Assembly: GCA_963714975.1 (NCBI GenBank)
Contig: CAVQQD010000003.1
Location: forward strand, 782,624 to 846,623
Source of the DNA: an uncultured Gammaproteobacteria bacterium
GTDB lineage: Bacteria; Pseudomonadota; Gammaproteobacteria; JAURND01
Length of the DNA: 64,000 nt
Direction of reading: 5' to 3'
The number at the start of each line of letters is the position of its first letter. The first letter of the stretch is position 1. The notes under the pieces are model-generated. The model did no database searches. It saw only the letters and a program-made list of their open reading frames with translations, and had not been told where the DNA came from. A program made the position numbers and the translations under genes. Positions 1 to 64,000 of the stretch are shown here, one piece after another.

Positions 1-651
1 TTGTTCTGTTTGTTGTAGGCGCCAGTCCAACTCGTCGACAGAAGGAACTTCTATGCTGGCTTCATCTAAGTATTCAGGCCTGCGGTAAATAATGGAGAGA
101 AAAATTTTTCTTTTTTTGCTGATTTGAAATTCGGAAGAAATTTCATGAGGGTTTTTTAAGTTGAGTGGCATATTGCCGGAGATCAGCAAACCGTTGTTAC
201 TGCCCAGCGCAATGTAAGAGCTGCGTTTGTAACGACGAATCCAAGGTTTTACTGCGGCATAATCAAAGCAAGGTATTAGATCGAGTCGAAATCTTATATT
301 TCCTGAAGTAACTTCCAAAACGCGAATTATTTGTTGGTAAGGTTTGTGCTGGCCCCCTTTGCGCATCGTAAAAAAATCGGTCAAAAGCGCTTCGCCAGTC
401 TTAGTCTGAAACAATGTCTCTAAGATCATGGTTCGTTCACGGTAGCGCTGCGATGACTTAAAACGTCCGATAGGGCGGATTTGGCAATGGCCCCCATTTT
501 CCCAATCGAGCAATCTACCAAAGCAACTTGCCGAATCAATTCTGGGCATACAGCACCAGTCAATGGATCCATATTTGGAAATTAAGGCAGAAGAATGACA
601 ATCACTGATATAACCATAATCACTAATTGGCACATTAGTTTTGGTAGGCAT
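1..651 (-). CDS. Glycoside hydrolase family 15 (glucoamylase/trehalase-like) protein, N-terminal part; the gene continues past the left edge of the window
   Basis: Minus-strand ATG (plus 649-651) opens MPTKTNVPISDYGYISDCHSSALISKYGSIDWCCMPRIDSASCFGRLLDWENGG..., which matches the GYISDC / IDWCC-PR-DS block of GH15 N-termini. A purine-rich AAGGAAC sits just upstream and no stop occurs before position 1. Confidence 0.6.
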   Translation of the reverse strand, partial: MPTKTNVPISDYGYISDCHSSALISKYGSIDWCCMPRIDSASCFGRLLDWENGGHCQIRPIGRFKSSQRYRERTMILETLFQTKTGEALLTDFFTMRKGGQHKPYQQIIRVLEVTSGNIRFRLDLIPCFDYAAVKPWIRRYKRSSYIALGSNNGLLISGNMPLNLKNPHEISSEFQISKKRKIFLSIIYRRPEYLDEASIEVPSVDELDWRLQQTEQ

Positions 652-704
652 TTTGTTCCTTCGTTCCCTGAAGTTTGCGGAAATAAATTCCCCTTATGCA
701 AATC

Positions 705-810
705 CCCATTCCATCCTGAGGATGGCCGGTCCGCTTGTCCTGAGGAGCGAAGCGTCTCGAAAGGACGGCTGCTTCCTTCGTGACGCTTCGCTCCTCAGGA
801 CGAACGGGGA
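705..810. repeat. Imperfect palindromic (hairpin-forming) element, family 1
   Basis: The 20-bp arms GTCCTGAGGAGCGAAGCGTC (737-756) and GACGCTTCGCTCCTCAGGAC (782-801) are exact reverse complements. The 28-nt core GACGCTTCGCTCCTCAGGACGAA(C/T)GGGG (782-809) recurs inside the NRPS gene at 21404-21431. The element is intergenic between convergent-oriented neighbours. Confidence 0.7.
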
Positions 811-817
811 AGAGGGG

Positions 818-1234
818 TTATTCGCATTTACTATTGCAAGATTTAACGCATTGCCATAGAGCAATATGAGCGCCCGTAGGGTCAGTAAGGATAGCAAATC
901 GTCCAAGGTCTCCTATATCGGTGCTAGGAACTTTCACGGTGGCACCTAGGGATGTTGCTTTAGTAAGCGTTTCATCGATATTGTCTACACTAACATAGCT
1001 CATCCAGTGCGGAGGAATTTGCCCTTGTTTGTCTGCGGGAGTTTCTATAATACCGCCGCAATCACCACTAGGGGTTTTAATCATGGTATATTTTTGATTA
1101 TTTTCACTACATGTTTCACTCTCTCGATACTCCCAATTAAATAAAGCTTGGTAAAAAGATTTTGCTTTTTCCACGTCAGGTGTCATTAATTCATTCCAGC
1201 AAAAATCTCCGTGCTTTGATGGGTTTTTACTCAT
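818..1234 (-). CDS. VOC (glyoxalase/bleomycin-resistance/PhnB-like) family protein
   Basis: 138-aa ORF with a strong SD (AGGAGA 8 nt upstream of the ATG). Composition and motifs such as HGDFCWNEL, GATVKVP and FAILTDPTGAHIALWQ fit the PhnB-like VOC fold. Confidence 0.55.
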   Translation of the reverse strand: MSKNPSKHGDFCWNELMTPDVEKAKSFYQALFNWEYRESETCSENNQKYTMIKTPSGDCGGIIETPADKQGQIPPHWMSYVSVDNIDETLTKATSLGATVKVPSTDIGDLGRFAILTDPTGAHIALWQCVKSCNSKCE

Positions 1235-1390
1235 AAGTTTTTCTCCTATTGGGTTGTCTAAAAAAAATGCTTCTGATTATGGCATAGTGTATTAACTAGT
1301 GAAACTCTTTCATAACTATCACACCGTCATCCTGGATAATCTGGACAATCCCGCGATCAAGTCGCCAAAGCGGGTCGCTGATGTGGGTAG

Positions 1391-2299
1391 TTATGAATGC
1401 ACAATTTCAAATTTTGATTTTGAAGGTTTGGCATTTTTTTCGATAAATTCAATAATTGCTCCCGCGACATCGAGGCCAGTAGTTTTTTCAATACCTTCAA
1501 GTCCAGGGGATGAGTTGACTTCAATAATTAGAGGTCCGCGTTCAGAACGCAGCATGTCTACCCCAGCGACATTTAAGCCAACAAAATTTGCAGCTAAAAT
1601 GGCAGTTTTTTCTTCTTGTGAGGTTAGTTCAATATTATTGCTACTGCCACCGCGGTGAATATTAGACCTAAAATCTCCAGGTTTTGCTCGACGTTCCATA
1701 GCAGCCACTACTTTGCCTCCAATCACTAAGCAGCGTAAATCGGCTCCTTTAGATTCTTTAATATATTCCTGGACCATGATATTGACTTTCAGGCCCAAAA
1801 AAGCTTCGATTACGCTTTCAGCGGCTTTACCCGTCTCTGCTAAAACCACCCCAATACCTTGGGTCCCTTCTAATAATTTAATTACCAAGGGTGGCCCCCC
1901 CACCATTTTTATTAAGTCATTGATATCTCCAGGAGAATGGGAGAAACCCGTGATCGGTAAGCCTAACCCTTTACTAGATAAGAGTTGCAGGCAGCGTAAT
2001 TTGTCGCGTGAACGAATTATTGGCATAGATCGATTCACACAATAAACTCCCATCATTTCAAATTGACGTACTAAAGCAGTGCCATAGAAAGTAATTGAAG
2101 CACCAATACGAGGGATCACTGCATCAAATCGCGGCAAAGCTTCACCTCGATAGTGAATGGTAGGATGATGAGAGGCAATATTCATATAGCAACGCAGCGG
2201 ATTTACTAAGTGAACCTCATGATTTCGTTGACTGGCAGCAGTTACTAGGCGGCGTGTCGAGTGAAGCTTTGGATTGCGGGTTAATATCGCTATTTTCAT
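1391..2299 (-). CDS. rimK: Ribosomal protein S6--L-glutamate ligase RimK (ATP-grasp)
   Basis: The 302-aa ORF opens [18 protein letters not shown] and has ATP-grasp motifs typical of RimK. The start codon is a clean ATG. Confidence 0.85.
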
Positions 2300-2322
2300 A
2301 ATGAATCTCAGCCAAATTTAAG

Positions 2323-2793
2323 TTAAGTCGACGCAGGAGTTGTTACTAAATAAGATAAGGCGGGATTGACGATCACACGCTTCCTCATCGCCGTGCGGCC
2401 TAGCAACATGCGAAAATGCATGGTGTCGCGATTAGTTAAAGTCACTTCAATTGGCCAGGAATCTGCACCTATCTGTATTAGTGTTTTAATCACATAGCGC
2501 CGCTCACGATGTCCCCCGGAGTCGGTTACCCAGCGGATATCTTCAACTTGGGTGACACATTCTACGACTACATCGCTACGGCGTTGCAAAGGGTGGATTT
2601 TAAAACGAATATAGTGCCTTCCATGTTTTTTAAACGATTTTATTCCAAAGGCGTGAAGCGCTGAAGTTCGAGCGCCGCTATCTACCTTGACCTTGATGTG
2701 ATTGATGCCTAAGTTGGGTAATGCCACCCATTCCCGCCATCCTACAGTCATTTGTGATTTTTGAACATTACGTAGTAGCTTCTTTTCCTTCAT
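2323..2793 (-). CDS. RimK-associated retropepsin-like aspartic protease (the 'putative ATP-dependent zinc protease' family, RimB-like)
   Basis: 156-aa ORF immediately upstream of rimK on the same strand, with a 23-nt gap. It carries a VDSGARTSALHA motif (DSGA aspartic-protease signature), and the conserved gene pairing with rimK supports the call. Confidence 0.6.
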   Translation of the reverse strand: MKEKKLLRNVQKSQMTVGWREWVALPNLGINHIKVKVDSGARTSALHAFGIKSFKKHGRHYIRFKIHPLQRRSDVVVECVTQVEDIRWVTDSGGHRERRYVIKTLIQIGADSWPIEVTLTNRDTMHFRMLLGRTAMRKRVIVNPALSYLVTTPAST

Positions 2794-2897
2794 TTCTAAT
2801 CGGTCCTTTTCGATAGGTCGGCGAAGTGTAGCATAGGCAAGGGCAGAAATTCATCTTGACCGTAACTTCCCAGCCAAGTACTATTTCGGCTGGCCAT

Positions 2898-2973
<76 letters not shown>

Positions 2974-3425
2974 ATGGAAATCCATTTCAAATCAAGCAGT
3001 TATATCGAACTATCCCCTTTCGTTTTGTCTAACACAAAAACCGCTTGCGCGACTTTGCTTTCTGGCTCAAATACCACCATTCAAAAATTGCTGAAGTGCA
3101 GTAATTTGAGTATGTAATTGCCCAGTACTCACCTTAGAATCTTCAAGTAAAGTGCTTTGAATTACGTGGCGTCGTGCCATAGTTAAAGCAGGCGCACCAT
3201 TTTTGGTGCAGACTTTATTTGCCGCTGCAATTAAATTATTAATTTAATAATTCCAATCCACAAGAAGTCAAGTCTACGCTTTAAAAATTTTTAAAAAAAT
3301 TAGAATAAGTGATTTATTTTTCTTATTAATTGGGTTATCATTTCTTTAAATTAAATTGAACCTTTTAGAGATGCAAGCATACTCAAAGTAACTCAAGCCA
3401 GTAATATCAAAATAGGGGGAAACTT

Positions 3426-4184
3426 ATGGAAGATAAAAAAAGCAATTTGAAGCAGCGAAGCACGGCTAGTCTATTGCAGGAGGTATCGTCAAATATAGAG
3501 TACCAAAATAATGAAATTATCAGAGAATTATTCGAGAGAAAATTTGAAACTACAGAACAAGCCAAACAAATAATCAACGTAGCTGAGAAACTTGCCATGA
3601 GGGGTAATATGGAGGCCCAATTCCAATTGGGATGCTGCTATGGAGCCGGAAAATGGGTTAAGTATGACTCCGAAAAAATGATGAAATTCTATAAATTAGC
3701 TGCTGATCAAGGTTTAGTAGAAGCGCAATTCAGCTGGGCCTACAACCAATGCCACTTCTGCTTACTCCCCGAGATAGAAAACCAAAAAGAAGGGTTGAGG
3801 ATGTATCTGCTTGCTGCTCTACAAGGTCATGTAAAAGCAAAGGAGAATCTATTTTATTTGTGGAAGTTCCCTAAAAATACTGATACAGCCTATGAGTTAG
3901 GAGTACAATTTGTTCTGGAAAAAATACATTCCACGAGTGAACAACACAAGCAATTACTAGAAAATCAATTGCGGCTTTTAAAAGAAAATTTTGATCCCCA
4001 TCTTGGAAATAAAAAAATCGCAACCTTCGAAGAAGAAACAAACGCAAGTTTGTTCCAACAAAAGAATACTTTTTTTAATAGTCAACAAGCTACAGAAGAA
4101 AAGAAGCCCATTAATCAGTCTATGGGAGGGAAAGTTAAAGAAAAAGAACTGATTGTCCCAAAGTGTTTTGGTCCGCCACCTTAG
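3426..4184 (+). CDS. Sel1-like repeat (SLR/TPR-like) protein
   Basis: The 252-aa ORF has a good SD (AGGGGGAAACTT ATG). It contains repeated A-x-F-x-LG-x-x-Y-x-x-G units (AQFQLGCCYGAGKWVKYD..., AQFSWAYNQ...) characteristic of Sel1 repeats. Confidence 0.6.
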   Translation: MEDKKSNLKQRSTASLLQEVSSNIEYQNNEIIRELFERKFETTEQAKQIINVAEKLAMRGNMEAQFQLGCCYGAGKWVKYDSEKMMKFYKLAADQGLVEAQFSWAYNQCHFCLLPEIENQKEGLRMYLLAALQGHVKAKENLFYLWKFPKNTDTAYELGVQFVLEKIHSTSEQHKQLLENQLRLLKENFDPHLGNKKIATFEEETNASLFQQKNTFFNSQQATEEKKPINQSMGGKVKEKELIVPKCFGPPP

Positions 4185-4439
4185 CTGAAAGTTAAGAAAA
4201 TACGATACTTCAAGATGCTAAAAAGACAGTATCTTGAAGTGCAATGGGTATATACTGAGCTGCGCCACGAAAAAATCACACCCCATTTAAATGGATTTAA
4301 ACGACTGAAAGCTGTTAATGTGCTCATATAAACTCTCAGCCAATGCGCATTGATTTTTTTCATATTCTTCGTAGCGCTGATTAATCTCTGCATGTTGATC
4401 TAATAGTAATTCTGCCGCGCCGTTAATAACTGGAACAAG

Positions 4440-4640
4440 CGCAAGCATTATTAAATGATGCTTGCCCACTCAATGCTCCTGCCCGTGCTGACCTGCGGCG
4501 TGATTTTTTACAACAATTAGCAGAATATAAAAAAGCTGACCCTGATAAGCCGCCCACCTCAGCAAGCGTTACAAAAGCGCGCTATTCAAGTGAGTTCATC
4601 AGTAACAACAACTACTACGAGTCGATTAATTTCCCCACAA
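4440..4640. repeat. Inverted duplicate of the 3' end of the WD40 gene (gene-end remnant)
   Basis: Plus-strand 4440-4560 is near-identical to the reverse complement of ~4880-5000. It encodes ...NAPARADLRRDFLQQLAEYKKADPDKPP, versus the WD40 protein C-terminus ...NAPARADLRRDFLKQLAEYKKADPAKPP. There is no upstream ORF, so it reads as a truncated remnant. Confidence 0.6.
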
Positions 4641-4777
4641 GCTAAGTGATAATAGTGATCTCGATCTGACGCGCAGCACGCGGACATTATAAATCATTGA
4701 TTCAGATACAAAAATTCACGAGAATTCGTCACGAATTCCACGTGACGGTCTCGATTTTAAGGCAATCCCTTGGGATA

Positions 4778-6790
4778 TTAGGTTGACGAAGACGAATAGG
4801 TTGTGGAGCTCGAGGAGGCGACCTGTGACAAGCTACTCTGTCCTTGAATATCACGCAAGAGTTGCATCATATTTTGCAACGCTTGCTGCTGTGCTGATGT
4901 GGGTGGTTTAGCAGGGTCCGCTTTTTTATATTCTGCTAATTGTTTCAAAAAATCACGCCGCAGGTCAGCGCGGGCAGGAGCATTGGGTGGGCAAGCGGTA
5001 TTGAGTAGTTCTTGGGCTTGTTTCAATAATGCACCGGTGGTGAGTAAGGGAGTCTTCATGCTCGGAGGAGATTTTTGCTCTGATTGCGGGGCAGAAAAAA
5101 ATTGTGGATAGGCAGTAATAGGTGGTTGGGATTTTTGGCTGGAGCTTGGTGCAGAAGCAAGCCAAGGCCTAGGTGTTGTGAACGAAAATAATCCTCGCTT
5201 AGCAGTGGATCCCACAGATTTATTGTCTTTAGGCTGAGACGATGGAAGAGAGGGTTGTTTTAATTGAGTAGTTGATGATTGAGGTAAATTCAATGGAGCT
5301 GTACGAGAGGGTAGAGTAGCACGACGTGCTTTTGCGGAGGAAGATACCTTGGATTCTGTTTGAGGCGATACTGTTTCACTCACTTGAACTGATAATGATA
5401 AATCCTCCGAATTGACCTTAGTTTGTGCAATGTTTTGCGTTTCTTGAACCAGGGTAGTGCTGGGTTGTGCTCTTTTTTCTTCAGGAGGTTCCACCAAAAC
5501 CTCTTTCACATTCGCCCCATAGAGCTCCAATAAGCGTTTACTCTGGCTGTCCATACGGCAGCCCTGTAACTCTACCCCTTGAACCAGCAAGGGCATGGCC
5601 GAATGGGATGGCATTCCCACAAAACGCACTGAAGTATCTTTTCGAGAGACGGCCCAAAGACTGATAGTGCCTGCCCCATCACCGAAGGCTAAGCCGTCTT
5701 CATCAAGACGCAAGGAATTGAGAATATCTTCGTCGTTCTGAGCCAAAAAATGAGCGGTAGTCACGGCGACCGTGAAAATAGCTTGATGCCAAGAGATCAC
5801 CCCTAAACTGCGACCACTCTTGATCTCCCACAGACGCACGGTTTTATCATCGCTACCGGAGGCCAGCCAGTGGCCCTTGAGGTTGAAGGCGACACTTTTC
5901 ACCGCCATCGAATGCCCTCTGAGCTCACTCATCGGCTTTTGAGTGGTGGTATCCCACAGGCGCACGGTTTTATCAGAGCTTCCCGAGGCTAGCCAGCGGC
6001 CATCTGGGCTGAAAGCGACACTATGCACTACATTCGAATGCCCAGTGAGCAAACCTGCGGGCTTTTGGGTGGTCACGTCCCACAACCGCACGGTGTTATT
6101 CCAACTGCCACCGGACGCTAACCAGCTGCCATTGGGGCTGAAGGCGACACTGTTCACCGAATATGAATGTCCGGTGAGCTTGTCCAGGAATTTTTGTGTG
6201 GTGACTTCCCACAGGCGCACGGTATTGTCCTCGCTGCCGGAGGCGAGCCAACGTCCGTCTGGACTAAAGGCGACACTTTCCACTTTTCCTGAATGCCCGG
6301 TGAGCGGTTGGCCTACTAGCTTTTGCTCAGTCACGTCCCACAGACGTACGGTATGATCAAGACTGCCGGAGGCGAGCCAACGGCCATCAAAGCTGAAGGC
6401 AACACTCAGCACGAAACTCGAATGCCCTTTGAGTTGGCCTATTGGCTTTTGCTCAGTCACGTCCCACAGGCGCACGGTGTTATCCCAACTGCCGGAGGCG
6501 AGCCAACGTCCGTCTGGACTGAAGGCGACACTACTCACGTCTTTTGAGTGCCCGGTGAGTGGCTGGCCGATGGGTTGGCCGGTGCTATTGTCTTGGAACA
6601 TAATCGTGTTTCCTTGCGAGACCGCCAACCAGGGTTTGCTGGAGTGCCAGGCAATAGCCGAAGCTGCTTCAGCCAACGGCAACCAGGGTCGCTCCCCCCA
6701 GTCGGCTTCCCGTAGATCAGCGCCCTTAAGATTAGCGTGATAGAGGATGGTGTGGCGCAGGGTAGCGCCGCGCAGGTTGGCCTCTCGCAA
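4778..6790 (-). CDS. Pentapeptide-repeat + WD40-repeat protein with a Ser/Pro/Gln-rich C-terminal tail
   Basis: The N-terminus carries pentapeptide repeats (ANLRGATLRHTILYHANLKGADLREAD). About 8 WD40 units follow (GHS..V.SVAFSPDGRWLASGS.D.TVRLWDV) and are near-identical at the DNA level. The C-terminus is a low-complexity S/P/Q tail. Local GC is well above the window baseline. Confidence 0.8.
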   Translation of the reverse strand: MREANLRGATLRHTILYHANLKGADLREADWGERPWLPLAEAASAIAWHSSKPWLAVSQGNTIMFQDNSTGQPIGQPLTGHSKDVSSVAFSPDGRWLASGSWDNTVRLWDVTEQKPIGQLKGHSSFVLSVAFSFDGRWLASGSLDHTVRLWDVTEQKLVGQPLTGHSGKVESVAFSPDGRWLASGSEDNTVRLWEVTTQKFLDKLTGHSYSVNSVAFSPNGSWLASGGSWNNTVRLWDVTTQKPAGLLTGHSNVVHSVAFSPDGRWLASGSSDKTVRLWDTTTQKPMSELRGHSMAVKSVAFNLKGHWLASGSDDKTVRLWEIKSGRSLGVISWHQAIFTVAVTTAHFLAQNDEDILNSLRLDEDGLAFGDGAGTISLWAVSRKDTSVRFVGMPSHSAMPLLVQGVELQGCRMDSQSKRLLELYGANVKEVLVEPPEEKRAQPSTTLVQETQNIAQTKVNSEDLSLSVQVSETVSPQTESKVSSSAKARRATLPSRTAPLNLPQSSTTQLKQPSLPSSQPKDNKSVGSTAKRGLFSFTTPRPWLASAPSSSQKSQPPITAYPQFFSAPQSEQKSPPSMKTPLLTTGALLKQAQELLNTACPPNAPARADLRRDFLKQLAEYKKADPAKPPTSAQQQALQNMMQLLRDIQGQSSLSQVASSSSTTYSSSST

Positions 6791-6941
6791 ATCAGTATGC
6801 GCCAGAAACCCGTAGCTAAAATCTGCACCCGGGAGTTGCGCGCCACGCCAATCGCGCCCGCTAAAGTTGATCTGGCAGGCATTGAGTACCGTCGCGGCAT
6901 TAGCAGAGGCAGTCGCTAAGCTGGTCTCTTTCTTGCTGCGA

Positions 6942-7430
6942 TCAATCAGGGCGAACAGGGCTTGTAGTCATAAAATAATCCCCGAGGGAAGCATGAAAAA
7001 AATGCCAGCTGTGATCACTACTTTCTTGCAAGGGGCAGCCCTGGCGCAAGCGAGCACCATCGGGGAGTTGATCGCTCAGTAACTGTTGTGCTGGATCCTC
7101 TTCCAGGCTAGGAGTGGAGGAGTCGTAGCGCAAGCTCACCTGATTAGCTACCAACAGGCATTGGGCAAATTGGAAACAAAACACTCGATAGGCCGCTTTG
7201 AGCCAATATACCTGTACGTCATCGCCGCCTTTCGCTGCTTGTTCCTTAAGAGCCTGCATCGCTGGTTTGCCGAGAATAGTCGCGGGGTCTTGCAGGAAAC
7301 TGCGTTGCTGCCAGGCTTTTCGAGCCTGACGAGTAAACCACTGCTCCGGTTTGTTCTGACGTGAATGGCGAGAGGAGGCGCATCCGGTAACGCGACCAAT
7401 CTGGCGCTCCCTGGTCGGTATGCGGGACAA
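6942..7430 (-). CDS. Linker ORF between the NACHT-like ORF and the WD40 ORF; probably a frameshifted segment of one larger STAND-type gene
   Basis: It overlaps 7246..8007 in a different frame and is separated from the WD40 ORF by 151 nt in a third frame. No recognisable domain is present. Confidence 0.3.
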   Translation of the reverse strand: MSRIPTRERQIGRVTGCASSRHSRQNKPEQWFTRQARKAWQQRSFLQDPATILGKPAMQALKEQAAKGGDDVQVYWLKAAYRVFCFQFAQCLLVANQVSLRYDSSTPSLEEDPAQQLLSDQLPDGARLRQGCPLQESSDHSWHFFHASLGDYFMTTSPVRPD

Positions 7431-8007
7431 AACTTTCGGCCTCGTTGAGCGCCTGCATCCGCTGGCTGCGACAGCCGATGATCAGCTTCACCCTGTCCTT
7501 GGTCTCACGCAAATGATTGGCATCATATAAATTGATAGCGGCTTGTCCTGGGATTTCATCATAACCGTCGGCAATCCATAGGGTATGATACTCGCTTTGT
7601 AGCTCCCGAATTTCATTGCGGGTGAAGCCGCCAATCTCGGGAAGACTACGATAATAATCCCACAACTGCTGGGGATTAACTTGAGCGGAAGATAAGGGAA
7701 TAAACAGCGGCATTAACGCTTGAGGTGGCGGATCCCCGGGACGATAAGCCTGCCAGGCGGGGTCTTGCCACAGAATTTGGAGCAGATGGCGATTAAAGGT
7801 GCTTTTGCCCGCACCGCCCACGCCTTGCAGCACCAATACCTGGGCAGGACCTTGTAAGAATTCTTTTTCTACCCAAGGATATAGGGGATCGCAGGGTTGT
7901 CCCATCCCGGCTTGCGACTGACCGTTAGGGGCGATATAGCAAGAGAGTTCTTGGTTGAGCTGGGGGTCGGTTAATACCATGTGGCGGCTACCCCGGTTGG
8001 CCGCCAT
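7246..8007 (-). CDS. NACHT-type P-loop NTPase domain ORF (STAND family)
   Basis: Walker A VLVLQGVGGAGKST is present. A NACHT-style Walker B hhhhDGhDE appears as TLWIADGYDEIP. Confidence 0.55.
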   Translation of the reverse strand: MAANRGSRHMVLTDPQLNQELSCYIAPNGQSQAGMGQPCDPLYPWVEKEFLQGPAQVLVLQGVGGAGKSTFNRHLLQILWQDPAWQAYRPGDPPPQALMPLFIPLSSAQVNPQQLWDYYRSLPEIGGFTRNEIRELQSEYHTLWIADGYDEIPGQAAINLYDANHLRETKDRVKLIIGCRSQRMQALNEAESFVPHTDQGAPDWSRYRMRLLSPFTSEQTGAVVYSSGSKSLAATQFPARPRDYSRQTSDAGS

Positions 8008-9736
8008 AGGTACTACGCAGCACTAGGCCGGAAGTGCCTTCCCCCACGATGTTTTTCGTGGCTTCGGCGGTGATTTTTTCCTGACAAAATCGCTGACTCT
8101 CTTCAGCGCTAATTGCCAAATCTGTAGCTGGCCTGCTAGGAGTGGGGGTGGTCTGTTGCGTCTCGCTACCCAGGGTGCCGCGGTAGCGGCCTTCCCAGGT
8201 ACTTAGGTCAAATTGGGGATCACTGGTGTAACGGTTATACCGCGCCGGGAGTAAATGCCCCTTCGCATCGTGCGGCATGAAGTATGTGCTCTCTTCCAGC
8301 TTCGTCGCGGCGCTGAGAGTACTGTGTAATAGCAACCGCGTGCGTTCGGCGGCTCGGTACAATGCATTAGCTTCATACAGATTACGTGGTTCCTGCAGGG
8401 AATCAGGGCTCTGGACCAGCCAAAATAACGCATAGTGACTCTGTAATTCATGCCATTCGGCTTCGGTAAAATCGGCGGTTCCCGTCGGGGGCTGATGGCG
8501 ATGGATAAATAAGGGCGAAGTCCCCTTTTGGGGGGCCACTTGCAGGGGCAGCCAAGTGCTAGGGGGTGGATCCCCCGGACGGAATGCTTGCCATTCGGGG
8601 GCTTGCCATAAACCTCGTGCGGTTTCTGTCAATGGCGCACTCGGATCTTCTTCATCCTTACCGAGCCACAACAACACTTCAATTCGAGAATGGAACAGGG
8701 TTTGTTGAATGGCCTTTTGCAATCCAGGTACCGCTTTGGATTCGGATTGTGCTTGAAAATGATCGCGCAATTGACACAGTTTCACCCCCACTCCATAGCG
8801 CGGATCAGACGGATTGAGCCACCCCACGCTTTGATCGTCAGTCAATAACAAGACACCCCCTAAAGAACTCGTTCTCAGCGTGGTATTCACCAGAGAAGCG
8901 GTAATTGTCAGGGATTCACTCATTTCTGGCTTGGGCGAGGGCGTGGATACAGACACTTCATATTTTTTCTCTTTTTCTTCGGAGAAGGGCACCCCCTCCG
9001 GCCCCTTCGACCCGGCCCGTTGCCAGCAGGCATCTAGCCCTTTGGCCAGAGTTTTTAACGAAGGACGAGCCGAGGCCACCGGATCCGTGGCCGCTTTCAG
9101 GAATGCGATTAAGTCCGGCGGACAGGTAGGTGGCAGCCCTGCTCCTTTCTGCCACTCTTTGGCCACAGTGGAGGAGCCACTCGCGATGTGCCAAATCAAC
9201 TGCCCGAGCTTCTCCACATCTTCGGCTTCCGTCATGGGCGTCTCTTGTACCAAGGGCAGCAGTTGGGCTCGACCTTGAGCATCGAGGTATAAGTGCTGGC
9301 AATCCCAACCGAGGTGGGTCGCGCCCAGGGTACGGCGTTGGTATACACCCACCGCCACATCCCGCAATAGGCGACAGCGATTGACCCAAGACTTATTGGC
9401 GGGTGATTTCAGAAACTGATCAAAGCGCATTTCAGGTAAAGCCGCTAGGACTAAGGAACTGCTTTTGGTCCCCTGACAAATCCCTTTAACCGGTAACCAA
9501 AAGGGTAAGGCGCTTTGGGCAAAAGCTTGCAGGGACTTTTGCTGTAGTGGGGAAGCAGGCAACAGCTGCACCGTCACCGCTTCTCCTTGATAAGTCCCCC
9601 GGAACAAGGTAGTGGATTTTCCTTCGAGGGGCTTACCCTGTTGCAGCGCTTCGGCAGAAAGCATGGGCCAGGAAGCGGAAGTTTTGCTTCCCTGATTCGA
9701 ACTTGTGGGGGATGATGTGAGAGATGGTTCCTGCAT
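7988..9736 (-). CDS. Pseudokinase-like N-terminal domain plus a degenerate NACHT-like repeat; the upstream part of the STAND locus
   Basis: The N-terminus has a kinase-like fold (GKSTTLFRGTYQGEAVTVQLL ... HLGWDCQHLYLD) without a canonical catalytic loop. The C-terminal half parallels the 7246..8007 protein (WQAPEWQAFRPGDPPP / LYEANALYRAAERTRLLL versus WQDPAWQAYRPGDPPP / LYDANHLRETKDRVKLII) but lacks a Walker A. Confidence 0.5.
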   Translation of the reverse strand: MQEPSLTSSPTSSNQGSKTSASWPMLSAEALQQGKPLEGKSTTLFRGTYQGEAVTVQLLPASPLQQKSLQAFAQSALPFWLPVKGICQGTKSSSLVLAALPEMRFDQFLKSPANKSWVNRCRLLRDVAVGVYQRRTLGATHLGWDCQHLYLDAQGRAQLLPLVQETPMTEAEDVEKLGQLIWHIASGSSTVAKEWQKGAGLPPTCPPDLIAFLKAATDPVASARPSLKTLAKGLDACWQRAGSKGPEGVPFSEEKEKKYEVSVSTPSPKPEMSESLTITASLVNTTLRTSSLGGVLLLTDDQSVGWLNPSDPRYGVGVKLCQLRDHFQAQSESKAVPGLQKAIQQTLFHSRIEVLLWLGKDEEDPSAPLTETARGLWQAPEWQAFRPGDPPPSTWLPLQVAPQKGTSPLFIHRHQPPTGTADFTEAEWHELQSHYALFWLVQSPDSLQEPRNLYEANALYRAAERTRLLLHSTLSAATKLEESTYFMPHDAKGHLLPARYNRYTSDPQFDLSTWEGRYRGTLGSETQQTTPTPSRPATDLAISAEESQRFCQEKITAEATKNIVGEGTSGLVLRSTYGGQPG

Positions 9737-19421: not shown

Positions 19422-20366
19422 CGAACCAGGTAAGCGGCAGCAGAGGATTTGGGTAGGTGATGGCGAAGCGAGGAAAATACAGCGTTACTTCGCCATACCT
19501 ATGCTCCTCTGCTACTCGCTTACCCCTCGTTGACTGGATGAACACCCCCCAAAAACCTGGACACTCGTACCCCAAGCCCACAACACGCCGCGGACAATCG
19601 AGGAGTTCTCATGGAGTAAGAGCTTATTGATCCAGGCATACCACTGCGGCCTAGACCAACGCCAAGTGAAAAAATGGGTGAACATCAAGAAAAGAGTTTT
19701 GCACAAACGCACATTGCGATAAGCTTCCATCGTCACGGCTATAACCTCCATCTGGTTATTGTTGTGAAAGTGCCTCAAGAATGCGATCAACATTCTTTTG
19801 GCGCGGCCTCGGAGGCACAAGCCCCCGAGGTTTTAGCATTATTCATTGACTTTAGCTGAAATGCAAATATTTCTTAAGAGTGGCTTATCTTAGGCATTGA
19901 CTTCTCATCCCACTGATCTATTCTGAGTGACCCATCACACCTCTGCTTTCAATTTCTGTTTCTTTTATAAATCTTTTGCTGCACTTGTTAATTTTTCCTT
20001 AAGCTAGTAGACTGTCAACGTGGTTGGGCAGTATCGCAAGTGCGACATCGCAAGTGCGACAGGCCAACCCACTGTTATTTTGAGCGAACCGAAGGGCCTC
20101 CTAGTAAGCGTCGTCCTGGCATGGATGTTAGGATTCAGCCACAGGGATGTGACAGTTTCGCTTCCTACCTTGGATTGTTAGTGATCAAAAACCATCCATG
20201 GTTTTTGCCCTGCGGGTCGCTTCGCGTGGCTAATTTGTTCCTGACAAATTAGTCCTGCAGGGATTAGGAGGTCGGGGGAGGTCTTTCGCTTCGCTTAGAA
20301 TGACAAATTTGTTAGGAATTTATTGAGGAGGGAATTTAAAAACCCACGTGAAGTTATTGCAGTCCT

Positions 20367-23300
20367 ATGGCCCCTAATATTTTTACTTGTTTTATCATTG
20401 GAGAGGATAATCTCCATTTGGAATGTGCCAAAATTATCCAACAACAAGGACAGCAAATAATAGGCATTATCTCTGCGTATGAAGCCGCAGAACTATGGGC
20501 TTTGCAACAGGGAATTCCCCACTATGCCTCGCTAGCAGCCGCCCAAGAAGCACTCAACAAGACTCCTTTTGATTATTTATTTAGCATCGTCAATGCGCAG
20601 ATTTTGCCTGCCGCGATACTCAATTTGCCTCGGCAATTGGCGATTAATTTTCATGATGCGCCTTTACCACGGTATGCTGGAGTTCACGCCACTTCCTGGG
20701 CGATCTTAAATCAAGAAAAGACGCATGGCATTACTTGGCATGTGGCTACTGAAACCGTCGATGCCGGTGATATTTTACAGCAAGTGATGGTGCCAATTAC
20801 TGAAGATGAAACTGCGTTGAGTTTAAACCTCAAATGCTATGAAGCCGCGCTGCAAAGCTTTCCTGAGTTAGTGAAATCTTTGGCGAATCACAGTTATCAA
20901 CGCCAACCCCAAGATCTAAGACAACGTACCTATTTTGGTCTCCATCAAAAACCTGCTGGCGATGGCTGGATTGATTGGAATGCCAGTGCCGAAGATATTG
21001 AGCGATTATTTCGGGCTACTCAATTTGGCTCCTATCCTAATCGGTTTACTTGTCCTAAATTTAAGTTGTCATTCCAGCCGGACGAACCGTCATCCCAGCA
21101 AGGAAGCTGGGAAGATGAATTTATTATCACTCAATTAGAACTATTACCCGAGCCATCGACTGTAGCTCCTGGAACCATTGTTGCTACTACAGAGGAGTAT
21201 TGGCGCGTTGCGACCGCTACTTGCGACATCGCTATTCGGCAGATTTGTACTTTAGAAGGTGATGCAGTCATTCTGGAAGGAGAAGGGGTGCTAGATCAGG
21301 CTCACCCCTCATCCGGCCTTCGGCCACCTTCTCCCACAAGGGGAGAAGGAGTGAAGTTGAGGGCTTATGAGGCTCGAGCGGAAATCTCCCCTTTGTCCTT
21401 CGAGACGCTTCGCTCCTCAGGACGAATGGGGGGCAGGGGGGATTTAAACAGCGGAGGAGGCGATGAAGCCTACTGGGTTTCCCAATGGCAATCCATAGAG
21501 CCTGCCAAAATTCCCTTCCTGAATTTTAATCACCTCGAAAATAAATCCTCATTCCTTCTCCCCCTGTGGGAGAAGGTGGCCGAAGGCCGGATGAGGGGAG
21601 AACCCTCAGAATTCACCCCTCATCCGCCAGCCTACCCTGAGCCTGTCGAAGGGGCACCTTCTCCCACAAGGGGAGAAGAAGTAATGCCGGGGATGTATGA
21701 GAGGAGGTATTATCACCTACAACAATGGACCCTCCCCACCTCCTTACAAAAATTATTACACCAACATTACCCTACTCACGATTTCAACACCCTTCTTTTA
21801 GCCCTCTGGCTCGTCTATTTTTATCGTCTCGGTAATCAACCCAACGTAGGAGTGCTGCTGCAATTACCTGATCAAAATGCTTCACATCCTAGTGATCTGG
21901 ATCCTGGCATCCATGCCAGGACGAGTTTAGAACTACCGTATTTCACTGTCTTACAAGACGGATTACACTTCGGCCAAGTAGTGTCCCAATTACAAGATGA
22001 GTTACAGGCCATGCAACAAAAAGGCAGTTATTTACGCGATATATTTTATCGTTATCCAATTTTAACCGAAGTCAAACACGCCGTGTTTACTGCAGTGGTG
22101 ATTGGAGAAATCAATCAGCTACAAAAATCTCGTGCTGCTTTGGTGTTGGGGATATCTGCCAAAGATTATAGTTTATCTTGGCACGTCGATCAAAATTGCT
22201 TAACACAAGAACCCTACTTAAAAACCATCCTAGATCAAATGCCCGGCCATTTAGAAACCTTGCTAACCGCCATTACCACGCAACCAGAAACTCCCATTGC
22301 CGATTTAGTGCTACTTACACCCCAAGAACAGCAGCAAATCTTAATTGATTGGAATCAAACTGAAACAGACTATCCACGCGATAAAACTATTCCGCAATTA
22401 TTTGAAGAACAGGTTCAAAAACATCCCAATAAAATCGCCGTTTGTTTTGAAAATCAATCGCTCACCTATCGTGAGCTTAATCAACAAGCCAATCAACTTG
22501 CGCATTACTTAAGTCAACAAGGGGTGGTAGCTGAAACTTTAGTCGCAATTTGCATGGAACGCAGCATCGAAATGATTATTGGGATTTTGGGGATTTTAAA
22601 GGCGGGGGGTGCTTATGTGCCGATTGATCCTGAGTATCCAAGAGCGAGAATAAAGTTCATTTTCGAGGATTGTCGGGCTATGTTTGTGCTTACTCAATCT
22701 CGTCTTGCTAAGAAAATACATGCTATTACAGATGGCGCTGTTATTACGGTTGATAAAATTAAAAATATCAAAATTCATAACAAAGAATCTATTAGCTTAA
22801 ATTTTGACTCTTCTCAATTAGCTTATGTCATTTACACCTCAGGTACTACGGGAAAACCCAAAGGGGTTCTTATTAAACATCAGGCGGTGGTGAATACGGT
22901 CTTGGCAAAGTTACGAAAATTTGCCATTAATCACTCTGATAGAATCTTAAATTTTTCCACCCTTAGTTTTGATGCTTCTGTGTGGGAGATATTTCCCTGT
23001 CTATTTGCAGGAGCAACCTTATATCTGGCCAGGAAAGAAAATTTGTTACCAGGCAGTAAACTTACGCATTTTCTAGAAAAAAATAAAATTACTATCGCTA
23101 CTTTAGTGCCTTCTATACTAGCGATAACTCCACCACCTTCTACCTCCCATTTGCGGATAATTATTTCAGCGGGTGAATCATGCTCGAAGGCGGTAGTAAA
23201 GCAATGGGAAAACGTCGCTATTTTTGTTAATGCCTATGGGCCCACTGAATTTACAATTTGTGCTGCTATGGCAATCGTAGGTAAAGATGCAAATAAAATA

Positions 23301-26300
23301 ACTATTGGTAGACCGATTGCAAATACTAAAATTTTTATTTTAGACGATAAAATGCAGCTTTTACCCGTAGGCATCACCGGAGAGTTGTACGTCACAGGAC
23401 ACGGTTTGGCAAAAGGATATTTAAATCGAGATGCACTGACTAAAAGTAAGTTTATACCTTGGGCTTTGGAGCATGGAACCAAAGAGGTATCTCAAATAGT
23501 GTATAAAACGGGTGACTTGGCTCGTTGGTTGCCTGATGGTAACCTAGAATATATGGGCCGAGTGGATGAACAAATTAAAATTTTAGGCTGTCGGGCAGAG
23601 TTAGGTGAACTGGAAGAAATAGCAGTAACGTATCCTAATATTTTACAAGCTGCGGCTTGTCTAGATACAACAGCCGAAAAAAACCAAATTAACCTCTTTT
23701 TTGTCAATAAAAGTGACCGCAATGCAATTGATATTGCAAAGTTTAATCGCTTTCTAAAAAAACAGGTCCCTCGCTACACTGTTCCCTCTAAAATAATTGA
23801 AGTAGCTCGATTTCCAAGAACCGTTAATGGGAAAATTGATAAAAATTTATTGCTCAAAAAAATGTTTTTCATTAAGCAACCAGTTATAGAACCTCCGTCG
23901 ATCAAAGAAACATTACTCCTGGAAATTTTTCAAAAGATACTGAGAATTGATTCACTCCATTTAGAGGATGACTTCTTTCTCCTGGGGGGTGACTCCATTT
24001 TAGCAATGCATTTGGTTTCCAAAATCAATGCATTAGGCTTCCATTGTTCCGTGCGAGATGTATTTGAAGCATCCACCATAAAAAAATTGGTCATAAGGTT
24101 ACATAAAAAAAATCCTATAGAACCGATTGCGCTATTATCCAAAGATTTTTCCTTAACTCCAATTCAGCGTTGGTTTTTTGCGCAATCTTTCAGGCATCCG
24201 AAGCAGTTTGTTCAAATTTGCTGGCTAGAATTTCAAAAACCCATTAATTCAGAATTACTCGTTTGCTGCTTGCGGGAAATTATTGAATGGCATGAAATTT
24301 TTCGTCTTCGCTTTAAAAAGAAAGAAGGAATTTGGCAACAATATTATGCTGATAAGGTTCATGAATCATGCACCGATTTTCCAGTTATCGATAACTCTTC
24401 GCTGGTAATTCAGGATTTTGCGAATGAGTGGGTGATGAATGTGGCCCAGGATTTTAATTTTGAGACAGGCTATCTACTCAAGGTGGCCTTAGTACGCCAG
24501 CAAGGGAAAATTACCCATTTACTCTTAGCAGCACATCATTTGATTATGGATGGTGTATCTTGGCAAATTTTCTTTGATGATTTGCAGAGTTTATATGCAG
24601 GATCGGAAAAAGAGGGTAATAATTGGCAAAAATTTGCCAATAGTACTTCCTATCAACAGTGGGTTTACGCGCTAGAAAACTATATAGTTTCTTCGCAATT
24701 TAAAGCAGAGCAAAGCCATTGGCAAGGTGTTGATCCATTTACGTACATTCCTATTGATCACCACCAAGGGACTAATACGGAAAAATCTGCAGAATATGTC
24801 ACCGTAACATTAACCGAGGAAGAAACTCAGCGTTTATTGCGCACACTCGCTAAAACGCATCACTTGAATACCGATGAAATTCTAATTGCCTTGTTGGCAA
24901 AGTCCCTCATGCGCTGGTGCCAAACAGATTGCATCACGCTGGATATTGAACGCCACGGTCGGGAAGAATTAACAACGGAAATTAATTTAACAGGCACTTT
25001 AGGTTGGTTTACTAGTCTATTTCCTCTGCGGTTAAGCTGTAATAAAAATTTATCGCTACTCGAAATCATCCAATCGGTTCAGCAGCAATTACAAACGGTA
25101 CCACGTCATGGCATTAGTTATGGGTTACAGCATTATTTTTCTGGAGAATGGAAGCCAAAATCCAGTCTGCATGAGGGTGAAAATTTTACATCCCTGCACG
25201 CTGGATCCCGGCATCCTGCCGGGACGACGGGCCGCATCGCCTTTAATTACTGGGGTCAATTGGATCAAGCTTTTGCACAAAATTTCTTCACTTTGGGTGA
25301 GTTAAAATTGTTATCGCATCCCGAAAATATTCGTCCCTATTTGATCACTATTGATGCCGTAATCAAAAATAAGCAACTGCAACTAAGTTGGGCTTATAGT
25401 CGCAACTTCCATCGCCATGAAACCATCCAAGATCTCGCGCAGAATTTTGTGACTGATCTTCGAAATTTATTAACAAACACTCAGTTACAAAAACCAAAAA
25501 TTAGCTATGCTTTGACCGCGGTTCAACAAGGGTTACTCTTTGAACAATGTCGCTTTCCGCAAGCGCATTATTATCAAGCACAAGCGTGTTGGGAGCTGAA
25601 ATTATCTGGTCATTTTGATGCCAAATTATTACAAGCCGCATGTCGCTTTTTAGTGCAGCGTCATGATGTGTTGCGAACTCGTTTTGTGGTGTCAGGGTCG
25701 CAAGAGCCCACGCAATTCGTTGAAGAATCTATGGAAGTGCCTTGTGACATAATAGATCTACAGCAAGCGAAAGACCCTGAAGTGCAACTCACAAAGTTTC
25801 GTCTTGCCGACCAAGCTGCTTTGATTCATTGGCAAGCAACATCCCTTTTACGTGTTCAAATAGTGCTGCTGCCTGAAAATCGCTGTTACTTAATTTTGCA
25901 TTTTAATCACATGATTTTAGATGGCTGGAGTTTTTCGATTTTAGTCAAAGAATTTCACCAGTATTGTCAGGCGCAACAACAAGGATTAGCGCTGAATTTG
26001 CCCCCTACTTATCCTTTTGCTGATTATGTCCACTGGTTGCAGCACCAGAGTTGGAGTGCAAGTCAGGCGTTTTGGAAAAATTATTTGGCTAAATTTAATG
26101 AACCTGTCAATTTAAAGGTCTTGGGATTATTCGATGCGACGGCTGAAAAAACCGAGCTCTCGCGATGCGAGTTTGTGTCAACTCCCTTGTCTTCTGAATT
26201 AGGTCAAAAATTACAGCATTTTTGCCAAATGCAGCACATCAGCTTAAACACATTCTTTCAAGCGTTATGGGGTATTTTATTGCACCGCTATACCCAGACC

Positions 26301-29300
26301 CCTGATATTGTGACGGGCATGACCGTGTCGGGACGCAATATTGACTTGCCTCAGATCCAAGAGCGGGTAGGATTATTTATTAATAGTATTCCCTTGCGAC
26401 AACAGTTTGTCCCTGAGATAACAGTGCTGGCTCACTTGCAACAATTGCAAAAGACTATTACGTGCTTAATTCCGCACAGCACCTTCCCTCTTGCCGCCAT
26501 TCAAGCCTGCTCTGCACTATCTACTGCAGAACATCCCTTGTTTGATAGTCTAGTCGTCTTTGAAAATTATCCCCAAGCAACCCAAGAGGAAATCGAATTT
26601 TGGGATCCAACTCATTATGGTTTGACTTTGCTTATTACTCAAGGTTCCTGTTTGAAGCTGAAATTAGGCTATGATTGCCAACGTATTAATATAGAACGAG
26701 TCCAAAATTTACTGGAACATTTACAACATCTTTTGACCGTAGTCTTAGACAATCCACAGCAACAGATTGCCCGCTTACCTTTATTGACTACAGCAGAATA
26801 TCAAAAGCTATTTGCTCCAACCCAAACTGTAGTAGTGCTGGAAAATGTGGTAAGTTGTTTTCAAAAACAAGTAGTTAGTTCTCCTCACCATCCCGCGCTA
26901 GTTTGGGAGGGTCAGGTCTTGAGTTATCAAGACTTAGAAAATCAATCCAATCAATTGGCGCATTATTTAGCGACATTTCCGCATCATGGTGAAATGCCGA
27001 TTGGAGTATGCTTACCCCGTTGTCCCGAATTAGTCATCAGTTTGCTCGCGATCTGGAAGATGGGGGGAGCTTATTTGCCTTTAAATCCTGACTATCCGAC
27101 GGCTCGATTGCAAAGTATAGTAGATAGCCATCAAGTGAATCTTTTAATTTCCAAGAACATGATTCAAAAACTTACCGTGAACCATCCGATATTGTTGGAT
27201 CAAGTTCAAGCGAGTATCTGTCAACAACCTACTTATTATCCTCAGCATAGGATTCAACTGACGGATTTGGCGGCCATTTTAACCACTTCAGGCACCACCG
27301 GTAATCCTAAAAGCATTGCCCAAGAACATAAAACACTGGCGAATCTTGTGCATTGGCAACATCATGCATTTGCTTCCTCAGCAAAAAGACGAGTGACGCA
27401 ATTAGCAGCAATGAATTTTGATGTTTCATTACAAGAAATAACTTATGCGCTTGCTCAGGGCGATACGCTATATATTGTGCCAGAAACTATCAAACAATCC
27501 CTGGCGGAATTACTACGCTTTTTAGCGATCAATAAAATTCAACAAGCATTTTTAACCACTGCTTTATTGGAAGTTTTTTGTGAAGCGGCCTTATTTTTTA
27601 AACCCAACTTAAACTATCTGACTGAGATTTATGTAGCAGGAGAGGCATTAAAAATCTCTGGCCCGATCAAACAATTTTTTTCGCAAAATCCTCATATAGA
27701 CTTGGTGAATGAATATGGACCGACGGAAACTCATGTAGTAGCGACTCATCGATTATCAGTAGATACCATCGATAATTGGCCTTATTTACCGCCCATTGGA
27801 CGCGCAATTGACAACATCCGCTTATATGTCTTAGATGCCCAGTTACAAGCCTTACCGATCGGTATTCCGGGTGAGCTGTATATAGGTGGCGTCAATTTAG
27901 CGCGTGGTTATCTCCACAATGACAAGCTCACCCAAGAAAAATTTGTCCCCAATCCCTTTGATCCTATTGGTACCTCACGCTTATATCGTACGGGTGATCA
28001 GGTTCAGTGGAATGCGGCAGGGGAATTACTTTATTTAGGCCGTTACGATGATCAAGTAAAAATTCGCGGTTTTCGTATTGATCCGCAAGAAATTGAAGAA
28101 GCCTTACTAACACATAGCACCATTCAACAATGTTTGGTGACTGTGATTTCAGAGGAAAAATCAGCGCAATTAGTGTGCTATTTTGTCCCTTCTGATAAAA
28201 ATGAAGATGCAGAAAGTTTACGCCACCCATTGCGAAAAATATTACCTGACCATTTAATTCCGACCTATTTTATCAGGTTACAGTCCTTTCCCTTAACACG
28301 CGTTGGCAAAATTGATCGGCAGGCACTACCCCGACCTGAGCAAAGGAATGCCATAAGTAATACCACTTTTCGTCACGCTTATGAGCAACAACTCGCCGAG
28401 TTGTGGTCCGAAATTCTCCTTTGCACTTGCATAGATCGAGAGGTATCTTTTTGGGCTTTGGGTGGTGACTCGATTAAAGCTTTGCGCTTATTATTCTTAA
28501 TTGAACATCATTTGCAAGTGACGTTATCGCTGCAGGATTTTTTTACAGCACCTTCCATTGCCCAGATGAGTGATCGCATTCGTTTGACACAAGCGGATAA
28601 GGTATTGCAAAATCAGTGGCAAACCCTAGATTTTAAAGGATGCCACTTACCTTCTCCCTTAGTGCCATTACAAACCACAGGAGAAAAAACACCGCTGTTT
28701 ATTATCCACCCGATTGGTGGCACAGTTTTTGCCTTTTTAGATTTGGTCCGTTATCTGGGAAATGAGCGACCTATTTATGGAATTCAAGACCCCAACGTAG
28801 CTGACAATAACCATATTTCTTTTTTTAAAAATTTAGAAGAATTAGCAGCCTATTATGTTTATGCATTGCGCAGTGTCCAGCCTCAGGGTCCTTATTTTTT
28901 GTCGGGTTGGTCCTTTGGTGCTACTGTTGCCTTTGAAATGGCGCGACAAATTCTCGCTAGTCATGAAAAAGTAGAATTTTTAGGCTTACTCGATGGTTGG
29001 GCGGCGTATCCCAGCGAATTGCAAAATGAAAAAACATTCAAACAACTCATTCAAAAACAATGTGATGACTTATACCAACAATTTCATCTCAATCAACTAA
29101 AAAATCCTGATTTCTGGGTGGAACTACAATGGCAACGCAGTGATCTGCTTTGGCGATATAAGTTAAGACCTGTAAACACAGCTATAACTTTATTTAAAGC
29201 GAAAGAAGGGATACCAGGATTTCATGAGTCGTATGAGAAAGATTATGGCTGGCATCAATTTACCACCAAGCCAGTAGAAGTGTATGAGGTTCCGGGGGAT

Positions 29301-29387
29301 CATGCTTCGATGTTTCAGGAACCTTATGTGCAATCTTTAGCTGGTGCAGTATCTGCTGCATTAAATGAGGGACATATGGTTCATTAG
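20367..29387 (+). CDS. Nonribosomal peptide synthetase, two modules with an N-terminal formyltransferase (F) domain: F - partial C - A1 - T1 - C - C(NHxxxDG) - A2 - T2 - TE
   Basis: The N-terminus is Fmt-like (..HDAPLPRYAGVHATSWAILNQE..). A-domain cores appear twice (YTSGTTGKPKGV / TSGTTGNPKSI, NAYGPTE / NEYGPTE, GELYVTGHGLAKGYLNR / GELYIGGVNLARGYLHND, YKTGDLARW / YRTGDQVQW). T domains are LGGDSILA and LGGDSIKA. C domains carry HHLIMDGVSW and NHMILDGWSF. The TE has GWSFGATVAFE. Confidence 0.85.
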   Translation: MAPNIFTCFIIGEDNLHLECAKIIQQQGQQIIGIISAYEAAELWALQQGIPHYASLAAAQEALNKTPFDYLFSIVNAQILPAAILNLPRQLAINFHDAPLPRYAGVHATSWAILNQEKTHGITWHVATETVDAGDILQQVMVPITEDETALSLNLKCYEAALQSFPELVKSLANHSYQRQPQDLRQRTYFGLHQKPAGDGWIDWNASAEDIERLFRATQFGSYPNRFTCPKFKLSFQPDEPSSQQGSWEDEFIITQLELLPEPSTVAPGTIVATTEEYWRVATATCDIAIRQICTLEGDAVILEGEGVLDQAHPSSGLRPPSPTRGEGVKLRAYEARAEISPLSFETLRSSGRMGGRGDLNSGGGDEAYWVSQWQSIEPAKIPFLNFNHLENKSSFLLPLWEKVAEGRMRGEPSEFTPHPPAYPEPVEGAPSPTRGEEVMPGMYERRYYHLQQWTLPTSLQKLLHQHYPTHDFNTLLLALWLVYFYRLGNQPNVGVLLQLPDQNASHPSDLDPGIHARTSLELPYFTVLQDGLHFGQVVSQLQDELQAMQQKGSYLRDIFYRYPILTEVKHAVFTAVVIGEINQLQKSRAALVLGISAKDYSLSWHVDQNCLTQEPYLKTILDQMPGHLETLLTAITTQPETPIADLVLLTPQEQQQILIDWNQTETDYPRDKTIPQLFEEQVQKHPNKIAVCFENQSLTYRELNQQANQLAHYLSQQGVVAETLVAICMERSIEMIIGILGILKAGGAYVPIDPEYPRARIKFIFEDCRAMFVLTQSRLAKKIHAITDGAVITVDKIKNIKIHNKESISLNFDSSQLAYVIYTSGTTGKPKGVLIKHQAVVNTVLAKLRKFAINHSDRILNFSTLSFDASVWEIFPCLFAGATLYLARKENLLPGSKLTHFLEKNKITIATLVPSILAITPPPSTSHLRIIISAGESCSKAVVKQWENVAIFVNAYGPTEFTICAAMAIVGKDANKITIGRPIANTKIFILDDKMQLLPVGITGELYVTGHGLAKGYLNRDALTKSKFIPWALEHGTKEVSQIVYKTGDLARWLPDGNLEYMGRVDEQIKILGCRAELGELEEIAVTYPNILQAAACLDTTAEKNQINLFFVNKSDRNAIDIAKFNRFLKKQVPRYTVPSKIIEVARFPRTVNGKIDKNLLLKKMFFIKQPVIEPPSIKETLLLEIFQKILRIDSLHLEDDFFLLGGDSILAMHLVSKINALGFHCSVRDVFEASTIKKLVIRLHKKNPIEPIALLSKDFSLTPIQRWFFAQSFRHPKQFVQICWLEFQKPINSELLVCCLREIIEWHEIFRLRFKKKEGIWQQYYADKVHESCTDFPVIDNSSLVIQDFANEWVMNVAQDFNFETGYLLKVALVRQQGKITHLLLAAHHLIMDGVSWQIFFDDLQSLYAGSEKEGNNWQKFANSTSYQQWVYALENYIVSSQFKAEQSHWQGVDPFTYIPIDHHQGTNTEKSAEYVTVTLTEEETQRLLRTLAKTHHLNTDEILIALLAKSLMRWCQTDCITLDIERHGREELTTEINLTGTLGWFTSLFPLRLSCNKNLSLLEIIQSVQQQLQTVPRHGISYGLQHYFSGEWKPKSSLHEGENFTSLHAGSRHPAGTTGRIAFNYWGQLDQAFAQNFFTLGELKLLSHPENIRPYLITIDAVIKNKQLQLSWAYSRNFHRHETIQDLAQNFVTDLRNLLTNTQLQKPKISYALTAVQQGLLFEQCRFPQAHYYQAQACWELKLSGHFDAKLLQAACRFLVQRHDVLRTRFVVSGSQEPTQFVEESMEVPCDIIDLQQAKDPEVQLTKFRLADQAALIHWQATSLLRVQIVLLPENRCYLILHFNHMILDGWSFSILVKEFHQYCQAQQQGLALNLPPTYPFADYVHWLQHQSWSASQAFWKNYLAKFNEPVNLKVLGLFDATAEKTELSRCEFVSTPLSSELGQKLQHFCQMQHISLNTFFQALWGILLHRYTQTPDIVTGMTVSGRNIDLPQIQERVGLFINSIPLRQQFVPEITVLAHLQQLQKTITCLIPHSTFPLAAIQACSALSTAEHPLFDSLVVFENYPQATQEEIEFWDPTHYGLTLLITQGSCLKLKLGYDCQRINIERVQNLLEHLQHLLTVVLDNPQQQIARLPLLTTAEYQKLFAPTQTVVVLENVVSCFQKQVVSSPHHPALVWEGQVLSYQDLENQSNQLAHYLATFPHHGEMPIGVCLPRCPELVISLLAIWKMGGAYLPLNPDYPTARLQSIVDSHQVNLLISKNMIQKLTVNHPILLDQVQASICQQPTYYPQHRIQLTDLAAILTTSGTTGNPKSIAQEHKTLANLVHWQHHAFASSAKRRVTQLAAMNFDVSLQEITYALAQGDTLYIVPETIKQSLAELLRFLAINKIQQAFLTTALLEVFCEAALFFKPNLNYLTEIYVAGEALKISGPIKQFFSQNPHIDLVNEYGPTETHVVATHRLSVDTIDNWPYLPPIGRAIDNIRLYVLDAQLQALPIGIPGELYIGGVNLARGYLHNDKLTQEKFVPNPFDPIGTSRLYRTGDQVQWNAAGELLYLGRYDDQVKIRGFRIDPQEIEEALLTHSTIQQCLVTVISEEKSAQLVCYFVPSDKNEDAESLRHPLRKILPDHLIPTYFIRLQSFPLTRVGKIDRQALPRPEQRNAISNTTFRHAYEQQLAELWSEILLCTCIDREVSFWALGGDSIKALRLLFLIEHHLQVTLSLQDFFTAPSIAQMSDRIRLTQADKVLQNQWQTLDFKGCHLPSPLVPLQTTGEKTPLFIIHPIGGTVFAFLDLVRYLGNERPIYGIQDPNVADNNHISFFKNLEELAAYYVYALRSVQPQGPYFLSGWSFGATVAFEMARQILASHEKVEFLGLLDGWAAYPSELQNEKTFKQLIQKQCDDLYQQFHLNQLKNPDFWVELQWQRSDLLWRYKLRPVNTAITLFKAKEGIPGFHESYEKDYGWHQFTTKPVEVYEVPGDHASMFQEPYVQSLAGAVSAALNEGHMVH
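21296..21700. repeat. Cluster of palindromic repeat elements inserted in-frame within the NRPS coding sequence (F-domain/C-domain linker)
   Basis: Three copies of a ~48-bp unit CACCCCTCATCCGGCCTTCGGCCACCTTCTCCCACAAGGGGAGAAGG lie at 21303-21350 and 21614-21686 (direct) and 21551-21598 (inverted). The family-1 core GACGCTTCGCTCCTCAGGACGAATGGGG is at 21404-21431. GGGGGGCAGGGGGGATTT is at 21427-21444. The ORF stays open and translates this stretch as low-complexity peptide (..PSPTRGEGV.. appears twice). Confidence 0.6.
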
Positions 29388-29436
29388 GGTCAAAAATTTA
29401 CTAATACGATGTTTTAACAAAATTTGGAGATTACTT

Positions 29437-31530
29437 ATGCATCAAAAAGATCGACAATTAGCGATTTCTTCGATTTTCGAATATAGCCGTCAGCCTATGA
29501 TTATTTTAGCCTCAGATGGAAAAATAATTGATGCAAATAAGGCTGTTATCGATATGTATGAATTGCGAAACAACACTTTGCAGGGTGCAGATTATTTTGC
29601 TCTTTTAGAAAAATTGGAATTAACTCCTCCAGTAACAGATGAACAGCTAAAAATGCTGCTTCCTGGTAATCCTGCTATAAAGCAAATTGCAAAAATTGGT
29701 GTAAGTAATAAGAATTACGTAATCGAATGGTCTATTCATTCCCTGATTCTAGATTTGGAAAAAATTTATGTCATTTTAGGTACTGATATTACTGCCGAGG
29801 AAGAAGTAAAAGTACTTGAAGAAAGAGGTAGAGAACAAATAAAAATAATGGCTAAATTGAATCAAGAAGTCCTCGGTGTTTCTGCAAAAGAACACGGAGT
29901 GTTGGAGAAATACGCTCATTCCATTCGTCACCATTTAGAAAGCATTATTGCCTGTATGCCAGGAAATATATATTGGATGGATAAAGATTGTAATTATTTG
30001 GGTTGCAATAATAATGTTGCAAGGATTTTGCACCTGAATAATCCTACAGAAATTATTGGGTTAAGTTATGACGATATGGCTAGGCTTAAAGGAGTAGACC
30101 CGGAGGAGTATAAAAAATTCAAAGAAGATGATTTGGAAGTAATACGAACAGGCGAGCCAAAACTAAATACTGAGGAACCCCCCCTTACAGATGAAAATGG
30201 AAATGTAGTATATTTTTTAACTAGTCGTGTTCCATTAACCGATGAACAAAAGGAAGTAACAGGTGTAGTGGGTGTTTCTATTGATATTACGGAACGCAAA
30301 ATCCTAGAACAAAAACTTTCCAAAGCCTTGGAGGCCGCCGAAGCTTCCGATCGTGCTAAAACGGATTTTATCCAAAACATGAGTCACGATGTCAAAACGC
30401 CGCTGGCGGGTATTATTTCCATGGCGCACAGGATCGGCACGCAACTCGAGGAGCCCGATGCTCTCGAAGATAATTATGAAAATGTGCAGATGATTAAAAA
30501 TTCGGGTAGGCAATTGATAGAATTTTTTATGAATTGTTTAGAGATGGGGCGGATTGAAACGGGGGAGGTGGGACTTAGCAATGAAAATTTCAATCCCCAA
30601 ACCATAATGGATCAGCTTGTCGAGATGTTGACCCCTTCCATGAAACAAAAAGGCTTAGGATTTTATTCCACTTATGATCCCGCTATTCCTGAAATGGTGT
30701 ATGCCAGCGCGCCGGGATTTTATCGGATAATTTTAAATTTACTAGGCAATGCGATTAAATTTACTGAGGAAGGCTCGATAAGCATGGACATTCTCTTACA
30801 GAAAACTCGCGATGAAGACACTGGCAAAGACAAAGAGGAACTTTGTTTAAAAATCCGCGATACTGGCATGGGCATTCCCCAAGAAAAAATCGCTAGCATT
30901 TTCGACCGCTTTACGCGCTTAACGCCTTCCTATGAGGGTAAATTTGAGGGCCATGGGATTGGGCTGTATATTGTGCATAAATTTGTCACTTTGATGGGAG
31001 GAAAAATTGATGTGGACAGCGAAGTGGGTAAGGGCAGTTGCTTCACCATCACGTTTCCTTTTTTACCCGCCAAGGCATTCCTGAAACCGAGAGCAGTCAA
31101 GCCTAAGTTTACCAAGCTAGCTCCCCTTGGGGATGCTATCAGCGAGGATGAAGAAACTGGCCCGCGTATTTTGTTGGTCGAGGATAATCGGATGGCTCAA
31201 AAAGGCATGGAATCGATTCTCACGCACTTAGGTTATACGCTCGATATTGTGAATACAGGTAAAAAAGCCCTAGATATTTTTGAATTGGATAAATATGTGC
31301 TGATTATTACCGATATTGGATTAGATGATATGAGTGGGACGACAGTAGCAGCGCATATTCGTACTGCAGAAAAGGGTCGAAAAAATCCAGTGCCGATTGT
31401 GGCTCTGACGGCCCATAATGTTGAAAAAGTGCAAGCGGAATGTGCAGCAGTGGGCATTAATGGGGTATTGGAAAAGCCCCTGACTGAGGAAGCGGCTCAG
31501 GAGGTGTTGGATTGTTTTGTCCAGAAGTAA
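29437..31530 (+). CDS. Hybrid sensor histidine kinase (two PAS domains, HisKA, HATPase, C-terminal receiver)
   Basis: The ORF track opens this frame at 29365, overlapping the NRPS stop. The ATG at 29437 has an SD GGAGA 7 nt upstream, so it is the preferred start. The second PAS (IIACMPGNIYWMDKDCNYLGCNNNVARIL) is paralogous to the PAS of the 17254 HK. The H-box is HDVKTPLAGI. The receiver block is ILLVEDN...DIGLDDMSG...K. Confidence 0.85.
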   Translation: MHQKDRQLAISSIFEYSRQPMIILASDGKIIDANKAVIDMYELRNNTLQGADYFALLEKLELTPPVTDEQLKMLLPGNPAIKQIAKIGVSNKNYVIEWSIHSLILDLEKIYVILGTDITAEEEVKVLEERGREQIKIMAKLNQEVLGVSAKEHGVLEKYAHSIRHHLESIIACMPGNIYWMDKDCNYLGCNNNVARILHLNNPTEIIGLSYDDMARLKGVDPEEYKKFKEDDLEVIRTGEPKLNTEEPPLTDENGNVVYFLTSRVPLTDEQKEVTGVVGVSIDITERKILEQKLSKALEAAEASDRAKTDFIQNMSHDVKTPLAGIISMAHRIGTQLEEPDALEDNYENVQMIKNSGRQLIEFFMNCLEMGRIETGEVGLSNENFNPQTIMDQLVEMLTPSMKQKGLGFYSTYDPAIPEMVYASAPGFYRIILNLLGNAIKFTEEGSISMDILLQKTRDEDTGKDKEELCLKIRDTGMGIPQEKIASIFDRFTRLTPSYEGKFEGHGIGLYIVHKFVTLMGGKIDVDSEVGKGSCFTITFPFLPAKAFLKPRAVKPKFTKLAPLGDAISEDEETGPRILLVEDNRMAQKGMESILTHLGYTLDIVNTGKKALDIFELDKYVLIITDIGLDDMSGTTVAAHIRTAEKGRKNPVPIVALTAHNVEKVQAECAAVGINGVLEKPLTEEAAQEVLDCFVQK

Positions 31531-31543
31531 CCGCTTTCTCTCT

Positions 31544-31583
31544 AAATCCCCCCTTACCCCCCTTTTTCAAAGGGGGGGATTTA
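31544..31583. repeat. Family-2 palindromic element (AAATCCCCCC...GGGGGGGATTT) 14 nt downstream of the HK stop
   Basis: AAATCCCCCCTTACCCCCCTTTTTCAAAGGGGGGGATTT. The same architecture recurs at 57189-57268 and 60648-60795. Confidence 0.55.
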
Positions 31584-31861
31584 CGCTTGGGCGGTGGCGA
31601 GAAGATTTTAGTGTGGAGGTCACCATGGATGTCTTACGATACAATGAATTAAATATTTCCGCGGTAAAAAAGCAGTACGATACTGTCGTGGCTTTACTCC
31701 AACAAAATAATTTTGCAGCGAGTGGGGTCAAGCAATTCGTAGGAACACCGTTTTACTTAGTGCCTTTGGATTCAACCCAGGGCTTGTTGTTTCGAGTAGT
31801 TTCCCATTTTCCTTGCTGCTCAGGGTAGAGTAGGGGTGCATGGTCTTCCTGACCTTTTCTT

Positions 31862-32938
31862 TTAATCAGCCAAATTGCTTATCCATCCCCTTTGAGTCAA
31901 GATCTTAGCTGCTAAGGTGATCTGGCGCTCGGTAAATTGTTTTTTGCGTTTATTCCAGGCATAGGTTTGTTTCACTACATCGTCCAAGGTATGTGCAGAT
32001 TCTTGTTGCACTATCCAATGTACCGTAGATAATAACTCTAATCCAAATGATGATTCGAATCCTTCAACCAATTTTACAACCTGATCAAAACGTGTCCGAG
32101 TTTCGGCATGATTTTCAAGAAAAGCGCTAGCTGCTTCAACTGCACCCTGCCGCAACCTGAGCTGCTTGTTTGGATTATCACCACCGTCGACGTATCCTGA
32201 GATCAAATGTCCTTCAATGTCATTTAGTACATGACGCAAATTTTCAGCGTAAGGGCCATAGAGTCCTTTTACATAACGAAGTCGCAGTGGTTCACCAGCT
32301 ACCTGCATAAAATACATTAATTTTTGAACCTCTAGCAGCGTAACAAAAGGATCAAGTAAAGCGTTTAGATAGCGATGCATCAGTTGAACCAAAGTAGCTC
32401 GTCCCGCTGTCATTTTAGGAGCTTTTCGACTATAGGTTGTTTTTTCTCTGACAAACTCTGGTTCATAGATGATAATTTGGACATTTTTTAAGGGTTTTAA
32501 TGCCGCTATGATGAGTGGCTTAATTTGTGCCCATTTTAGTCCACCCAATCCGCTACCAAGGGGAGGGATTGCAATCGAGTGAATATTGTATTTACTGATG
32601 ACTGTGGCTAACGACTTAAGACCAGCTTCAATGTCTTCAATTCGGCTCTTATCTTTCCAATGTCGCTTAGTGGGGAAGTTGATGATATAGCGGGGAGTTC
32701 CTGGGTAAGTGGTTTCATACACAAACATGTGGCCTGGCTGCACTTCTGCGTGCTTACAGGCAGTGACATAAGCTTTGAAATTATCTGGAAATGTATTTTT
32801 GAATTGCAAAGCAATGCCACGACCCATGATGCCGACACAATTCACTGTGTTCACAATGGCTTCTGCATTTTCTTGCAAAATATCGCCTGTTTTGTACTCA
32901 ATCACTCTCATCCACCTCGTTAATATTAGTAGTACCAC
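31862..32938 (-). CDS. darG: DarG-like antitoxin: N-terminal macro domain (ADP-ribose hydrolase) plus C-terminal DarT-interaction domain
   Basis: The macrodomain motifs AIVNTVNCVGIMGRGIALQF and AIPPLGSGLGG are present. At 358 aa it matches DarG size, and it lies immediately downstream of and overlapping the darT-like ORF. Confidence 0.65.
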   Translation of the reverse strand: MVLLILTRWMRVIEYKTGDILQENAEAIVNTVNCVGIMGRGIALQFKNTFPDNFKAYVTACKHAEVQPGHMFVYETTYPGTPRYIINFPTKRHWKDKSRIEDIEAGLKSLATVISKYNIHSIAIPPLGSGLGGLKWAQIKPLIIAALKPLKNVQIIIYEPEFVREKTTYSRKAPKMTAGRATLVQLMHRYLNALLDPFVTLLEVQKLMYFMQVAGEPLRLRYVKGLYGPYAENLRHVLNDIEGHLISGYVDGGDNPNKQLRLRQGAVEAASAFLENHAETRTRFDQVVKLVEGFESSFGLELLSTVHWIVQQESAHTLDDVVKQTYAWNKRKKQFTERQITLAAKILTQRGWISNLAD

Positions 32939-33597
32939 TCAGGTATTATTTCAATGGATTGTGGATACTTAGTGGTAGCCTTGCTCAACTCCAGCGCCAC
33001 TTGTTGATATGTCGCACTTGATTTTACACCAATGCGATCGACCAGACACCATGGAAAAGAATGTTCCAGCAAAAATTCTGCTTGCTTACCTTCTTTTAAT
33101 ATTGGATTGCTATCACCACCCCACTGCTTAGCCAAAACAGCCTCCCAGTTAATTTCATTTAACCGAGTAAGGTCACAACGATCCTCAAAGTAATAAGAAC
33201 CTGCATTTGACAAAGTAAAGACCCAACGCTTCTTATTTGTTGCTGCCCAATTTATCGTACGAAGCAGGTCAGTTTCAAGGTGTATAATTGGTTCTTATCC
33301 GCCCTCGTAAATTAAATCCGGGTTCCCTTGGTGAATCACGTAAAGCATAATTGAGCGTGGACAGAAATAAAAAGGTACACATTGGCCTATATATAAGTCA
33401 GGATAACTCTTTAACTTAAGTTCCTTCAGACGACGCTGTTTGATTTTATTCATACCGATACTAGTGCCTAAAGATGAATATTTTGTAATCTGAGCGTCGC
33501 ACCAAAGATGATTGTCGGCGATGATAGAAGGCAAACGATCTACATGTAAAATATGATAAATTTTGGGATGTTCTGGAATAGCCATAGTTTCTCCCAT
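32926..33597 (-). pseudogene. darT: DarT-like (DUF4433) DNA ADP-ribosyltransferase toxin gene, disrupted; the two ORF-track pieces are 33295..33597 and 32926..33213
   Basis: The N-terminal piece (PEHPKIYHILHVDRLPSII...VPFYFCPRSIMLYVIHQGN) and the C-terminal piece (DLTRLNEINWEAV...KQAEFLLEHSFPWCLVDRIGV) both match conserved DarT blocks, including the catalytic-Glu AEFL motif. They sit in different frames, separated by ~80 nt. Confidence 0.6.
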
Positions 33598-33654
33598 GGG
33601 CTAGCGTTTAATAGCAATTTAGGCGCTCAATTTTCACGAATTGGTTAATTCTAC

Positions 33655-33905
33655 ATTGTTTCATTATTAGTTGGCTGCTCCTTCAGCTGTTTTATTCCCG
33701 CTGCCGTCAGCATAGCATTTGTCGCTTTTTCAACAGAAGCTCGCACAGGGTCTAGATCCAATCGTGCATAAATAGCCGTTGTTTGGGGCGACTTATGATT
33801 TAAGGATTTTCCAATGATAGTGAGAAGCGCCTGTACGAGCTTGCCAGCTTCCTAGGGTACGTCTTAGATCATGTATTCGTAGATCAGCAATACCAGCATC
33901 TTCAA
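33655..33905 (-). pseudogene. Tyrosine integrase C-terminal fragment (frameshifted remnant)
   Basis: Minus-strand translation gives ...IADLRIHDLRRTLGSWQARTGAS.. and, after a frameshift, ..IGKSLNHKSPQTTAIYARLDLDPVRASVEKA... These match the integrase box II and the C-terminal tyrosine region. There is no N-terminal part. Confidence 0.45.
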
Positions 33906-33949
33906 TTTTGCTAAGCAAGAAGGTGAGATTTCTGCCAATACAGCTGCCT

Positions 33950-34406
33950 ACTGCAAAGCAAGGTCACGCTTACCAGAAGAAGCTTTATCAGGATTAACAA
34001 GAGAGTCAGCAGAACAATTGGAAGGACGAACTCCATTAGAATGGTGATGGAGAGAACGGCATGTAAAATTAATTGATGGTTCATGTATATCAATGCCAGA
34101 TACTCCTGAAAATCAAGCCACCTATCCACAACCTGATACTCAAACTAAAGGAGTCGTTGGTTTGTGGAAATTAATTTGTTAGCCATCAAAAAAACCATGA
34201 AAATGGATGTTTTACGTGGGAAATCGCCTAAAATGGTACACAAGGAGGTTTGGGCGCATTTACTGGTTTATAACTTGGTTAGAAAAATAATGGCTCAAGC
34301 AGCAATCAAGCATAATAAAAATCCCCGCGAATTGAGCTTCAAATTAGCATTGCAAATTATTTTTGCATTTCGTCAGGCAAAAATTTTTTCTGAAAAAACG
34401 AAATAA
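33950..34406 (+). pseudogene. IS4-family transposase remnants (N-terminal and C-terminal fragments; the DDE core is deleted)
   Basis: Plus-strand translation of ~34030-34180 gives ...VKLIDGSCISMPDTPENQATYPQP.TQ.KGVVGL..., an IS4 N-terminal motif. The 80-aa ORF 34164..34406 ends ...EVWAHLLVYNLVRKIM..., an IS4 C-terminal motif. A stop lies between them. Confidence 0.5.
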
Positions 34407-34481
34407 TTTACAGTAAAATGCTTCAAGCAATTGCATATAAAAAAGTTGGAAATCGACCGGGGCGTAGTGAACCGCAAATGG

Positions 34482-34802
34482 TTAAGCGTCGGCCAAAATC
34501 TTTCCCTCGGCTGCAAAAACCAAGGAAATCCTACTATAAAAAAGTGAGCGCTTAAAATGACTATTTCTTAAGTTAGTGCCATTGGGTTTATTATCATCTA
34601 TCAAGCATTGTTTCCATTTATGCTTATTCAGCAAGGGTTGACAATAATCCACATGGGATCTAAATTCATCTTGAGAAATGATATCGAATCCATCTTCTCC
34701 GTTTCTGATCTGGCCTTTAGAGTCATGTGTACTAATCAAACAATCATCATAATCCAAACTAAGGGCTAAAATTTTTTTTGGCATACTATTGTATCTCTTC
34801 AT
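34482..34802 (-). CDS. Hypothetical small protein
   Basis: A 106-aa ORF in an AT-rich mobile-element-remnant region. No recognisable domain. Confidence 0.25.
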   Translation of the reverse strand: MKRYNSMPKKILALSLDYDDCLISTHDSKGQIRNGEDGFDIISQDEFRSHVDYCQPLLNKHKWKQCLIDDNKPNGTNLRNSHFKRSLFYSRISLVFAAEGKILADA

Positions 34803-35121
34803 CCTACGTTGTCATTTCATTGTTAAAAAATCATTTGAAGACCCCATGGACCCTATACAAGATTTTTTGTGCAAAATGAACAAAAATATGGCGAGAATAT
34901 TACACTATCCAGCAAATGTGTCAATTTAATGGGCGAAATATTGAAAGGGTGAGTAATGAAGTATCATTAGACGACATGAAAATCTTAGTGGAATGCGCGA
35001 CTTTTGCGCGATTCGGTGCTGCTCCACTCTGCTTTATTAGGCATTTGCAGTGGGGTGCCCGCCTAATACCTGCCAATAAGGTGTGCCTTCTACTGTTACA
35101 ATAATAATTTACCCCGTGGGT

Positions 35122-35148
35122 AAAAAGTTCCCCCTTAAGGGGGAACTT
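35122..35148 (-). terminator. Rho-independent terminator for the repeat-peptide gene
   Basis: Stem GTTCCCCC / GGGGGAAC (with an extra A-T pair) and a TTAA loop. On the minus strand the hairpin is followed by TTTTTA (plus-strand A-run at 35122-35126). It lies ~40 nt downstream of the stop at 35187. Confidence 0.5.
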
Positions 35149-35186
35149 TGCACACCACTTCTTCATTTTTTCCCTAAAAGACCCTA

Positions 35187-35447
35187 TTAAGGATAATAGG
35201 GATGATACGGATGTACGTACGGGTGGTAGTATGGATGATATGGGTAATAAGGATGATAGGGATGCACGTACGGATGGTAGTATGGATGATACGGATAATA
35301 GGGGTGATAGGGATGCACGTACGGATGATAGTACGGGTAATAAGAAACGGAAACACCAAGCTGGGCATAGCTCCCTAATGACGTAACCGCCAATAGACCA
35401 GCAGCCAAGGCCAAGGCAATCCGCTTTTTTAAAGAACCAAGTTTCAT
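35187..35447 (-). CDS. Secreted His/Tyr/Pro-rich tandem-repeat peptide
   Basis: Signal peptide MKLGSLKKRIALALAAGLLAVTSLGSYAQ, then YPYYHPYVHPYHPY repeated three times (42-nt DNA repeats), ending ..HPYYP. Followed by a terminator. Confidence 0.55.
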   Translation of the reverse strand: MKLGSLKKRIALALAAGLLAVTSLGSYAQLGVSVSYYPYYHPYVHPYHPYYPYHPYYHPYVHPYHPYYPYHPYYHPYVHPYHPYYP

Positions 35448-35681
35448 AGCAACCTCCTCTAAATCTTACTTGTGCCTTAAGTATAGTATTTTTTCGGGGG
35501 TTAATAGGGAATATTTGTATTTTTCTTGCACAATCTGTGCTTATTGGTAGGGAAGTTAGTCTATTCAGCCTACCGCTTCTGTAGTCTGGTTGAGATCTTT
35601 GAATAGTGTGCCAAATTCACAAATGAAAGCCAGATTAACAGCAGGCCCTAGTTAGTGTCAGTGGCAGGAAAGCAAAATTTT

Positions 35682-38600
35682 TTAGAAGGAGGCATAGGAA
35701 GTAGTGCTGCCTGTTGCCGTTGCGTTATCTCGTTTATTTTCTGCTACCGTTTTCAACACCCGATCAATAGTATTTGAGAGACGAGGGTGCAGGAAGTAAT
35801 TAGGTATTTTGGGATGCCGCAAGGCATTGCCCTCTGTTATTGCTTTGGGCAACCATGCGAAAAAATTTCTTGTTTCTTCAGCCGATACGTTATTGTCACG
35901 AAGTGTTTGCTCGAAATTTCCTGTTTTTTTGCTATTGGCTAACGCAGACAGAAAATGATTTGCTAACTGATACGTCAACGGCGCATTTTTCTCTAATAAT
36001 ATTCTTTCGCCTTTCATGCTGTGCCACAGCGTAAATATATCTGCTTCATTTATGGGTTGTTCTGAAGTGCAATGATCCATTAAATTTTTTAATGAGCCAT
36101 TGCGCTGCAATAACCATGCTAGTGAAAATGGGTCAGGTTCTGTTTGCGAGATATTAACCACTGTATTAATAAATTCATTGTATATTACATGCAGGTCGAG
36201 TAAATTTAGGTCCTGCAGTAAACTACGCCCATGGATTAAGTTATGCTGTAATGCGTCTAAGTGATCAAGTGATCCTTGCGAATAATAACGTTTTAATACC
36301 TGGGCAGTAAAATACATGCATCCTTGCTCAGCAAACATGCGCAGCGTGGGCGTGATTTTCTTAGTACTGATTGAAGTAATATCTTCTTCATGTTTTATTG
36401 CTGTAATAAAACGCCGGATTGCGGTTAAATTTTCACTAAATTGTGGAAATTTATCTTTGGAATCTTTTGGAAAAAATGTCGTCGAGCTGGTAGAGCTACT
36501 CCTTCTCCTGATACTAGAGGGAGTTGTTTTAGCATCCATGGGGATGGATGGTGAATAAATTCCTCGTAATTCAGATTCTATAGAAGCTCTTCTTTTCCTG
36601 TTACTATCAGGAGTGCTTCTAGATGCTATCGGGGGAGGGGTAACTGAATAAAGCTTTAAGGAATCGGATTCTGTAGACTTTCTTCTAGAAGTAGCTGTAG
36701 TTCTTCTTTGTTTTATTTCTTTTCCATCGGTGGACTGCAATGAAAAAGATTTGGTTCGCGGTCTTTCGGTGTGCGAACCTGTTAACTTTTTTTTCGAATT
36801 TTCATACTTCGGACTTAATGCTTTAAGTTTATCAGATATTGATTTTAACCGTGACTCCACGAAAGAGAAGTTTTTAAAGCTAATTTCATCTATGGCTTGT
36901 TGCTCATTAATCGCTTGTTTTTTTAATGCATCTGCATTTTCAAGAATTTCAGTTGTATCTCGTACAAATGTGCTATAATCATCGTAATAACGAGAAGTGC
37001 TATACTCGCTTGGCATAAATTCCATTCTACTATCTGAAATTTTTTTTGCTAGAGTAGCATACTCTTGCTCGGTATCTTCTATTATTTTTATTAAATCATT
37101 GATTTTTTCCTGCGGCACGGTTTTTTCCATAGTGTCGATTTTTTCTTTCTGTGAGTCATTCAATGTGGAAGAGGGTGGTGACAAAGGTGGTTGCACTGAA
37201 GTTTGATCTGTATCATCGGATGGAAGAGGTAGTTTCTGTGTTTTGGATTTTCGTTTTGGTGTCGGTTTTTGTTCACTGGTTCTTATCTCTTGCTGAGGTT
37301 TATGTTGTTTAAGGTTGGGCTTATTTTTAGATTTATTTAAAAAACAAAAGTATATAAAAGCGCCTATCCCTGCCACTACTGTCAATAGGGAAACGAAAAT
37401 AAAGGGGTTTTCATTTTTTGAAGTCTGGTGCTCGCTAGTTTCACTACTGTTAGGCTCAATCTGTGGATTTTCATAACACAGAAAGCTTGAATTTCTATGT
37501 GTTTCGATATAATTTTCTGTCAAAGGAGTTCTATAGAGATTCACAGATTGGTCGCGTTGTGTTTCAGCATAATTCTTTAGTAATTCAATCATAGGTAATG
37601 CAATCGTAGGAGGACGTCCAGAGAATTGAAGTGTACCAAGCGCTGTTTGGTCTTTCTTATTTTTTTTGTTAATAATATATGGGTTTTTTCTTATTATTTT
37701 TTTAACAAAATCAACGTTATGAAATAACACTGCCACATGCAAAATAGTATCTCCGTTGTTGTTTTTTACGTTAAGATCGATCCTGTCATCAGCTAATATT
37801 AATTTAGTGATAGCCATCCTATTAACAGTTTTTACAGCATAAAATAACGCAGTTTCGCCAACATTATCTTGCAAATTAATGTCCGTTCGAGTATTTCTTA
37901 GAATTGATTTTACTATGTTTTTTTGTCCTTTTAAGACAGCAACCATTAGTGCCGTCCGACTCTTTTCATTTTTTAGATTAGGGTTGGCACCTTTTCTCAG
38001 TATTTTTTTTATAATATCGTGGGAAGCAGAATATATAGCTATATGTAAAAGCGTATTTCCATCCCTATCTTTCTGATCTAGGTTAATTCTTTTATCATCT
38101 AACAACAAGTTAACAATATCTAAATCTAGATCTAGAGAGTTTAATTTCAAACTTACAAATATAGCAGAGTTATTTTGGTAGCCAAGGATATTAATGTCGG
38201 TATGAGGCTTATTCAGGAGCAGTTCTATTATGCCCCTATGTCTTTTTATAGTAGCATACATGAGCGCCGTAAAACCTGCGGTATCTTGTAGATTAGGATC
38301 CGCGCTTTTTTCCAATAATTTATCCACAATGTTTAAGTAACCATAATTTGCTGCCATCATTAATGCTGTCTCTCCTTTATTATTTTGTTTATTAATATCA
38401 GTGACTTGTTGTTCTAGTAGGTCAAAAGCGATTTTTGGTTTATGATCTTCAAGTGCCTGCATTAAGGGTGTATTTCCCTTGTTATCTTCTGTTTTCGTTG
38501 ATTGTTGTTTCGCATCTACTGTAGAAAAGAAGTAAGTATGTGTAGCAATAGCCAATGGTCTAATGCGCTCAGAGGGGTAAGTAGACAACTTGATGAGTTT

Positions 38601-39041
38601 GTTTTTTGTACGATAAATTAAGTGATCTAATGCGGCGTTAGTTTTACGCAGTAAGGTTGATTGCCTCACCCAGGTAATACCCAATAGGGGAAGAGAGATA
38701 GCTATATTTTTAGGGAAGGGAGACGTAGGGCCATTAATATAATGCTTGATCCCATGTAAGCAATTGATACATAACTCGGTATCCCAGTAATCCGGTGTAC
38801 GTGCAATATAATCTTGTAACGCCGTTATTAGATGTTTTACTGCGACATCATCGTTTTTTTCTATCTGGCCGTTACCTGCTATCGTATAATATTTGGAGAG
38901 TTTAGCAGCGACAAATTCAACTAAAGGTTGCACATCTTCGTCGGTTAAATCTTCATCTTCCTGAAAAATAAATTCTTGTAGGTTGAATTTATCTTGACTG
39001 CTTAGTATAAACTTAAAAGTTGCGGGTTCACTATCTTGCAT
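35682..39041 (-). CDS. Large ankyrin-repeat protein (about 9 ANK repeats) with one TM segment, a long Ser/Thr/Lys/Arg-rich region and a C-terminal domain of unknown function; effector-like
   Basis: ANK consensus blocks are present (GNTPLMQALE..., GETALMMAANYGYLNIVDKLLEKSADPNLQD..., GNTLLHIAIYSASHDIIKKILRKGANPNL...). The TM segment is FIFVSLLTVVAGIGAFIYFCF. The region is very AT-rich. Confidence 0.8.
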   Translation of the reverse strand: MQDSEPATFKFILSSQDKFNLQEFIFQEDEDLTDEDVQPLVEFVAAKLSKYYTIAGNGQIEKNDDVAVKHLITALQDYIARTPDYWDTELCINCLHGIKHYINGPTSPFPKNIAISLPLLGITWVRQSTLLRKTNAALDHLIYRTKNKLIKLSTYPSERIRPLAIATHTYFFSTVDAKQQSTKTEDNKGNTPLMQALEDHKPKIAFDLLEQQVTDINKQNNKGETALMMAANYGYLNIVDKLLEKSADPNLQDTAGFTALMYATIKRHRGIIELLLNKPHTDINILGYQNNSAIFVSLKLNSLDLDLDIVNLLLDDKRINLDQKDRDGNTLLHIAIYSASHDIIKKILRKGANPNLKNEKSRTALMVAVLKGQKNIVKSILRNTRTDINLQDNVGETALFYAVKTVNRMAITKLILADDRIDLNVKNNNGDTILHVAVLFHNVDFVKKIIRKNPYIINKKNKKDQTALGTLQFSGRPPTIALPMIELLKNYAETQRDQSVNLYRTPLTENYIETHRNSSFLCYENPQIEPNSSETSEHQTSKNENPFIFVSLLTVVAGIGAFIYFCFLNKSKNKPNLKQHKPQQEIRTSEQKPTPKRKSKTQKLPLPSDDTDQTSVQPPLSPPSSTLNDSQKEKIDTMEKTVPQEKINDLIKIIEDTEQEYATLAKKISDSRMEFMPSEYSTSRYYDDYSTFVRDTTEILENADALKKQAINEQQAIDEISFKNFSFVESRLKSISDKLKALSPKYENSKKKLTGSHTERPRTKSFSLQSTDGKEIKQRRTTATSRRKSTESDSLKLYSVTPPPIASRSTPDSNRKRRASIESELRGIYSPSIPMDAKTTPSSIRRRSSSTSSTTFFPKDSKDKFPQFSENLTAIRRFITAIKHEEDITSISTKKITPTLRMFAEQGCMYFTAQVLKRYYSQGSLDHLDALQHNLIHGRSLLQDLNLLDLHVIYNEFINTVVNISQTEPDPFSLAWLLQRNGSLKNLMDHCTSEQPINEADIFTLWHSMKGERILLEKNAPLTYQLANHFLSALANSKKTGNFEQTLRDNNVSAEETRNFFAWLPKAITEGNALRHPKIPNYFLHPRLSNTIDRVLKTVAENKRDNATATGSTTSYASF

Positions 39042-39214
39042 AATCCCTACCTCACAATGGCATCACCAAAAAATCTTGGTTTTACCCCAAAAAAAGGGGG
39101 GGGCATTTTTAATAAACTAATAACAATGAGACTATACTATCATAATGTAAAGCCTGGCAAGGTTTGGAATGATGATGTATTATACTTGTCCACCCATGTG
39201 GCGAGCAGCTAAAC

Positions 39215-40585
39215 ATGACATTAGACATCGTCCTATTTTCACGATTGCAATTCGCCTTCACTATAAGTTTTCATATATTATTTCCGGCTTTTAGTATTGG
39301 TTTATCCGTATTTATTGCCATTATAGAAGGAATATATCTTAAAACCAAAAATGATCAGTATCTCCAAATAGCTAAATTTTGGACCAAGGTATTTGCATTA
39401 ACTTTTGGAATGGGGGTGGTATCGGGCATTGTTATGGAATTTCAACTGGGTACGAATTGGTCAGGTTTTGTGCACTCAGTTGGCAGCGTTTTAGGGGCAT
39501 TATTCACTTACGAGGTGATGACAGCTTTTTTTATTGAAGCAGGTTTTCTAGGCGTCATGCTATTTGGTTGGAATAAGGTGAGCCCGCGGTTGCATTATTT
39601 AGCCACCTTGCTAGTCACAGTGGGCACTACGCTATCTGCTTATTGGATTATGTCAGCCAACACCTGGATGCAGCATCCAGTCGGCTATGAGATTGTGAAT
39701 AATATTTTCGAATTGCGCAGCTGGTCTGAGGTAGTATTAAACCCCTTTAATTGGCCGCGATTCATCCACATGTTATTGGCATCTTATATATCAGCTGGCT
39801 TTGTTATTTGCAGTGTGTCTGGCTTTTATTTATTGCAAAAAAGGCATATCGAATTTTCACAAAAATGTTTAAGTTTTACCTGGATTGGACTTTGTTTCTT
39901 AGTGCCATTGCAGATTTTTGTGGGCGATATCAATGGTCTATTTATAGTAAAATATCAACCGATCAAAACGGCCGCCATGGAAGGATTGTGGGAAACGACA
40001 GAGGGCGCGCCGTTTTTAATTTTTGCTATTCCTGATCAAAAGCACCAGACTAATCATATGGAATTGAAAATACCCTATGCGGCATCATTTATTAATACTC
40101 ATCATTGGAATGGAAAATTGCTGGGCTTAAAATCTGTCTCGAAAGACGAGCAACCTCAGGTGGGGCAAGTATTTTATAGCTTCAGAATCATGGTTTATTT
40201 AGGCGTGCTGATGTTAATCCTGTCAGTAATCTCTTTATACTTGCGCTATAAAAAACGGTTATTTGATAGTAAATGGTTTTTAAAAATTAATGTATTTAGC
40301 GCGCCTGCGGGATTTATTGCTTTGTGGTGTGGCTGGATCACTGCAGAAGCAGGCAGGCAACCCTGGATTGTCTATAACTTGATCAAAACGGCGGAAGCGG
40401 TGTCGAACGTGGCTTTGCATGATGTAATTACTTCATTCGTCTTAATAATAATTGTCTATGGCATCATTTTTGGATTTTTTTATTTTTACTTCTTACATCA
40501 GATGCTTAAAAAAGGACCTGTGGTATCAGAGCCGATTCGGCAACCATTTGAGTATATGTATATTCCAAACCAGGAGAAAAACTAA
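39215..40585 (+). CDS. cydA: Cytochrome bd ubiquinol oxidase subunit I
   Basis: The N-terminus MTLDIVLFSRLQFAFTISFHILFPAFSIGL is canonical CydA. The 456-aa size fits and cydB follows. Confidence 0.9.
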   Translation: MTLDIVLFSRLQFAFTISFHILFPAFSIGLSVFIAIIEGIYLKTKNDQYLQIAKFWTKVFALTFGMGVVSGIVMEFQLGTNWSGFVHSVGSVLGALFTYEVMTAFFIEAGFLGVMLFGWNKVSPRLHYLATLLVTVGTTLSAYWIMSANTWMQHPVGYEIVNNIFELRSWSEVVLNPFNWPRFIHMLLASYISAGFVICSVSGFYLLQKRHIEFSQKCLSFTWIGLCFLVPLQIFVGDINGLFIVKYQPIKTAAMEGLWETTEGAPFLIFAIPDQKHQTNHMELKIPYAASFINTHHWNGKLLGLKSVSKDEQPQVGQVFYSFRIMVYLGVLMLILSVISLYLRYKKRLFDSKWFLKINVFSAPAGFIALWCGWITAEAGRQPWIVYNLIKTAEAVSNVALHDVITSFVLIIIVYGIIFGFFYFYFLHQMLKKGPVVSEPIRQPFEYMYIPNQEKN

Positions 40586-40586
40586 T

Positions 40587-41585
40587 ATGCATTGGCTAGC
40601 TTCAATATGGGTGGTGATTATTGCCTTTGGAGTTATTATGTATGTCATTCTCGATGGTTTTGACCTGGGCATCGGCATCCTCTCGATTTTTTTTAAAGAC
40701 GAGCATGAAAGAGATCTTATGATCAGCACCATTTTACCAGTATGGGATGGCAATGGGACCTGGCTGGTTTTTGGTGGGGCTGCACTCTATGGCGCTTTTC
40801 CCTTAGCTTTTAGCGTAATCTTACCGGCCATTTACATGCCGATTTTAATTATGGTGCTGTCTTTACTATTCAGAGGCGTAGCGCTTGAATTTCGCTTTAA
40901 AGCAATTAAAAGTAAAGTTTTCTGGGACATGTGTTTTTTTTCGGGTTCCATGGTCGCTACGATTAGTCAGGGTTTGATATTGGGGACATTTGTGAGGGGT
41001 TTTTCACTGATCCCTGAGCAAACAGTGCTTGGCTATGAACAGTGGATCAATCCCTTTGGTATCGCTTGTGCCATTGCCCTGGTTTTTGGCTATGTTCTGC
41101 TGGGTTCAAACCGCTTGATCGGAAAAACGACTGGAGCAATACAGCAAAAAACCTTTGCCATTTCCGCTAAAACACAATACATCATTATTTTTTCTGTCAT
41201 TTTGGTCAGCCTCTGGTCCCCCTTCCTTGATGCTGCTATCAGGTCTCGATGGTTTAACCCGCAGCATATGTTTTACCTTGCCCTGTTACCTTTCTTAGCT
41301 GCCTTATTCCTGTTTATGCACTGGCGTGCCATCAAGAAAAAACATGAGTATTTACCTTTTTGGTCTCTTATTGGAGTTTTTATTACCTGTTATATCGGAT
41401 TCATTATTAGCAGCTATCCGTACATTGTACCTAGACACATCACCTATATCGAAGCGGCTGCAAATGATACTACGTTAACCGTCATGATGATTGGTGCGGC
41501 GATCATGTTGCCCGCTTTGCTTTTCTATACCTATTATTCATATCGGATTTTTCGTGGAAAAGTCACTGATAAATTGGGATATTAA
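40587..41585 (+). CDS. cydB: Cytochrome bd ubiquinol oxidase subunit II
   Basis: The ATG at 40587, with SD CAGGAGAAAA, sits 1 nt after the cydA stop and opens MHWLASIWVVIIAFGVIMYVILDGFDLGIGIL. The ORF track's 40452 start would overlap cydA by 134 nt. Confidence 0.85.
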   Translation: MHWLASIWVVIIAFGVIMYVILDGFDLGIGILSIFFKDEHERDLMISTILPVWDGNGTWLVFGGAALYGAFPLAFSVILPAIYMPILIMVLSLLFRGVALEFRFKAIKSKVFWDMCFFSGSMVATISQGLILGTFVRGFSLIPEQTVLGYEQWINPFGIACAIALVFGYVLLGSNRLIGKTTGAIQQKTFAISAKTQYIIIFSVILVSLWSPFLDAAIRSRWFNPQHMFYLALLPFLAALFLFMHWRAIKKKHEYLPFWSLIGVFITCYIGFIISSYPYIVPRHITYIEAAANDTTLTVMMIGAAIMLPALLFYTYYSYRIFRGKVTDKLGY

Positions 41586-41707
41586 TGTTACTGTTCATGA
41601 AACGTAAAAATTATTTATTGTGGTTTATTGGCTTGTACTTAGGATCTTTATTGGCCTTTGGTGTTTTAATGGGCATTTTAAAATTAGTCCTATTAGCAAT
41701 CAGTTAA
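41585..41707 (+). CDS. cydX: CydX-like small membrane subunit of cytochrome bd oxidase (40 aa; absent from the ORF track because it is under 60 aa)
   Basis: The ATG overlaps the cydB stop (TAATG). It encodes MLLFMKRKNYLLWFIGLYLGSLLAFGVLMGILKLVLLAIS, a single-TM peptide with the W-F-x-G...LLA pattern of CydX/YbgT. Confidence 0.5.
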   Translation: MLLFMKRKNYLLWFIGLYLGSLLAFGVLMGILKLVLLAIS

Positions 41708-41712
41708 GAATT

Positions 41713-42579
41713 TCAGTAGCCCCTACTACCCCTGCTCATGGTTAATGGCAGATTTTGCTGAGCTTCGTCTTGGAAATCGCAAAGGAATTTTTTATGTTGC
41801 CAAAAACCACCAGCCGCAAAGACAAGACCAAGCGTAATTAATCCACATGCAATAGCAACACCAAGTTGAAGATGAGGCAACACAGTTGAAGTCATACTCC
41901 ATTCACGTTGATCACACAGGGTAGGTACAAGCACCGTGACCCCTCCAACAATTAACTGTATAGATACGACCATAGACAGAAAACATAAGACTTGCCGACG
42001 GTCATAATCTCTTTCGCTTGCAAAGCTATAGATGAGCCCATTATATTTGGGCAATGCTTTTTTAAGGGGTTTAATATCCGTATTAATAAATGTTAAAAGG
42101 TAAAAAAACTTATCATCATCTTTAGGTTGAACAAACTTAAGATCAGTTACTTGTGCACTTTCGAAATCTGAATCAATAAAAATACTTGGATTATTAAAGG
42201 TGCAATTTTTTAAATTAGAGTACTTAAATTTTGCACAAAATAGAGATACAGTTTGGGGTAGCCTTATTGTGGCATTTTCTAAGTTTGCCTGCGAAAAATT
42301 TGCAACTATTTTACTGTCCCCATAACGAAAGGAAAAGCTTATATCGCAGCCACTTAAATCAGAGCCAGAAAAATCAAAACGAGGAAGAAGATTTTCGTGT
42401 TCGTTTTCAAAGGTTTTATATGGATATTTACGGATACCTCGGCCCGTTTTCTTATAGAAGCGGAGTATGTAGTTGCTACTAGGCCAAGATTGATATTCAA
42501 AGCAAATATCGTATTGTTTCAGATTTAAATTCGCAAAATTAAAAGTAAATTCATTTCTAGCCTTCTTATAATCTTTCAT
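41713..42579 (-). CDS. Pentapeptide-repeat protein with C-terminal transmembrane helices
   Basis: Pentapeptide repeats A(N/D)LxxxDLSGCDISFSF, FSQANLENATIR and FKYSNLKNCTFNN are present. The C-terminal hydrophobic segments are VLCFLSMVVSIQLIVGGVTVLV and VAIACGLITLGLVFAAGGFW. Confidence 0.6.
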   Translation of the reverse strand: MKDYKKARNEFTFNFANLNLKQYDICFEYQSWPSSNYILRFYKKTGRGIRKYPYKTFENEHENLLPRFDFSGSDLSGCDISFSFRYGDSKIVANFSQANLENATIRLPQTVSLFCAKFKYSNLKNCTFNNPSIFIDSDFESAQVTDLKFVQPKDDDKFFYLLTFINTDIKPLKKALPKYNGLIYSFASERDYDRRQVLCFLSMVVSIQLIVGGVTVLVPTLCDQREWSMTSTVLPHLQLGVAIACGLITLGLVFAAGGFWQHKKFLCDFQDEAQQNLPLTMSRGSRGY

Positions 42580-42885
42580 GACCTTATCAAAATATTGGTC
42601 TGTAGGTGCAGCAGGGAGGGGGGAAGCTCAATATATTCGATTAGTATATTTTTGATAAGATCTTGAATCAATATAGGGCCTAGAGTCTTTTCAAGCTCAG
42701 AAACTATACCCTCTTTTGGAGTCCAAACGGATTTTTCTTTTTCATTACCTTTGGTTATCATAGCTATCTTACAAGTCTTGCGCGCGAGGCATAGGCTTGT
42801 GGGATTATACTAGCTTGTTTAGGACTTTACAACCCCATGGCATTGGTCTTGGTCGTGGGGATTGGTATAGTTTGTGTTATGCATG

Positions 42886-43881
42886 CTATGCAGAAATTAA
42901 TCCCACCGCTTGGAAAACTTGTTTCACCATTTTATTGGCTCGTTCATTGGCGGCAATAGCCCCCTGTTGAAGAATAGTATGCAAAATCATTTCATCAGCG
43001 CGTAATTCGTGGTATTGGCGTTGGATCGGTTCTAATAGGCTAATCAACTGCTCCGCTAAATCACCTTTAAATTTTCCGTAGCCGCTGCCTTGATAAGTTT
43101 GTTCTAATTCTGCAATGCTTTTTCCAGAAGTGGCGGAGAATAAACTGAGTAAATTGGATATGCCTGGTTTATTCGCACTATCAAAACGCACTTCGTTACC
43201 TGAGTCGGTCACTGAACGTTTCAGTTTGTTGCGAATCAGGTCGGGCGGGTCGAGTAGGGCCAAGTAATTATGTTCATTAGGGTCTGATTTGGACATCTTT
43301 TGTTGTGGTTCTTGCAAGCTCATGATTCGTGCCCCTTGCTCTAAAATGTAGGGGGTGGGGATGGTGAAAATTTCCCCGTAATAATGGTTAAAGCGCATCG
43401 CAAGGTCACGGGTTAACTCTAAATGTTGTTTTTGATCTTCGCCGACCGGCACTTGATCTGCGTTGTAGATTAAAATGTCGGCTGCCATCAAAATGGGGTA
43501 GCTAAATAAGCCACAATTGATATTGCTGGCATAGCGTTGGGATTTATCCTTGAATTGGGTCATACGATTGAGCTCACCCATATGAGTAAAGCAATTCAAA
43601 ATCCAAGCTAATTGGGTGTGGCCAGGGACATGGGATTGGGCAAACAGGGTATTTTTGTGTGGATCAATGCCGCAAGCGATATAAAGCGCGAGCATGTCAT
43701 AGCAACGGCTGCTTAACGCTTTGGGGTCTTGTTTCACGGTTAAGGTGTGCAGATCAGCTAACATGAATAGGCAATCGTATTCTGTTTGCAGCTGGGCCCA
43801 GTTTTGAATGGCGCCAAGATAGTGCCCAATCGTCAGGTGTCCTGAGGGCTGGATGCCACTTAGTACGATTTTTTTTGCCAT
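42886..43881 (-). CDS. trpS: Tryptophan--tRNA ligase
   Basis: GIQPSGHLTIGHYLGAI provides the HIGH-type motif and KMSKS appears as KMSKSDPNE. The protein is 331 aa and has an SD AGGGA. Confidence 0.9.
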   Translation of the reverse strand: MAKKIVLSGIQPSGHLTIGHYLGAIQNWAQLQTEYDCLFMLADLHTLTVKQDPKALSSRCYDMLALYIACGIDPHKNTLFAQSHVPGHTQLAWILNCFTHMGELNRMTQFKDKSQRYASNINCGLFSYPILMAADILIYNADQVPVGEDQKQHLELTRDLAMRFNHYYGEIFTIPTPYILEQGARIMSLQEPQQKMSKSDPNEHNYLALLDPPDLIRNKLKRSVTDSGNEVRFDSANKPGISNLLSLFSATSGKSIAELEQTYQGSGYGKFKGDLAEQLISLLEPIQRQYHELRADEMILHTILQQGAIAANERANKMVKQVFQAVGLISA

Positions 43882-44074
43882 TTATCCCTGCCTTAATATA
43901 AAGCTTCGTAGTATACGCATTGTCGTTAGGGTGTCAAAACTATTTGCTAATGTGGGTTATCTTAACGTTATCTTAAAAATTTGTTTAAAAACTAATGCAA
44001 GCATGGTAAACTAGCTCCGCTTCTGAAGCCTCGGGAGTTTTAGGGACGACGTCCCTTAATTAGCAATAACTAAT

Positions 44075-44524
44075 ATGGAGATTTTTCAGATGGTAAAAAT
44101 TAATTTTGGTAGGATCCTTAAAGGTGCCTTGATTGTTTCTGGTGTGGCTTTATGCTGCAATGTTCAAGTGGCTAGCGCCGACATGATGTCAAGTGACCAA
44201 AAAGCAGCTTTGATGCAAGAAGCCCAGCAGAAATGGGATAGCTTATCGGACGAACAGAAGCAAGTCATCAGGCAGCGGTTAGTTGAAAGATGGAAAAATA
44301 TGTCACCCGAGCAAAAAACAGCTATGAAAGAGCGGCTGCGTAATGTGTGGGAGAATATGACCCCTGAAGAACGTAAAACCGTACGTGAAAAAATGCACGC
44401 CAAATACGAGAGTCTAACCCCTGAAGAAAAGCAGAAAGTTGATGAGAAGTTCAAAGCCGAGTGGGATGCATTATCACCTGCTGAGCGTGAAAAAGTGTTA
44501 GCAATGGAAGGCAACAAGCAGTAA
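44075..44524 (+). CDS. Secreted DUF3106-like protein with repeated S/T-P-E-(Q/E)-(K/R) motifs
   Basis: Signal-peptide-like ALIVSGVALCCNVQVASA is followed by repeats LSDEQKQVIRQR, MSPEQKTAMKER, MTPEERKTVREK, LTPEEKQKVDEK and LSPAEREKVLA. The likely start is the second Met (MVKINF...). Confidence 0.5.
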   Translation: MEIFQMVKINFGRILKGALIVSGVALCCNVQVASADMMSSDQKAALMQEAQQKWDSLSDEQKQVIRQRLVERWKNMSPEQKTAMKERLRNVWENMTPEERKTVREKMHAKYESLTPEEKQKVDEKFKAEWDALSPAEREKVLAMEGNKQ

Positions 44525-44554
44525 TAAAGGAGGATGATATGCACATGAAACTTG

Positions 44555-44640
44555 TGTCATCCCGAGCAACGGCGAGGGATTCTCTTGCAACTGGCATGGA
44601 GATTCCTCGTCACAAGCTCCTCGGGATGACGGATATGTGT
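44555..44640. repeat. Imperfect palindromic element, family 3 (10-bp outer arms TCATCCCGAG / CTCGGGATGA)
   Basis: TGTCATCCCGAGCAACGGCGAGGGATTCTC ... GAGATTCCTCGTCACAAGCTCCTCGGGATGACGG. A partial copy (GTGTCATCCCGCGAAGCG) lies at 58405-58425. Confidence 0.5.
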
Positions 44641-44750
44641 CATGTGCATATTCCTTAATGTTGACCTAACAAGAATAATATGTAATTCTGTGCGCTTGGA
44701 TATGGCTTATAAGTAAGGAATTGTAAATTATTATAATATTGAGGTGAATT

Positions 44751-44894
44751 ATGAGTGTGAAGATAGTAGCTGTTGTAGCAGCCAGTGCTTTATTTGTAAC
44801 CAGTGCTTTTGCCTGTCCTTTTCTGAGTATATTTTCCAAAAAACCAGCTCCAAGTCCTGATAGGGAAGCTCAATATACTGCAGTTCAAAGTTAA
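44751..44894 (+). CDS. Candidate small secreted peptide (47 aa; not in the ORF track)
   Basis: SD GAGGTG 7 nt upstream of the ATG. It encodes MSVKIVAVVAASALFVTSAFACPFLSIFSKKPAPSPDREAQYTAVQS, a signal-peptide-like N-terminus with a Cys after AFA. Confidence 0.3.
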   Translation: MSVKIVAVVAASALFVTSAFACPFLSIFSKKPAPSPDREAQYTAVQS

Positions 44895-44996
44895 TTAAGT
44901 TAATTTATGAGGTGGGAATAAGGTAGTGTGCACATTGTACGCTACCCTATTTTTTTTAAATTAATGGTACGTTAATGAACATTTTTTGCCAGCCTC

Positions 44997-46775
44997 ATGA
45001 CAGCGCCTAAAACCCTAACCAGTGCCTTCCATCTCTACAAACGTCTCTTGGCCGCAGTAAAGCCCTATATTTTGGTTTTTATTCTCGGCATTACTTGCAC
45101 GGCTTCAGCTTCTGGAATTGATGCCGGTCTGGCTTGGCTGATTAAACCTATCATAGATAATGGTTTGACGGACCGGAATTCGCAATTTTTGCGGATACTG
45201 CCGTTGGCCATTGTGGGAATATTTCTGGTACGGGGAATAGCCGTCTTTTTCTCGAGTTATTGTGTGGCTAAAGTGGGACGCAGTGTGGTCATGGATTTTA
45301 GACAAAAAATATTTACGCATATGCTGCACTTACCGGCCAGCTTTTATGATCGGGAATCTTCAGGCCAGTTGCTTTCTCGCTTGATTTATAATGTGGAACA
45401 GGTGGCGGGAGCGACTACCAATGCCTTACTGATCATTGTGCAAGAGTCGGTATTGGCCATTGGTTTAGTGGTAGTTATGTTCTTATTAAGCTGGCAATTG
45501 ACGCTGTTATTTATGATTGTATTTCCGCTGATTGCCTGGTTTGTGCGTTATACTAGCCGTCGTTTGCGTAAGCTCAGCACGCATGTCCAAAAAACCATGG
45601 GTCAACTCTCCCATATTGCGGAAGAAAGCATTGAAGGCTATCGAGTGATCCGCATTTTTGGTGGTGAGAGCTATGAGCAGCAAAAATTTACCGCGGCGAC
45701 CCGAGATAATCGTCGGCGTGAAATGAAGATCGTAGCCACTAATGCGATTGGTTCGGCTGTGACACAAATTATTATTTCATTTTCAATCGCCATGATTTTA
45801 GTCATCGCGACCTTACCTTCAATATCGGTTTCTGCCGGTAGTTTTGCGGCCTTAGTGGCTTCTATGTTTACTTTATTACGTCCCTTGCGGCGCATTAATC
45901 AAGTGAACAATCTTTTGCAGAAAGGTTTGGCCGGTGCGCAAAGTATTTTTGAGCTACTTGATGTGGTCCCAGAAAAAGATACTGGACCTTTAATTTTGAC
46001 TCGTGCCAAGGGAAATATTGAGTATCGTCACGTCAACTTTTCATATCCCTCTACCCAAAAGAAGGTTTTGAGCGATGTTTCTTTTCGTATTGAACCTGGT
46101 GAGACCATAGCTTTAGTAGGTAAATCGGGGAGTGGGAAGTCCACCTTGGTAAGCCTCCTGCCACGATTTTATGAATTACAGCAAGGCTATATTTTTCTAG
46201 ATGGGCATGATATTCGCGAGTATCGCCTTGCTGATTTGCGCAATCAATTTGCCTTGGTGACCCAAAATATTACCTTATTTAATGACACCATTGCTCGTAA
46301 CATTAGTTATGGGCGGCTCAGTCAGGCCAGTGAAGCTGATATTATTCGAGCAGCGGAAGCAGCCCATGCCATGGAGTTTATTCGAGAGTTCCCTGAAGGG
46401 CTTGATACCTTGATAGGCGAGAACGGCGTATTGCTTTCTGGGGGCCAACGTCAGCGTATTGCCATTGCCAGGGCTATATTAAAAGAAGCGCCCATCTTAA
46501 TTTTGGATGAGGCGACTTCAGCATTGGATACAGAGTCCGAACGTCATATCCAAATTGCTTTTGAAAGCTTAATACGCAATCGCACGACTCTGGTCATTGC
46601 TCATCGCTTATCGACTATAGAAAATGCTGATCGGATTTTGGTGGTGGAGAAGGGTTGCATTATCGAAGCTGGCTCTCATGCCGAGCTATTGGTACAAAAC
46701 GGGCATTATGCGCGATTACATGCTTTACAGTTTAAAGAGCCTGCCCAACATGTTGATTCTGAAGTTGTGGTATAA
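44997..46775 (+). CDS. msbA: Lipid A export ABC transporter ATP-binding/permease protein MsbA
   Basis: Six-TM N-terminal domain and an ABC cassette (GKSGSGKST, LSGGQRQRIAIARAIL, ILDEATSALD). lpxK is directly downstream. Confidence 0.9.
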   Translation: MTAPKTLTSAFHLYKRLLAAVKPYILVFILGITCTASASGIDAGLAWLIKPIIDNGLTDRNSQFLRILPLAIVGIFLVRGIAVFFSSYCVAKVGRSVVMDFRQKIFTHMLHLPASFYDRESSGQLLSRLIYNVEQVAGATTNALLIIVQESVLAIGLVVVMFLLSWQLTLLFMIVFPLIAWFVRYTSRRLRKLSTHVQKTMGQLSHIAEESIEGYRVIRIFGGESYEQQKFTAATRDNRRREMKIVATNAIGSAVTQIIISFSIAMILVIATLPSISVSAGSFAALVASMFTLLRPLRRINQVNNLLQKGLAGAQSIFELLDVVPEKDTGPLILTRAKGNIEYRHVNFSYPSTQKKVLSDVSFRIEPGETIALVGKSGSGKSTLVSLLPRFYELQQGYIFLDGHDIREYRLADLRNQFALVTQNITLFNDTIARNISYGRLSQASEADIIRAAEAAHAMEFIREFPEGLDTLIGENGVLLSGGQRQRIAIARAILKEAPILILDEATSALDTESERHIQIAFESLIRNRTTLVIAHRLSTIENADRILVVEKGCIIEAGSHAELLVQNGHYARLHALQFKEPAQHVDSEVVV

Positions 46776-47778
46776 CAAATCTGGATCCCACGGACAATCC
46801 CGCGATCAAGTCGTGGGAGCGGGACGATGGAGTCCCTGGTTATATAGCTTAATTCCTTTGTCTTTACTCTATCGCGGTGCGGTAGCGGCCAAACGTTGGT
46901 GTTATCGGTCAGGGTGGTGTAAAACCACTGAATTCTCTGTGCCAATAATTGTGATCGGCAATTTGACTGTTGGTGGCACGGGCAAAACTCCGATGCTGAT
47001 TGCCTTAGCGCAATTTTTGCAAACACAAGGCTATCAGCCAGGGATTGTGAGTCGTGGCTATGGAGCTAAAACTAAGTGCTTTCCCTATGCAGTTTCTGCG
47101 CAATCAAATCCGCGAGAAGCAGGGGATGAGCCAGTGTTAATTGCGCGTCGCACTGGCTGTCCAGTAGTGATTGGGCCTAATCGAGTTGCAGCAGTGCAGG
47201 CATTACTCGCCACGAATTCCTGTGATGTTATTTTAAGTGATGACGGTTTGCAGCACTATGCCCTGGGGCGCAGTCTGGAATTAGTGATGATTGATGGGGA
47301 ACGTCGTTTTGGTAATGGCCTGTGTTTACCTGCAGGACCGTTGCGTGAGCCAGTGCAGCGTTTAAATGAGGTTGATTTTATTATTTGCCAAGGCGGAAGT
47401 CCTGTGGAGAATGAGTGGCAGATGGATTTGCTACCAGGGGAATTATATAACTTGCGAGATCGAGGGCGGAAATTTTCTGCACCTGCGGTTACTCAGGTTC
47501 ATGCGTTTGCTGGGATTGGTAACCCGGCGCGCTTTTTTCGTGAGCTGCGAAATAAGGGCTTTAGTGTGATCGAACATATTTTCCCGGATCATCATAATTA
47601 TTTTCCAGGGGACATTGCTGTAGGCCCAGAAGAGATTGTGATTATGACGGAAAAAGATGCGGTAAAATGCCAAGCCTTTGCCCAAGATAATTATTGGTGC
47701 CTACCAGTCACAGCCCAATGTGATCAAAAGTTATGGGAGGCTGTATTGCAAAAACTGACCAAAATTAATAGGAATTAA
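46750..47778 (+). CDS. lpxK: Tetraacyldisaccharide 4'-kinase
   Basis: The internal ATG at 46750 overlaps msbA by 26 nt; the ORF track opens the same frame further upstream at 46624. The N-terminus KLW...PWLYSLIPLSLLYRGAVAAKR parallels E. coli LpxK KIW..LW.LL.PLSWLYG. The P-loop is VGNLTVGGTGKTP. Confidence 0.8.
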   Translation: MLILKLWYNKSGSHGQSRDQVVGAGRWSPWLYSLIPLSLLYRGAVAAKRWCYRSGWCKTTEFSVPIIVIGNLTVGGTGKTPMLIALAQFLQTQGYQPGIVSRGYGAKTKCFPYAVSAQSNPREAGDEPVLIARRTGCPVVIGPNRVAAVQALLATNSCDVILSDDGLQHYALGRSLELVMIDGERRFGNGLCLPAGPLREPVQRLNEVDFIICQGGSPVENEWQMDLLPGELYNLRDRGRKFSAPAVTQVHAFAGIGNPARFFRELRNKGFSVIEHIFPDHHNYFPGDIAVGPEEIVIMTEKDAVKCQAFAQDNYWCLPVTAQCDQKLWEAVLQKLTKINRN

Positions 47779-47781
47779 TAT

Positions 47782-48273
47782 ATGGACATTGATACTAACG
47801 TACACAATAAAAGTTATGGATTATTTTATCTTAAAACTGGAATATTATTTTTTTGGGGCCTATGGTTTGGAATTGTTTTTCTAAGCAATTTGATTGATTT
47901 GTTAAATGTTCATTATGGAGTAATGATTAATTTTAAATTTGATTCGGGTAATTACCAGGCAGTAGAAAAAGTGATATCAATATATAACACCCCGAACTAT
48001 ATTTTAACTTTATTGTTTCATTTTAATATTATTATCCAAGGTGTTACAGCATTTTTATTTTTAATTGCGGCTGTTAGCTTCTACAGATTAAAACCATATT
48101 CTTGGAAATTTGTAAATTTAGCGTTTGCAATTAGTATTGCATTATGGGGAGTTTTCATGATTATGGAAGAAGTTTTTATCGCATATCAATTTGAACCAAC
48201 TCATATGCGCTTAGGCATGTTTGAAATGATTTCTTTATTAATGTTTCACTTATTACAATTGGAGAGACCATAA
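47782..48273 (+). CDS. Hypothetical membrane protein
   Basis: 163 aa with four predicted hydrophobic helices. No recognisable domain. Confidence 0.45.
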   Translation: MDIDTNVHNKSYGLFYLKTGILFFWGLWFGIVFLSNLIDLLNVHYGVMINFKFDSGNYQAVEKVISIYNTPNYILTLLFHFNIIIQGVTAFLFLIAAVSFYRLKPYSWKFVNLAFAISIALWGVFMIMEEVFIAYQFEPTHMRLGMFEMISLLMFHLLQLERP

Positions 48274-48564
48274 CAGACCACCCTTCTATGTGACCGTCAT
48301 TTGATTTTTGCAGGTGGGGGAGAGGAGGTGCTTTGCACCAGTGGTCTGAGAAGGTTCCTCGTTATGAGTTACATAACGCATAGCAACTTTATACATTAAA
48401 AATAGGAGTAATGCCGCGATATAAGGTGTAAAAGGACTATTAAGCGCTTCTCCAAAGGAAGAAGCCTTCCAAGGCTGGGCAGGTGCAAGAGCATCAGCAC
48501 TACCGCCCTATGCAATAAAAAAATATGAAAGTAAAGGTAAGCTATCAGATGGCGCGGAAGAAAT

Positions 48565-48599
48565 CCCTTCTCTCACAGCACTTTGCTGTAAGAGAAGGG
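48565..48599 (-). terminator. Candidate rho-independent terminator downstream of the avidin-like gene
   Basis: 15-bp stem CCCTTCTCTCACAGC / GCTGTAAGAGAAGGG with one mismatch and a 5-nt loop. On the minus strand it is followed by ATTTCTTCC. It lies 12 nt past the stop codon. Confidence 0.4.
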
Positions 48600-48610
48600 A
48601 TTCTGGCGCG

Positions 48611-49045
48611 CTAGGTAGTTTGTTTATTAAAAGTGTCTGATCCGATGGTGTTCGCATCCCAATTAGCTTGTACAGGATCATCTGCTTTTCTAGCTACTAA
48701 CCAAATCGTTTTTAATTCGTCATTATTTCGGTTGAAATTACCCGTCATTGCGACCACACTATTGCAAGCAGGATAATTGACAATCAGTGCGATAGCGTTG
48801 CCATTGTAATAACCTGTTACTGGAACTGGCTGCCCAATCGCAGCTTTGCAATTTCCCACTGCGGTGATGAAGCTACCGGTTAAACTGCCTGCATTTGCTT
48901 GCTCGCTATTCCAAGTCAAAGTTAGGGTGGAACCACGCTGATTTTTGTAGGTGATTGAATTGCTGGGTGCGGCGCTAATTGCCGTGCTGCCCATCACTAA
49001 GCAGCTCACCATGCTGATGACTATTTTGGTTCTGATTTTTTTCAT
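48611..49045 (-). CDS. Avidin/streptavidin-family (biotin-binding beta-barrel) secreted protein
   Basis: Start at MKKIRTKIV with SD AAGGAGA and a signal peptide. The block LTLTWNSEQ..SLTGSF.TAVGN...TGYYNGNAIALIVNY...WLVARKADDPVQANWDANTIGSDTFNK parallels streptavidin GTWYNQLGS..LTGTYESAVGN...[25 protein letters not shown]. Confidence 0.75.
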   Translation of the reverse strand: MKKIRTKIVISMVSCLVMGSTAISAAPSNSITYKNQRGSTLTLTWNSEQANAGSLTGSFITAVGNCKAAIGQPVPVTGYYNGNAIALIVNYPACNSVVAMTGNFNRNNDELKTIWLVARKADDPVQANWDANTIGSDTFNKQTT

Positions 49046-49164
49046 TTTTTCTCCTTGAGGATATGATGGAAAAGATAGGCAACATGCTAGCACAATCTAT
49101 CCAGCTATAGAATATCGGCATTTTACTATTTCGATATTGTCGCACTTGCCCTAAATTCGTGGAT

Positions 49165-50463
49165 TTATTCTTCAGATGAATCAGGCATTTGCCCAGGTTG
49201 GGGCGATGGACTTGAATGTAATGACCCCTTTGAGGAATCTGAATGCGTGGAGCCTGTGCTTGGAATTGGCGAATCTCGAGGTTCACTTCCTTCAGGTGGA
49301 TCCTCAAAGAAAGAAACTGATGATTTCCTTGAAGATGGGGGTGAGGGTAGCGTTTGATATGATGCTGAACTCACCTGCTGGTTATTTAACGACACTTCTT
49401 CTGCTGGAGCCAATGTCGCACTCAGGCTGCTATAAGTAGAATTTCTAGGGACTGCACCCGTAGGAACGGATGCATGTTCATGGGTAGCAGGTTTATTATC
49501 ATCAGTAAACCAATATATCCCTACCAAGAGAGAAGCCAGCCCGCCTACTGCCCCTCCACACCCCATTAAGATATAAGAAGCGATTGTTGGCACGCTGAGT
49601 ATATTGTTCAATAGCATGATGCCTGTTGCAGTTAAGATCCCATTAGCGAGTGCATTAATTAAAATACTAAATTGTTTGCCAGCTGGGGCTGTTCTATATG
49701 CCTTAGCAAAGAAAGCGGGATTTCCAAAGATTATGGGTAAGTATTTGCCGTAATAAATATAGGCTGAAGTTCCTCCTAAGCTGAGGGCAATTATCACGCT
49801 GGGTAAAAAAGCGAGATGAAAAGCGGTCATAAATCCCGCAGTTAAATAAGCACAAAATGATAAAACTGTCAGTACGGCGAGTAATGAACCCCATAAGCTA
49901 TTGCCTTTTTTATCTGCAAAGGTATTTTCTTTGGAGTTATCAGTTTTATTTTTCTCCTCGTATCCTTCTAAGAAAGTTTCCCACTCGGTTATAGCATTAA
50001 AAAGTGCGCCAGAAATTCCTGTCGCCAGAGCTACATAGAACCAGGCTTGGCTTGCTTCCATGGTCAATGAAAGCATATAGCCAGCACTGCTAATTAAGAT
50101 TGCATTGCCAAAAATAAGAGCAATTCCTAAAATAAATTTAAGTTTTTCTGTGTGGCTGTCTAATCCAGAAAAAATCGAAGCTTCTTTTCGAAATAAACGA
50201 TTTATAAAGTCATTAAATAATTTGACATTCATGTGGTGATTCACATAGCTGCTGCAAATACCAACCGCGCTACTGAAAAATGCCAAGCTCACTTCTTTAA
50301 TATTGCCCAAAGTTTTGAAAATAGAATAATTACTACCCAATACTTCTAAAGTAGCAATAAAATTTTGATAGCCGGTAACCAGTCCAGAGACAATCGAGGT
50401 TCCAAGGACACGCCAATTATAAGGTTCTTGAGGTTCTTGCTTAGAAATTTTCTGTTCGCCCAT
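49165..50463 (-). CDS. Multi-pass membrane protein with a Ser/Pro-rich acidic C-terminal tail (hypothetical, effector-like)
   Basis: The ORF track starts at a TTG (50478). The first ATG is at 50463 (MGEQKISKQ...). There are 8 or more hydrophobic helices. The tail is ..SPPSSRKSSVSFFEDPPEGSEPRDSPIPSTGS... Confidence 0.55.
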   Translation of the reverse strand: MGEQKISKQEPQEPYNWRVLGTSIVSGLVTGYQNFIATLEVLGSNYSIFKTLGNIKEVSLAFFSSAVGICSSYVNHHMNVKLFNDFINRLFRKEASIFSGLDSHTEKLKFILGIALIFGNAILISSAGYMLSLTMEASQAWFYVALATGISGALFNAITEWETFLEGYEEKNKTDNSKENTFADKKGNSLWGSLLAVLTVLSFCAYLTAGFMTAFHLAFLPSVIIALSLGGTSAYIYYGKYLPIIFGNPAFFAKAYRTAPAGKQFSILINALANGILTATGIMLLNNILSVPTIASYILMGCGGAVGGLASLLVGIYWFTDDNKPATHEHASVPTGAVPRNSTYSSLSATLAPAEEVSLNNQQVSSASYQTLPSPPSSRKSSVSFFEDPPEGSEPRDSPIPSTGSTHSDSSKGSLHSSPSPQPGQMPDSSEE

Positions 50464-50647
50464 ATGACACCATACCAATTATAAATTATGCTAATGCACG
50501 GAAAATACCAATCACGCCGAGTTAATTGCTTAGGTATGGCGTCACATTGAATACAATGCGATTTTAGAATTACTACATGAATTGTAATGATGAATGTTCA
50601 TAGTATCACCCCTGCCTTCAAATCAATTAATAAGGAGCGAAAAAAAA

Positions 50648-50675
50648 CCACTACGCTAAAGCTGTAGTGGTTTTT
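50648..50675. terminator. Bidirectional rho-independent terminator in a divergent intergenic region
   Basis: AAAAAAA-CCACTAC-GCTAAAGC-TGTAGTGG-TTTTT: an 8-bp stem flanked by an A-run and a T-run. No annotated gene ends here. Confidence 0.45.
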
Positions 50676-50929
50676 GATACGCTTTAGCCATATTTATAAA
50701 GCGCTTGCAAGCTGTAGCTCAAATTAGCGCTAATTTCCTAAGGCCTAATACTAACCCATAAGTTAGAAAAAAACAAGCATTATCAACACAATTTGGCAAG
50801 CTTGAGCGCCTAGGCCACAAGCCCAGTCCAAGCAATTGGCATGGAAGAATGCTGGGAAATGGCCTATAGTTACCAAAACGCACTGGGAACCAGCGGTTAT
50901 TTGCTGTTTTTGGCAAATCAGGGGGGTAA

Positions 50930-52159
50930 ATGAAGTTTATAGTGTTTTTTATTGGATTGAAGCAACTTGAAAATTATTCATTTAACCGAATCCAAGATAG
51001 AGAAAAATATCGTTTTGTTTGCATTATGTCAGAGAGCGATAGAAATCGTATGCCTGAAAATTATAGCGATTTATTCGATAAAATCTATAGCACACCAAGT
51101 CAAGAAAAATTACCGGATCTAGATTTGGAAGGAGTTATAGCAATTGTCAATCAAGAAATTCATGGAGCTACAGATTTGGAAAAAATATCTATCATTTGCC
51201 AAGATGAGACCCATGTTATGGTTGCTGCGCAATTAAGAACTTTATTTAACATTGGATCTGGCATAAGATTTAATGAAATCAAGCCCTTTAGAAATAAAAT
51301 GTTAATGAAGGAAATTTTAGCAAAATCGAACATCAGAGTCCCACGAAATTTCCCACTTAATCACACCAACGCTGATTTCAATAAAATAGTAGAAGTCTTG
51401 GGTCTGCCGTTTATTATGAAGCCTATAGATTCTTCTGGAAGTTTTGGCGTCAAAAAAATCCAGAATGCTGAAGAATTCACTAAGATGATCGAAGCAATTG
51501 ACAATTTAAATTTAGAATCCCATGAGGTGGAAGAATTTATTTCAGGAAAATTATTCCATTGGGATAGTGCAGCGAAAAATAAAAAATTGTTATTTATGGA
51601 GGGATCTTTATATAACCGTCCTCCCTTAGAATTTTTACAGGGAAATACCTTAGGAAGTATTCCACTGCTTCACGACGATCCTTTTCGCTCAAAGTTGGTA
51701 AAATTTGCTACTGAATCCCTGTTTGCTCTTGGTATGCCGGAAGGTCTCCAGCATATGGAAATTTTCCTGAATGACCAAGGTGACTACATATTTCTCGAGG
51801 TAGCTGCTAGAGCGCCTGGCTTCATTGCGTCTAAAGTTTATGCGAATACTTTTAATCAGAATCCACTAGACATTGATTTAAACATAGAGGCGGGAATAAA
51901 TTTTATAGAGACAGGGGATGTCTTAGGGCCATCATTTTGGGCAATTTTCCCCCTGGAGGATGGGGTAATTAAAGAATTAATTGAACCAGAACTGGAAAGT
52001 AATTATCAAATATCCTGGAGAGTCCAAGTGGGTCAAACGACACAAAAATCAAAATCTCTTTCGGACATAAGCGCTCTGGTTTTTGTTTCCAATCCAAATT
52101 ACGAGAAGTTAAAGAAAGATTTTCAAAAAATTTCAGTACATAAGGCAACTGTCTATTAA
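50930..52159 (+). CDS. ATP-grasp domain protein (carboxylate-amine ligase-like)
   Basis: The central block LGLPFIMKPIDSSGSFGVKKIQNAEEF...EEFISGKLFHWD fits the ATP-grasp fold. The start is uncertain; the alternative ATG at 51026 (MSESDRN) is possible. Confidence 0.6.
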   Translation: MKFIVFFIGLKQLENYSFNRIQDREKYRFVCIMSESDRNRMPENYSDLFDKIYSTPSQEKLPDLDLEGVIAIVNQEIHGATDLEKISIICQDETHVMVAAQLRTLFNIGSGIRFNEIKPFRNKMLMKEILAKSNIRVPRNFPLNHTNADFNKIVEVLGLPFIMKPIDSSGSFGVKKIQNAEEFTKMIEAIDNLNLESHEVEEFISGKLFHWDSAAKNKKLLFMEGSLYNRPPLEFLQGNTLGSIPLLHDDPFRSKLVKFATESLFALGMPEGLQHMEIFLNDQGDYIFLEVAARAPGFIASKVYANTFNQNPLDIDLNIEAGINFIETGDVLGPSFWAIFPLEDGVIKELIEPELESNYQISWRVQVGQTTQKSKSLSDISALVFVSNPNYEKLKKDFQKISVHKATVY

Positions 52160-52563
52160 GGTTTATTTTGGCTTTTTAAAAAATCAGGTGGAGGCCATCC
52201 TGTTTCAGAAAAATAATCAAAATAGTTTATGGTAATTTCTTCCCCTGGGTTAATATCTTTAATTGCCGTAGCGATAATTATTTTGTTTTTCTTTTGGCAA
52301 CGAGTATTTGGGTTTAAGCTATGATTTAAATAACGTGCGCCACCAATTTGAAAAATATTTAATTGGTTATATTTTCTATCATAAGCTCCGTAGAGGTCCT
52401 TTTTTTCAAACTCACCAGCTAGACTTTTATCAATTACAGCAGTGCCAAATACAAAGCCTGCAGGTATGAATTTTTTGCTGAATAAACCCATACCATGAGT
52501 CTTTGATTTTTTAACCTCCACCACTCCGTTGCTTAAAATAAACGAATTTTCTCTAAAACTCAT
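52156..52563 (-). CDS. Small SET-domain protein (putative protein-lysine methyltransferase)
   Basis: GMGLFSKKFIPAGFVFG, ARYLNHSLNPNTRC and ITINYF match SET motifs (GxG, NHS, post-SET-like Y). The ORF track starts at a TTG (52608). The first ATG, at 52563, gives MSFRENSF.... Confidence 0.7.
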   Translation of the reverse strand: MSFRENSFILSNGVVEVKKSKTHGMGLFSKKFIPAGFVFGTAVIDKSLAGEFEKKDLYGAYDRKYNQLNIFQIGGARYLNHSLNPNTRCQKKNKIIIATAIKDINPGEEITINYFDYFSETGWPPPDFLKSQNKP

Positions 52564-52598
52564 AATAATTACCTCATTATAAGTATAGTAGAATTCTT

Positions 52599-52748
52599 GT
52601 GAGCTCAAACTGAACTGAAGTCCCGCCGCCCGCCTACGGGGTCCTGCCGCGCGGACAACCCGCCGTGCTCGGCTACGAGCACGGCGGGTTGTCCGCGCGG
52701 CAGGACCCCGTAGGCGGGCGGCGGGACTTCAGTTCAGTTTGAGCTCAC
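52599..52748. repeat. Perfect 150-bp palindrome (73-bp arms, 4-nt GCTA centre), GC-rich
   Basis: Left arm 52599-52671 GTGAGCTCAAACTGAACTGAAGTCCCGCCGCCCGCCTACGGGGTCCTGCCGCGCGGACAACCCGCCGTGCTCG. Right arm 52676-52748 is its exact reverse complement. The arms are ~70% GC in a ~35-40% GC neighbourhood. Confidence 0.9.
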
Positions 52749-52970
52749 AAAATTTTTAATAAGAGATGAATATCCAGTCCGAGCCTGGTTGGCGGATAGA
52801 AATTGAGCCGTTAAGTGCTTCTTGAGTAGGGGAATAGAATGAACAAATTTGGTTGCCCACCTTGTCATAGGAGCTAGGCTGTAGACCTGGAGCGAGATCG
52901 ACGAAGTTTTTTTCCCATTCCCTGGGCTAATAAAGTAGCTGTTAACATATTGAGACTGACGCCTTCCTCT

Positions 52971-53174
52971 TTAGCTCGCATAGCTAGTGCTGTATGAAGA
53001 CTTTTCGGTAAGCGCAATCGCCATTGACCACTCTTTTGTCCTAAAAGTTACATGACTAGTTCCAGGCTGTCGGTGTTCTAAGCCATATCTATTTGCTATT
53101 GTTTTGATATTTTCTATATTCGAGTCTCGAGGATTATTACGCATCTTTTCTAGTATTTTTTCAGTTTTGCTCAT
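52971..53174 (-). CDS. HicA-like toxin-family small protein, possibly degraded
   Basis: IKTIANRYGLEHRQPGTSHVTFRTKE parallels the HicA pattern L..lG....nGSHh.lr. A different frame just downstream, at about 52850-52960 (boundaries approximate), encodes MRAKEEGVSLNMLTATLL, which resembles antitoxin RHH C-termini. Confidence 0.3.
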   Translation of the reverse strand: MSKTEKILEKMRNNPRDSNIENIKTIANRYGLEHRQPGTSHVTFRTKEWSMAIALTEKSSYSTSYAS

Positions 53175-53226
53175 GTAGGAAGGATACCAAATATGGAGCC
53201 AAATTCAAGCATCTGGGCTTTTTTTG

Positions 53227-53742
53227 TTAACTTGCCATTTTTAGTGCTGAGTTTTCATCCTCTTTTATCGAATGGTAAACTTTATCTATTTGATCATAAC
53301 CGCCTAGGAGGCCTCCCAACATTATAGTGGCTGTGAAACACACGCTAGCGATTAAAGTAGCACTATCTGGATAACCTAATTGATTTCCTAGCATAGCAAT
53401 TTGTTGATAAGTGCCCACAGCGCCGGCGCCAATGACAAATAAAAAGCTAGGTATAGTAATCGCTAAAAATAGTTTAGCCTTAAAATTATTACTTTGTTCG
53501 ACTTCTGGAGTTATCGCTGATGGCTTAAATGGAGTTTTTCTATTCTGTAATACAAACAAACTATAGAAGAAAACAGCGGCGCAATAAGTAGCAGCAATGC
53601 CGGTGAGAATAGCAAGCGCCAAACCTGAATTTGTGGGGAAGGTGAGGTAAACATAACCAATAGTCATTGCTAAGTTCACCCCAAGTCCAGCTACTGTTGT
53701 TGCGAAAGTTAGTTTGCCTCTTGCTTCTTGCGATATCGTCAT
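53227..53742 (-). CDS. Hypothetical membrane protein
   Basis: The ATG at 53742 (MTISQEARGKL) avoids overlap with the upstream lipoprotein gene. There are 4-5 hydrophobic helices. Confidence 0.45.
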   Translation of the reverse strand: MTISQEARGKLTFATTVAGLGVNLAMTIGYVYLTFPTNSGLALAILTGIAATYCAAVFFYSLFVLQNRKTPFKPSAITPEVEQSNNFKAKLFLAITIPSFLFVIGAGAVGTYQQIAMLGNQLGYPDSATLIASVCFTATIMLGGLLGGYDQIDKVYHSIKEDENSALKMAS

Positions 53743-53773
53743 GTTTTTATTCTCATCAGTAAGTAACGCGAAC

Positions 53774-54184
53774 TTAAAAACTTGCGCATATATTTTCATC
53801 GACACGAAGCACTGATTCTTGCGCAAATGCATGCTTATAATCCGCGATAATCGCATTGATTGCCTCATTATCCTTCGCGGTACCGTTGTGGATGCTGATC
53901 AAGATCTTGCTGTTCTCTGAAATCGTTCGATTGGCATTTTTGCTTAACCAAAACCCGTTGGCGTCAAGGACGGTGAAACCTTCAGGAAAACGAGGTGTAA
54001 TTTTATGCGCGACAAAGGCCTGCCACTCGCGCGCACTGACTTCACCATTGGATTTGCTCAAGCCGAAGTAAAGCTGGGTTTCTATGGCTGTCTTGCCGTC
54101 AGCAAGACAGTGTGGCTGATTGGGCACGCTGCAAGCGCTAAGCACCAATGCGAGGCCCATTGCAATAACCATTCTCATAATCAC
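53774..54184 (-). CDS. Lipoprotein of the DUF3574 family
   Basis: Lipoprotein signal MRMVIAMGLALVLSAC, then ..QLYFGLS..G.VS..EWQAFV...ITPRFPEGFTVLDANGFW typical of DUF3574. Confidence 0.55.
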   Translation of the reverse strand: MIMRMVIAMGLALVLSACSVPNQPHCLADGKTAIETQLYFGLSKSNGEVSAREWQAFVAHKITPRFPEGFTVLDANGFWLSKNANRTISENSKILISIHNGTAKDNEAINAIIADYKHAFAQESVLRVDENICASF

Positions 54185-54238
54185 ATCATCTTATAGCTAA
54201 TTTGGGTAATGCTAACAATTTTTGTGCTAAAATACCAC

Positions 54239-57200
54239 ATGAATTTACATCCCTTAGTCCAAGATTGGTTTTCTAGTCACTTGGGTTCGCCTACTGAGCC
54301 GCAACAACAAGGCTGGCCCGCCATAGCGGCTGGAAAATCGGTATTAATTTCTGCACCCACGGGTTCTGGAAAAACCTTAGCGGCCTTCTTAATTTGCATC
54401 GATCGTTTAGTGCGCAAAGCGCTGGTCGATGAATTGACTGACTCTACCGAAGTGCTCTATGTTTCGCCACTAAAAGCGCTCAGTAATGATATCGAGAAAA
54501 ATCTTGCCCGACCTTTAGCTGAAATTGCTGTTTTAGCCGAACAACGTGGCTTAAAAATGGCAGAAATCCGTGTTGCGCTACGCACTGGCGATACCTCCAC
54601 GCGTGATCGTCTAGCGATGTTACGAAAAGCACCGCATATTTTGGTGACAACTCCCGAATCATTGTATCTGTTACTTACTGCCGAAAAAAGTCGCGCTTTG
54701 CTAACTCGAATTAAGACGGTGATTGTCGACGAAATCCATGCGTTAGTAAATGATAAACGTGGCACGCATTTAGCTTTGTCGCTAGAGCGTTTAGCAGCTA
54801 TCACCGCAGAACCCCCAGTGCGGATTGGTTTATCCGCGACGCAAAAACCTCTCGATTTAGTGGCGCGTTTTTTAGTGGGAACTTACCGCCCACAGCCGGT
54901 CATTGTTGATATTGGTTATGCTCGTCAATTAGATTTGGCAATCGAAGTTCCGCGTTCTCCGTTAGGTCCCATTACTTCGAATGCGATTTGGGATGAACTA
55001 TACGATCGCATTGCGGAATTGGCCAGACAAAATCGTTCGACCCTTATTTTTGTGAATACACGCCGCTTAGCCGAACGCATTGCGCATTGCTTGGCCGAGC
55101 GTTTAGGTGCAAATCAAGTGGCAGCTCATCACGGCAGTTTATCCCGCAAAATCCGTTTGACCGTGGAAAATAAATTAAAAAACGGCGAATTAACCGCCCT
55201 GGTTGCCACCGCCTCGTTGGAATTAGGTATTGATATTGGCACTGTAGATCTGGTATGCCAGATTGGGTCGCCACGGGCCATTGCTGTGGCTTTGCAGCGT
55301 ATTGGTCGTGCTGGACACTGGCATGGGGCAGTGGCTAAGGGCCGTATTTTTGCGACCACGCGTAATGAATTATTGGAATGCGCCGCCTTAGTTTATGCGA
55401 TTCGCGCTGGTGATTTAGATCAATTGCTGCTCCCGCAACAACCCACGGATATTTTAGCCCAGCAAATTGTCGCCACCTGTGCTACCGGTGAATGGACGGT
55501 GGAGGCATTATACACGTTAATAACCGGGGCTTATCCCTATGCCAATTTATCGCGAGAGCTGTTTTTTGCTGTTTTAACCATGCTGGCTGATGGCATTGCT
55601 GGATCGCGGGGACGCTATGGGGCTTATTTGCATTGGGATCGCGTCAACCAGATCATCCGTGCGCGTCGAGGGAGCCGCATGGTGGCTATTACTAGTGGTG
55701 GTGCTATTCCAGATAATGGCTTATTTCAGGTGATTGCCGAGCCTGAACATCTTTTGGTCGGGAGTTTAGACGAGGATTTTGCCATTGAAAGTAATCGTGG
55801 TGATATTTTTTTGCTTGGCAGTACTTCGTGGTGCGTTCAACAAATCCAAAGTACTAGTGGTAAAGTCCTGGTCGAGGATGCGCGTGGAATGCCTCCCAAT
55901 GTGCCGTTTTGGCGGGGAGAAGCGCCTGCGCGCACTAAAGAATTATCACTGCATGTCAGCCAGCTCCGACAAACTTTAAGTGACTTATTGGGGAATAATT
56001 CAGAATCGCCAGCAATAGCAGCCACAATTAATTGGTTGCATACCCATTGCCATTTGGATGCTCAGGCTGCAGAGCAACTGATTGAGTACCTATTGCAAGG
56101 CCGTGCTATTTTGGGAGCAGTGCCAACGCAGTCAATGATTATTGCCGAACGTTTTTTTGATGAAAGTGGTGGGATGCAGTTAATTATTCATGCGCCGTTT
56201 GGTGCGCGAATCAATAAAGCCTGGGGACTTGCACTCAGAAAACGGTTTTGTCGTTCATTTAATTTTGAATTACAGGCAGCGGCCACCGATGACGGGATTA
56301 ATATTTCATTAGCAGAGCAGCATAGTTTTCCCTTGGCAGATGTATTTGATTTTTTGCATCCGAACACGGTGCCAGAAGTGTTAACCCAAGCGGTTTTACC
56401 ACTGCCGTTATTTGCTACGCGGTGGCGTTGGGATGCGAGTCGCTCTTTAGCCTTGCCACGTTTTTTTAATGGCAAAAAAGTGCCGCCGCAAATTTTGCGT
56501 ATGCGCGCCGAAGATTTATTAGCAGCGGTTTTTCCTGAGGCAGTGGCCTGTCAAGATAATTTAGGTGGACGGGATATTGCCTTACCGGATCATCCTTTGG
56601 TCAATGAAGCGATGAAAGATGTATTGACCGAAGCTTTGGATTTAGCGGGTTTGATTCAGGTGTTGGCAAACATTAAAAGTGGGGAAATTCACACTAAGGC
56701 AGTGGATACGGCTTTTCCTTCGCCTTTTGCGCATGAAATTCTCAATGCTAATCCCTATGCATTTTTAGATGATGCGCCTTTGGAAGAACGCCGAGCGCGC
56801 GCCGTAGAAATGCGTCGTGTGTTACCAGCAGCAGCGCTGCAGGAAGTAGGGCGCTTAGATCCTGTGGCAATAATGGAAGTGCAACAGCAGGTCTGGCCGG
56901 ATATTCGCAATGCAGATGAGTTGCATGATAGTTTATTAACGTTAATCGCATGGCCTCATTCACCCGTCGTCCTGGCAGAATGTCAGGATCCAGACAGCAG
57001 GGATGCAAAAATTTCACTTCCTTGTGGACTGGGTTTTGGCTTTCCTGCCGGAACGACAAGCTCTTTGGAGCTGCATTTTGTAGCATTAAAAAAAGCAGGT
57101 CGGGTAGCAACAGCTTTGCATCAAGGCAAGAGTTTTTACTTTGCGGTGGAAAAAGCACAAATTTTTGCTGAGATTTATCCGCAAGCGGAAATCCCCCCTA

Positions 57201-58375
57201 CCCCCCTTTGTCAAAGGGGGGATCATGAAATTCCCCCCTTTGGCAAAGGGGGGTTAGGGGGGATTTTAGACCTGTTGCGAGGATGGTTATTGCATCTAGG
57301 CCCTGTGACGGCTAGTGAATTAAGTTCAGCATTGGCGTTGGAATTAAGCGCAGTAGAGCAAGGATTGTTACAACTTGAAGCCAGTGGCTTTGTGTTACGT
57401 GGGCATTTTAAGCACCCAGCAGAAGAAGATGAAATAGAGTGGTGTGAACGCCGTTTATTAGCACGGATTCATCGCCAAACCATCAATCGCTTACGTCGAG
57501 CTATCGAACCCGTTACGCCAGAGAAATTTATGAGTTGGTTAGCCAATTGGCAACACCTAGCTGCCGGGACGCAATTAGCAGGATTGCAGGGATTGCGTGA
57601 GATAATTAGGCAATGTCAGGGGCTTGAGCTGCCAGCAAAGCTATGGGAGCGCGATATTTTTGCAAAACGAGTGCGTGACTACGATGCGGGGATGCTGGAT
57701 CGATTATGTTTGAGCGGAGAAGTTGCCTGGGGCCGCCTTTCTTGGCATTCTGGATTATTATCGGGAGAGGGGAGAATAATACCCAATCGTGCAATTCCAA
57801 TTACGTTTTTTATAAGAGAAGATTCTAGCTGGATACCGACGCGCGCGCATTTAGAAGAACGAAATTTAGAAGTTCTAAGCCATGTGGCAGGAAAAATTTA
57901 TCATTATCTCCAACAGCAAGGCGCGTGTTTTTTTGCTGATTTAGTACGCGGAGTGGGTTGTCTGCCAGCAGAAGCAGAACGAAGTTTATGGGAACTGATT
58001 GCAGCAGGATTAGTGACCGCTGATAGTTTTGATAATATGCGTGCCTTAATTGATCCGCGGCGTCGTTTGGGGCGTGGTAGACATCGTAGTGTTTTGCCGC
58101 GTTATAGTGGAGGACGTTGGGCCTTATTACCCATGTTTGCAGCGGACGATACTGCGCAACAATTAGAAGCGGTGGGTTGGTTATTGCTGCGGCGTTATGG
58201 GGTTATATTTCGTGATCTGTTAGCACAGGAATCTTTAATTCCACGTTGGCGTGAACTGCTTCCTATCTTTCGCAGCCTCGAAGATCGGGGAGAAATTCGC
58301 GGGGGACGTTTCGTGAGCGGCGTGGTCGGCGAACAGTTCGCCTTACCGCAAGCAGTTGAATCCTTACGTAGTTGA
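54239..58375 (+). CDS. lhr: Lhr-family large ATP-dependent helicase (DEAH box)
   Basis: Motif I APTGSGKTLAAF, DEAH as VIVDEIHAL, and motif VI QRIGRAGH, with the Lhr C-terminal extension. The first ATG is at 54239 (MNLHPLVQDWF); the ORF track starts at 54209. Confidence 0.85.
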   Translation: MNLHPLVQDWFSSHLGSPTEPQQQGWPAIAAGKSVLISAPTGSGKTLAAFLICIDRLVRKALVDELTDSTEVLYVSPLKALSNDIEKNLARPLAEIAVLAEQRGLKMAEIRVALRTGDTSTRDRLAMLRKAPHILVTTPESLYLLLTAEKSRALLTRIKTVIVDEIHALVNDKRGTHLALSLERLAAITAEPPVRIGLSATQKPLDLVARFLVGTYRPQPVIVDIGYARQLDLAIEVPRSPLGPITSNAIWDELYDRIAELARQNRSTLIFVNTRRLAERIAHCLAERLGANQVAAHHGSLSRKIRLTVENKLKNGELTALVATASLELGIDIGTVDLVCQIGSPRAIAVALQRIGRAGHWHGAVAKGRIFATTRNELLECAALVYAIRAGDLDQLLLPQQPTDILAQQIVATCATGEWTVEALYTLITGAYPYANLSRELFFAVLTMLADGIAGSRGRYGAYLHWDRVNQIIRARRGSRMVAITSGGAIPDNGLFQVIAEPEHLLVGSLDEDFAIESNRGDIFLLGSTSWCVQQIQSTSGKVLVEDARGMPPNVPFWRGEAPARTKELSLHVSQLRQTLSDLLGNNSESPAIAATINWLHTHCHLDAQAAEQLIEYLLQGRAILGAVPTQSMIIAERFFDESGGMQLIIHAPFGARINKAWGLALRKRFCRSFNFELQAAATDDGINISLAEQHSFPLADVFDFLHPNTVPEVLTQAVLPLPLFATRWRWDASRSLALPRFFNGKKVPPQILRMRAEDLLAAVFPEAVACQDNLGGRDIALPDHPLVNEAMKDVLTEALDLAGLIQVLANIKSGEIHTKAVDTAFPSPFAHEILNANPYAFLDDAPLEERRARAVEMRRVLPAAALQEVGRLDPVAIMEVQQQVWPDIRNADELHDSLLTLIAWPHSPVVLAECQDPDSRDAKISLPCGLGFGFPAGTTSSLELHFVALKKAGRVATALHQGKSFYFAVEKAQIFAEIYPQAEIPPTPLCQRGDHEIPPFGKGGLGGILDLLRGWLLHLGPVTASELSSALALELSAVEQGLLQLEASGFVLRGHFKHPAEEDEIEWCERRLLARIHRQTINRLRRAIEPVTPEKFMSWLANWQHLAAGTQLAGLQGLREIIRQCQGLELPAKLWERDIFAKRVRDYDAGMLDRLCLSGEVAWGRLSWHSGLLSGEGRIIPNRAIPITFFIREDSSWIPTRAHLEERNLEVLSHVAGKIYHYLQQQGACFFADLVRGVGCLPAEAERSLWELIAAGLVTADSFDNMRALIDPRRRLGRGRHRSVLPRYSGGRWALLPMFAADDTAQQLEAVGWLLLRRYGVIFRDLLAQESLIPRWRELLPIFRSLEDRGEIRGGRFVSGVVGEQFALPQAVESLRS
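57189..57268. repeat. Family-2 palindromic element inserted in-frame in lhr
   Basis: AAATCCCCCCTACCCCCCTTTGTCAAAGGGGGGATCATGAAATTCCCCCCTTTGGCAAAGGGGGGTTAGGGGGGATTTT. It is translated within the ORF as EIPPTPLCQRGDHEIPPFGKGGLGGILDL. Confidence 0.6.
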
Positions 58376-58477
58376 GGCCCATGTCTGAAACTCACCAGAT
58401 GTGTCATCCCGCGAAGCGTTGGCGACAGGCAAGGCATAGTATAGAATGGCAATTATTTTAAAAGAAGAAAGAAACTT

Positions 58478-64000: not shown

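What the first reader, a model, noticed from the sequence alone, without database searches (positions are those of the whole stretch)
52599..52748. Perfect 150-bp GC-rich palindrome immediately upstream of the SET-domain gene
The 73-bp arms are exact reverse complements around a 4-nt centre (GCTA). The arms are ~70% GC, embedded in ~35-40% GC DNA, and flanked by GAGCTC (SacI) at both ends. Perfect palindromes of this length are normally unstable in bacteria because of SbcCD cleavage. Their persistence implies a function or a very recent event. Candidate functions are a protelomerase-type hairpin resolution site, a recombinase target, the end of a hairpin-ended element, or a strong structured transcriptional barrier. 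It sits about 36-45 bp upstream of the SET-domain methyltransferase start and next to HicA-like remnants. A fold-back assembly artefact must also be considered.
Basis: seen in the sequence. Interest (0 to 1): 0.8.

Follow-up and report, generated by a model that had tools for sequence, protein, structure and literature searches.

The report
Palindromic relic of an IS66-family transposon
The 150-bp GC-rich perfect palindrome is real, but it is best read as the two long terminal inverted repeats of an IS66-family insertion sequence joined head to head with the transposase gene missing, which makes it ordinary selfish DNA rather than a telomere site or an assembly artefact.

Summary
The palindrome is confirmed. 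Its arms are perfect around a GCTA centre. It is 69% GC in 36-40% GC DNA and occurs once in the window.

The outermost 23-24 nt of each arm, GTGAGCTCAAACTGAACTGAAGT, is the conserved terminal inverted repeat (TIR) of a subgroup of IS66-family insertion sequences.
- The same motif bounds complete 2.1-2.7 kb elements that encode IS66-type DDE transposases in other genomes and metagenomes.
- It also bounds 234-bp and 907-bp non-coding derivatives in a Chthoniobacterales MAG.
- Ten insertion contexts of one such IS show that GTGAGC...GCTCAC is the exact element boundary, and they show 8-bp target duplications.
- Three close relatives, including one in a Legionellaceae MAG, have unusually long TIRs of 72-123 nt at 93-98% identity, with subterminal modules richer in GC than their contigs.

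Two such TIRs joined without the interior give the object seen here. The "SacI sites" are simply part of the TIR motif.

Several points remain unexplained:
- there is no 8-bp target duplication;
- only one copy is seen;
- the inner 50 nt of each arm (82% GC) has no match anywhere;
- no transposase gene lies in the window.

My verdict is a MITE-like deletion derivative, a new member of a known kind, of low to moderate interest.

The parts
52599..52748 (.). Whole element: a 150-bp non-coding, MITE-like derivative of an IS66-family insertion sequence (two TIR arms plus a 4-nt centre).
   Evidence: The arms are perfect. The boundaries GTGAGC...GCTCAC are the exact IS termini defined by 10 insertion contexts of a related IS. 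No ORF lies inside the element.
52599..52621 (+). Left terminal repeat core, GTGAGCTCAAACTGAACTGAAGT, the presumed transposase recognition end.
   Evidence: 24 of 24 identical to ends in Chthoniobacterales MAG loci L004, L008, L010 and L011. 23 of 24 identical to L007, L012 (Coxiellaceae MAG) and L013 (Legionellaceae MAG IS). It matches all 16 columns that are invariant across the 13 aligned ends, the window arm among them.
52726..52748 (-). Right terminal repeat core, the exact reverse complement of the left one.
52622..52671 (+). Left inner arm: 50 nt at 82% GC, the subterminal part of a long TIR. Its sequence is an orphan.
   Evidence: GC content. A 23-mer from this segment is absent from 185,579 species genomes and from viral contigs, and has one chance hit in metagenomes. 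It is analogous to the subterminal TIR modules, richer in GC than their contigs, in L021, L020 and L013.
52676..52725 (-). Right inner arm, the exact reverse complement of the left inner arm.
52672..52675 (+). Centre GCTA, the only asymmetric bases. It is either the loop of the hairpin or the remnant of the deleted interior.
52576..52603 (-). Sigma-70-like hybrid promoter match facing the SET gene. The -35 hexamer CTCACA lies in the terminal bases of the element, and the -10 hexamer TATAAT lies in the flank.
   Evidence: Consensus scan, 10 of 12 matches. This is a match only and is untested. The implied transcription start would lie at or after the GAGG Shine-Dalgarno sequence.
52156..52563 (-). 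Context: the SET-domain gene. Its start codon lies 35 nt beyond the left end of the element.
   Evidence: Pfam SET, E = 1.7e-13; ORF list.
52874..53017 (-). Context: a HicB-family antitoxin C-terminal remnant upstream on the same strand, 125 nt from the right end of the element.
   Evidence: Pfam HicB, E = 7.9e-7, covering profile positions 23-48 of 51.

Best explanation
The palindrome is a miniature, non-autonomous derivative of an insertion sequence from a distinct subgroup of the IS66 family. Members of this subgroup end in GTGAGCTCAAACTGAA.TGAAG, and some carry very long, nearly perfect terminal inverted repeats whose subterminal parts are richer in GC than the surrounding DNA.

In the window only the two 73-nt ends remain. 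They are joined inner-end to inner-end around 4 nt (GCTA), so the whole element reads as a perfect palindrome.

What is shown:
- the identity of the termini with bona fide IS ends;
- the exact boundaries;
- the existence of long-TIR relatives and of other miniature derivatives.

What is inferred:
- The element arose by loss of the roughly 2-kb interior of a long-TIR parent, or by inverted duplication of one end.
- The GC-rich inner arms are lineage-specific subterminal TIR sequence.
- It could still be moved in trans by a cognate transposase.
- As a by-product it forms a very stable hairpin in any transcript that enters from the decayed hicB side. It may also contribute a -35 element to a promoter for the SET gene.
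For: - An 18-mer from the arm terminus found 11 loci in 185,579 species genomes. Eight of them extend to 22-24 nt of identity or lie at the ends of IS elements.
- L002 is a 2.68-kb contig bounded by inverted copies of the motif. It encodes a 543-aa IS66 DDE transposase (Pfam E = 1.1e-33; NCBIfam IS66 equivalog 227.8 bits against a cutoff of 180).
- Transposase homologues lead to full elements bounded by the same motif: L013 (Legionellaceae MAG, 2387 bp), L014-L019, L020-L023 and L024-L033.
- In L024-L033 one IS sits in about 7 different flanks, and the flanks diverge exactly outside GTGAGC...GCTCAC. The 8-bp direct repeats CATCTCAT and CATTTTTT are recovered across contigs, and GATTTATT flanks the L014 element.
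- Long TIRs occur in relatives: L013 has 123 nt at 98%, L021 has 97 nt at 98%, and L020 has 72-83 nt at 93%. Their subterminal parts are 53-61% GC in contigs of 42-44% GC.
- Other miniature derivatives carry the identical 24-nt end: L011 (234 bp) and L010 (907 bp).
- An alignment of 13 ends shows 16 invariant positions in the first 21 nt, and the window arm shares all of them.
- The topology is that of an IS with its interior removed. The termini face outward, so this is not a circle junction (direct reading).
Against: - No 8-bp or other target-site duplication flanks the window element. The left flank is GAATTCTT and the right flank is AAAATTTT.
- Only one copy is present in 64 kb.
- A 23-mer from the 82% GC inner arm has no true match in genome, metagenome, viral, plasmid or phage collections. 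No parent IS and no sister copy have therefore been found.
- No IS66-type transposase gene lies in the window.
- Similarity of the inner arm to the subterminal module of L021 is only 15 of 17 nt and in the opposite orientation.
- The rest of the source genome could not be inspected.
Confidence: 0.85

Rival explanations
1. The transposon-derived hairpin has been co-opted as a regulatory element. It could act as a transcriptional insulator or roadblock, or as an RNase III-processed leader, between the decayed hicB locus and the SET-domain effector gene. It could also donate a promoter to that gene. This reading is compatible with the transposon origin but claims a host function.
For: - The element sits 35 nt upstream of the SET start codon, on the strand downstream of the hicB remnant.
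- A transcript through it folds at -203 kcal/mol, z = -23.6.
- A 10-of-12 sigma-70-like match uses CTCACA from the element end as the -35 hexamer and a perfect TATAAT in the flank.
- Coxiella MITEs are reported to carry promoters and to give rise to sRNAs (PMC5896051).
Against: - No conservation can be shown, because no orthologous locus was available for comparison and the element is single-copy.
- No U-tract follows the stem on the minus strand, and the terminator scan did not flag the site.
- The predicted transcription start would fall at or after the Shine-Dalgarno sequence.
- There are no expression data.
Confidence: 0.12
2. The palindrome is an assembly, polishing or library artefact. 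It could be a fold-back chimera or adapter-derived sequence. Alternatively, a truly imperfect inverted repeat may have been homogenised to perfection when reads mapped ambiguously to both arms.
For: - Perfect 73-75-nt arms are unusual, whereas the long TIRs of relatives are 93-98% identical.
- Read data are not available.
- The inner arm is an orphan sequence.
Against: - Fold-back artefacts duplicate local sequence. Here the arms are compositionally foreign, and the two flanks are unique and unrelated.
- The arm termini are identical to natural IS ends in independent assemblies from other phyla.
- There is no similarity to plasmid or phage records.
- The protein collection records the window's Lhr protein on a single contig of 866,452 bp.
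- Polishing could at most have erased a few arm mismatches, which would not change the interpretation.
Confidence: 0.05
3. The palindrome is a telomere-resolution (protelomerase) site, or the replicated junction of a hairpin-ended linear element.
For: Only the long dyad symmetry supports this reading.
Against: - No protelomerase, phage or linear-plasmid genes lie in the window.
- The centre GCTA is the one non-palindromic part, whereas resolution sites are symmetric at the cleavage centre (established knowledge of the N15, PY54 and TelA sites).
- The outer ends are transposon termini.
- No related sequence occurs in phage or viral collections.
Confidence: 0.01

Closest known systems
IS66 family insertion sequences, for example ISPpa5a and ISPpa7 (PMC3281130), and the single-ORF ISBst12 group, for example ISDge4 (PMC12898284)
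   Same: - The full-length relatives encode transposases that pass the NCBIfam IS66 equivalog cutoff.
- Their ends begin GTGA/GTAA, like ISDge4 (GTGACT.../GTAACT...).
- They make 8-bp target duplications, as reported for ISPpa5a, ISPpa7 and ISDge4.
   Different: - The window element has no transposase gene and is only 150 bp.
- Published IS66 inverted repeats are about 14-35 bp. This subgroup includes members with TIRs of 72-123 nt that carry subterminal modules richer in GC than their contigs.
- The accessory genes differ from the classical tnpA/tnpB pair. There is a roughly 72-aa YgiT/MqsA-type zinc-finger ORF after the transposase gene, and sometimes a DruA/Dam-like ORF before it.
- No target duplication flanks the window copy.
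Bacterial MITEs, in particular Coxiella burnetii QMITE1 and QMITE2 (PMC5896051)
   Same: - They are small non-coding elements with TIRs that fold into very long stable hairpins. QMITE2 is 150-190 bp.
- They occur in an intracellular member of the Legionellales, in intergenic regions and at gene ends.
- They can affect neighbouring genes.
   Different: - QMITEs occur about 50 times per genome, and full-size QMITE2 has 7-9 bp (7-11 nt in the abstract) direct repeats. The window element is single-copy as far as can be seen and has no direct repeat.
- No sequence relationship to QMITEs was tested or is claimed.
- Here the parent IS family is identified, whereas none is named for the QMITEs.
TIR-bounded miniature elements in the Chthoniobacterales MAG DATEBV01 (L011, 234 bp; L010, 907 bp)
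   Same: They carry the identical 24-nt terminal motif in inverted orientation at both ends and have no transposase.
   Different: - Their interiors are AT-rich and unrelated to the window element.
- Their two ends differ by 2-3 mismatches.
- They are not whole-length palindromes.
Protelomerase target sites (telRL of N15, PY54 and phiKO2; Agrobacterium TelA site)
   Same: Dyad symmetry.
   Different: - Those sites are much shorter, about 25-60 bp.
- They are symmetric at the centre.
- They are linked to a protelomerase gene.
- None of these features applies here.

Membership tests
[quoted passage not shown] | Small (roughly 50-600 bp) and without coding capacity | tested here: met
   The element is 150 bp and no ORF lies inside it. 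Only ORF ends of neighbouring frames overlap it, by 10-15 nt.
[quoted passage not shown] | Terminal inverted repeats matching those of an autonomous IS family | tested here: met
   The terminal 22-24 nt match the ends of IS66-family elements L002, L013, L014 and L020-L033.
[quoted passage not shown] | Flanked by a target-site duplication of the length made by the parent family (8 bp) | tested here: not met
   The left flank is GAATTCTT and the right flank is AAAATTTT. No direct repeat of 2-12 bp is found at offsets 0-2.
[quoted passage not shown] | Several copies in the genome | tested here: inconclusive
   The window holds a single copy. The inner-arm 23-mer and the end 18-mer gave no further locus attributable to this genome. 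Whether the source genome is among the searched species representatives is unknown.
[quoted passage not shown] | Cognate transposase present in the same genome, allowing mobilisation in trans | not testable with these tools
   The window has none (tblastn; Pfam scans). The rest of the genome could not be fetched.
IS66 family (for the parent and related elements) | IS66-type DDE transposase | tested here: met
   P0210 scores 211.9 bits and the L002 ORF 227.8 bits against NF033517, whose cutoff is 180. Pfam DDE_Tnp_IS66 also matches. These are relatives, not the window.
IS66 family (for the parent and related elements) | 8-bp target duplication and ends starting GT(A/G)A | tested here: met
   GATTTATT flanks L014. 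CATCTCAT and CATTTTTT are recovered across L024-L033. All ends start GTGAGC, GTAAGC or GTGAGT. The published comparison is ISDge4 (PMC12898284).
Protelomerase / hairpin-telomere resolution site | Protelomerase gene linked to the site, with symmetry at the cleavage centre | tested here: not met
   No such gene is found among the 37 ORFs scanned, which include 31 of the 32 window ORFs of 150 aa or more; the 162-aa ORF 6942-7430 was not scanned. The centre GCTA is not palindromic.
Intrinsic (Rho-independent) terminator | GC-rich hairpin immediately followed by a U-tract | tested here: not met
   The scan did not flag the site. On the minus strand the stem is followed by GAAUUCUAC. On the plus strand it is followed by A2 then U5 after the 75-bp perfect stem (A4 then U5 after the element end GCTCAC).
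REP / BIME-type repetitive extragenic palindromes | Short (about 20-40 bp) imperfect palindromes present in many copies | tested here: not met
   The sequence is single-copy, 150 bp long, and has no other copy in the window or in the collections.
Known structured RNA families (Rfam) | A match at or above a family's gathering score | tested here: not met
   Only a tRNA at 2898-2970 was found in the window.

The most novel reading that the evidence does not exclude
The IS66 subgroup found here has long, near-perfect TIRs with GC-enriched subterminal modules, a MqsA-like zinc-finger ORF and a recurrent CAT signature in its flanks. It may use its extended ends as functional modules, for example for transposase or host-factor binding, or as built-in bidirectional transcription barriers. 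On that reading the window's 150-bp perfect palindrome would be its minimal active substrate. Alternatively, it would be an exapted insulator or promoter that controls a eukaryote-like SET-domain effector gene in an uncultured Legionellales-like bacterium.
Probability: 0.12. Interest if true: 0.45.

Novelty: new member of a known kind. Interest (0 to 1): 0.25.

Why it matters
This result removes a tempting but wrong lead. The palindrome is not a hairpin telomere, a cloning scar or a fold-back artefact. It is a transposon relic.

It also shows that a "SacI-flanked, GC-rich perfect palindrome" can be explained by comparing only its outermost 18-24 nt with other genomes.

Some modest positive value remains.
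- It points to an apparently undescribed IS66 subgroup with TIRs of 72-123 nt that is spread across Legionellales, Verrucomicrobiota, Acidobacteriota and other phyla.
- It gives a natural example of a 150-bp perfect palindrome that a bacterial chromosome appears to tolerate.
- It places a mobile-element end directly upstream of a eukaryote-like SET-domain gene, where it could influence that gene's expression.

Tried and rejected
- **Exact look-ups of window proteins.** Looking up the SET protein, the ATP-grasp protein, TrpRS and the 100%-identical Lhr protein P0001, in order to fetch the source contig or sister strains, found nothing on record. No empty-site or read-level comparison was therefore possible. 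The cluster look-up showed only that the genome is in NCBI/ENA on a contig of 866,452 bp.
- **Inner-arm 23-mer scans.** There were 0 hits in the species genomes and 0 in viral contigs. The single metagenome hit (L001) is a chance 24-nt match inside a 65% GC contig with no extension.
- **blastn of the palindrome against plasmids and phages.** No match. tblastn of the Legionellaceae transposase against plasmids also gave no match.
- **Rfam and tRNA scans.** Nothing was found at the site.
- **Target-site duplication.** None was found at any length from 2 to 12 bp.
- **Homology of the GC-rich inner arm to the subterminal TIRs of relatives.** Only a 15-of-17 match to L021 was found, in the opposite orientation. 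Nothing was found for L013 or L020. I treat this as a hint only.
- **Group II intron 5' end, Tn7-like or Mu-like ends, and an IS circle junction.** I considered these from memory and rejected them. The motif occurs as inverted pairs around IS66-type transposase genes, and the termini face outward.
- **Literature search for the motif and for IS66 in Legionella.** Nothing relevant was found. PMC95320 is not held.
- **HicA identity of ORF 52971-53174.** No support was found.

Full report
**1. The observation**

The sequence at 52599-52748 is as described. Exact complementarity extends two bases further on each side. That gives arms of 75 nt, at 52597-52671 and 52676-52750, around the non-palindromic centre GCTA. 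Beyond that, complementarity is only 7 of 11 in AT-rich DNA, although one search reports 86-nt arms at 95%.

The 150 bp is 69% GC. The neighbouring kilobases are 36% and 40% GC, and the window is 42.7%. The GC richness is confined to the inner 50 nt of each arm, at 82%. The outer 23 nt are 43.5% GC.

As single-stranded DNA the region folds at -120 kcal/mol, against -31.6 +/- 3.3 for shuffles (z = -26.9). The next-longest perfect hairpin stem in the window is 13 bp. There is no second copy in the window, no Rfam family at the site and no tRNA there.

**2. Context**

All of the following lie on the minus strand, read in the direction of transcription.
It has no significant Pfam or NCBIfam match.
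- A HicB-family C-terminal fragment at 53017-52874 (E = 7.9e-7).
- The palindrome.
- A SET-domain gene, 35 nt further on, whose likely ATG is at 52563 (Pfam SET, E = 1.7e-13).

The window is rich in eukaryote-like genes. These include WD40, Ser/Thr kinases with ankyrin repeats, Sel1, Macro and large ankyrin proteins. It also carries an NRPS.

The Lhr helicase gene next door is at most 67% identical to anything else. The named hits further down the list are 62-64% identical Legionella proteins, so the host is a deep-branching Legionellales-like bacterium. The same protein is recorded at 100% identity from a contig of 866,452 bp in NCBI/ENA. The contig itself could not be retrieved.

**3. Is the arm found elsewhere?**

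A 23-mer from the GC-rich inner arm has no match in 185,579 species genomes or in viral contigs. It has one chance 24-nt match in a 65% GC metagenome contig. blastn against plasmids and phages found nothing.

An 18-mer from the outer end of the arm (TGTGAGCTCAAACTGAAC) gave 11 genome loci. By my arithmetic about 17 are expected by chance. Three look like chance matches. The other eight do not:
- Five loci lie in one Chthoniobacterales MAG and one in a Coxiellaceae MAG. They match the window over 23-24 of 24 nt (GTGAGCTCAAACTGAACTGAAGT).
- Two loci (L002 and L005) carry a close variant at the end of a transposase-bearing element.
- Several loci have a second, inverted copy. L002 is a whole 2.68-kb contig bounded by the motif. 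L010 is a 907-bp element. L011 is a 234-bp element.

**4. What the motif is**

The 543-aa ORF in L002 is an IS66-family DDE transposase (Pfam E = 1.1e-33; NCBIfam equivalog 227.8 bits against a cutoff of 180).

Its homologues form a large family of transposases of about 500 aa, mostly on IS-sized contigs. Every member whose DNA I fetched is bounded by the same motif in inverted orientation:
- L013 (Legionellaceae MAG, 2387 bp);
- L014-L019 (2712 bp);
- L020-L023 (2.1-2.45 kb);
- L024-L033.

In L024-L033 one IS lies in about seven different contexts. The flanks diverge exactly outside GTGAGC...GCTCAC, which fixes the termini.

The element in L014 is flanked by the 8-bp direct repeat GATTTATT. 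In L024-L033 the 8-bp repeats CATCTCAT and CATTTTTT are recovered between the left flank of one contig and the right flank of another. By my arithmetic about 5e-4 such matches are expected by chance. So the family makes 8-bp target duplications, and metagenome contigs are often chimeric through the IS.

Ends starting GTGA/GTAA and 8-bp duplications are what is published for IS66-family elements (ISDge4, PMC12898284; ISPpa5a and ISPpa7, PMC3281130).

An alignment of 13 ends shows 16 invariant positions in the first 21 nt. The window arm, one of the 13, shares all of them.

**5. Why a whole-length palindrome, and why GC-rich?**

TIR length varies within this subgroup. It is 21-37 nt in L022, L023, L014 and L002. 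It is 72-83 nt (93%) in L020, 97 nt (98%) in L021 and 123 nt (98%) in the Legionellaceae element L013.

The long TIRs consist of the conserved terminal motif followed by lineage-specific subterminal sequence. That sequence is richer in GC than the surrounding contig, and in L020 and L021 it looks hairpin-prone when read directly:
- 60.5% GC in a 43.8% contig for L021;
- 61% in 44% for L020;
- 53% in 42% for L013.

Two such ends joined without the interior give exactly the window's object. It has outward-facing termini, a moderately AT-rich outer 23 nt, a GC-rich inner part and a tiny asymmetric centre. The GAGCTC "SacI sites" are part of the invariant motif.

The window's inner arm shows only a weak 15-of-17 similarity to a module in L021 (0 of 300 shuffles reached its score). 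I treat this as a hint, not as evidence of homology.

**6. What does not fit**

- There is no target duplication. The flanks are GAATTCTT and AAAATTTT.
- Only one copy is visible.
- No parent with these inner arms was found in any collection.
- No transposase gene lies in the window.

The element therefore meets the structural definition of a MITE, being small, non-coding and bounded by IS-type TIRs. It does not meet the duplication or copy-number criteria. A single-copy internal-deletion derivative fits better. One flank may later have been rearranged, because decayed genes lie next to it. Whether the exact identity of the arms reflects a parent with perfect TIRs, an inverted duplication of one end, arm-to-arm correction or assembly polishing cannot be decided without reads.

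**7. Consequences for the host (inferred)**

Any minus-strand transcript that enters from the hicB side would contain a hairpin. The 261-nt stretch that includes it folds at -203 kcal/mol. There is no U-tract after it on that strand, and the terminator scan did not flag it.

The terminal CTCACA of the element and a perfect TATAAT in the flank make a 10-of-12 sigma-70-like match facing the SET gene. The implied transcription start would fall at or after the Shine-Dalgarno sequence, so this remains a consensus match only. MITEs in the related pathogen Coxiella burnetii are long palindromes that carry promoters and give rise to sRNAs (PMC5896051), so such effects are plausible but unproven here.

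**8. Rivals**

- Protelomerase or hairpin-telomere site. This is disfavoured. The window has no such gene, the centre is asymmetric, and the termini are transposon ends.
- Fold-back or adapter artefact. This is unlikely, because the arms are not local sequence and their ends occur in independent natural assemblies.
- Co-option as a regulator. This is possible in addition to the transposon origin, but it has no support beyond position.

**9. Verdict**

The object is a MITE-like relic of an IS66-family element that belongs to a subgroup with unusually long TIRs. It is a new member of a known kind and of low to moderate interest.

Noticed in passing
L013:2592-4978; L020:226-2375; L021:245-2694 (related loci): This subgroup of IS66-family elements has TIRs of 72-123 nt at 93-98% identity, with subterminal modules richer in GC than their contigs. 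Published IS66 inverted repeats are only about 14-35 bp. The subgroup is spread across Legionellaceae, Coxiellaceae, Chthoniobacterales, Acidobacteriota and other MAGs.
   Followed up: partly
Flanks of IS ends in L007, L010, L012, L013, L020, L021, L022, L023; L024-L033: The trinucleotide CAT, often ACAT, recurs at positions -12 to -10 outside 9 of about 22 element ends. In the IS of L024-L033 the recovered 8-bp duplications themselves start with CAT (CATCTCAT, CATTTTTT). This may be a target-site preference. It remains unexplained, and the window copy lacks it.
   Followed up: partly
L013:4518-4736; L002:2289-2648; L014:1129-2004; L002:167-898: These IS elements carry accessory ORFs unlike the classical IS66 tnpA/tnpB pair. 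A roughly 72-aa YgiT/MqsA-type zinc-finger ORF follows the transposase gene. Some members have a DruA-like or Dam-like ORF upstream.
   Followed up: no
L012:4830-5130 (Coxiellaceae MAG): A solo copy of the IS end overlaps the last codons of a 293-aa ORF and supplies ...VSSN-stop. It is followed by a second nested inverted-repeat element (TTCATAACCCCTCA...TGAGGGGTTTATGAA) with GC-rich hairpins. In the window, the same end motif closes the 44-aa ORF 52734-52868 with ...FVSSN-stop.
   Followed up: no
L004, L007, L008, L010 (Chthoniobacterales MAG DATEBV01): Solo IS ends abut another repeat family built on CCACAAAAGAACACAAAGAAACACAAA in inverted pairs. The genome appears rich in nested miniature elements.
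   Followed up: no
window 3426-16605, 31862-39041, 60864-63170: There is a dense set of eukaryote-like genes. They include Sel1, a 670-aa WD40 protein, two Ser/Thr-Tyr kinases (one with ankyrin repeats), a Macro-domain protein, a 1119-aa ankyrin protein and a further kinase. A tyrosine-recombinase-like gene lies at 10538-11407 and tRNA-Asn at 2898-2973. This suggests an effector-rich island in a Legionellales-like genome.
   Followed up: partly
window 20367-29387: A 3006-aa NRPS has an N-terminal formyltransferase domain, two adenylation and two condensation domains and a thioesterase. It is followed by a hybrid PAS histidine kinase/response regulator at 29365-31530.
   Followed up: no
window 6000-10000: A block of 50-57% GC sits in a window of about 42% GC. 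It contains two ORFs without Pfam matches (7246-8007 and 7988-9736) next to the WD40 gene, and is probably foreign DNA.
   Followed up: no
window 48611-49093: A 160-aa ORF has an avidin-family domain (E = 1.7e-14), which is uncommon in bacteria of this group.
   Followed up: no
window 52874-53174: The hicB-like fragment is only the C-terminal ribbon-helix-helix part (47 aa) and overlaps the end of the upstream 67-aa ORF. The locus looks like a deletion-fused toxin-antitoxin remnant. The HicA identity of the upstream ORF could not be confirmed.
   Followed up: partly

What the first reader, a model, noticed from the sequence alone, without database searches (positions are those of the whole stretch)
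57189..57268. Second palindromic element family (AAATCCCCCC..GGGGGGATTT), including an in-frame copy inside lhr
The motif AAATCCCCCC-(T)ACCCCCC-TTTG(T/G)CAAAGGGGGG-ATTT occurs in several places. One copy lies just after the hybrid HK stop (31544-31583). Three tandem variants sit between qor-2 and the kinase gene (60648-60795). A double copy lies inside the Lhr helicase ORF, translated as EIPPTPLCQRGDHEIPPFGKGGLGGILDL. The family-1 block in the NRPS also ends with GGGGGGATTT. Together this suggests a genome-wide, insertionally active MITE/RPE-like family that tolerates or prefers coding insertions.
Basis: seen in the sequence. Interest (0 to 1): 0.7.

Follow-up and report, generated by a model that had tools for sequence, protein, structure and literature searches.

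The report
Cross-phylum palindromic repeat inside Lhr
An 80-base palindrome translated in frame inside a helicase gene is one copy of a short DNA repeat found almost unchanged in bacteria of a dozen or more phyla, where the same repeat brackets a small nuclease gene of unknown function (DUF559) and shows base changes that fit a three-stranded DNA fold.

Summary
Window 57188-57267 holds two inverted ~35-nt units, each a tag (AAATCCCCCC), a 2-4 nt spacer and a hairpin (CCCCCCTTT-N3-AAAGGGGGG). They are read in frame inside an intact Lhr helicase ORF. None of 65 orthologues has the peptide, and it lies in a variable linker.

A profile built only from other genomes finds six full units in the window. 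The same unit, tag included, occurs in genomes labelled as a dozen or more phyla (GC 30-71%) and in viral contigs, mostly as inverted doublets.

It is not a classical MITE: there are no target-site duplications and no transposase. Units are depleted inside ORFs, so coding sites are tolerated, not preferred. GlnRS of Chromatium okenii and a second Lhr also carry in-frame copies.

New here:
- A DUF559 (Vsr-like nuclease) gene clade is bracketed by these units in 39 of 42 independent genomic contexts.
- The tag co-varies with the hairpin's purine arm in parallel (mirror) register, as an intramolecular triplex would require.
- More distant DUF559 genes, including E. coli ycjD beside a dispersed repeat (probably BoxC), show the same architecture.

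How the units spread is inferred, not shown.

The parts
57188..57222 (+). Unit A in Lhr: tag GAAATCCCCCC, spacer TA, hairpin CCCCCCTTTGTCAAAGGGGGG. Translated EIPPTPLCQRGD.
   Evidence: nhmmer profile from other genomes gives E = 1.1e-11.
57223..57231 (+). Short spacer between the two hairpins of the Lhr doublet (about 10 nt; ATCATGAAATT spans it and the unit edges). It forms the loop of the large hairpin.
57232..57267 (-). Unit B in Lhr, inverted relative to A. On the minus strand it reads AAAATCCCCCCTAACCCCCCTTTGCCAAAGGGGGGA. Translated on the plus strand as IPPFGKGGLGGIL.
   Evidence: nhmmer E = 1.8e-12. Near-identical to the consensus of the DUF559 gene flanks.
54209..58375 (+). Host gene: Lhr-type DEAD/DEAH helicase, intact 1388-aa ORF. 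The doublet lies in the variable linker just before the conserved C-terminal region.
   Evidence: Pfam DEAD, Helicase_C, DEAD_assoc, Lhr WH domains; PDB 7LHL aligns again from ILDLLRGW onward.
31543..31582 (+). Intergenic unit 14 nt after the hybrid histidine kinase stop. The purine arm runs straight into GATTT, so the outer AAATCCCCCC/GGGGGGATTT can also pair.
   Evidence: (E = 3e-12). Not called terminator-like.
60651..60686 (-). Variant unit in which tag CCCTCC, left arm CCTCCC and purine arm GGGAGG carry a coordinated triple change in mirror register.
   Evidence: (E = 1.8e-8).
60700..60744 (-). Degenerate unit with tags on both sides: AATCCCCCATACAGCCCTTTGCAATAGGGAGGTTAGGGGGATTT.
   Evidence: E = 1.5e-5 for 60714-60744.
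60756..60791 (+). Degenerate unit. With the preceding unit it forms a tags-inward pair 13 nt apart.
   Evidence: E = 5e-9.
21381..21446 (.). Remnant in the linker of the NRPS-type ORF: tag AAATCTCCCC plus TTTG, then a 31-nt copy of a different repeat, then TGGGGGGCAGGGGGGATTT. This is a unit split by, or nested with, another repeat family.
   Evidence: I12; partial hits 21381-21392 and 21429-21446.

Best explanation
The Lhr segment is a doublet of a short, non-autonomous, structure-forming repeat. The unit is a pyrimidine tag (AAATCCCCCC), a 2-4 nt spacer and a hairpin (CCCCCCTTT-loop-AAAGGGGGG). It belongs to a family spread across many bacterial phyla. Units usually occur as inverted pairs.

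Shown:
- The same units bracket a small DUF559 (Vsr-like, PD-(D/E)XK) nuclease gene. Its start codon follows the upstream GGGGGATTT tag within about 10 nt, and its 3' end runs into the downstream AAATCCCCCC tag.
- Doublets are gained and lost between closely related genomes.
- They sit mainly between genes and occasionally in frame in variable protein linkers.
- The tag co-varies with the purine arm in parallel register.

Inferred:
- The DUF559 nuclease is the family's cognate protein, playing the role that RAYT plays for REP/REPINs or a free-standing homing endonuclease plays for its flanks.
- It nicks or cuts at the folded unit. Spread happens through repair or recombination of those breaks rather than through transposase chemistry. 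This would account for the missing target-site duplications and for insertions that replace about 20 nt or 20 codons of resident sequence.
- The tag folds back on the hairpin as a third strand (C+.G-C and T.A-T on the C-rich strand, G.G-C on the G-rich strand). That fold would be the feature recognised and conserved.
- In Lhr only a copy that kept the reading frame open, in a surface linker, could survive. One of three frames of the doublet is open.
For: Family membership: the profile from other genomes matches the window units.

Not native Lhr sequence: 0 of 65 orthologues share it. Some lack the linker altogether. PDB 7LHL homology resumes exactly at ILDLLRGW. In the AlphaFold2 model most of the segment is coil with pLDDT 64-87.

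Cross-phylum conservation beyond the searched core: of 216 units in 120 genome loci, 84 carry the 5' tag, 90 the 3' tag and 15 both. Locus GC is 0.30-0.71. Viral contigs show the same. Inverted doublets: 26 tags-outward and 35 tags-inward.

DUF559 link:
- It is the only gene family recurring next to units.
- In the independent test, 80 metagenome loci chosen by protein similarity alone gave 77 with flanking units. That is 39 of 42 synteny-distinct contexts.
- A consensus of the flanks built without any DNA pattern reproduces the unit. The tag lies within 45 nt downstream in 30/42 contexts and upstream in 31/39, against 13/1909 background windows.
- Two contigs of one metagenome share only the ~450-nt cassette at 96.7% identity.
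- Many homologues end in ...KIPPAPL or KSPLPPFxKGG, which is tag/hairpin read-through.
- The nuclease motif D..E.DG..H is conserved. The profile hits PDB 3HRL (1e-29) and 3R3P, the I-Bth0305I Vsr-like homing endonuclease (1e-3).

Turnover: presence/absence of doublets between syntenic loci 80-92% identical.

Coding tolerance: GlnRS and a second Lhr.

Triplex register: 18/18 units with an internal, Watson-Crick-compensated arm change carry the matching tag change in parallel register, and 0/18 in antiparallel register. For asymmetric purine runs the counts are 71/86 against 0/86. No permutation of 20000 reaches this. The only variants with many copies are the triple-consistent ones. Tool counts agree: the parallel register has 3 of 4 internal positions changed on both sides, with 0/500 shuffles reaching the number of doubly changed cells. 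The antiparallel register is not above shuffles.

Generality: five of five distant DUF559 genes inspected have hairpin-plus-tag repeats at their borders.
Against: - No DUF559 gene lies in the 64-kb window. The rest of the source genome could not be read, so a partner in this organism is unproven.
- Nothing shows that the nuclease acts on the units. The association could mean that units insert next to this gene, or that they serve its expression.
- A hydrolytic nuclease gives no obvious route to new sites.
- Spacers and loops differ among copies within one genome. This does not look like recent copying from one master.
- The triple co-variation rests on three variant classes, so on at least three events, which may be inherited subfamilies.
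- C+.G-C triplets need low pH or other stabilisation.
Many hosts are MAGs whose labels may be wrong.
- Many of the 80 DUF559 loci are orthologous, hence the count by context.
Confidence: 0.62

Rival explanations
1. Classical MITE: a deletion derivative of an insertion sequence, moved in trans by that element's transposase, with the tag plus hairpin acting as terminal inverted repeats.
For: The structure is palindromic, copies are short and dispersed, and copies are present or absent between related genomes.
Against: No copy in the window or at polymorphic sites has a target-site duplication. No transposase family recurs near units in 120 genome loci. The only linked gene is a ~115-aa nuclease. 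Inter-unit spacers are unrelated between copies.
Confidence: 0.08
2. Host-serving structural or regulatory repeat, in the way REP/BIME or BoxC are often viewed: an mRNA stabiliser, terminator, or binding site for a nucleoid or topology protein. It would be kept by selection in each genome, and the DUF559 link would be incidental or reflect control of that gene's expression.
For: Most copies are intergenic and lie at gene ends. The upstream tag lies where a ribosome-binding site for the DUF559 gene would be, and the downstream hairpin follows its stop. Stems and tag are conserved while loops vary.
Against: A host function does not explain near-identical sequence across phyla with GC 30-71%. It also does not explain copies inside essential ORFs, rapid gain and loss, or presence on viral contigs. 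The units lack a T-run and are not called terminators.
Confidence: 0.15
3. The DUF559 gene is a passenger or a preferred landing site. The units would move by some other, unseen means and simply accumulate around this small gene, or the gene would hitch-hike between two units.
For: Units far outnumber DUF559 genes: 3 genes in 120 unit-selected loci. Tags-inward pairs flank unrelated short spacers as well as the gene. The window has units but no gene.
Against: The gene fits the units precisely in 39 of 42 contexts and across 49-87% protein identity, with the start just after one tag and the stop inside the other. Distant DUF559 subfamilies each have their own hairpin-plus-tag repeat, as expected for co-evolving partners.
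Confidence: 0.12
4. Native, lineage-specific Lhr linker sequence that resembles the intergenic motif only through low-complexity composition. Alternatively, an assembly artefact.
For: The linker is variable in length and sequence among orthologues.
Against: There are two full-length profile matches at E about 1e-12. The match to the cross-phylum consensus, tag included, is near-identical. The segment forms a ~35-bp perfect-stem palindrome, and no orthologue shares it. The same units occur in complete isolate genomes such as Luteimonas sp. R10, Lysobacter and Chromatium okenii.
Confidence: 0.02

Closest known systems
REP / REPIN elements with RAYT (REP-associated tyrosine transposase)
   Same: A short unit made of a conserved tag plus an imperfect hairpin. 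Units pair in inverted orientation to form a larger hairpin. There are many dispersed, mostly extragenic copies and no target-site duplications. A single small protein gene is itself flanked by the repeats (PMC3116915, PMC3733652).
   Different: The tag is AAATCCCCCC, not GTAG or CGTC. The linked protein is a DUF559/Vsr-like PD-(D/E)XK hydrolase, not an IS200/IS605-type Y1 transposase. The sequence is conserved across phyla instead of co-diverging within a genus. Copies occur in frame in ORFs. The tag co-varies in mirror register with the stem.
Rickettsia palindromic elements (RPE)
   Same: Palindromic repeats that survive in frame inside protein-coding genes, in surface or linker regions, adding a peptide segment (established knowledge: Ogata et al. 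2000, 2002; not held in the library).
   Different: RPEs are about 100-150 bp and restricted to Rickettsia and relatives, and no partner protein is known. Here units are about 35 nt and doublets about 80 nt, the family is cross-phylum, and coding copies are a minority. Sequence identity to RPEs was not tested.
E. coli BoxC repeat (56 bp, 22-32 copies, function unknown)
   Same: The E. coli DUF559 gene ycjD ends in, and is followed by, a dispersed repeat with median 14 places per genome. That repeat has the same plan: a pyrimidine/purine hairpin, TTA, then a purine tag (CCCTCTGGGGAGAGGG TTA GGGTGAGGGG). It lies in the fabI(envM)-ycjD spacer, where BoxC was first described (from memory). Copy number and length fit the BoxC entry in PMC2267715.
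   Different: The primary sequence differs. No link between BoxC and ycjD was found in the library.
EDxHD / Vsr-like homing endonucleases (I-Bth0305I)
   Same: The same nuclease fold and catalytic residues. The DUF559 clade profile hits PDB 3R3P at E = 1.3e-3 and 3HRL at 1e-29. I-Bth0305I is a proven mobile-DNA nuclease that acts as a dimer on a pseudo-palindromic site (PMC3239194).
   Different: I-Bth0305I has N-terminal NUMOD/HTH DNA-binding modules and lives in a group I intron. The proteins here are the bare ~115-aa catalytic domain, free-standing, between repeat units.
MITEs (for example Correia/NEMIS, Nezha, Chunjie)
   Same: Small, non-coding, palindromic and dispersed, with presence/absence polymorphism.
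   Different: No target-site duplications, no parent insertion sequence, and a much shorter unit.
H-DNA-forming homopurine/homopyrimidine mirror repeats
   Same: The tag and the adjacent arm form a mirror repeat (GGGGGG-TTA-GGGGGG / CCCCCC-TAA-CCCCCC) with a 2-5 nt linker. This is the geometry of an intramolecular triplex (established knowledge: Frank-Kamenetskii and Mirkin 1995). Co-variation keeps the mirror.
   Different: Classical H-DNA tracts are long simple runs. They are not a dispersed family with an added inverted repeat and a linked nuclease gene.
Small dispersed repeats (SDR) of Nostocaceae (Elhai et al. 2008)
   Same: Very small (21-27 nt) mobile repeats, some palindromic, inserted also within genes.
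   Different: SDRs are reported only in Nostocaceae (PMC5861425). The sequences could not be compared because the paper is not held.

Membership tests
REP/REPIN-RAYT | Conserved GTAG or CGTC tetranucleotide at one end of the palindrome | tested here: not met
   The tag is AAATCCCCCC. No GTAG or CGTC appears in the unit consensus.
REP/REPIN-RAYT | Units arranged as inverted doublets that form a long hairpin | tested here: met
   61 doublets in 120 loci. The Lhr doublet folds with z = -8.6.
REP/REPIN-RAYT | Linked Y1 (IS200/IS605-like) transposase gene flanked by the repeats | tested here: not met
   No such family is found near units. The flanked gene is PF04480 DUF559.
MITE | Target-site duplication flanking each copy | tested here: not met
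   No direct repeats at the borders of window copies or at polymorphic sites.
MITE | Parent autonomous element with a transposase and the same termini | tested here: not met
   No transposase recurs in 216 loci. Only the DUF559 cassette shares the termini.
Rickettsia palindromic elements | Sequence membership in RPE-1 to RPE-10 consensus families | not tested
Size (about 35-80 nt against 100-150 nt) and host range argue against membership.
Rickettsia palindromic elements | In-frame survival inside protein-coding genes at tolerant positions | tested here: met
   Lhr, GlnRS and a second Lhr. This is a behavioural resemblance only.
Cross-phylum tag-hairpin family defined here | Full-length match to the unit profile GAAAATCCCCCCTAACCCCCCTTTTTCAAAGGGGGGAA built from other genomes | tested here: met
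   Six window units, E = 1.8e-12 to 1.5e-5.
Cross-phylum tag-hairpin family defined here | A DUF559 gene of the linked clade present in the same genome | not testable with these tools
   None in the window.
Homing endonuclease gene (EDxHD/Vsr-like) | Vsr-like catalytic core with conserved acidic and His residues | tested here: met
   D34, E45, D47 and H51 are invariant in alignment A2. PF04480 matches at 1e-31 to 1e-35. PDB 3HRL and 3R3P are hit.
Homing endonuclease gene (EDxHD/Vsr-like) | Cleavage of an uninterrupted target that the gene's own insertion disrupts | not testable with these tools
   Tags-inward pairs with spacers of 1-45 nt could be empty sites. No biochemical data exist.
Intramolecular triplex (H-DNA type) | Mirror symmetry between the third strand and the Watson-Crick pyrimidine arm, kept by co-variation | tested here: met
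   18/18 parallel against 0/18 antiparallel; 0/20000 permutations. The tool counts agree. Physical formation was not tested.

The most novel reading that the evidence does not exclude
A previously undescribed class of selfish DNA found in much of the bacterial domain. It consists of ~35-nt units that fold into a hairpin with a third strand (an intramolecular triplex), paired with a minimal Vsr-like DUF559 nuclease that recognises the fold. Spread is through break repair rather than transposition, seeding intergenic regions and occasionally protein linkers. Lineage-specific versions would include the long-orphan BoxC repeat and ycjD of E. coli.
Probability: 0.3. Interest if true: 0.92.

Novelty: new variant of a known kind. 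Interest (0 to 1): 0.8.

Why it matters
Short dispersed palindromes (REP, BoxC, RPE and others) are among the oldest unexplained features of bacterial genomes. So far only REPs have a known partner protein. If this reading is right, four things follow.

- DUF559, a very large family with no assigned role, acquires a function as the partner of a second kind of repeat.
- A repeat conserved almost base for base across phyla and a 40-point GC range points to a strict structural recognition code, possibly a DNA triplex. That would be a rare natural use of this fold.
- These repeats would be a recurrent source of new peptide segments in essential proteins such as Lhr and GlnRS. They would also explain many 'PPFxKGGxGG'-type junk peptides in metagenome annotations.
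- The probable E. coli counterpart (ycjD with a BoxC-like repeat) would make the whole idea testable in K-12 with standard genetics and biochemistry.

Tried and rejected
- Cyanobacterial SDR/HIP idea. My first guess from the G/C-run look of the motif. The Lhr homologues are gammaproteobacterial, with Legionella-like proteins at 63-69% identity. The SDR paper is not held.
- Rfam. No family. Only sub-threshold hairpin look-alikes such as miRNA precursors.
- Terminator role. The unit after the kinase gene is not called terminator-like.
- Retrieving the source contig by exact protein look-up. Lhr with two alternative starts, P0001 and qor-2 were all not on record. The cluster look-up gave no name.
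- Literature by motif strings, translated peptides, DUF559, and Vsr-like plus repeats. Nothing relevant found.
- Survey of proteins carrying repeat-coded peptides.
- Watson-Crick alternative hairpin between the tag and the purine arm. Rejected by co-variation: 0/86, and not above shuffles.
- Within-genome homogeneity of spacers and loops as a sign of recent bursts. Not seen.
- Identical DUF559 protein on many contigs (P0175). It turned out to be one locus seen in many samples, not several genomic sites.
- 'Family 1' repeat of the window in the fetched loci. No copy outside the window.

Full report
**1. The observation**

The sequence at 57189-57268 is as reported. It lies inside ORF 54209..58375 (+), 1388 aa, and is translated EIPPTPLCQRGDHEIPPFGKGGLGGILDL. 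The ORF is an Lhr-type helicase. An identical 1388-aa protein is on record (P0001). Its homologues carry the DEAD, Helicase_C, DEAD_assoc and Lhr WH domains.

- 31544-31583, 14 nt after the stop of a PAS/HisKA/HATPase_c/Response_reg hybrid kinase.
- 60648-60795, between the second of two tandem quinone-oxidoreductase-like genes and a Pkinase gene.
- GGGGGGATTT at 21436-21445, in a 3006-aa formyltransferase/NRPS-type ORF.

Simple motif counts exceed all dinucleotide-preserving shuffles.

**2. Anatomy**

The element is not one palindrome. It is an asymmetric unit: a tag AAATCCCCCC, a 2-4 nt spacer, and a hairpin CCCCCCTTT-N3-AAAGGGGGG. The Lhr copy is two such units in inverted orientation with the tags outward and about 10 nt between the hairpins. 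As a single strand it forms a ~35-bp hairpin: DNA -39.7 kcal/mol, z = -8.6; RNA -71.7 kcal/mol, z = -8.2. Only one of the three forward frames of the doublet is free of stop codons (read from the sequence).

A profile built only from units of other genomes finds six full units in the window:
- 31543-31578 (+)
- 57188-57222 (+)
- 57232-57267 (-)
- 60651-60686 (-)
- 60714-60744 (-)
- 60756-60791 (+)

Their E-values run from 1.8e-12 to 1.5e-5. Partial tags occur at 21381-21392 and 21429-21446, where a different 25-31-nt repeat interrupts the unit. No copy has a target-site duplication.

**3. Is the Lhr segment native?**

No. The best homologues among 5.8 billion proteins are 64-69% identical. They are labelled Gammaproteobacteria MAGs and Legionella species. 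None of the 65 aligned carries the peptide. Between the conserved IYPxA and MLRGW blocks they have about 22 poorly conserved residues, and five of them have almost none. The window has 28 residues, all repeat-coded. The event therefore looks like a replacement with a net gain of about 6 aa, not a plain insertion.

Homology to the solved M. smegmatis Lhr (7LHL) stops before the segment and resumes exactly at ILDLLRGW. An AlphaFold2 model of residues 831-1388 (mean pLDDT 83) has most of the repeat-coded stretch (fragment residues 164-185) as coil. Block pLDDT values there are 87, 64 and 80. The last few repeat-coded residues start the next helix.

**4. Distribution**

The record titles name:
- Desulfobacterota
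- Nitrospirota
- alpha-, beta- and gamma-proteobacteria
- Myxococcota
- Acidobacteriota
- Planctomycetota
- Chloroflexota
- Bacteroidota/Ignavibacteria
- Deinococcota
- Elusimicrobia
- Omnitrophota
- Bacillota
- Methylomirabilota and others

Isolates include Chromatium okenii, Lysobacter spp., Luteimonas sp. R10 and Thiothrix caldifontis. Locus GC ranges from 0.30 to 0.71.

The tag was not part of the query, yet it is there. Of 216 units, 84 have the 5' tag, 90 the 3' tag, 15 both and 27 none. Units come as inverted pairs: 26 tags-outward pairs (7-60 nt between hairpins, as in Lhr) and 35 tags-inward pairs. IMG/VR viral contigs hold 96 further stretches with the same tags. No Rfam family matches.

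MAG labels can be wrong, and the query forced a perfect core, so the host range is indicative only.

**5. Mobility and coding sites**

Between syntenic loci of related organisms (80-92% identical), doublets are present in one and absent in the other. In one case (L128 and L132 against L127) the doublet stands where the other genome has about 21 unrelated bases. This is the same replacement pattern as in Lhr.

Units avoid ORF interiors. Ten percent have at least 300 nt of open frame on both sides, against 45% of random positions. In-frame coding copies nevertheless recur:
- Glutaminyl-tRNA synthetase of C. okenii carries three units (EEIPPAPPFTKGGEEKPPVDKSPQPPLLKGEEEEKPPFEKGGLGGFDQ). About 55 residues stand where P. 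aeruginosa GlnRS (5BNZ) has about 5.
- The Lhr of Luteimonas sp. R10 carries a tags-outward pair in a different linker.

Coding sites are thus tolerated, not preferred.

**6. The linked gene**

An all-against-all comparison of ORFs in the 120 loci found one family that touches units in several loci. It is a ~115-aa PF04480/DUF559 protein.

As an independent test I searched metagenome contigs with an alignment of those three proteins, using no DNA pattern. Of the 80 loci returned (49-87% identity), 77 have units next to the gene. Many loci are orthologous, so I grouped them by flanking similarity. This gave 42 contexts with GC 0.36-0.69. Of these, 39 have an adjacent unit, 18 have units on both sides with tags facing the gene, and 7 have a full doublet on each side.

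Aligning the raw flanks of one representative per context gives two consensus sequences:
- Upstream: TCCCCCCTTTGAAAAAGGGGGATTAAGGGGGATTTT, then about 8 nt, then ATG.
- Downstream: AAATCCCCCCTAACCCCCCTTTTTCAAAGGGGGGAA.

The downstream consensus is the window's unit. The tag lies within 45 nt downstream in 30/42 contexts and upstream in 31/39, against 13 of 1909 background windows.

Two contigs of one metagenome share only the ~450-nt cassette, at 96.7% identity. The similarity ends right after the downstream tag. More than 6600 homologues exist, and many end in ...KIPPAPL or ...KSPLPPFxKGG, meaning they read into the tag and hairpin.

The nuclease motif is conserved. The clade profile matches PDB 3HRL (1e-29). 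It matches 3R3P more weakly; that is the catalytic domain of I-Bth0305I, a Vsr-like homing endonuclease that cuts a pseudo-palindromic site as a dimer (PMC3239194).

No transposase recurs. The window itself has no DUF559 gene, and I could not read the rest of the source genome.

**7. Tag-stem co-variation**

Some units carry a T inside the C-runs. Whenever the left-arm change is compensated by an A in the purine arm, the tag carries a T at the position that is the mirror of the left arm. That position is parallel to the purine arm.

The counts:

| Set of units | Parallel (mirror) register | Antiparallel register |
|---|---|---|
| Distinct units with an internal, compensated arm change | 18 of 18 | 0 of 18 |
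| All units with an asymmetric purine run | 71 of 86 | 0 of 86 |

No permutation of 20000 reaches the observed value. There are three variant classes:
- CTCCCC/CCCCTC/GAGGGG
- CCTCCC/CCCTCC/GGAGGG
- CCCTCC/CCTCCC/GGGAGG, which includes the window unit at 60651-60686

Apart from the canonical form, only triple-consistent variants reach high copy number (112, 17 and 15 copies, against at most 6 for any inconsistent one).

The pair-counting tool, run on the 38 distinct combinations, agrees. In the parallel register, 3 of 4 internal positions change on both sides. No shuffle of 500 reaches the observed number of doubly changed cells, and 20 of 500 reach the number of changed positions. Slid registers give at most 1. 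The antiparallel register is not above shuffles.

Ordinary copying does not make mirror repeats, and proteins do not usually read them. They are what an intramolecular triplex needs. The layout 5'-third strand, short loop, Watson-Crick pyrimidine arm, loop, purine arm-3' fits two known motifs. The C-rich strand would use T.A-T and C+.G-C triplets. The G-rich strand would use G.G-C triplets in the antiparallel purine motif. (This rests on established triplex rules, Frank-Kamenetskii and Mirkin 1995, and is my inference.)

Caveats: this is three events at least, not eighteen, and no physical evidence exists.

**8. Wider pattern**

More distant DUF559 genes (38-52% identity) on plasmids and chromids were inspected in five taxa. 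All five have their own C-run/G-run hairpin with a same-strand tag 2-3 nt away at the gene borders:
- Azospirillum: ...GGGGGAGGG TTA GGGTGGGGG
- Deinococcus proteolyticus: a 20-nt exact inverted repeat across the gene
- Synechocystis sp. B12
- Neisseria gonorrhoeae
- E. coli

In E. coli the gene is ycjD. Its 3' end overlaps a repeat present at a median of 14 places per genome in 4907 of 5426 complete genomes. In K-12 the fabI-ycjD spacer holds CCCTCTGGGGAGAGGG TTA GGGTGAGGGG. From memory, BoxC was first described next to envM (= fabI). The copy number and length fit the BoxC entry in PMC2267715. I could not check the published consensus.

**9. Interpretation**

What is shown:
- The Lhr segment belongs to a cross-phylum repeat family.
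- It is not ancestral Lhr sequence.
- It sits in a tolerant linker.
- The family turns over and is tightly linked to a DUF559 nuclease clade.
- The tag obeys a mirror rule.

What is inferred: the nuclease is the family's cognate enzyme, spread goes through break repair, and the recognised feature is a triplex-capped hairpin.

The replacement-type junctions and the missing target duplications fit repair better than transposition. The varied spacers and loops within genomes, the two doublet orientations, and the route to new sites all remain unexplained.

**10. Comparison with known systems and novelty**

The logic is closest to REP/REPIN-RAYT, and in its coding behaviour to RPEs. Membership in either fails on tested defining features: the tag sequence, the partner protein, and (for MITEs) target duplications and a transposase.

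I found no description of the motif, its peptides, or a DUF559-repeat link in the held literature. That library lacks most subscription journals, so prior description cannot be excluded.

I rate it a new variant of a known kind, with a substantial chance of being more than that.

Noticed in passing
window 56963-57042 (in Lhr) and 25152-25231 (in the NRPS-type ORF): A second repeat family: 80 nt, 80% complementary, both copies inside ORFs. The Lhr copy (…DAKISLPCGLGFGFPAGTTSS…) is absent from orthologues. It coincides with the lowest-confidence stretch of the AlphaFold2 model (fragment residues 92-110, pLDDT below 50).
   Followed up: partly
window 21299-21680 (linker after the formyltransferase domain of ORF 20367..29387): A mosaic of several nested repeat families translated in frame (HPSSGLRPPSPTRGEGV, LLPLWEKVAEGRMRGE, PEPVEGAPSPTRGEE). 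It includes 56-nt inverted arms at 21299-21354 and 21549-21604 (93% complementary) and the 25-mer 21399-21423, which is the exact reverse complement of 737-761.
   Followed up: partly
window 731-807, 21399-21423 and about 42554-42578: 'Family 1' repeat GTCCTGAGGAGCGAAGCGTCTCGAA. It forms its own palindrome at 731-807. No copy was found in about 2 Mb of fetched loci from other organisms.
   Followed up: partly
window 52586-52761: A large near-perfect palindrome: 86-nt arms, 95% complementary, 4 nt apart, at the end of a small minus-strand ORF.
   Followed up: no
window 58419-58948 and 59617-60140: A tandem duplication of a quinone-oxidoreductase-like gene (ADH_N/ADH_zinc_N) at 95-97% DNA identity. 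The three degenerate units lie just downstream of the second copy.
   Followed up: partly
window 35188-35340: Three tandem copies of a 51-nt repeat (82-100% identical).
   Followed up: no
window 4426-4564 and 4892-5030: 139-nt inverted repeats, 86% complementary, 327 nt apart.
   Followed up: no
L310 (E. coli K-12 NC_000913.3 1351030-1351840), L308: E. coli ycjD (DUF559) reads into, and is followed by, a dispersed hairpin-plus-tag repeat with median 14 places per genome. It lies in the fabI-ycjD spacer and is probably BoxC. A partial duplicate of the ycjD 3' end lies between two repeat copies.
   Followed up: partly
L305, L306, L307, L309: DUF559 genes of Azospirillum, Deinococcus proteolyticus, Synechocystis sp. 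B12 and Neisseria gonorrhoeae are each bordered by lineage-specific C-run/G-run hairpins with an adjacent tag. This suggests a general DUF559-repeat partnership.
   Followed up: partly
L075 3700-3990; L111 1380-1560: In-frame units in a second Lhr helicase (Luteimonas sp. R10, in a different linker, with about 100 extra residues) and in GlnRS of Chromatium okenii (three units, about 55 extra residues).
   Followed up: yes
L297-L304: A DUF559 cassette with several units sits between the substrate-binding-protein gene and the permease gene of a branched-chain amino-acid-type ABC transporter operon. The same locus was recovered from many samples.
   Followed up: partly
window 54209-58375: The nearest Lhr homologues are only 64-69% identical (unnamed Gammaproteobacteria MAGs and Legionella species). 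The window therefore comes from a lineage with no close sequenced relative in the protein collection.
   Followed up: partly
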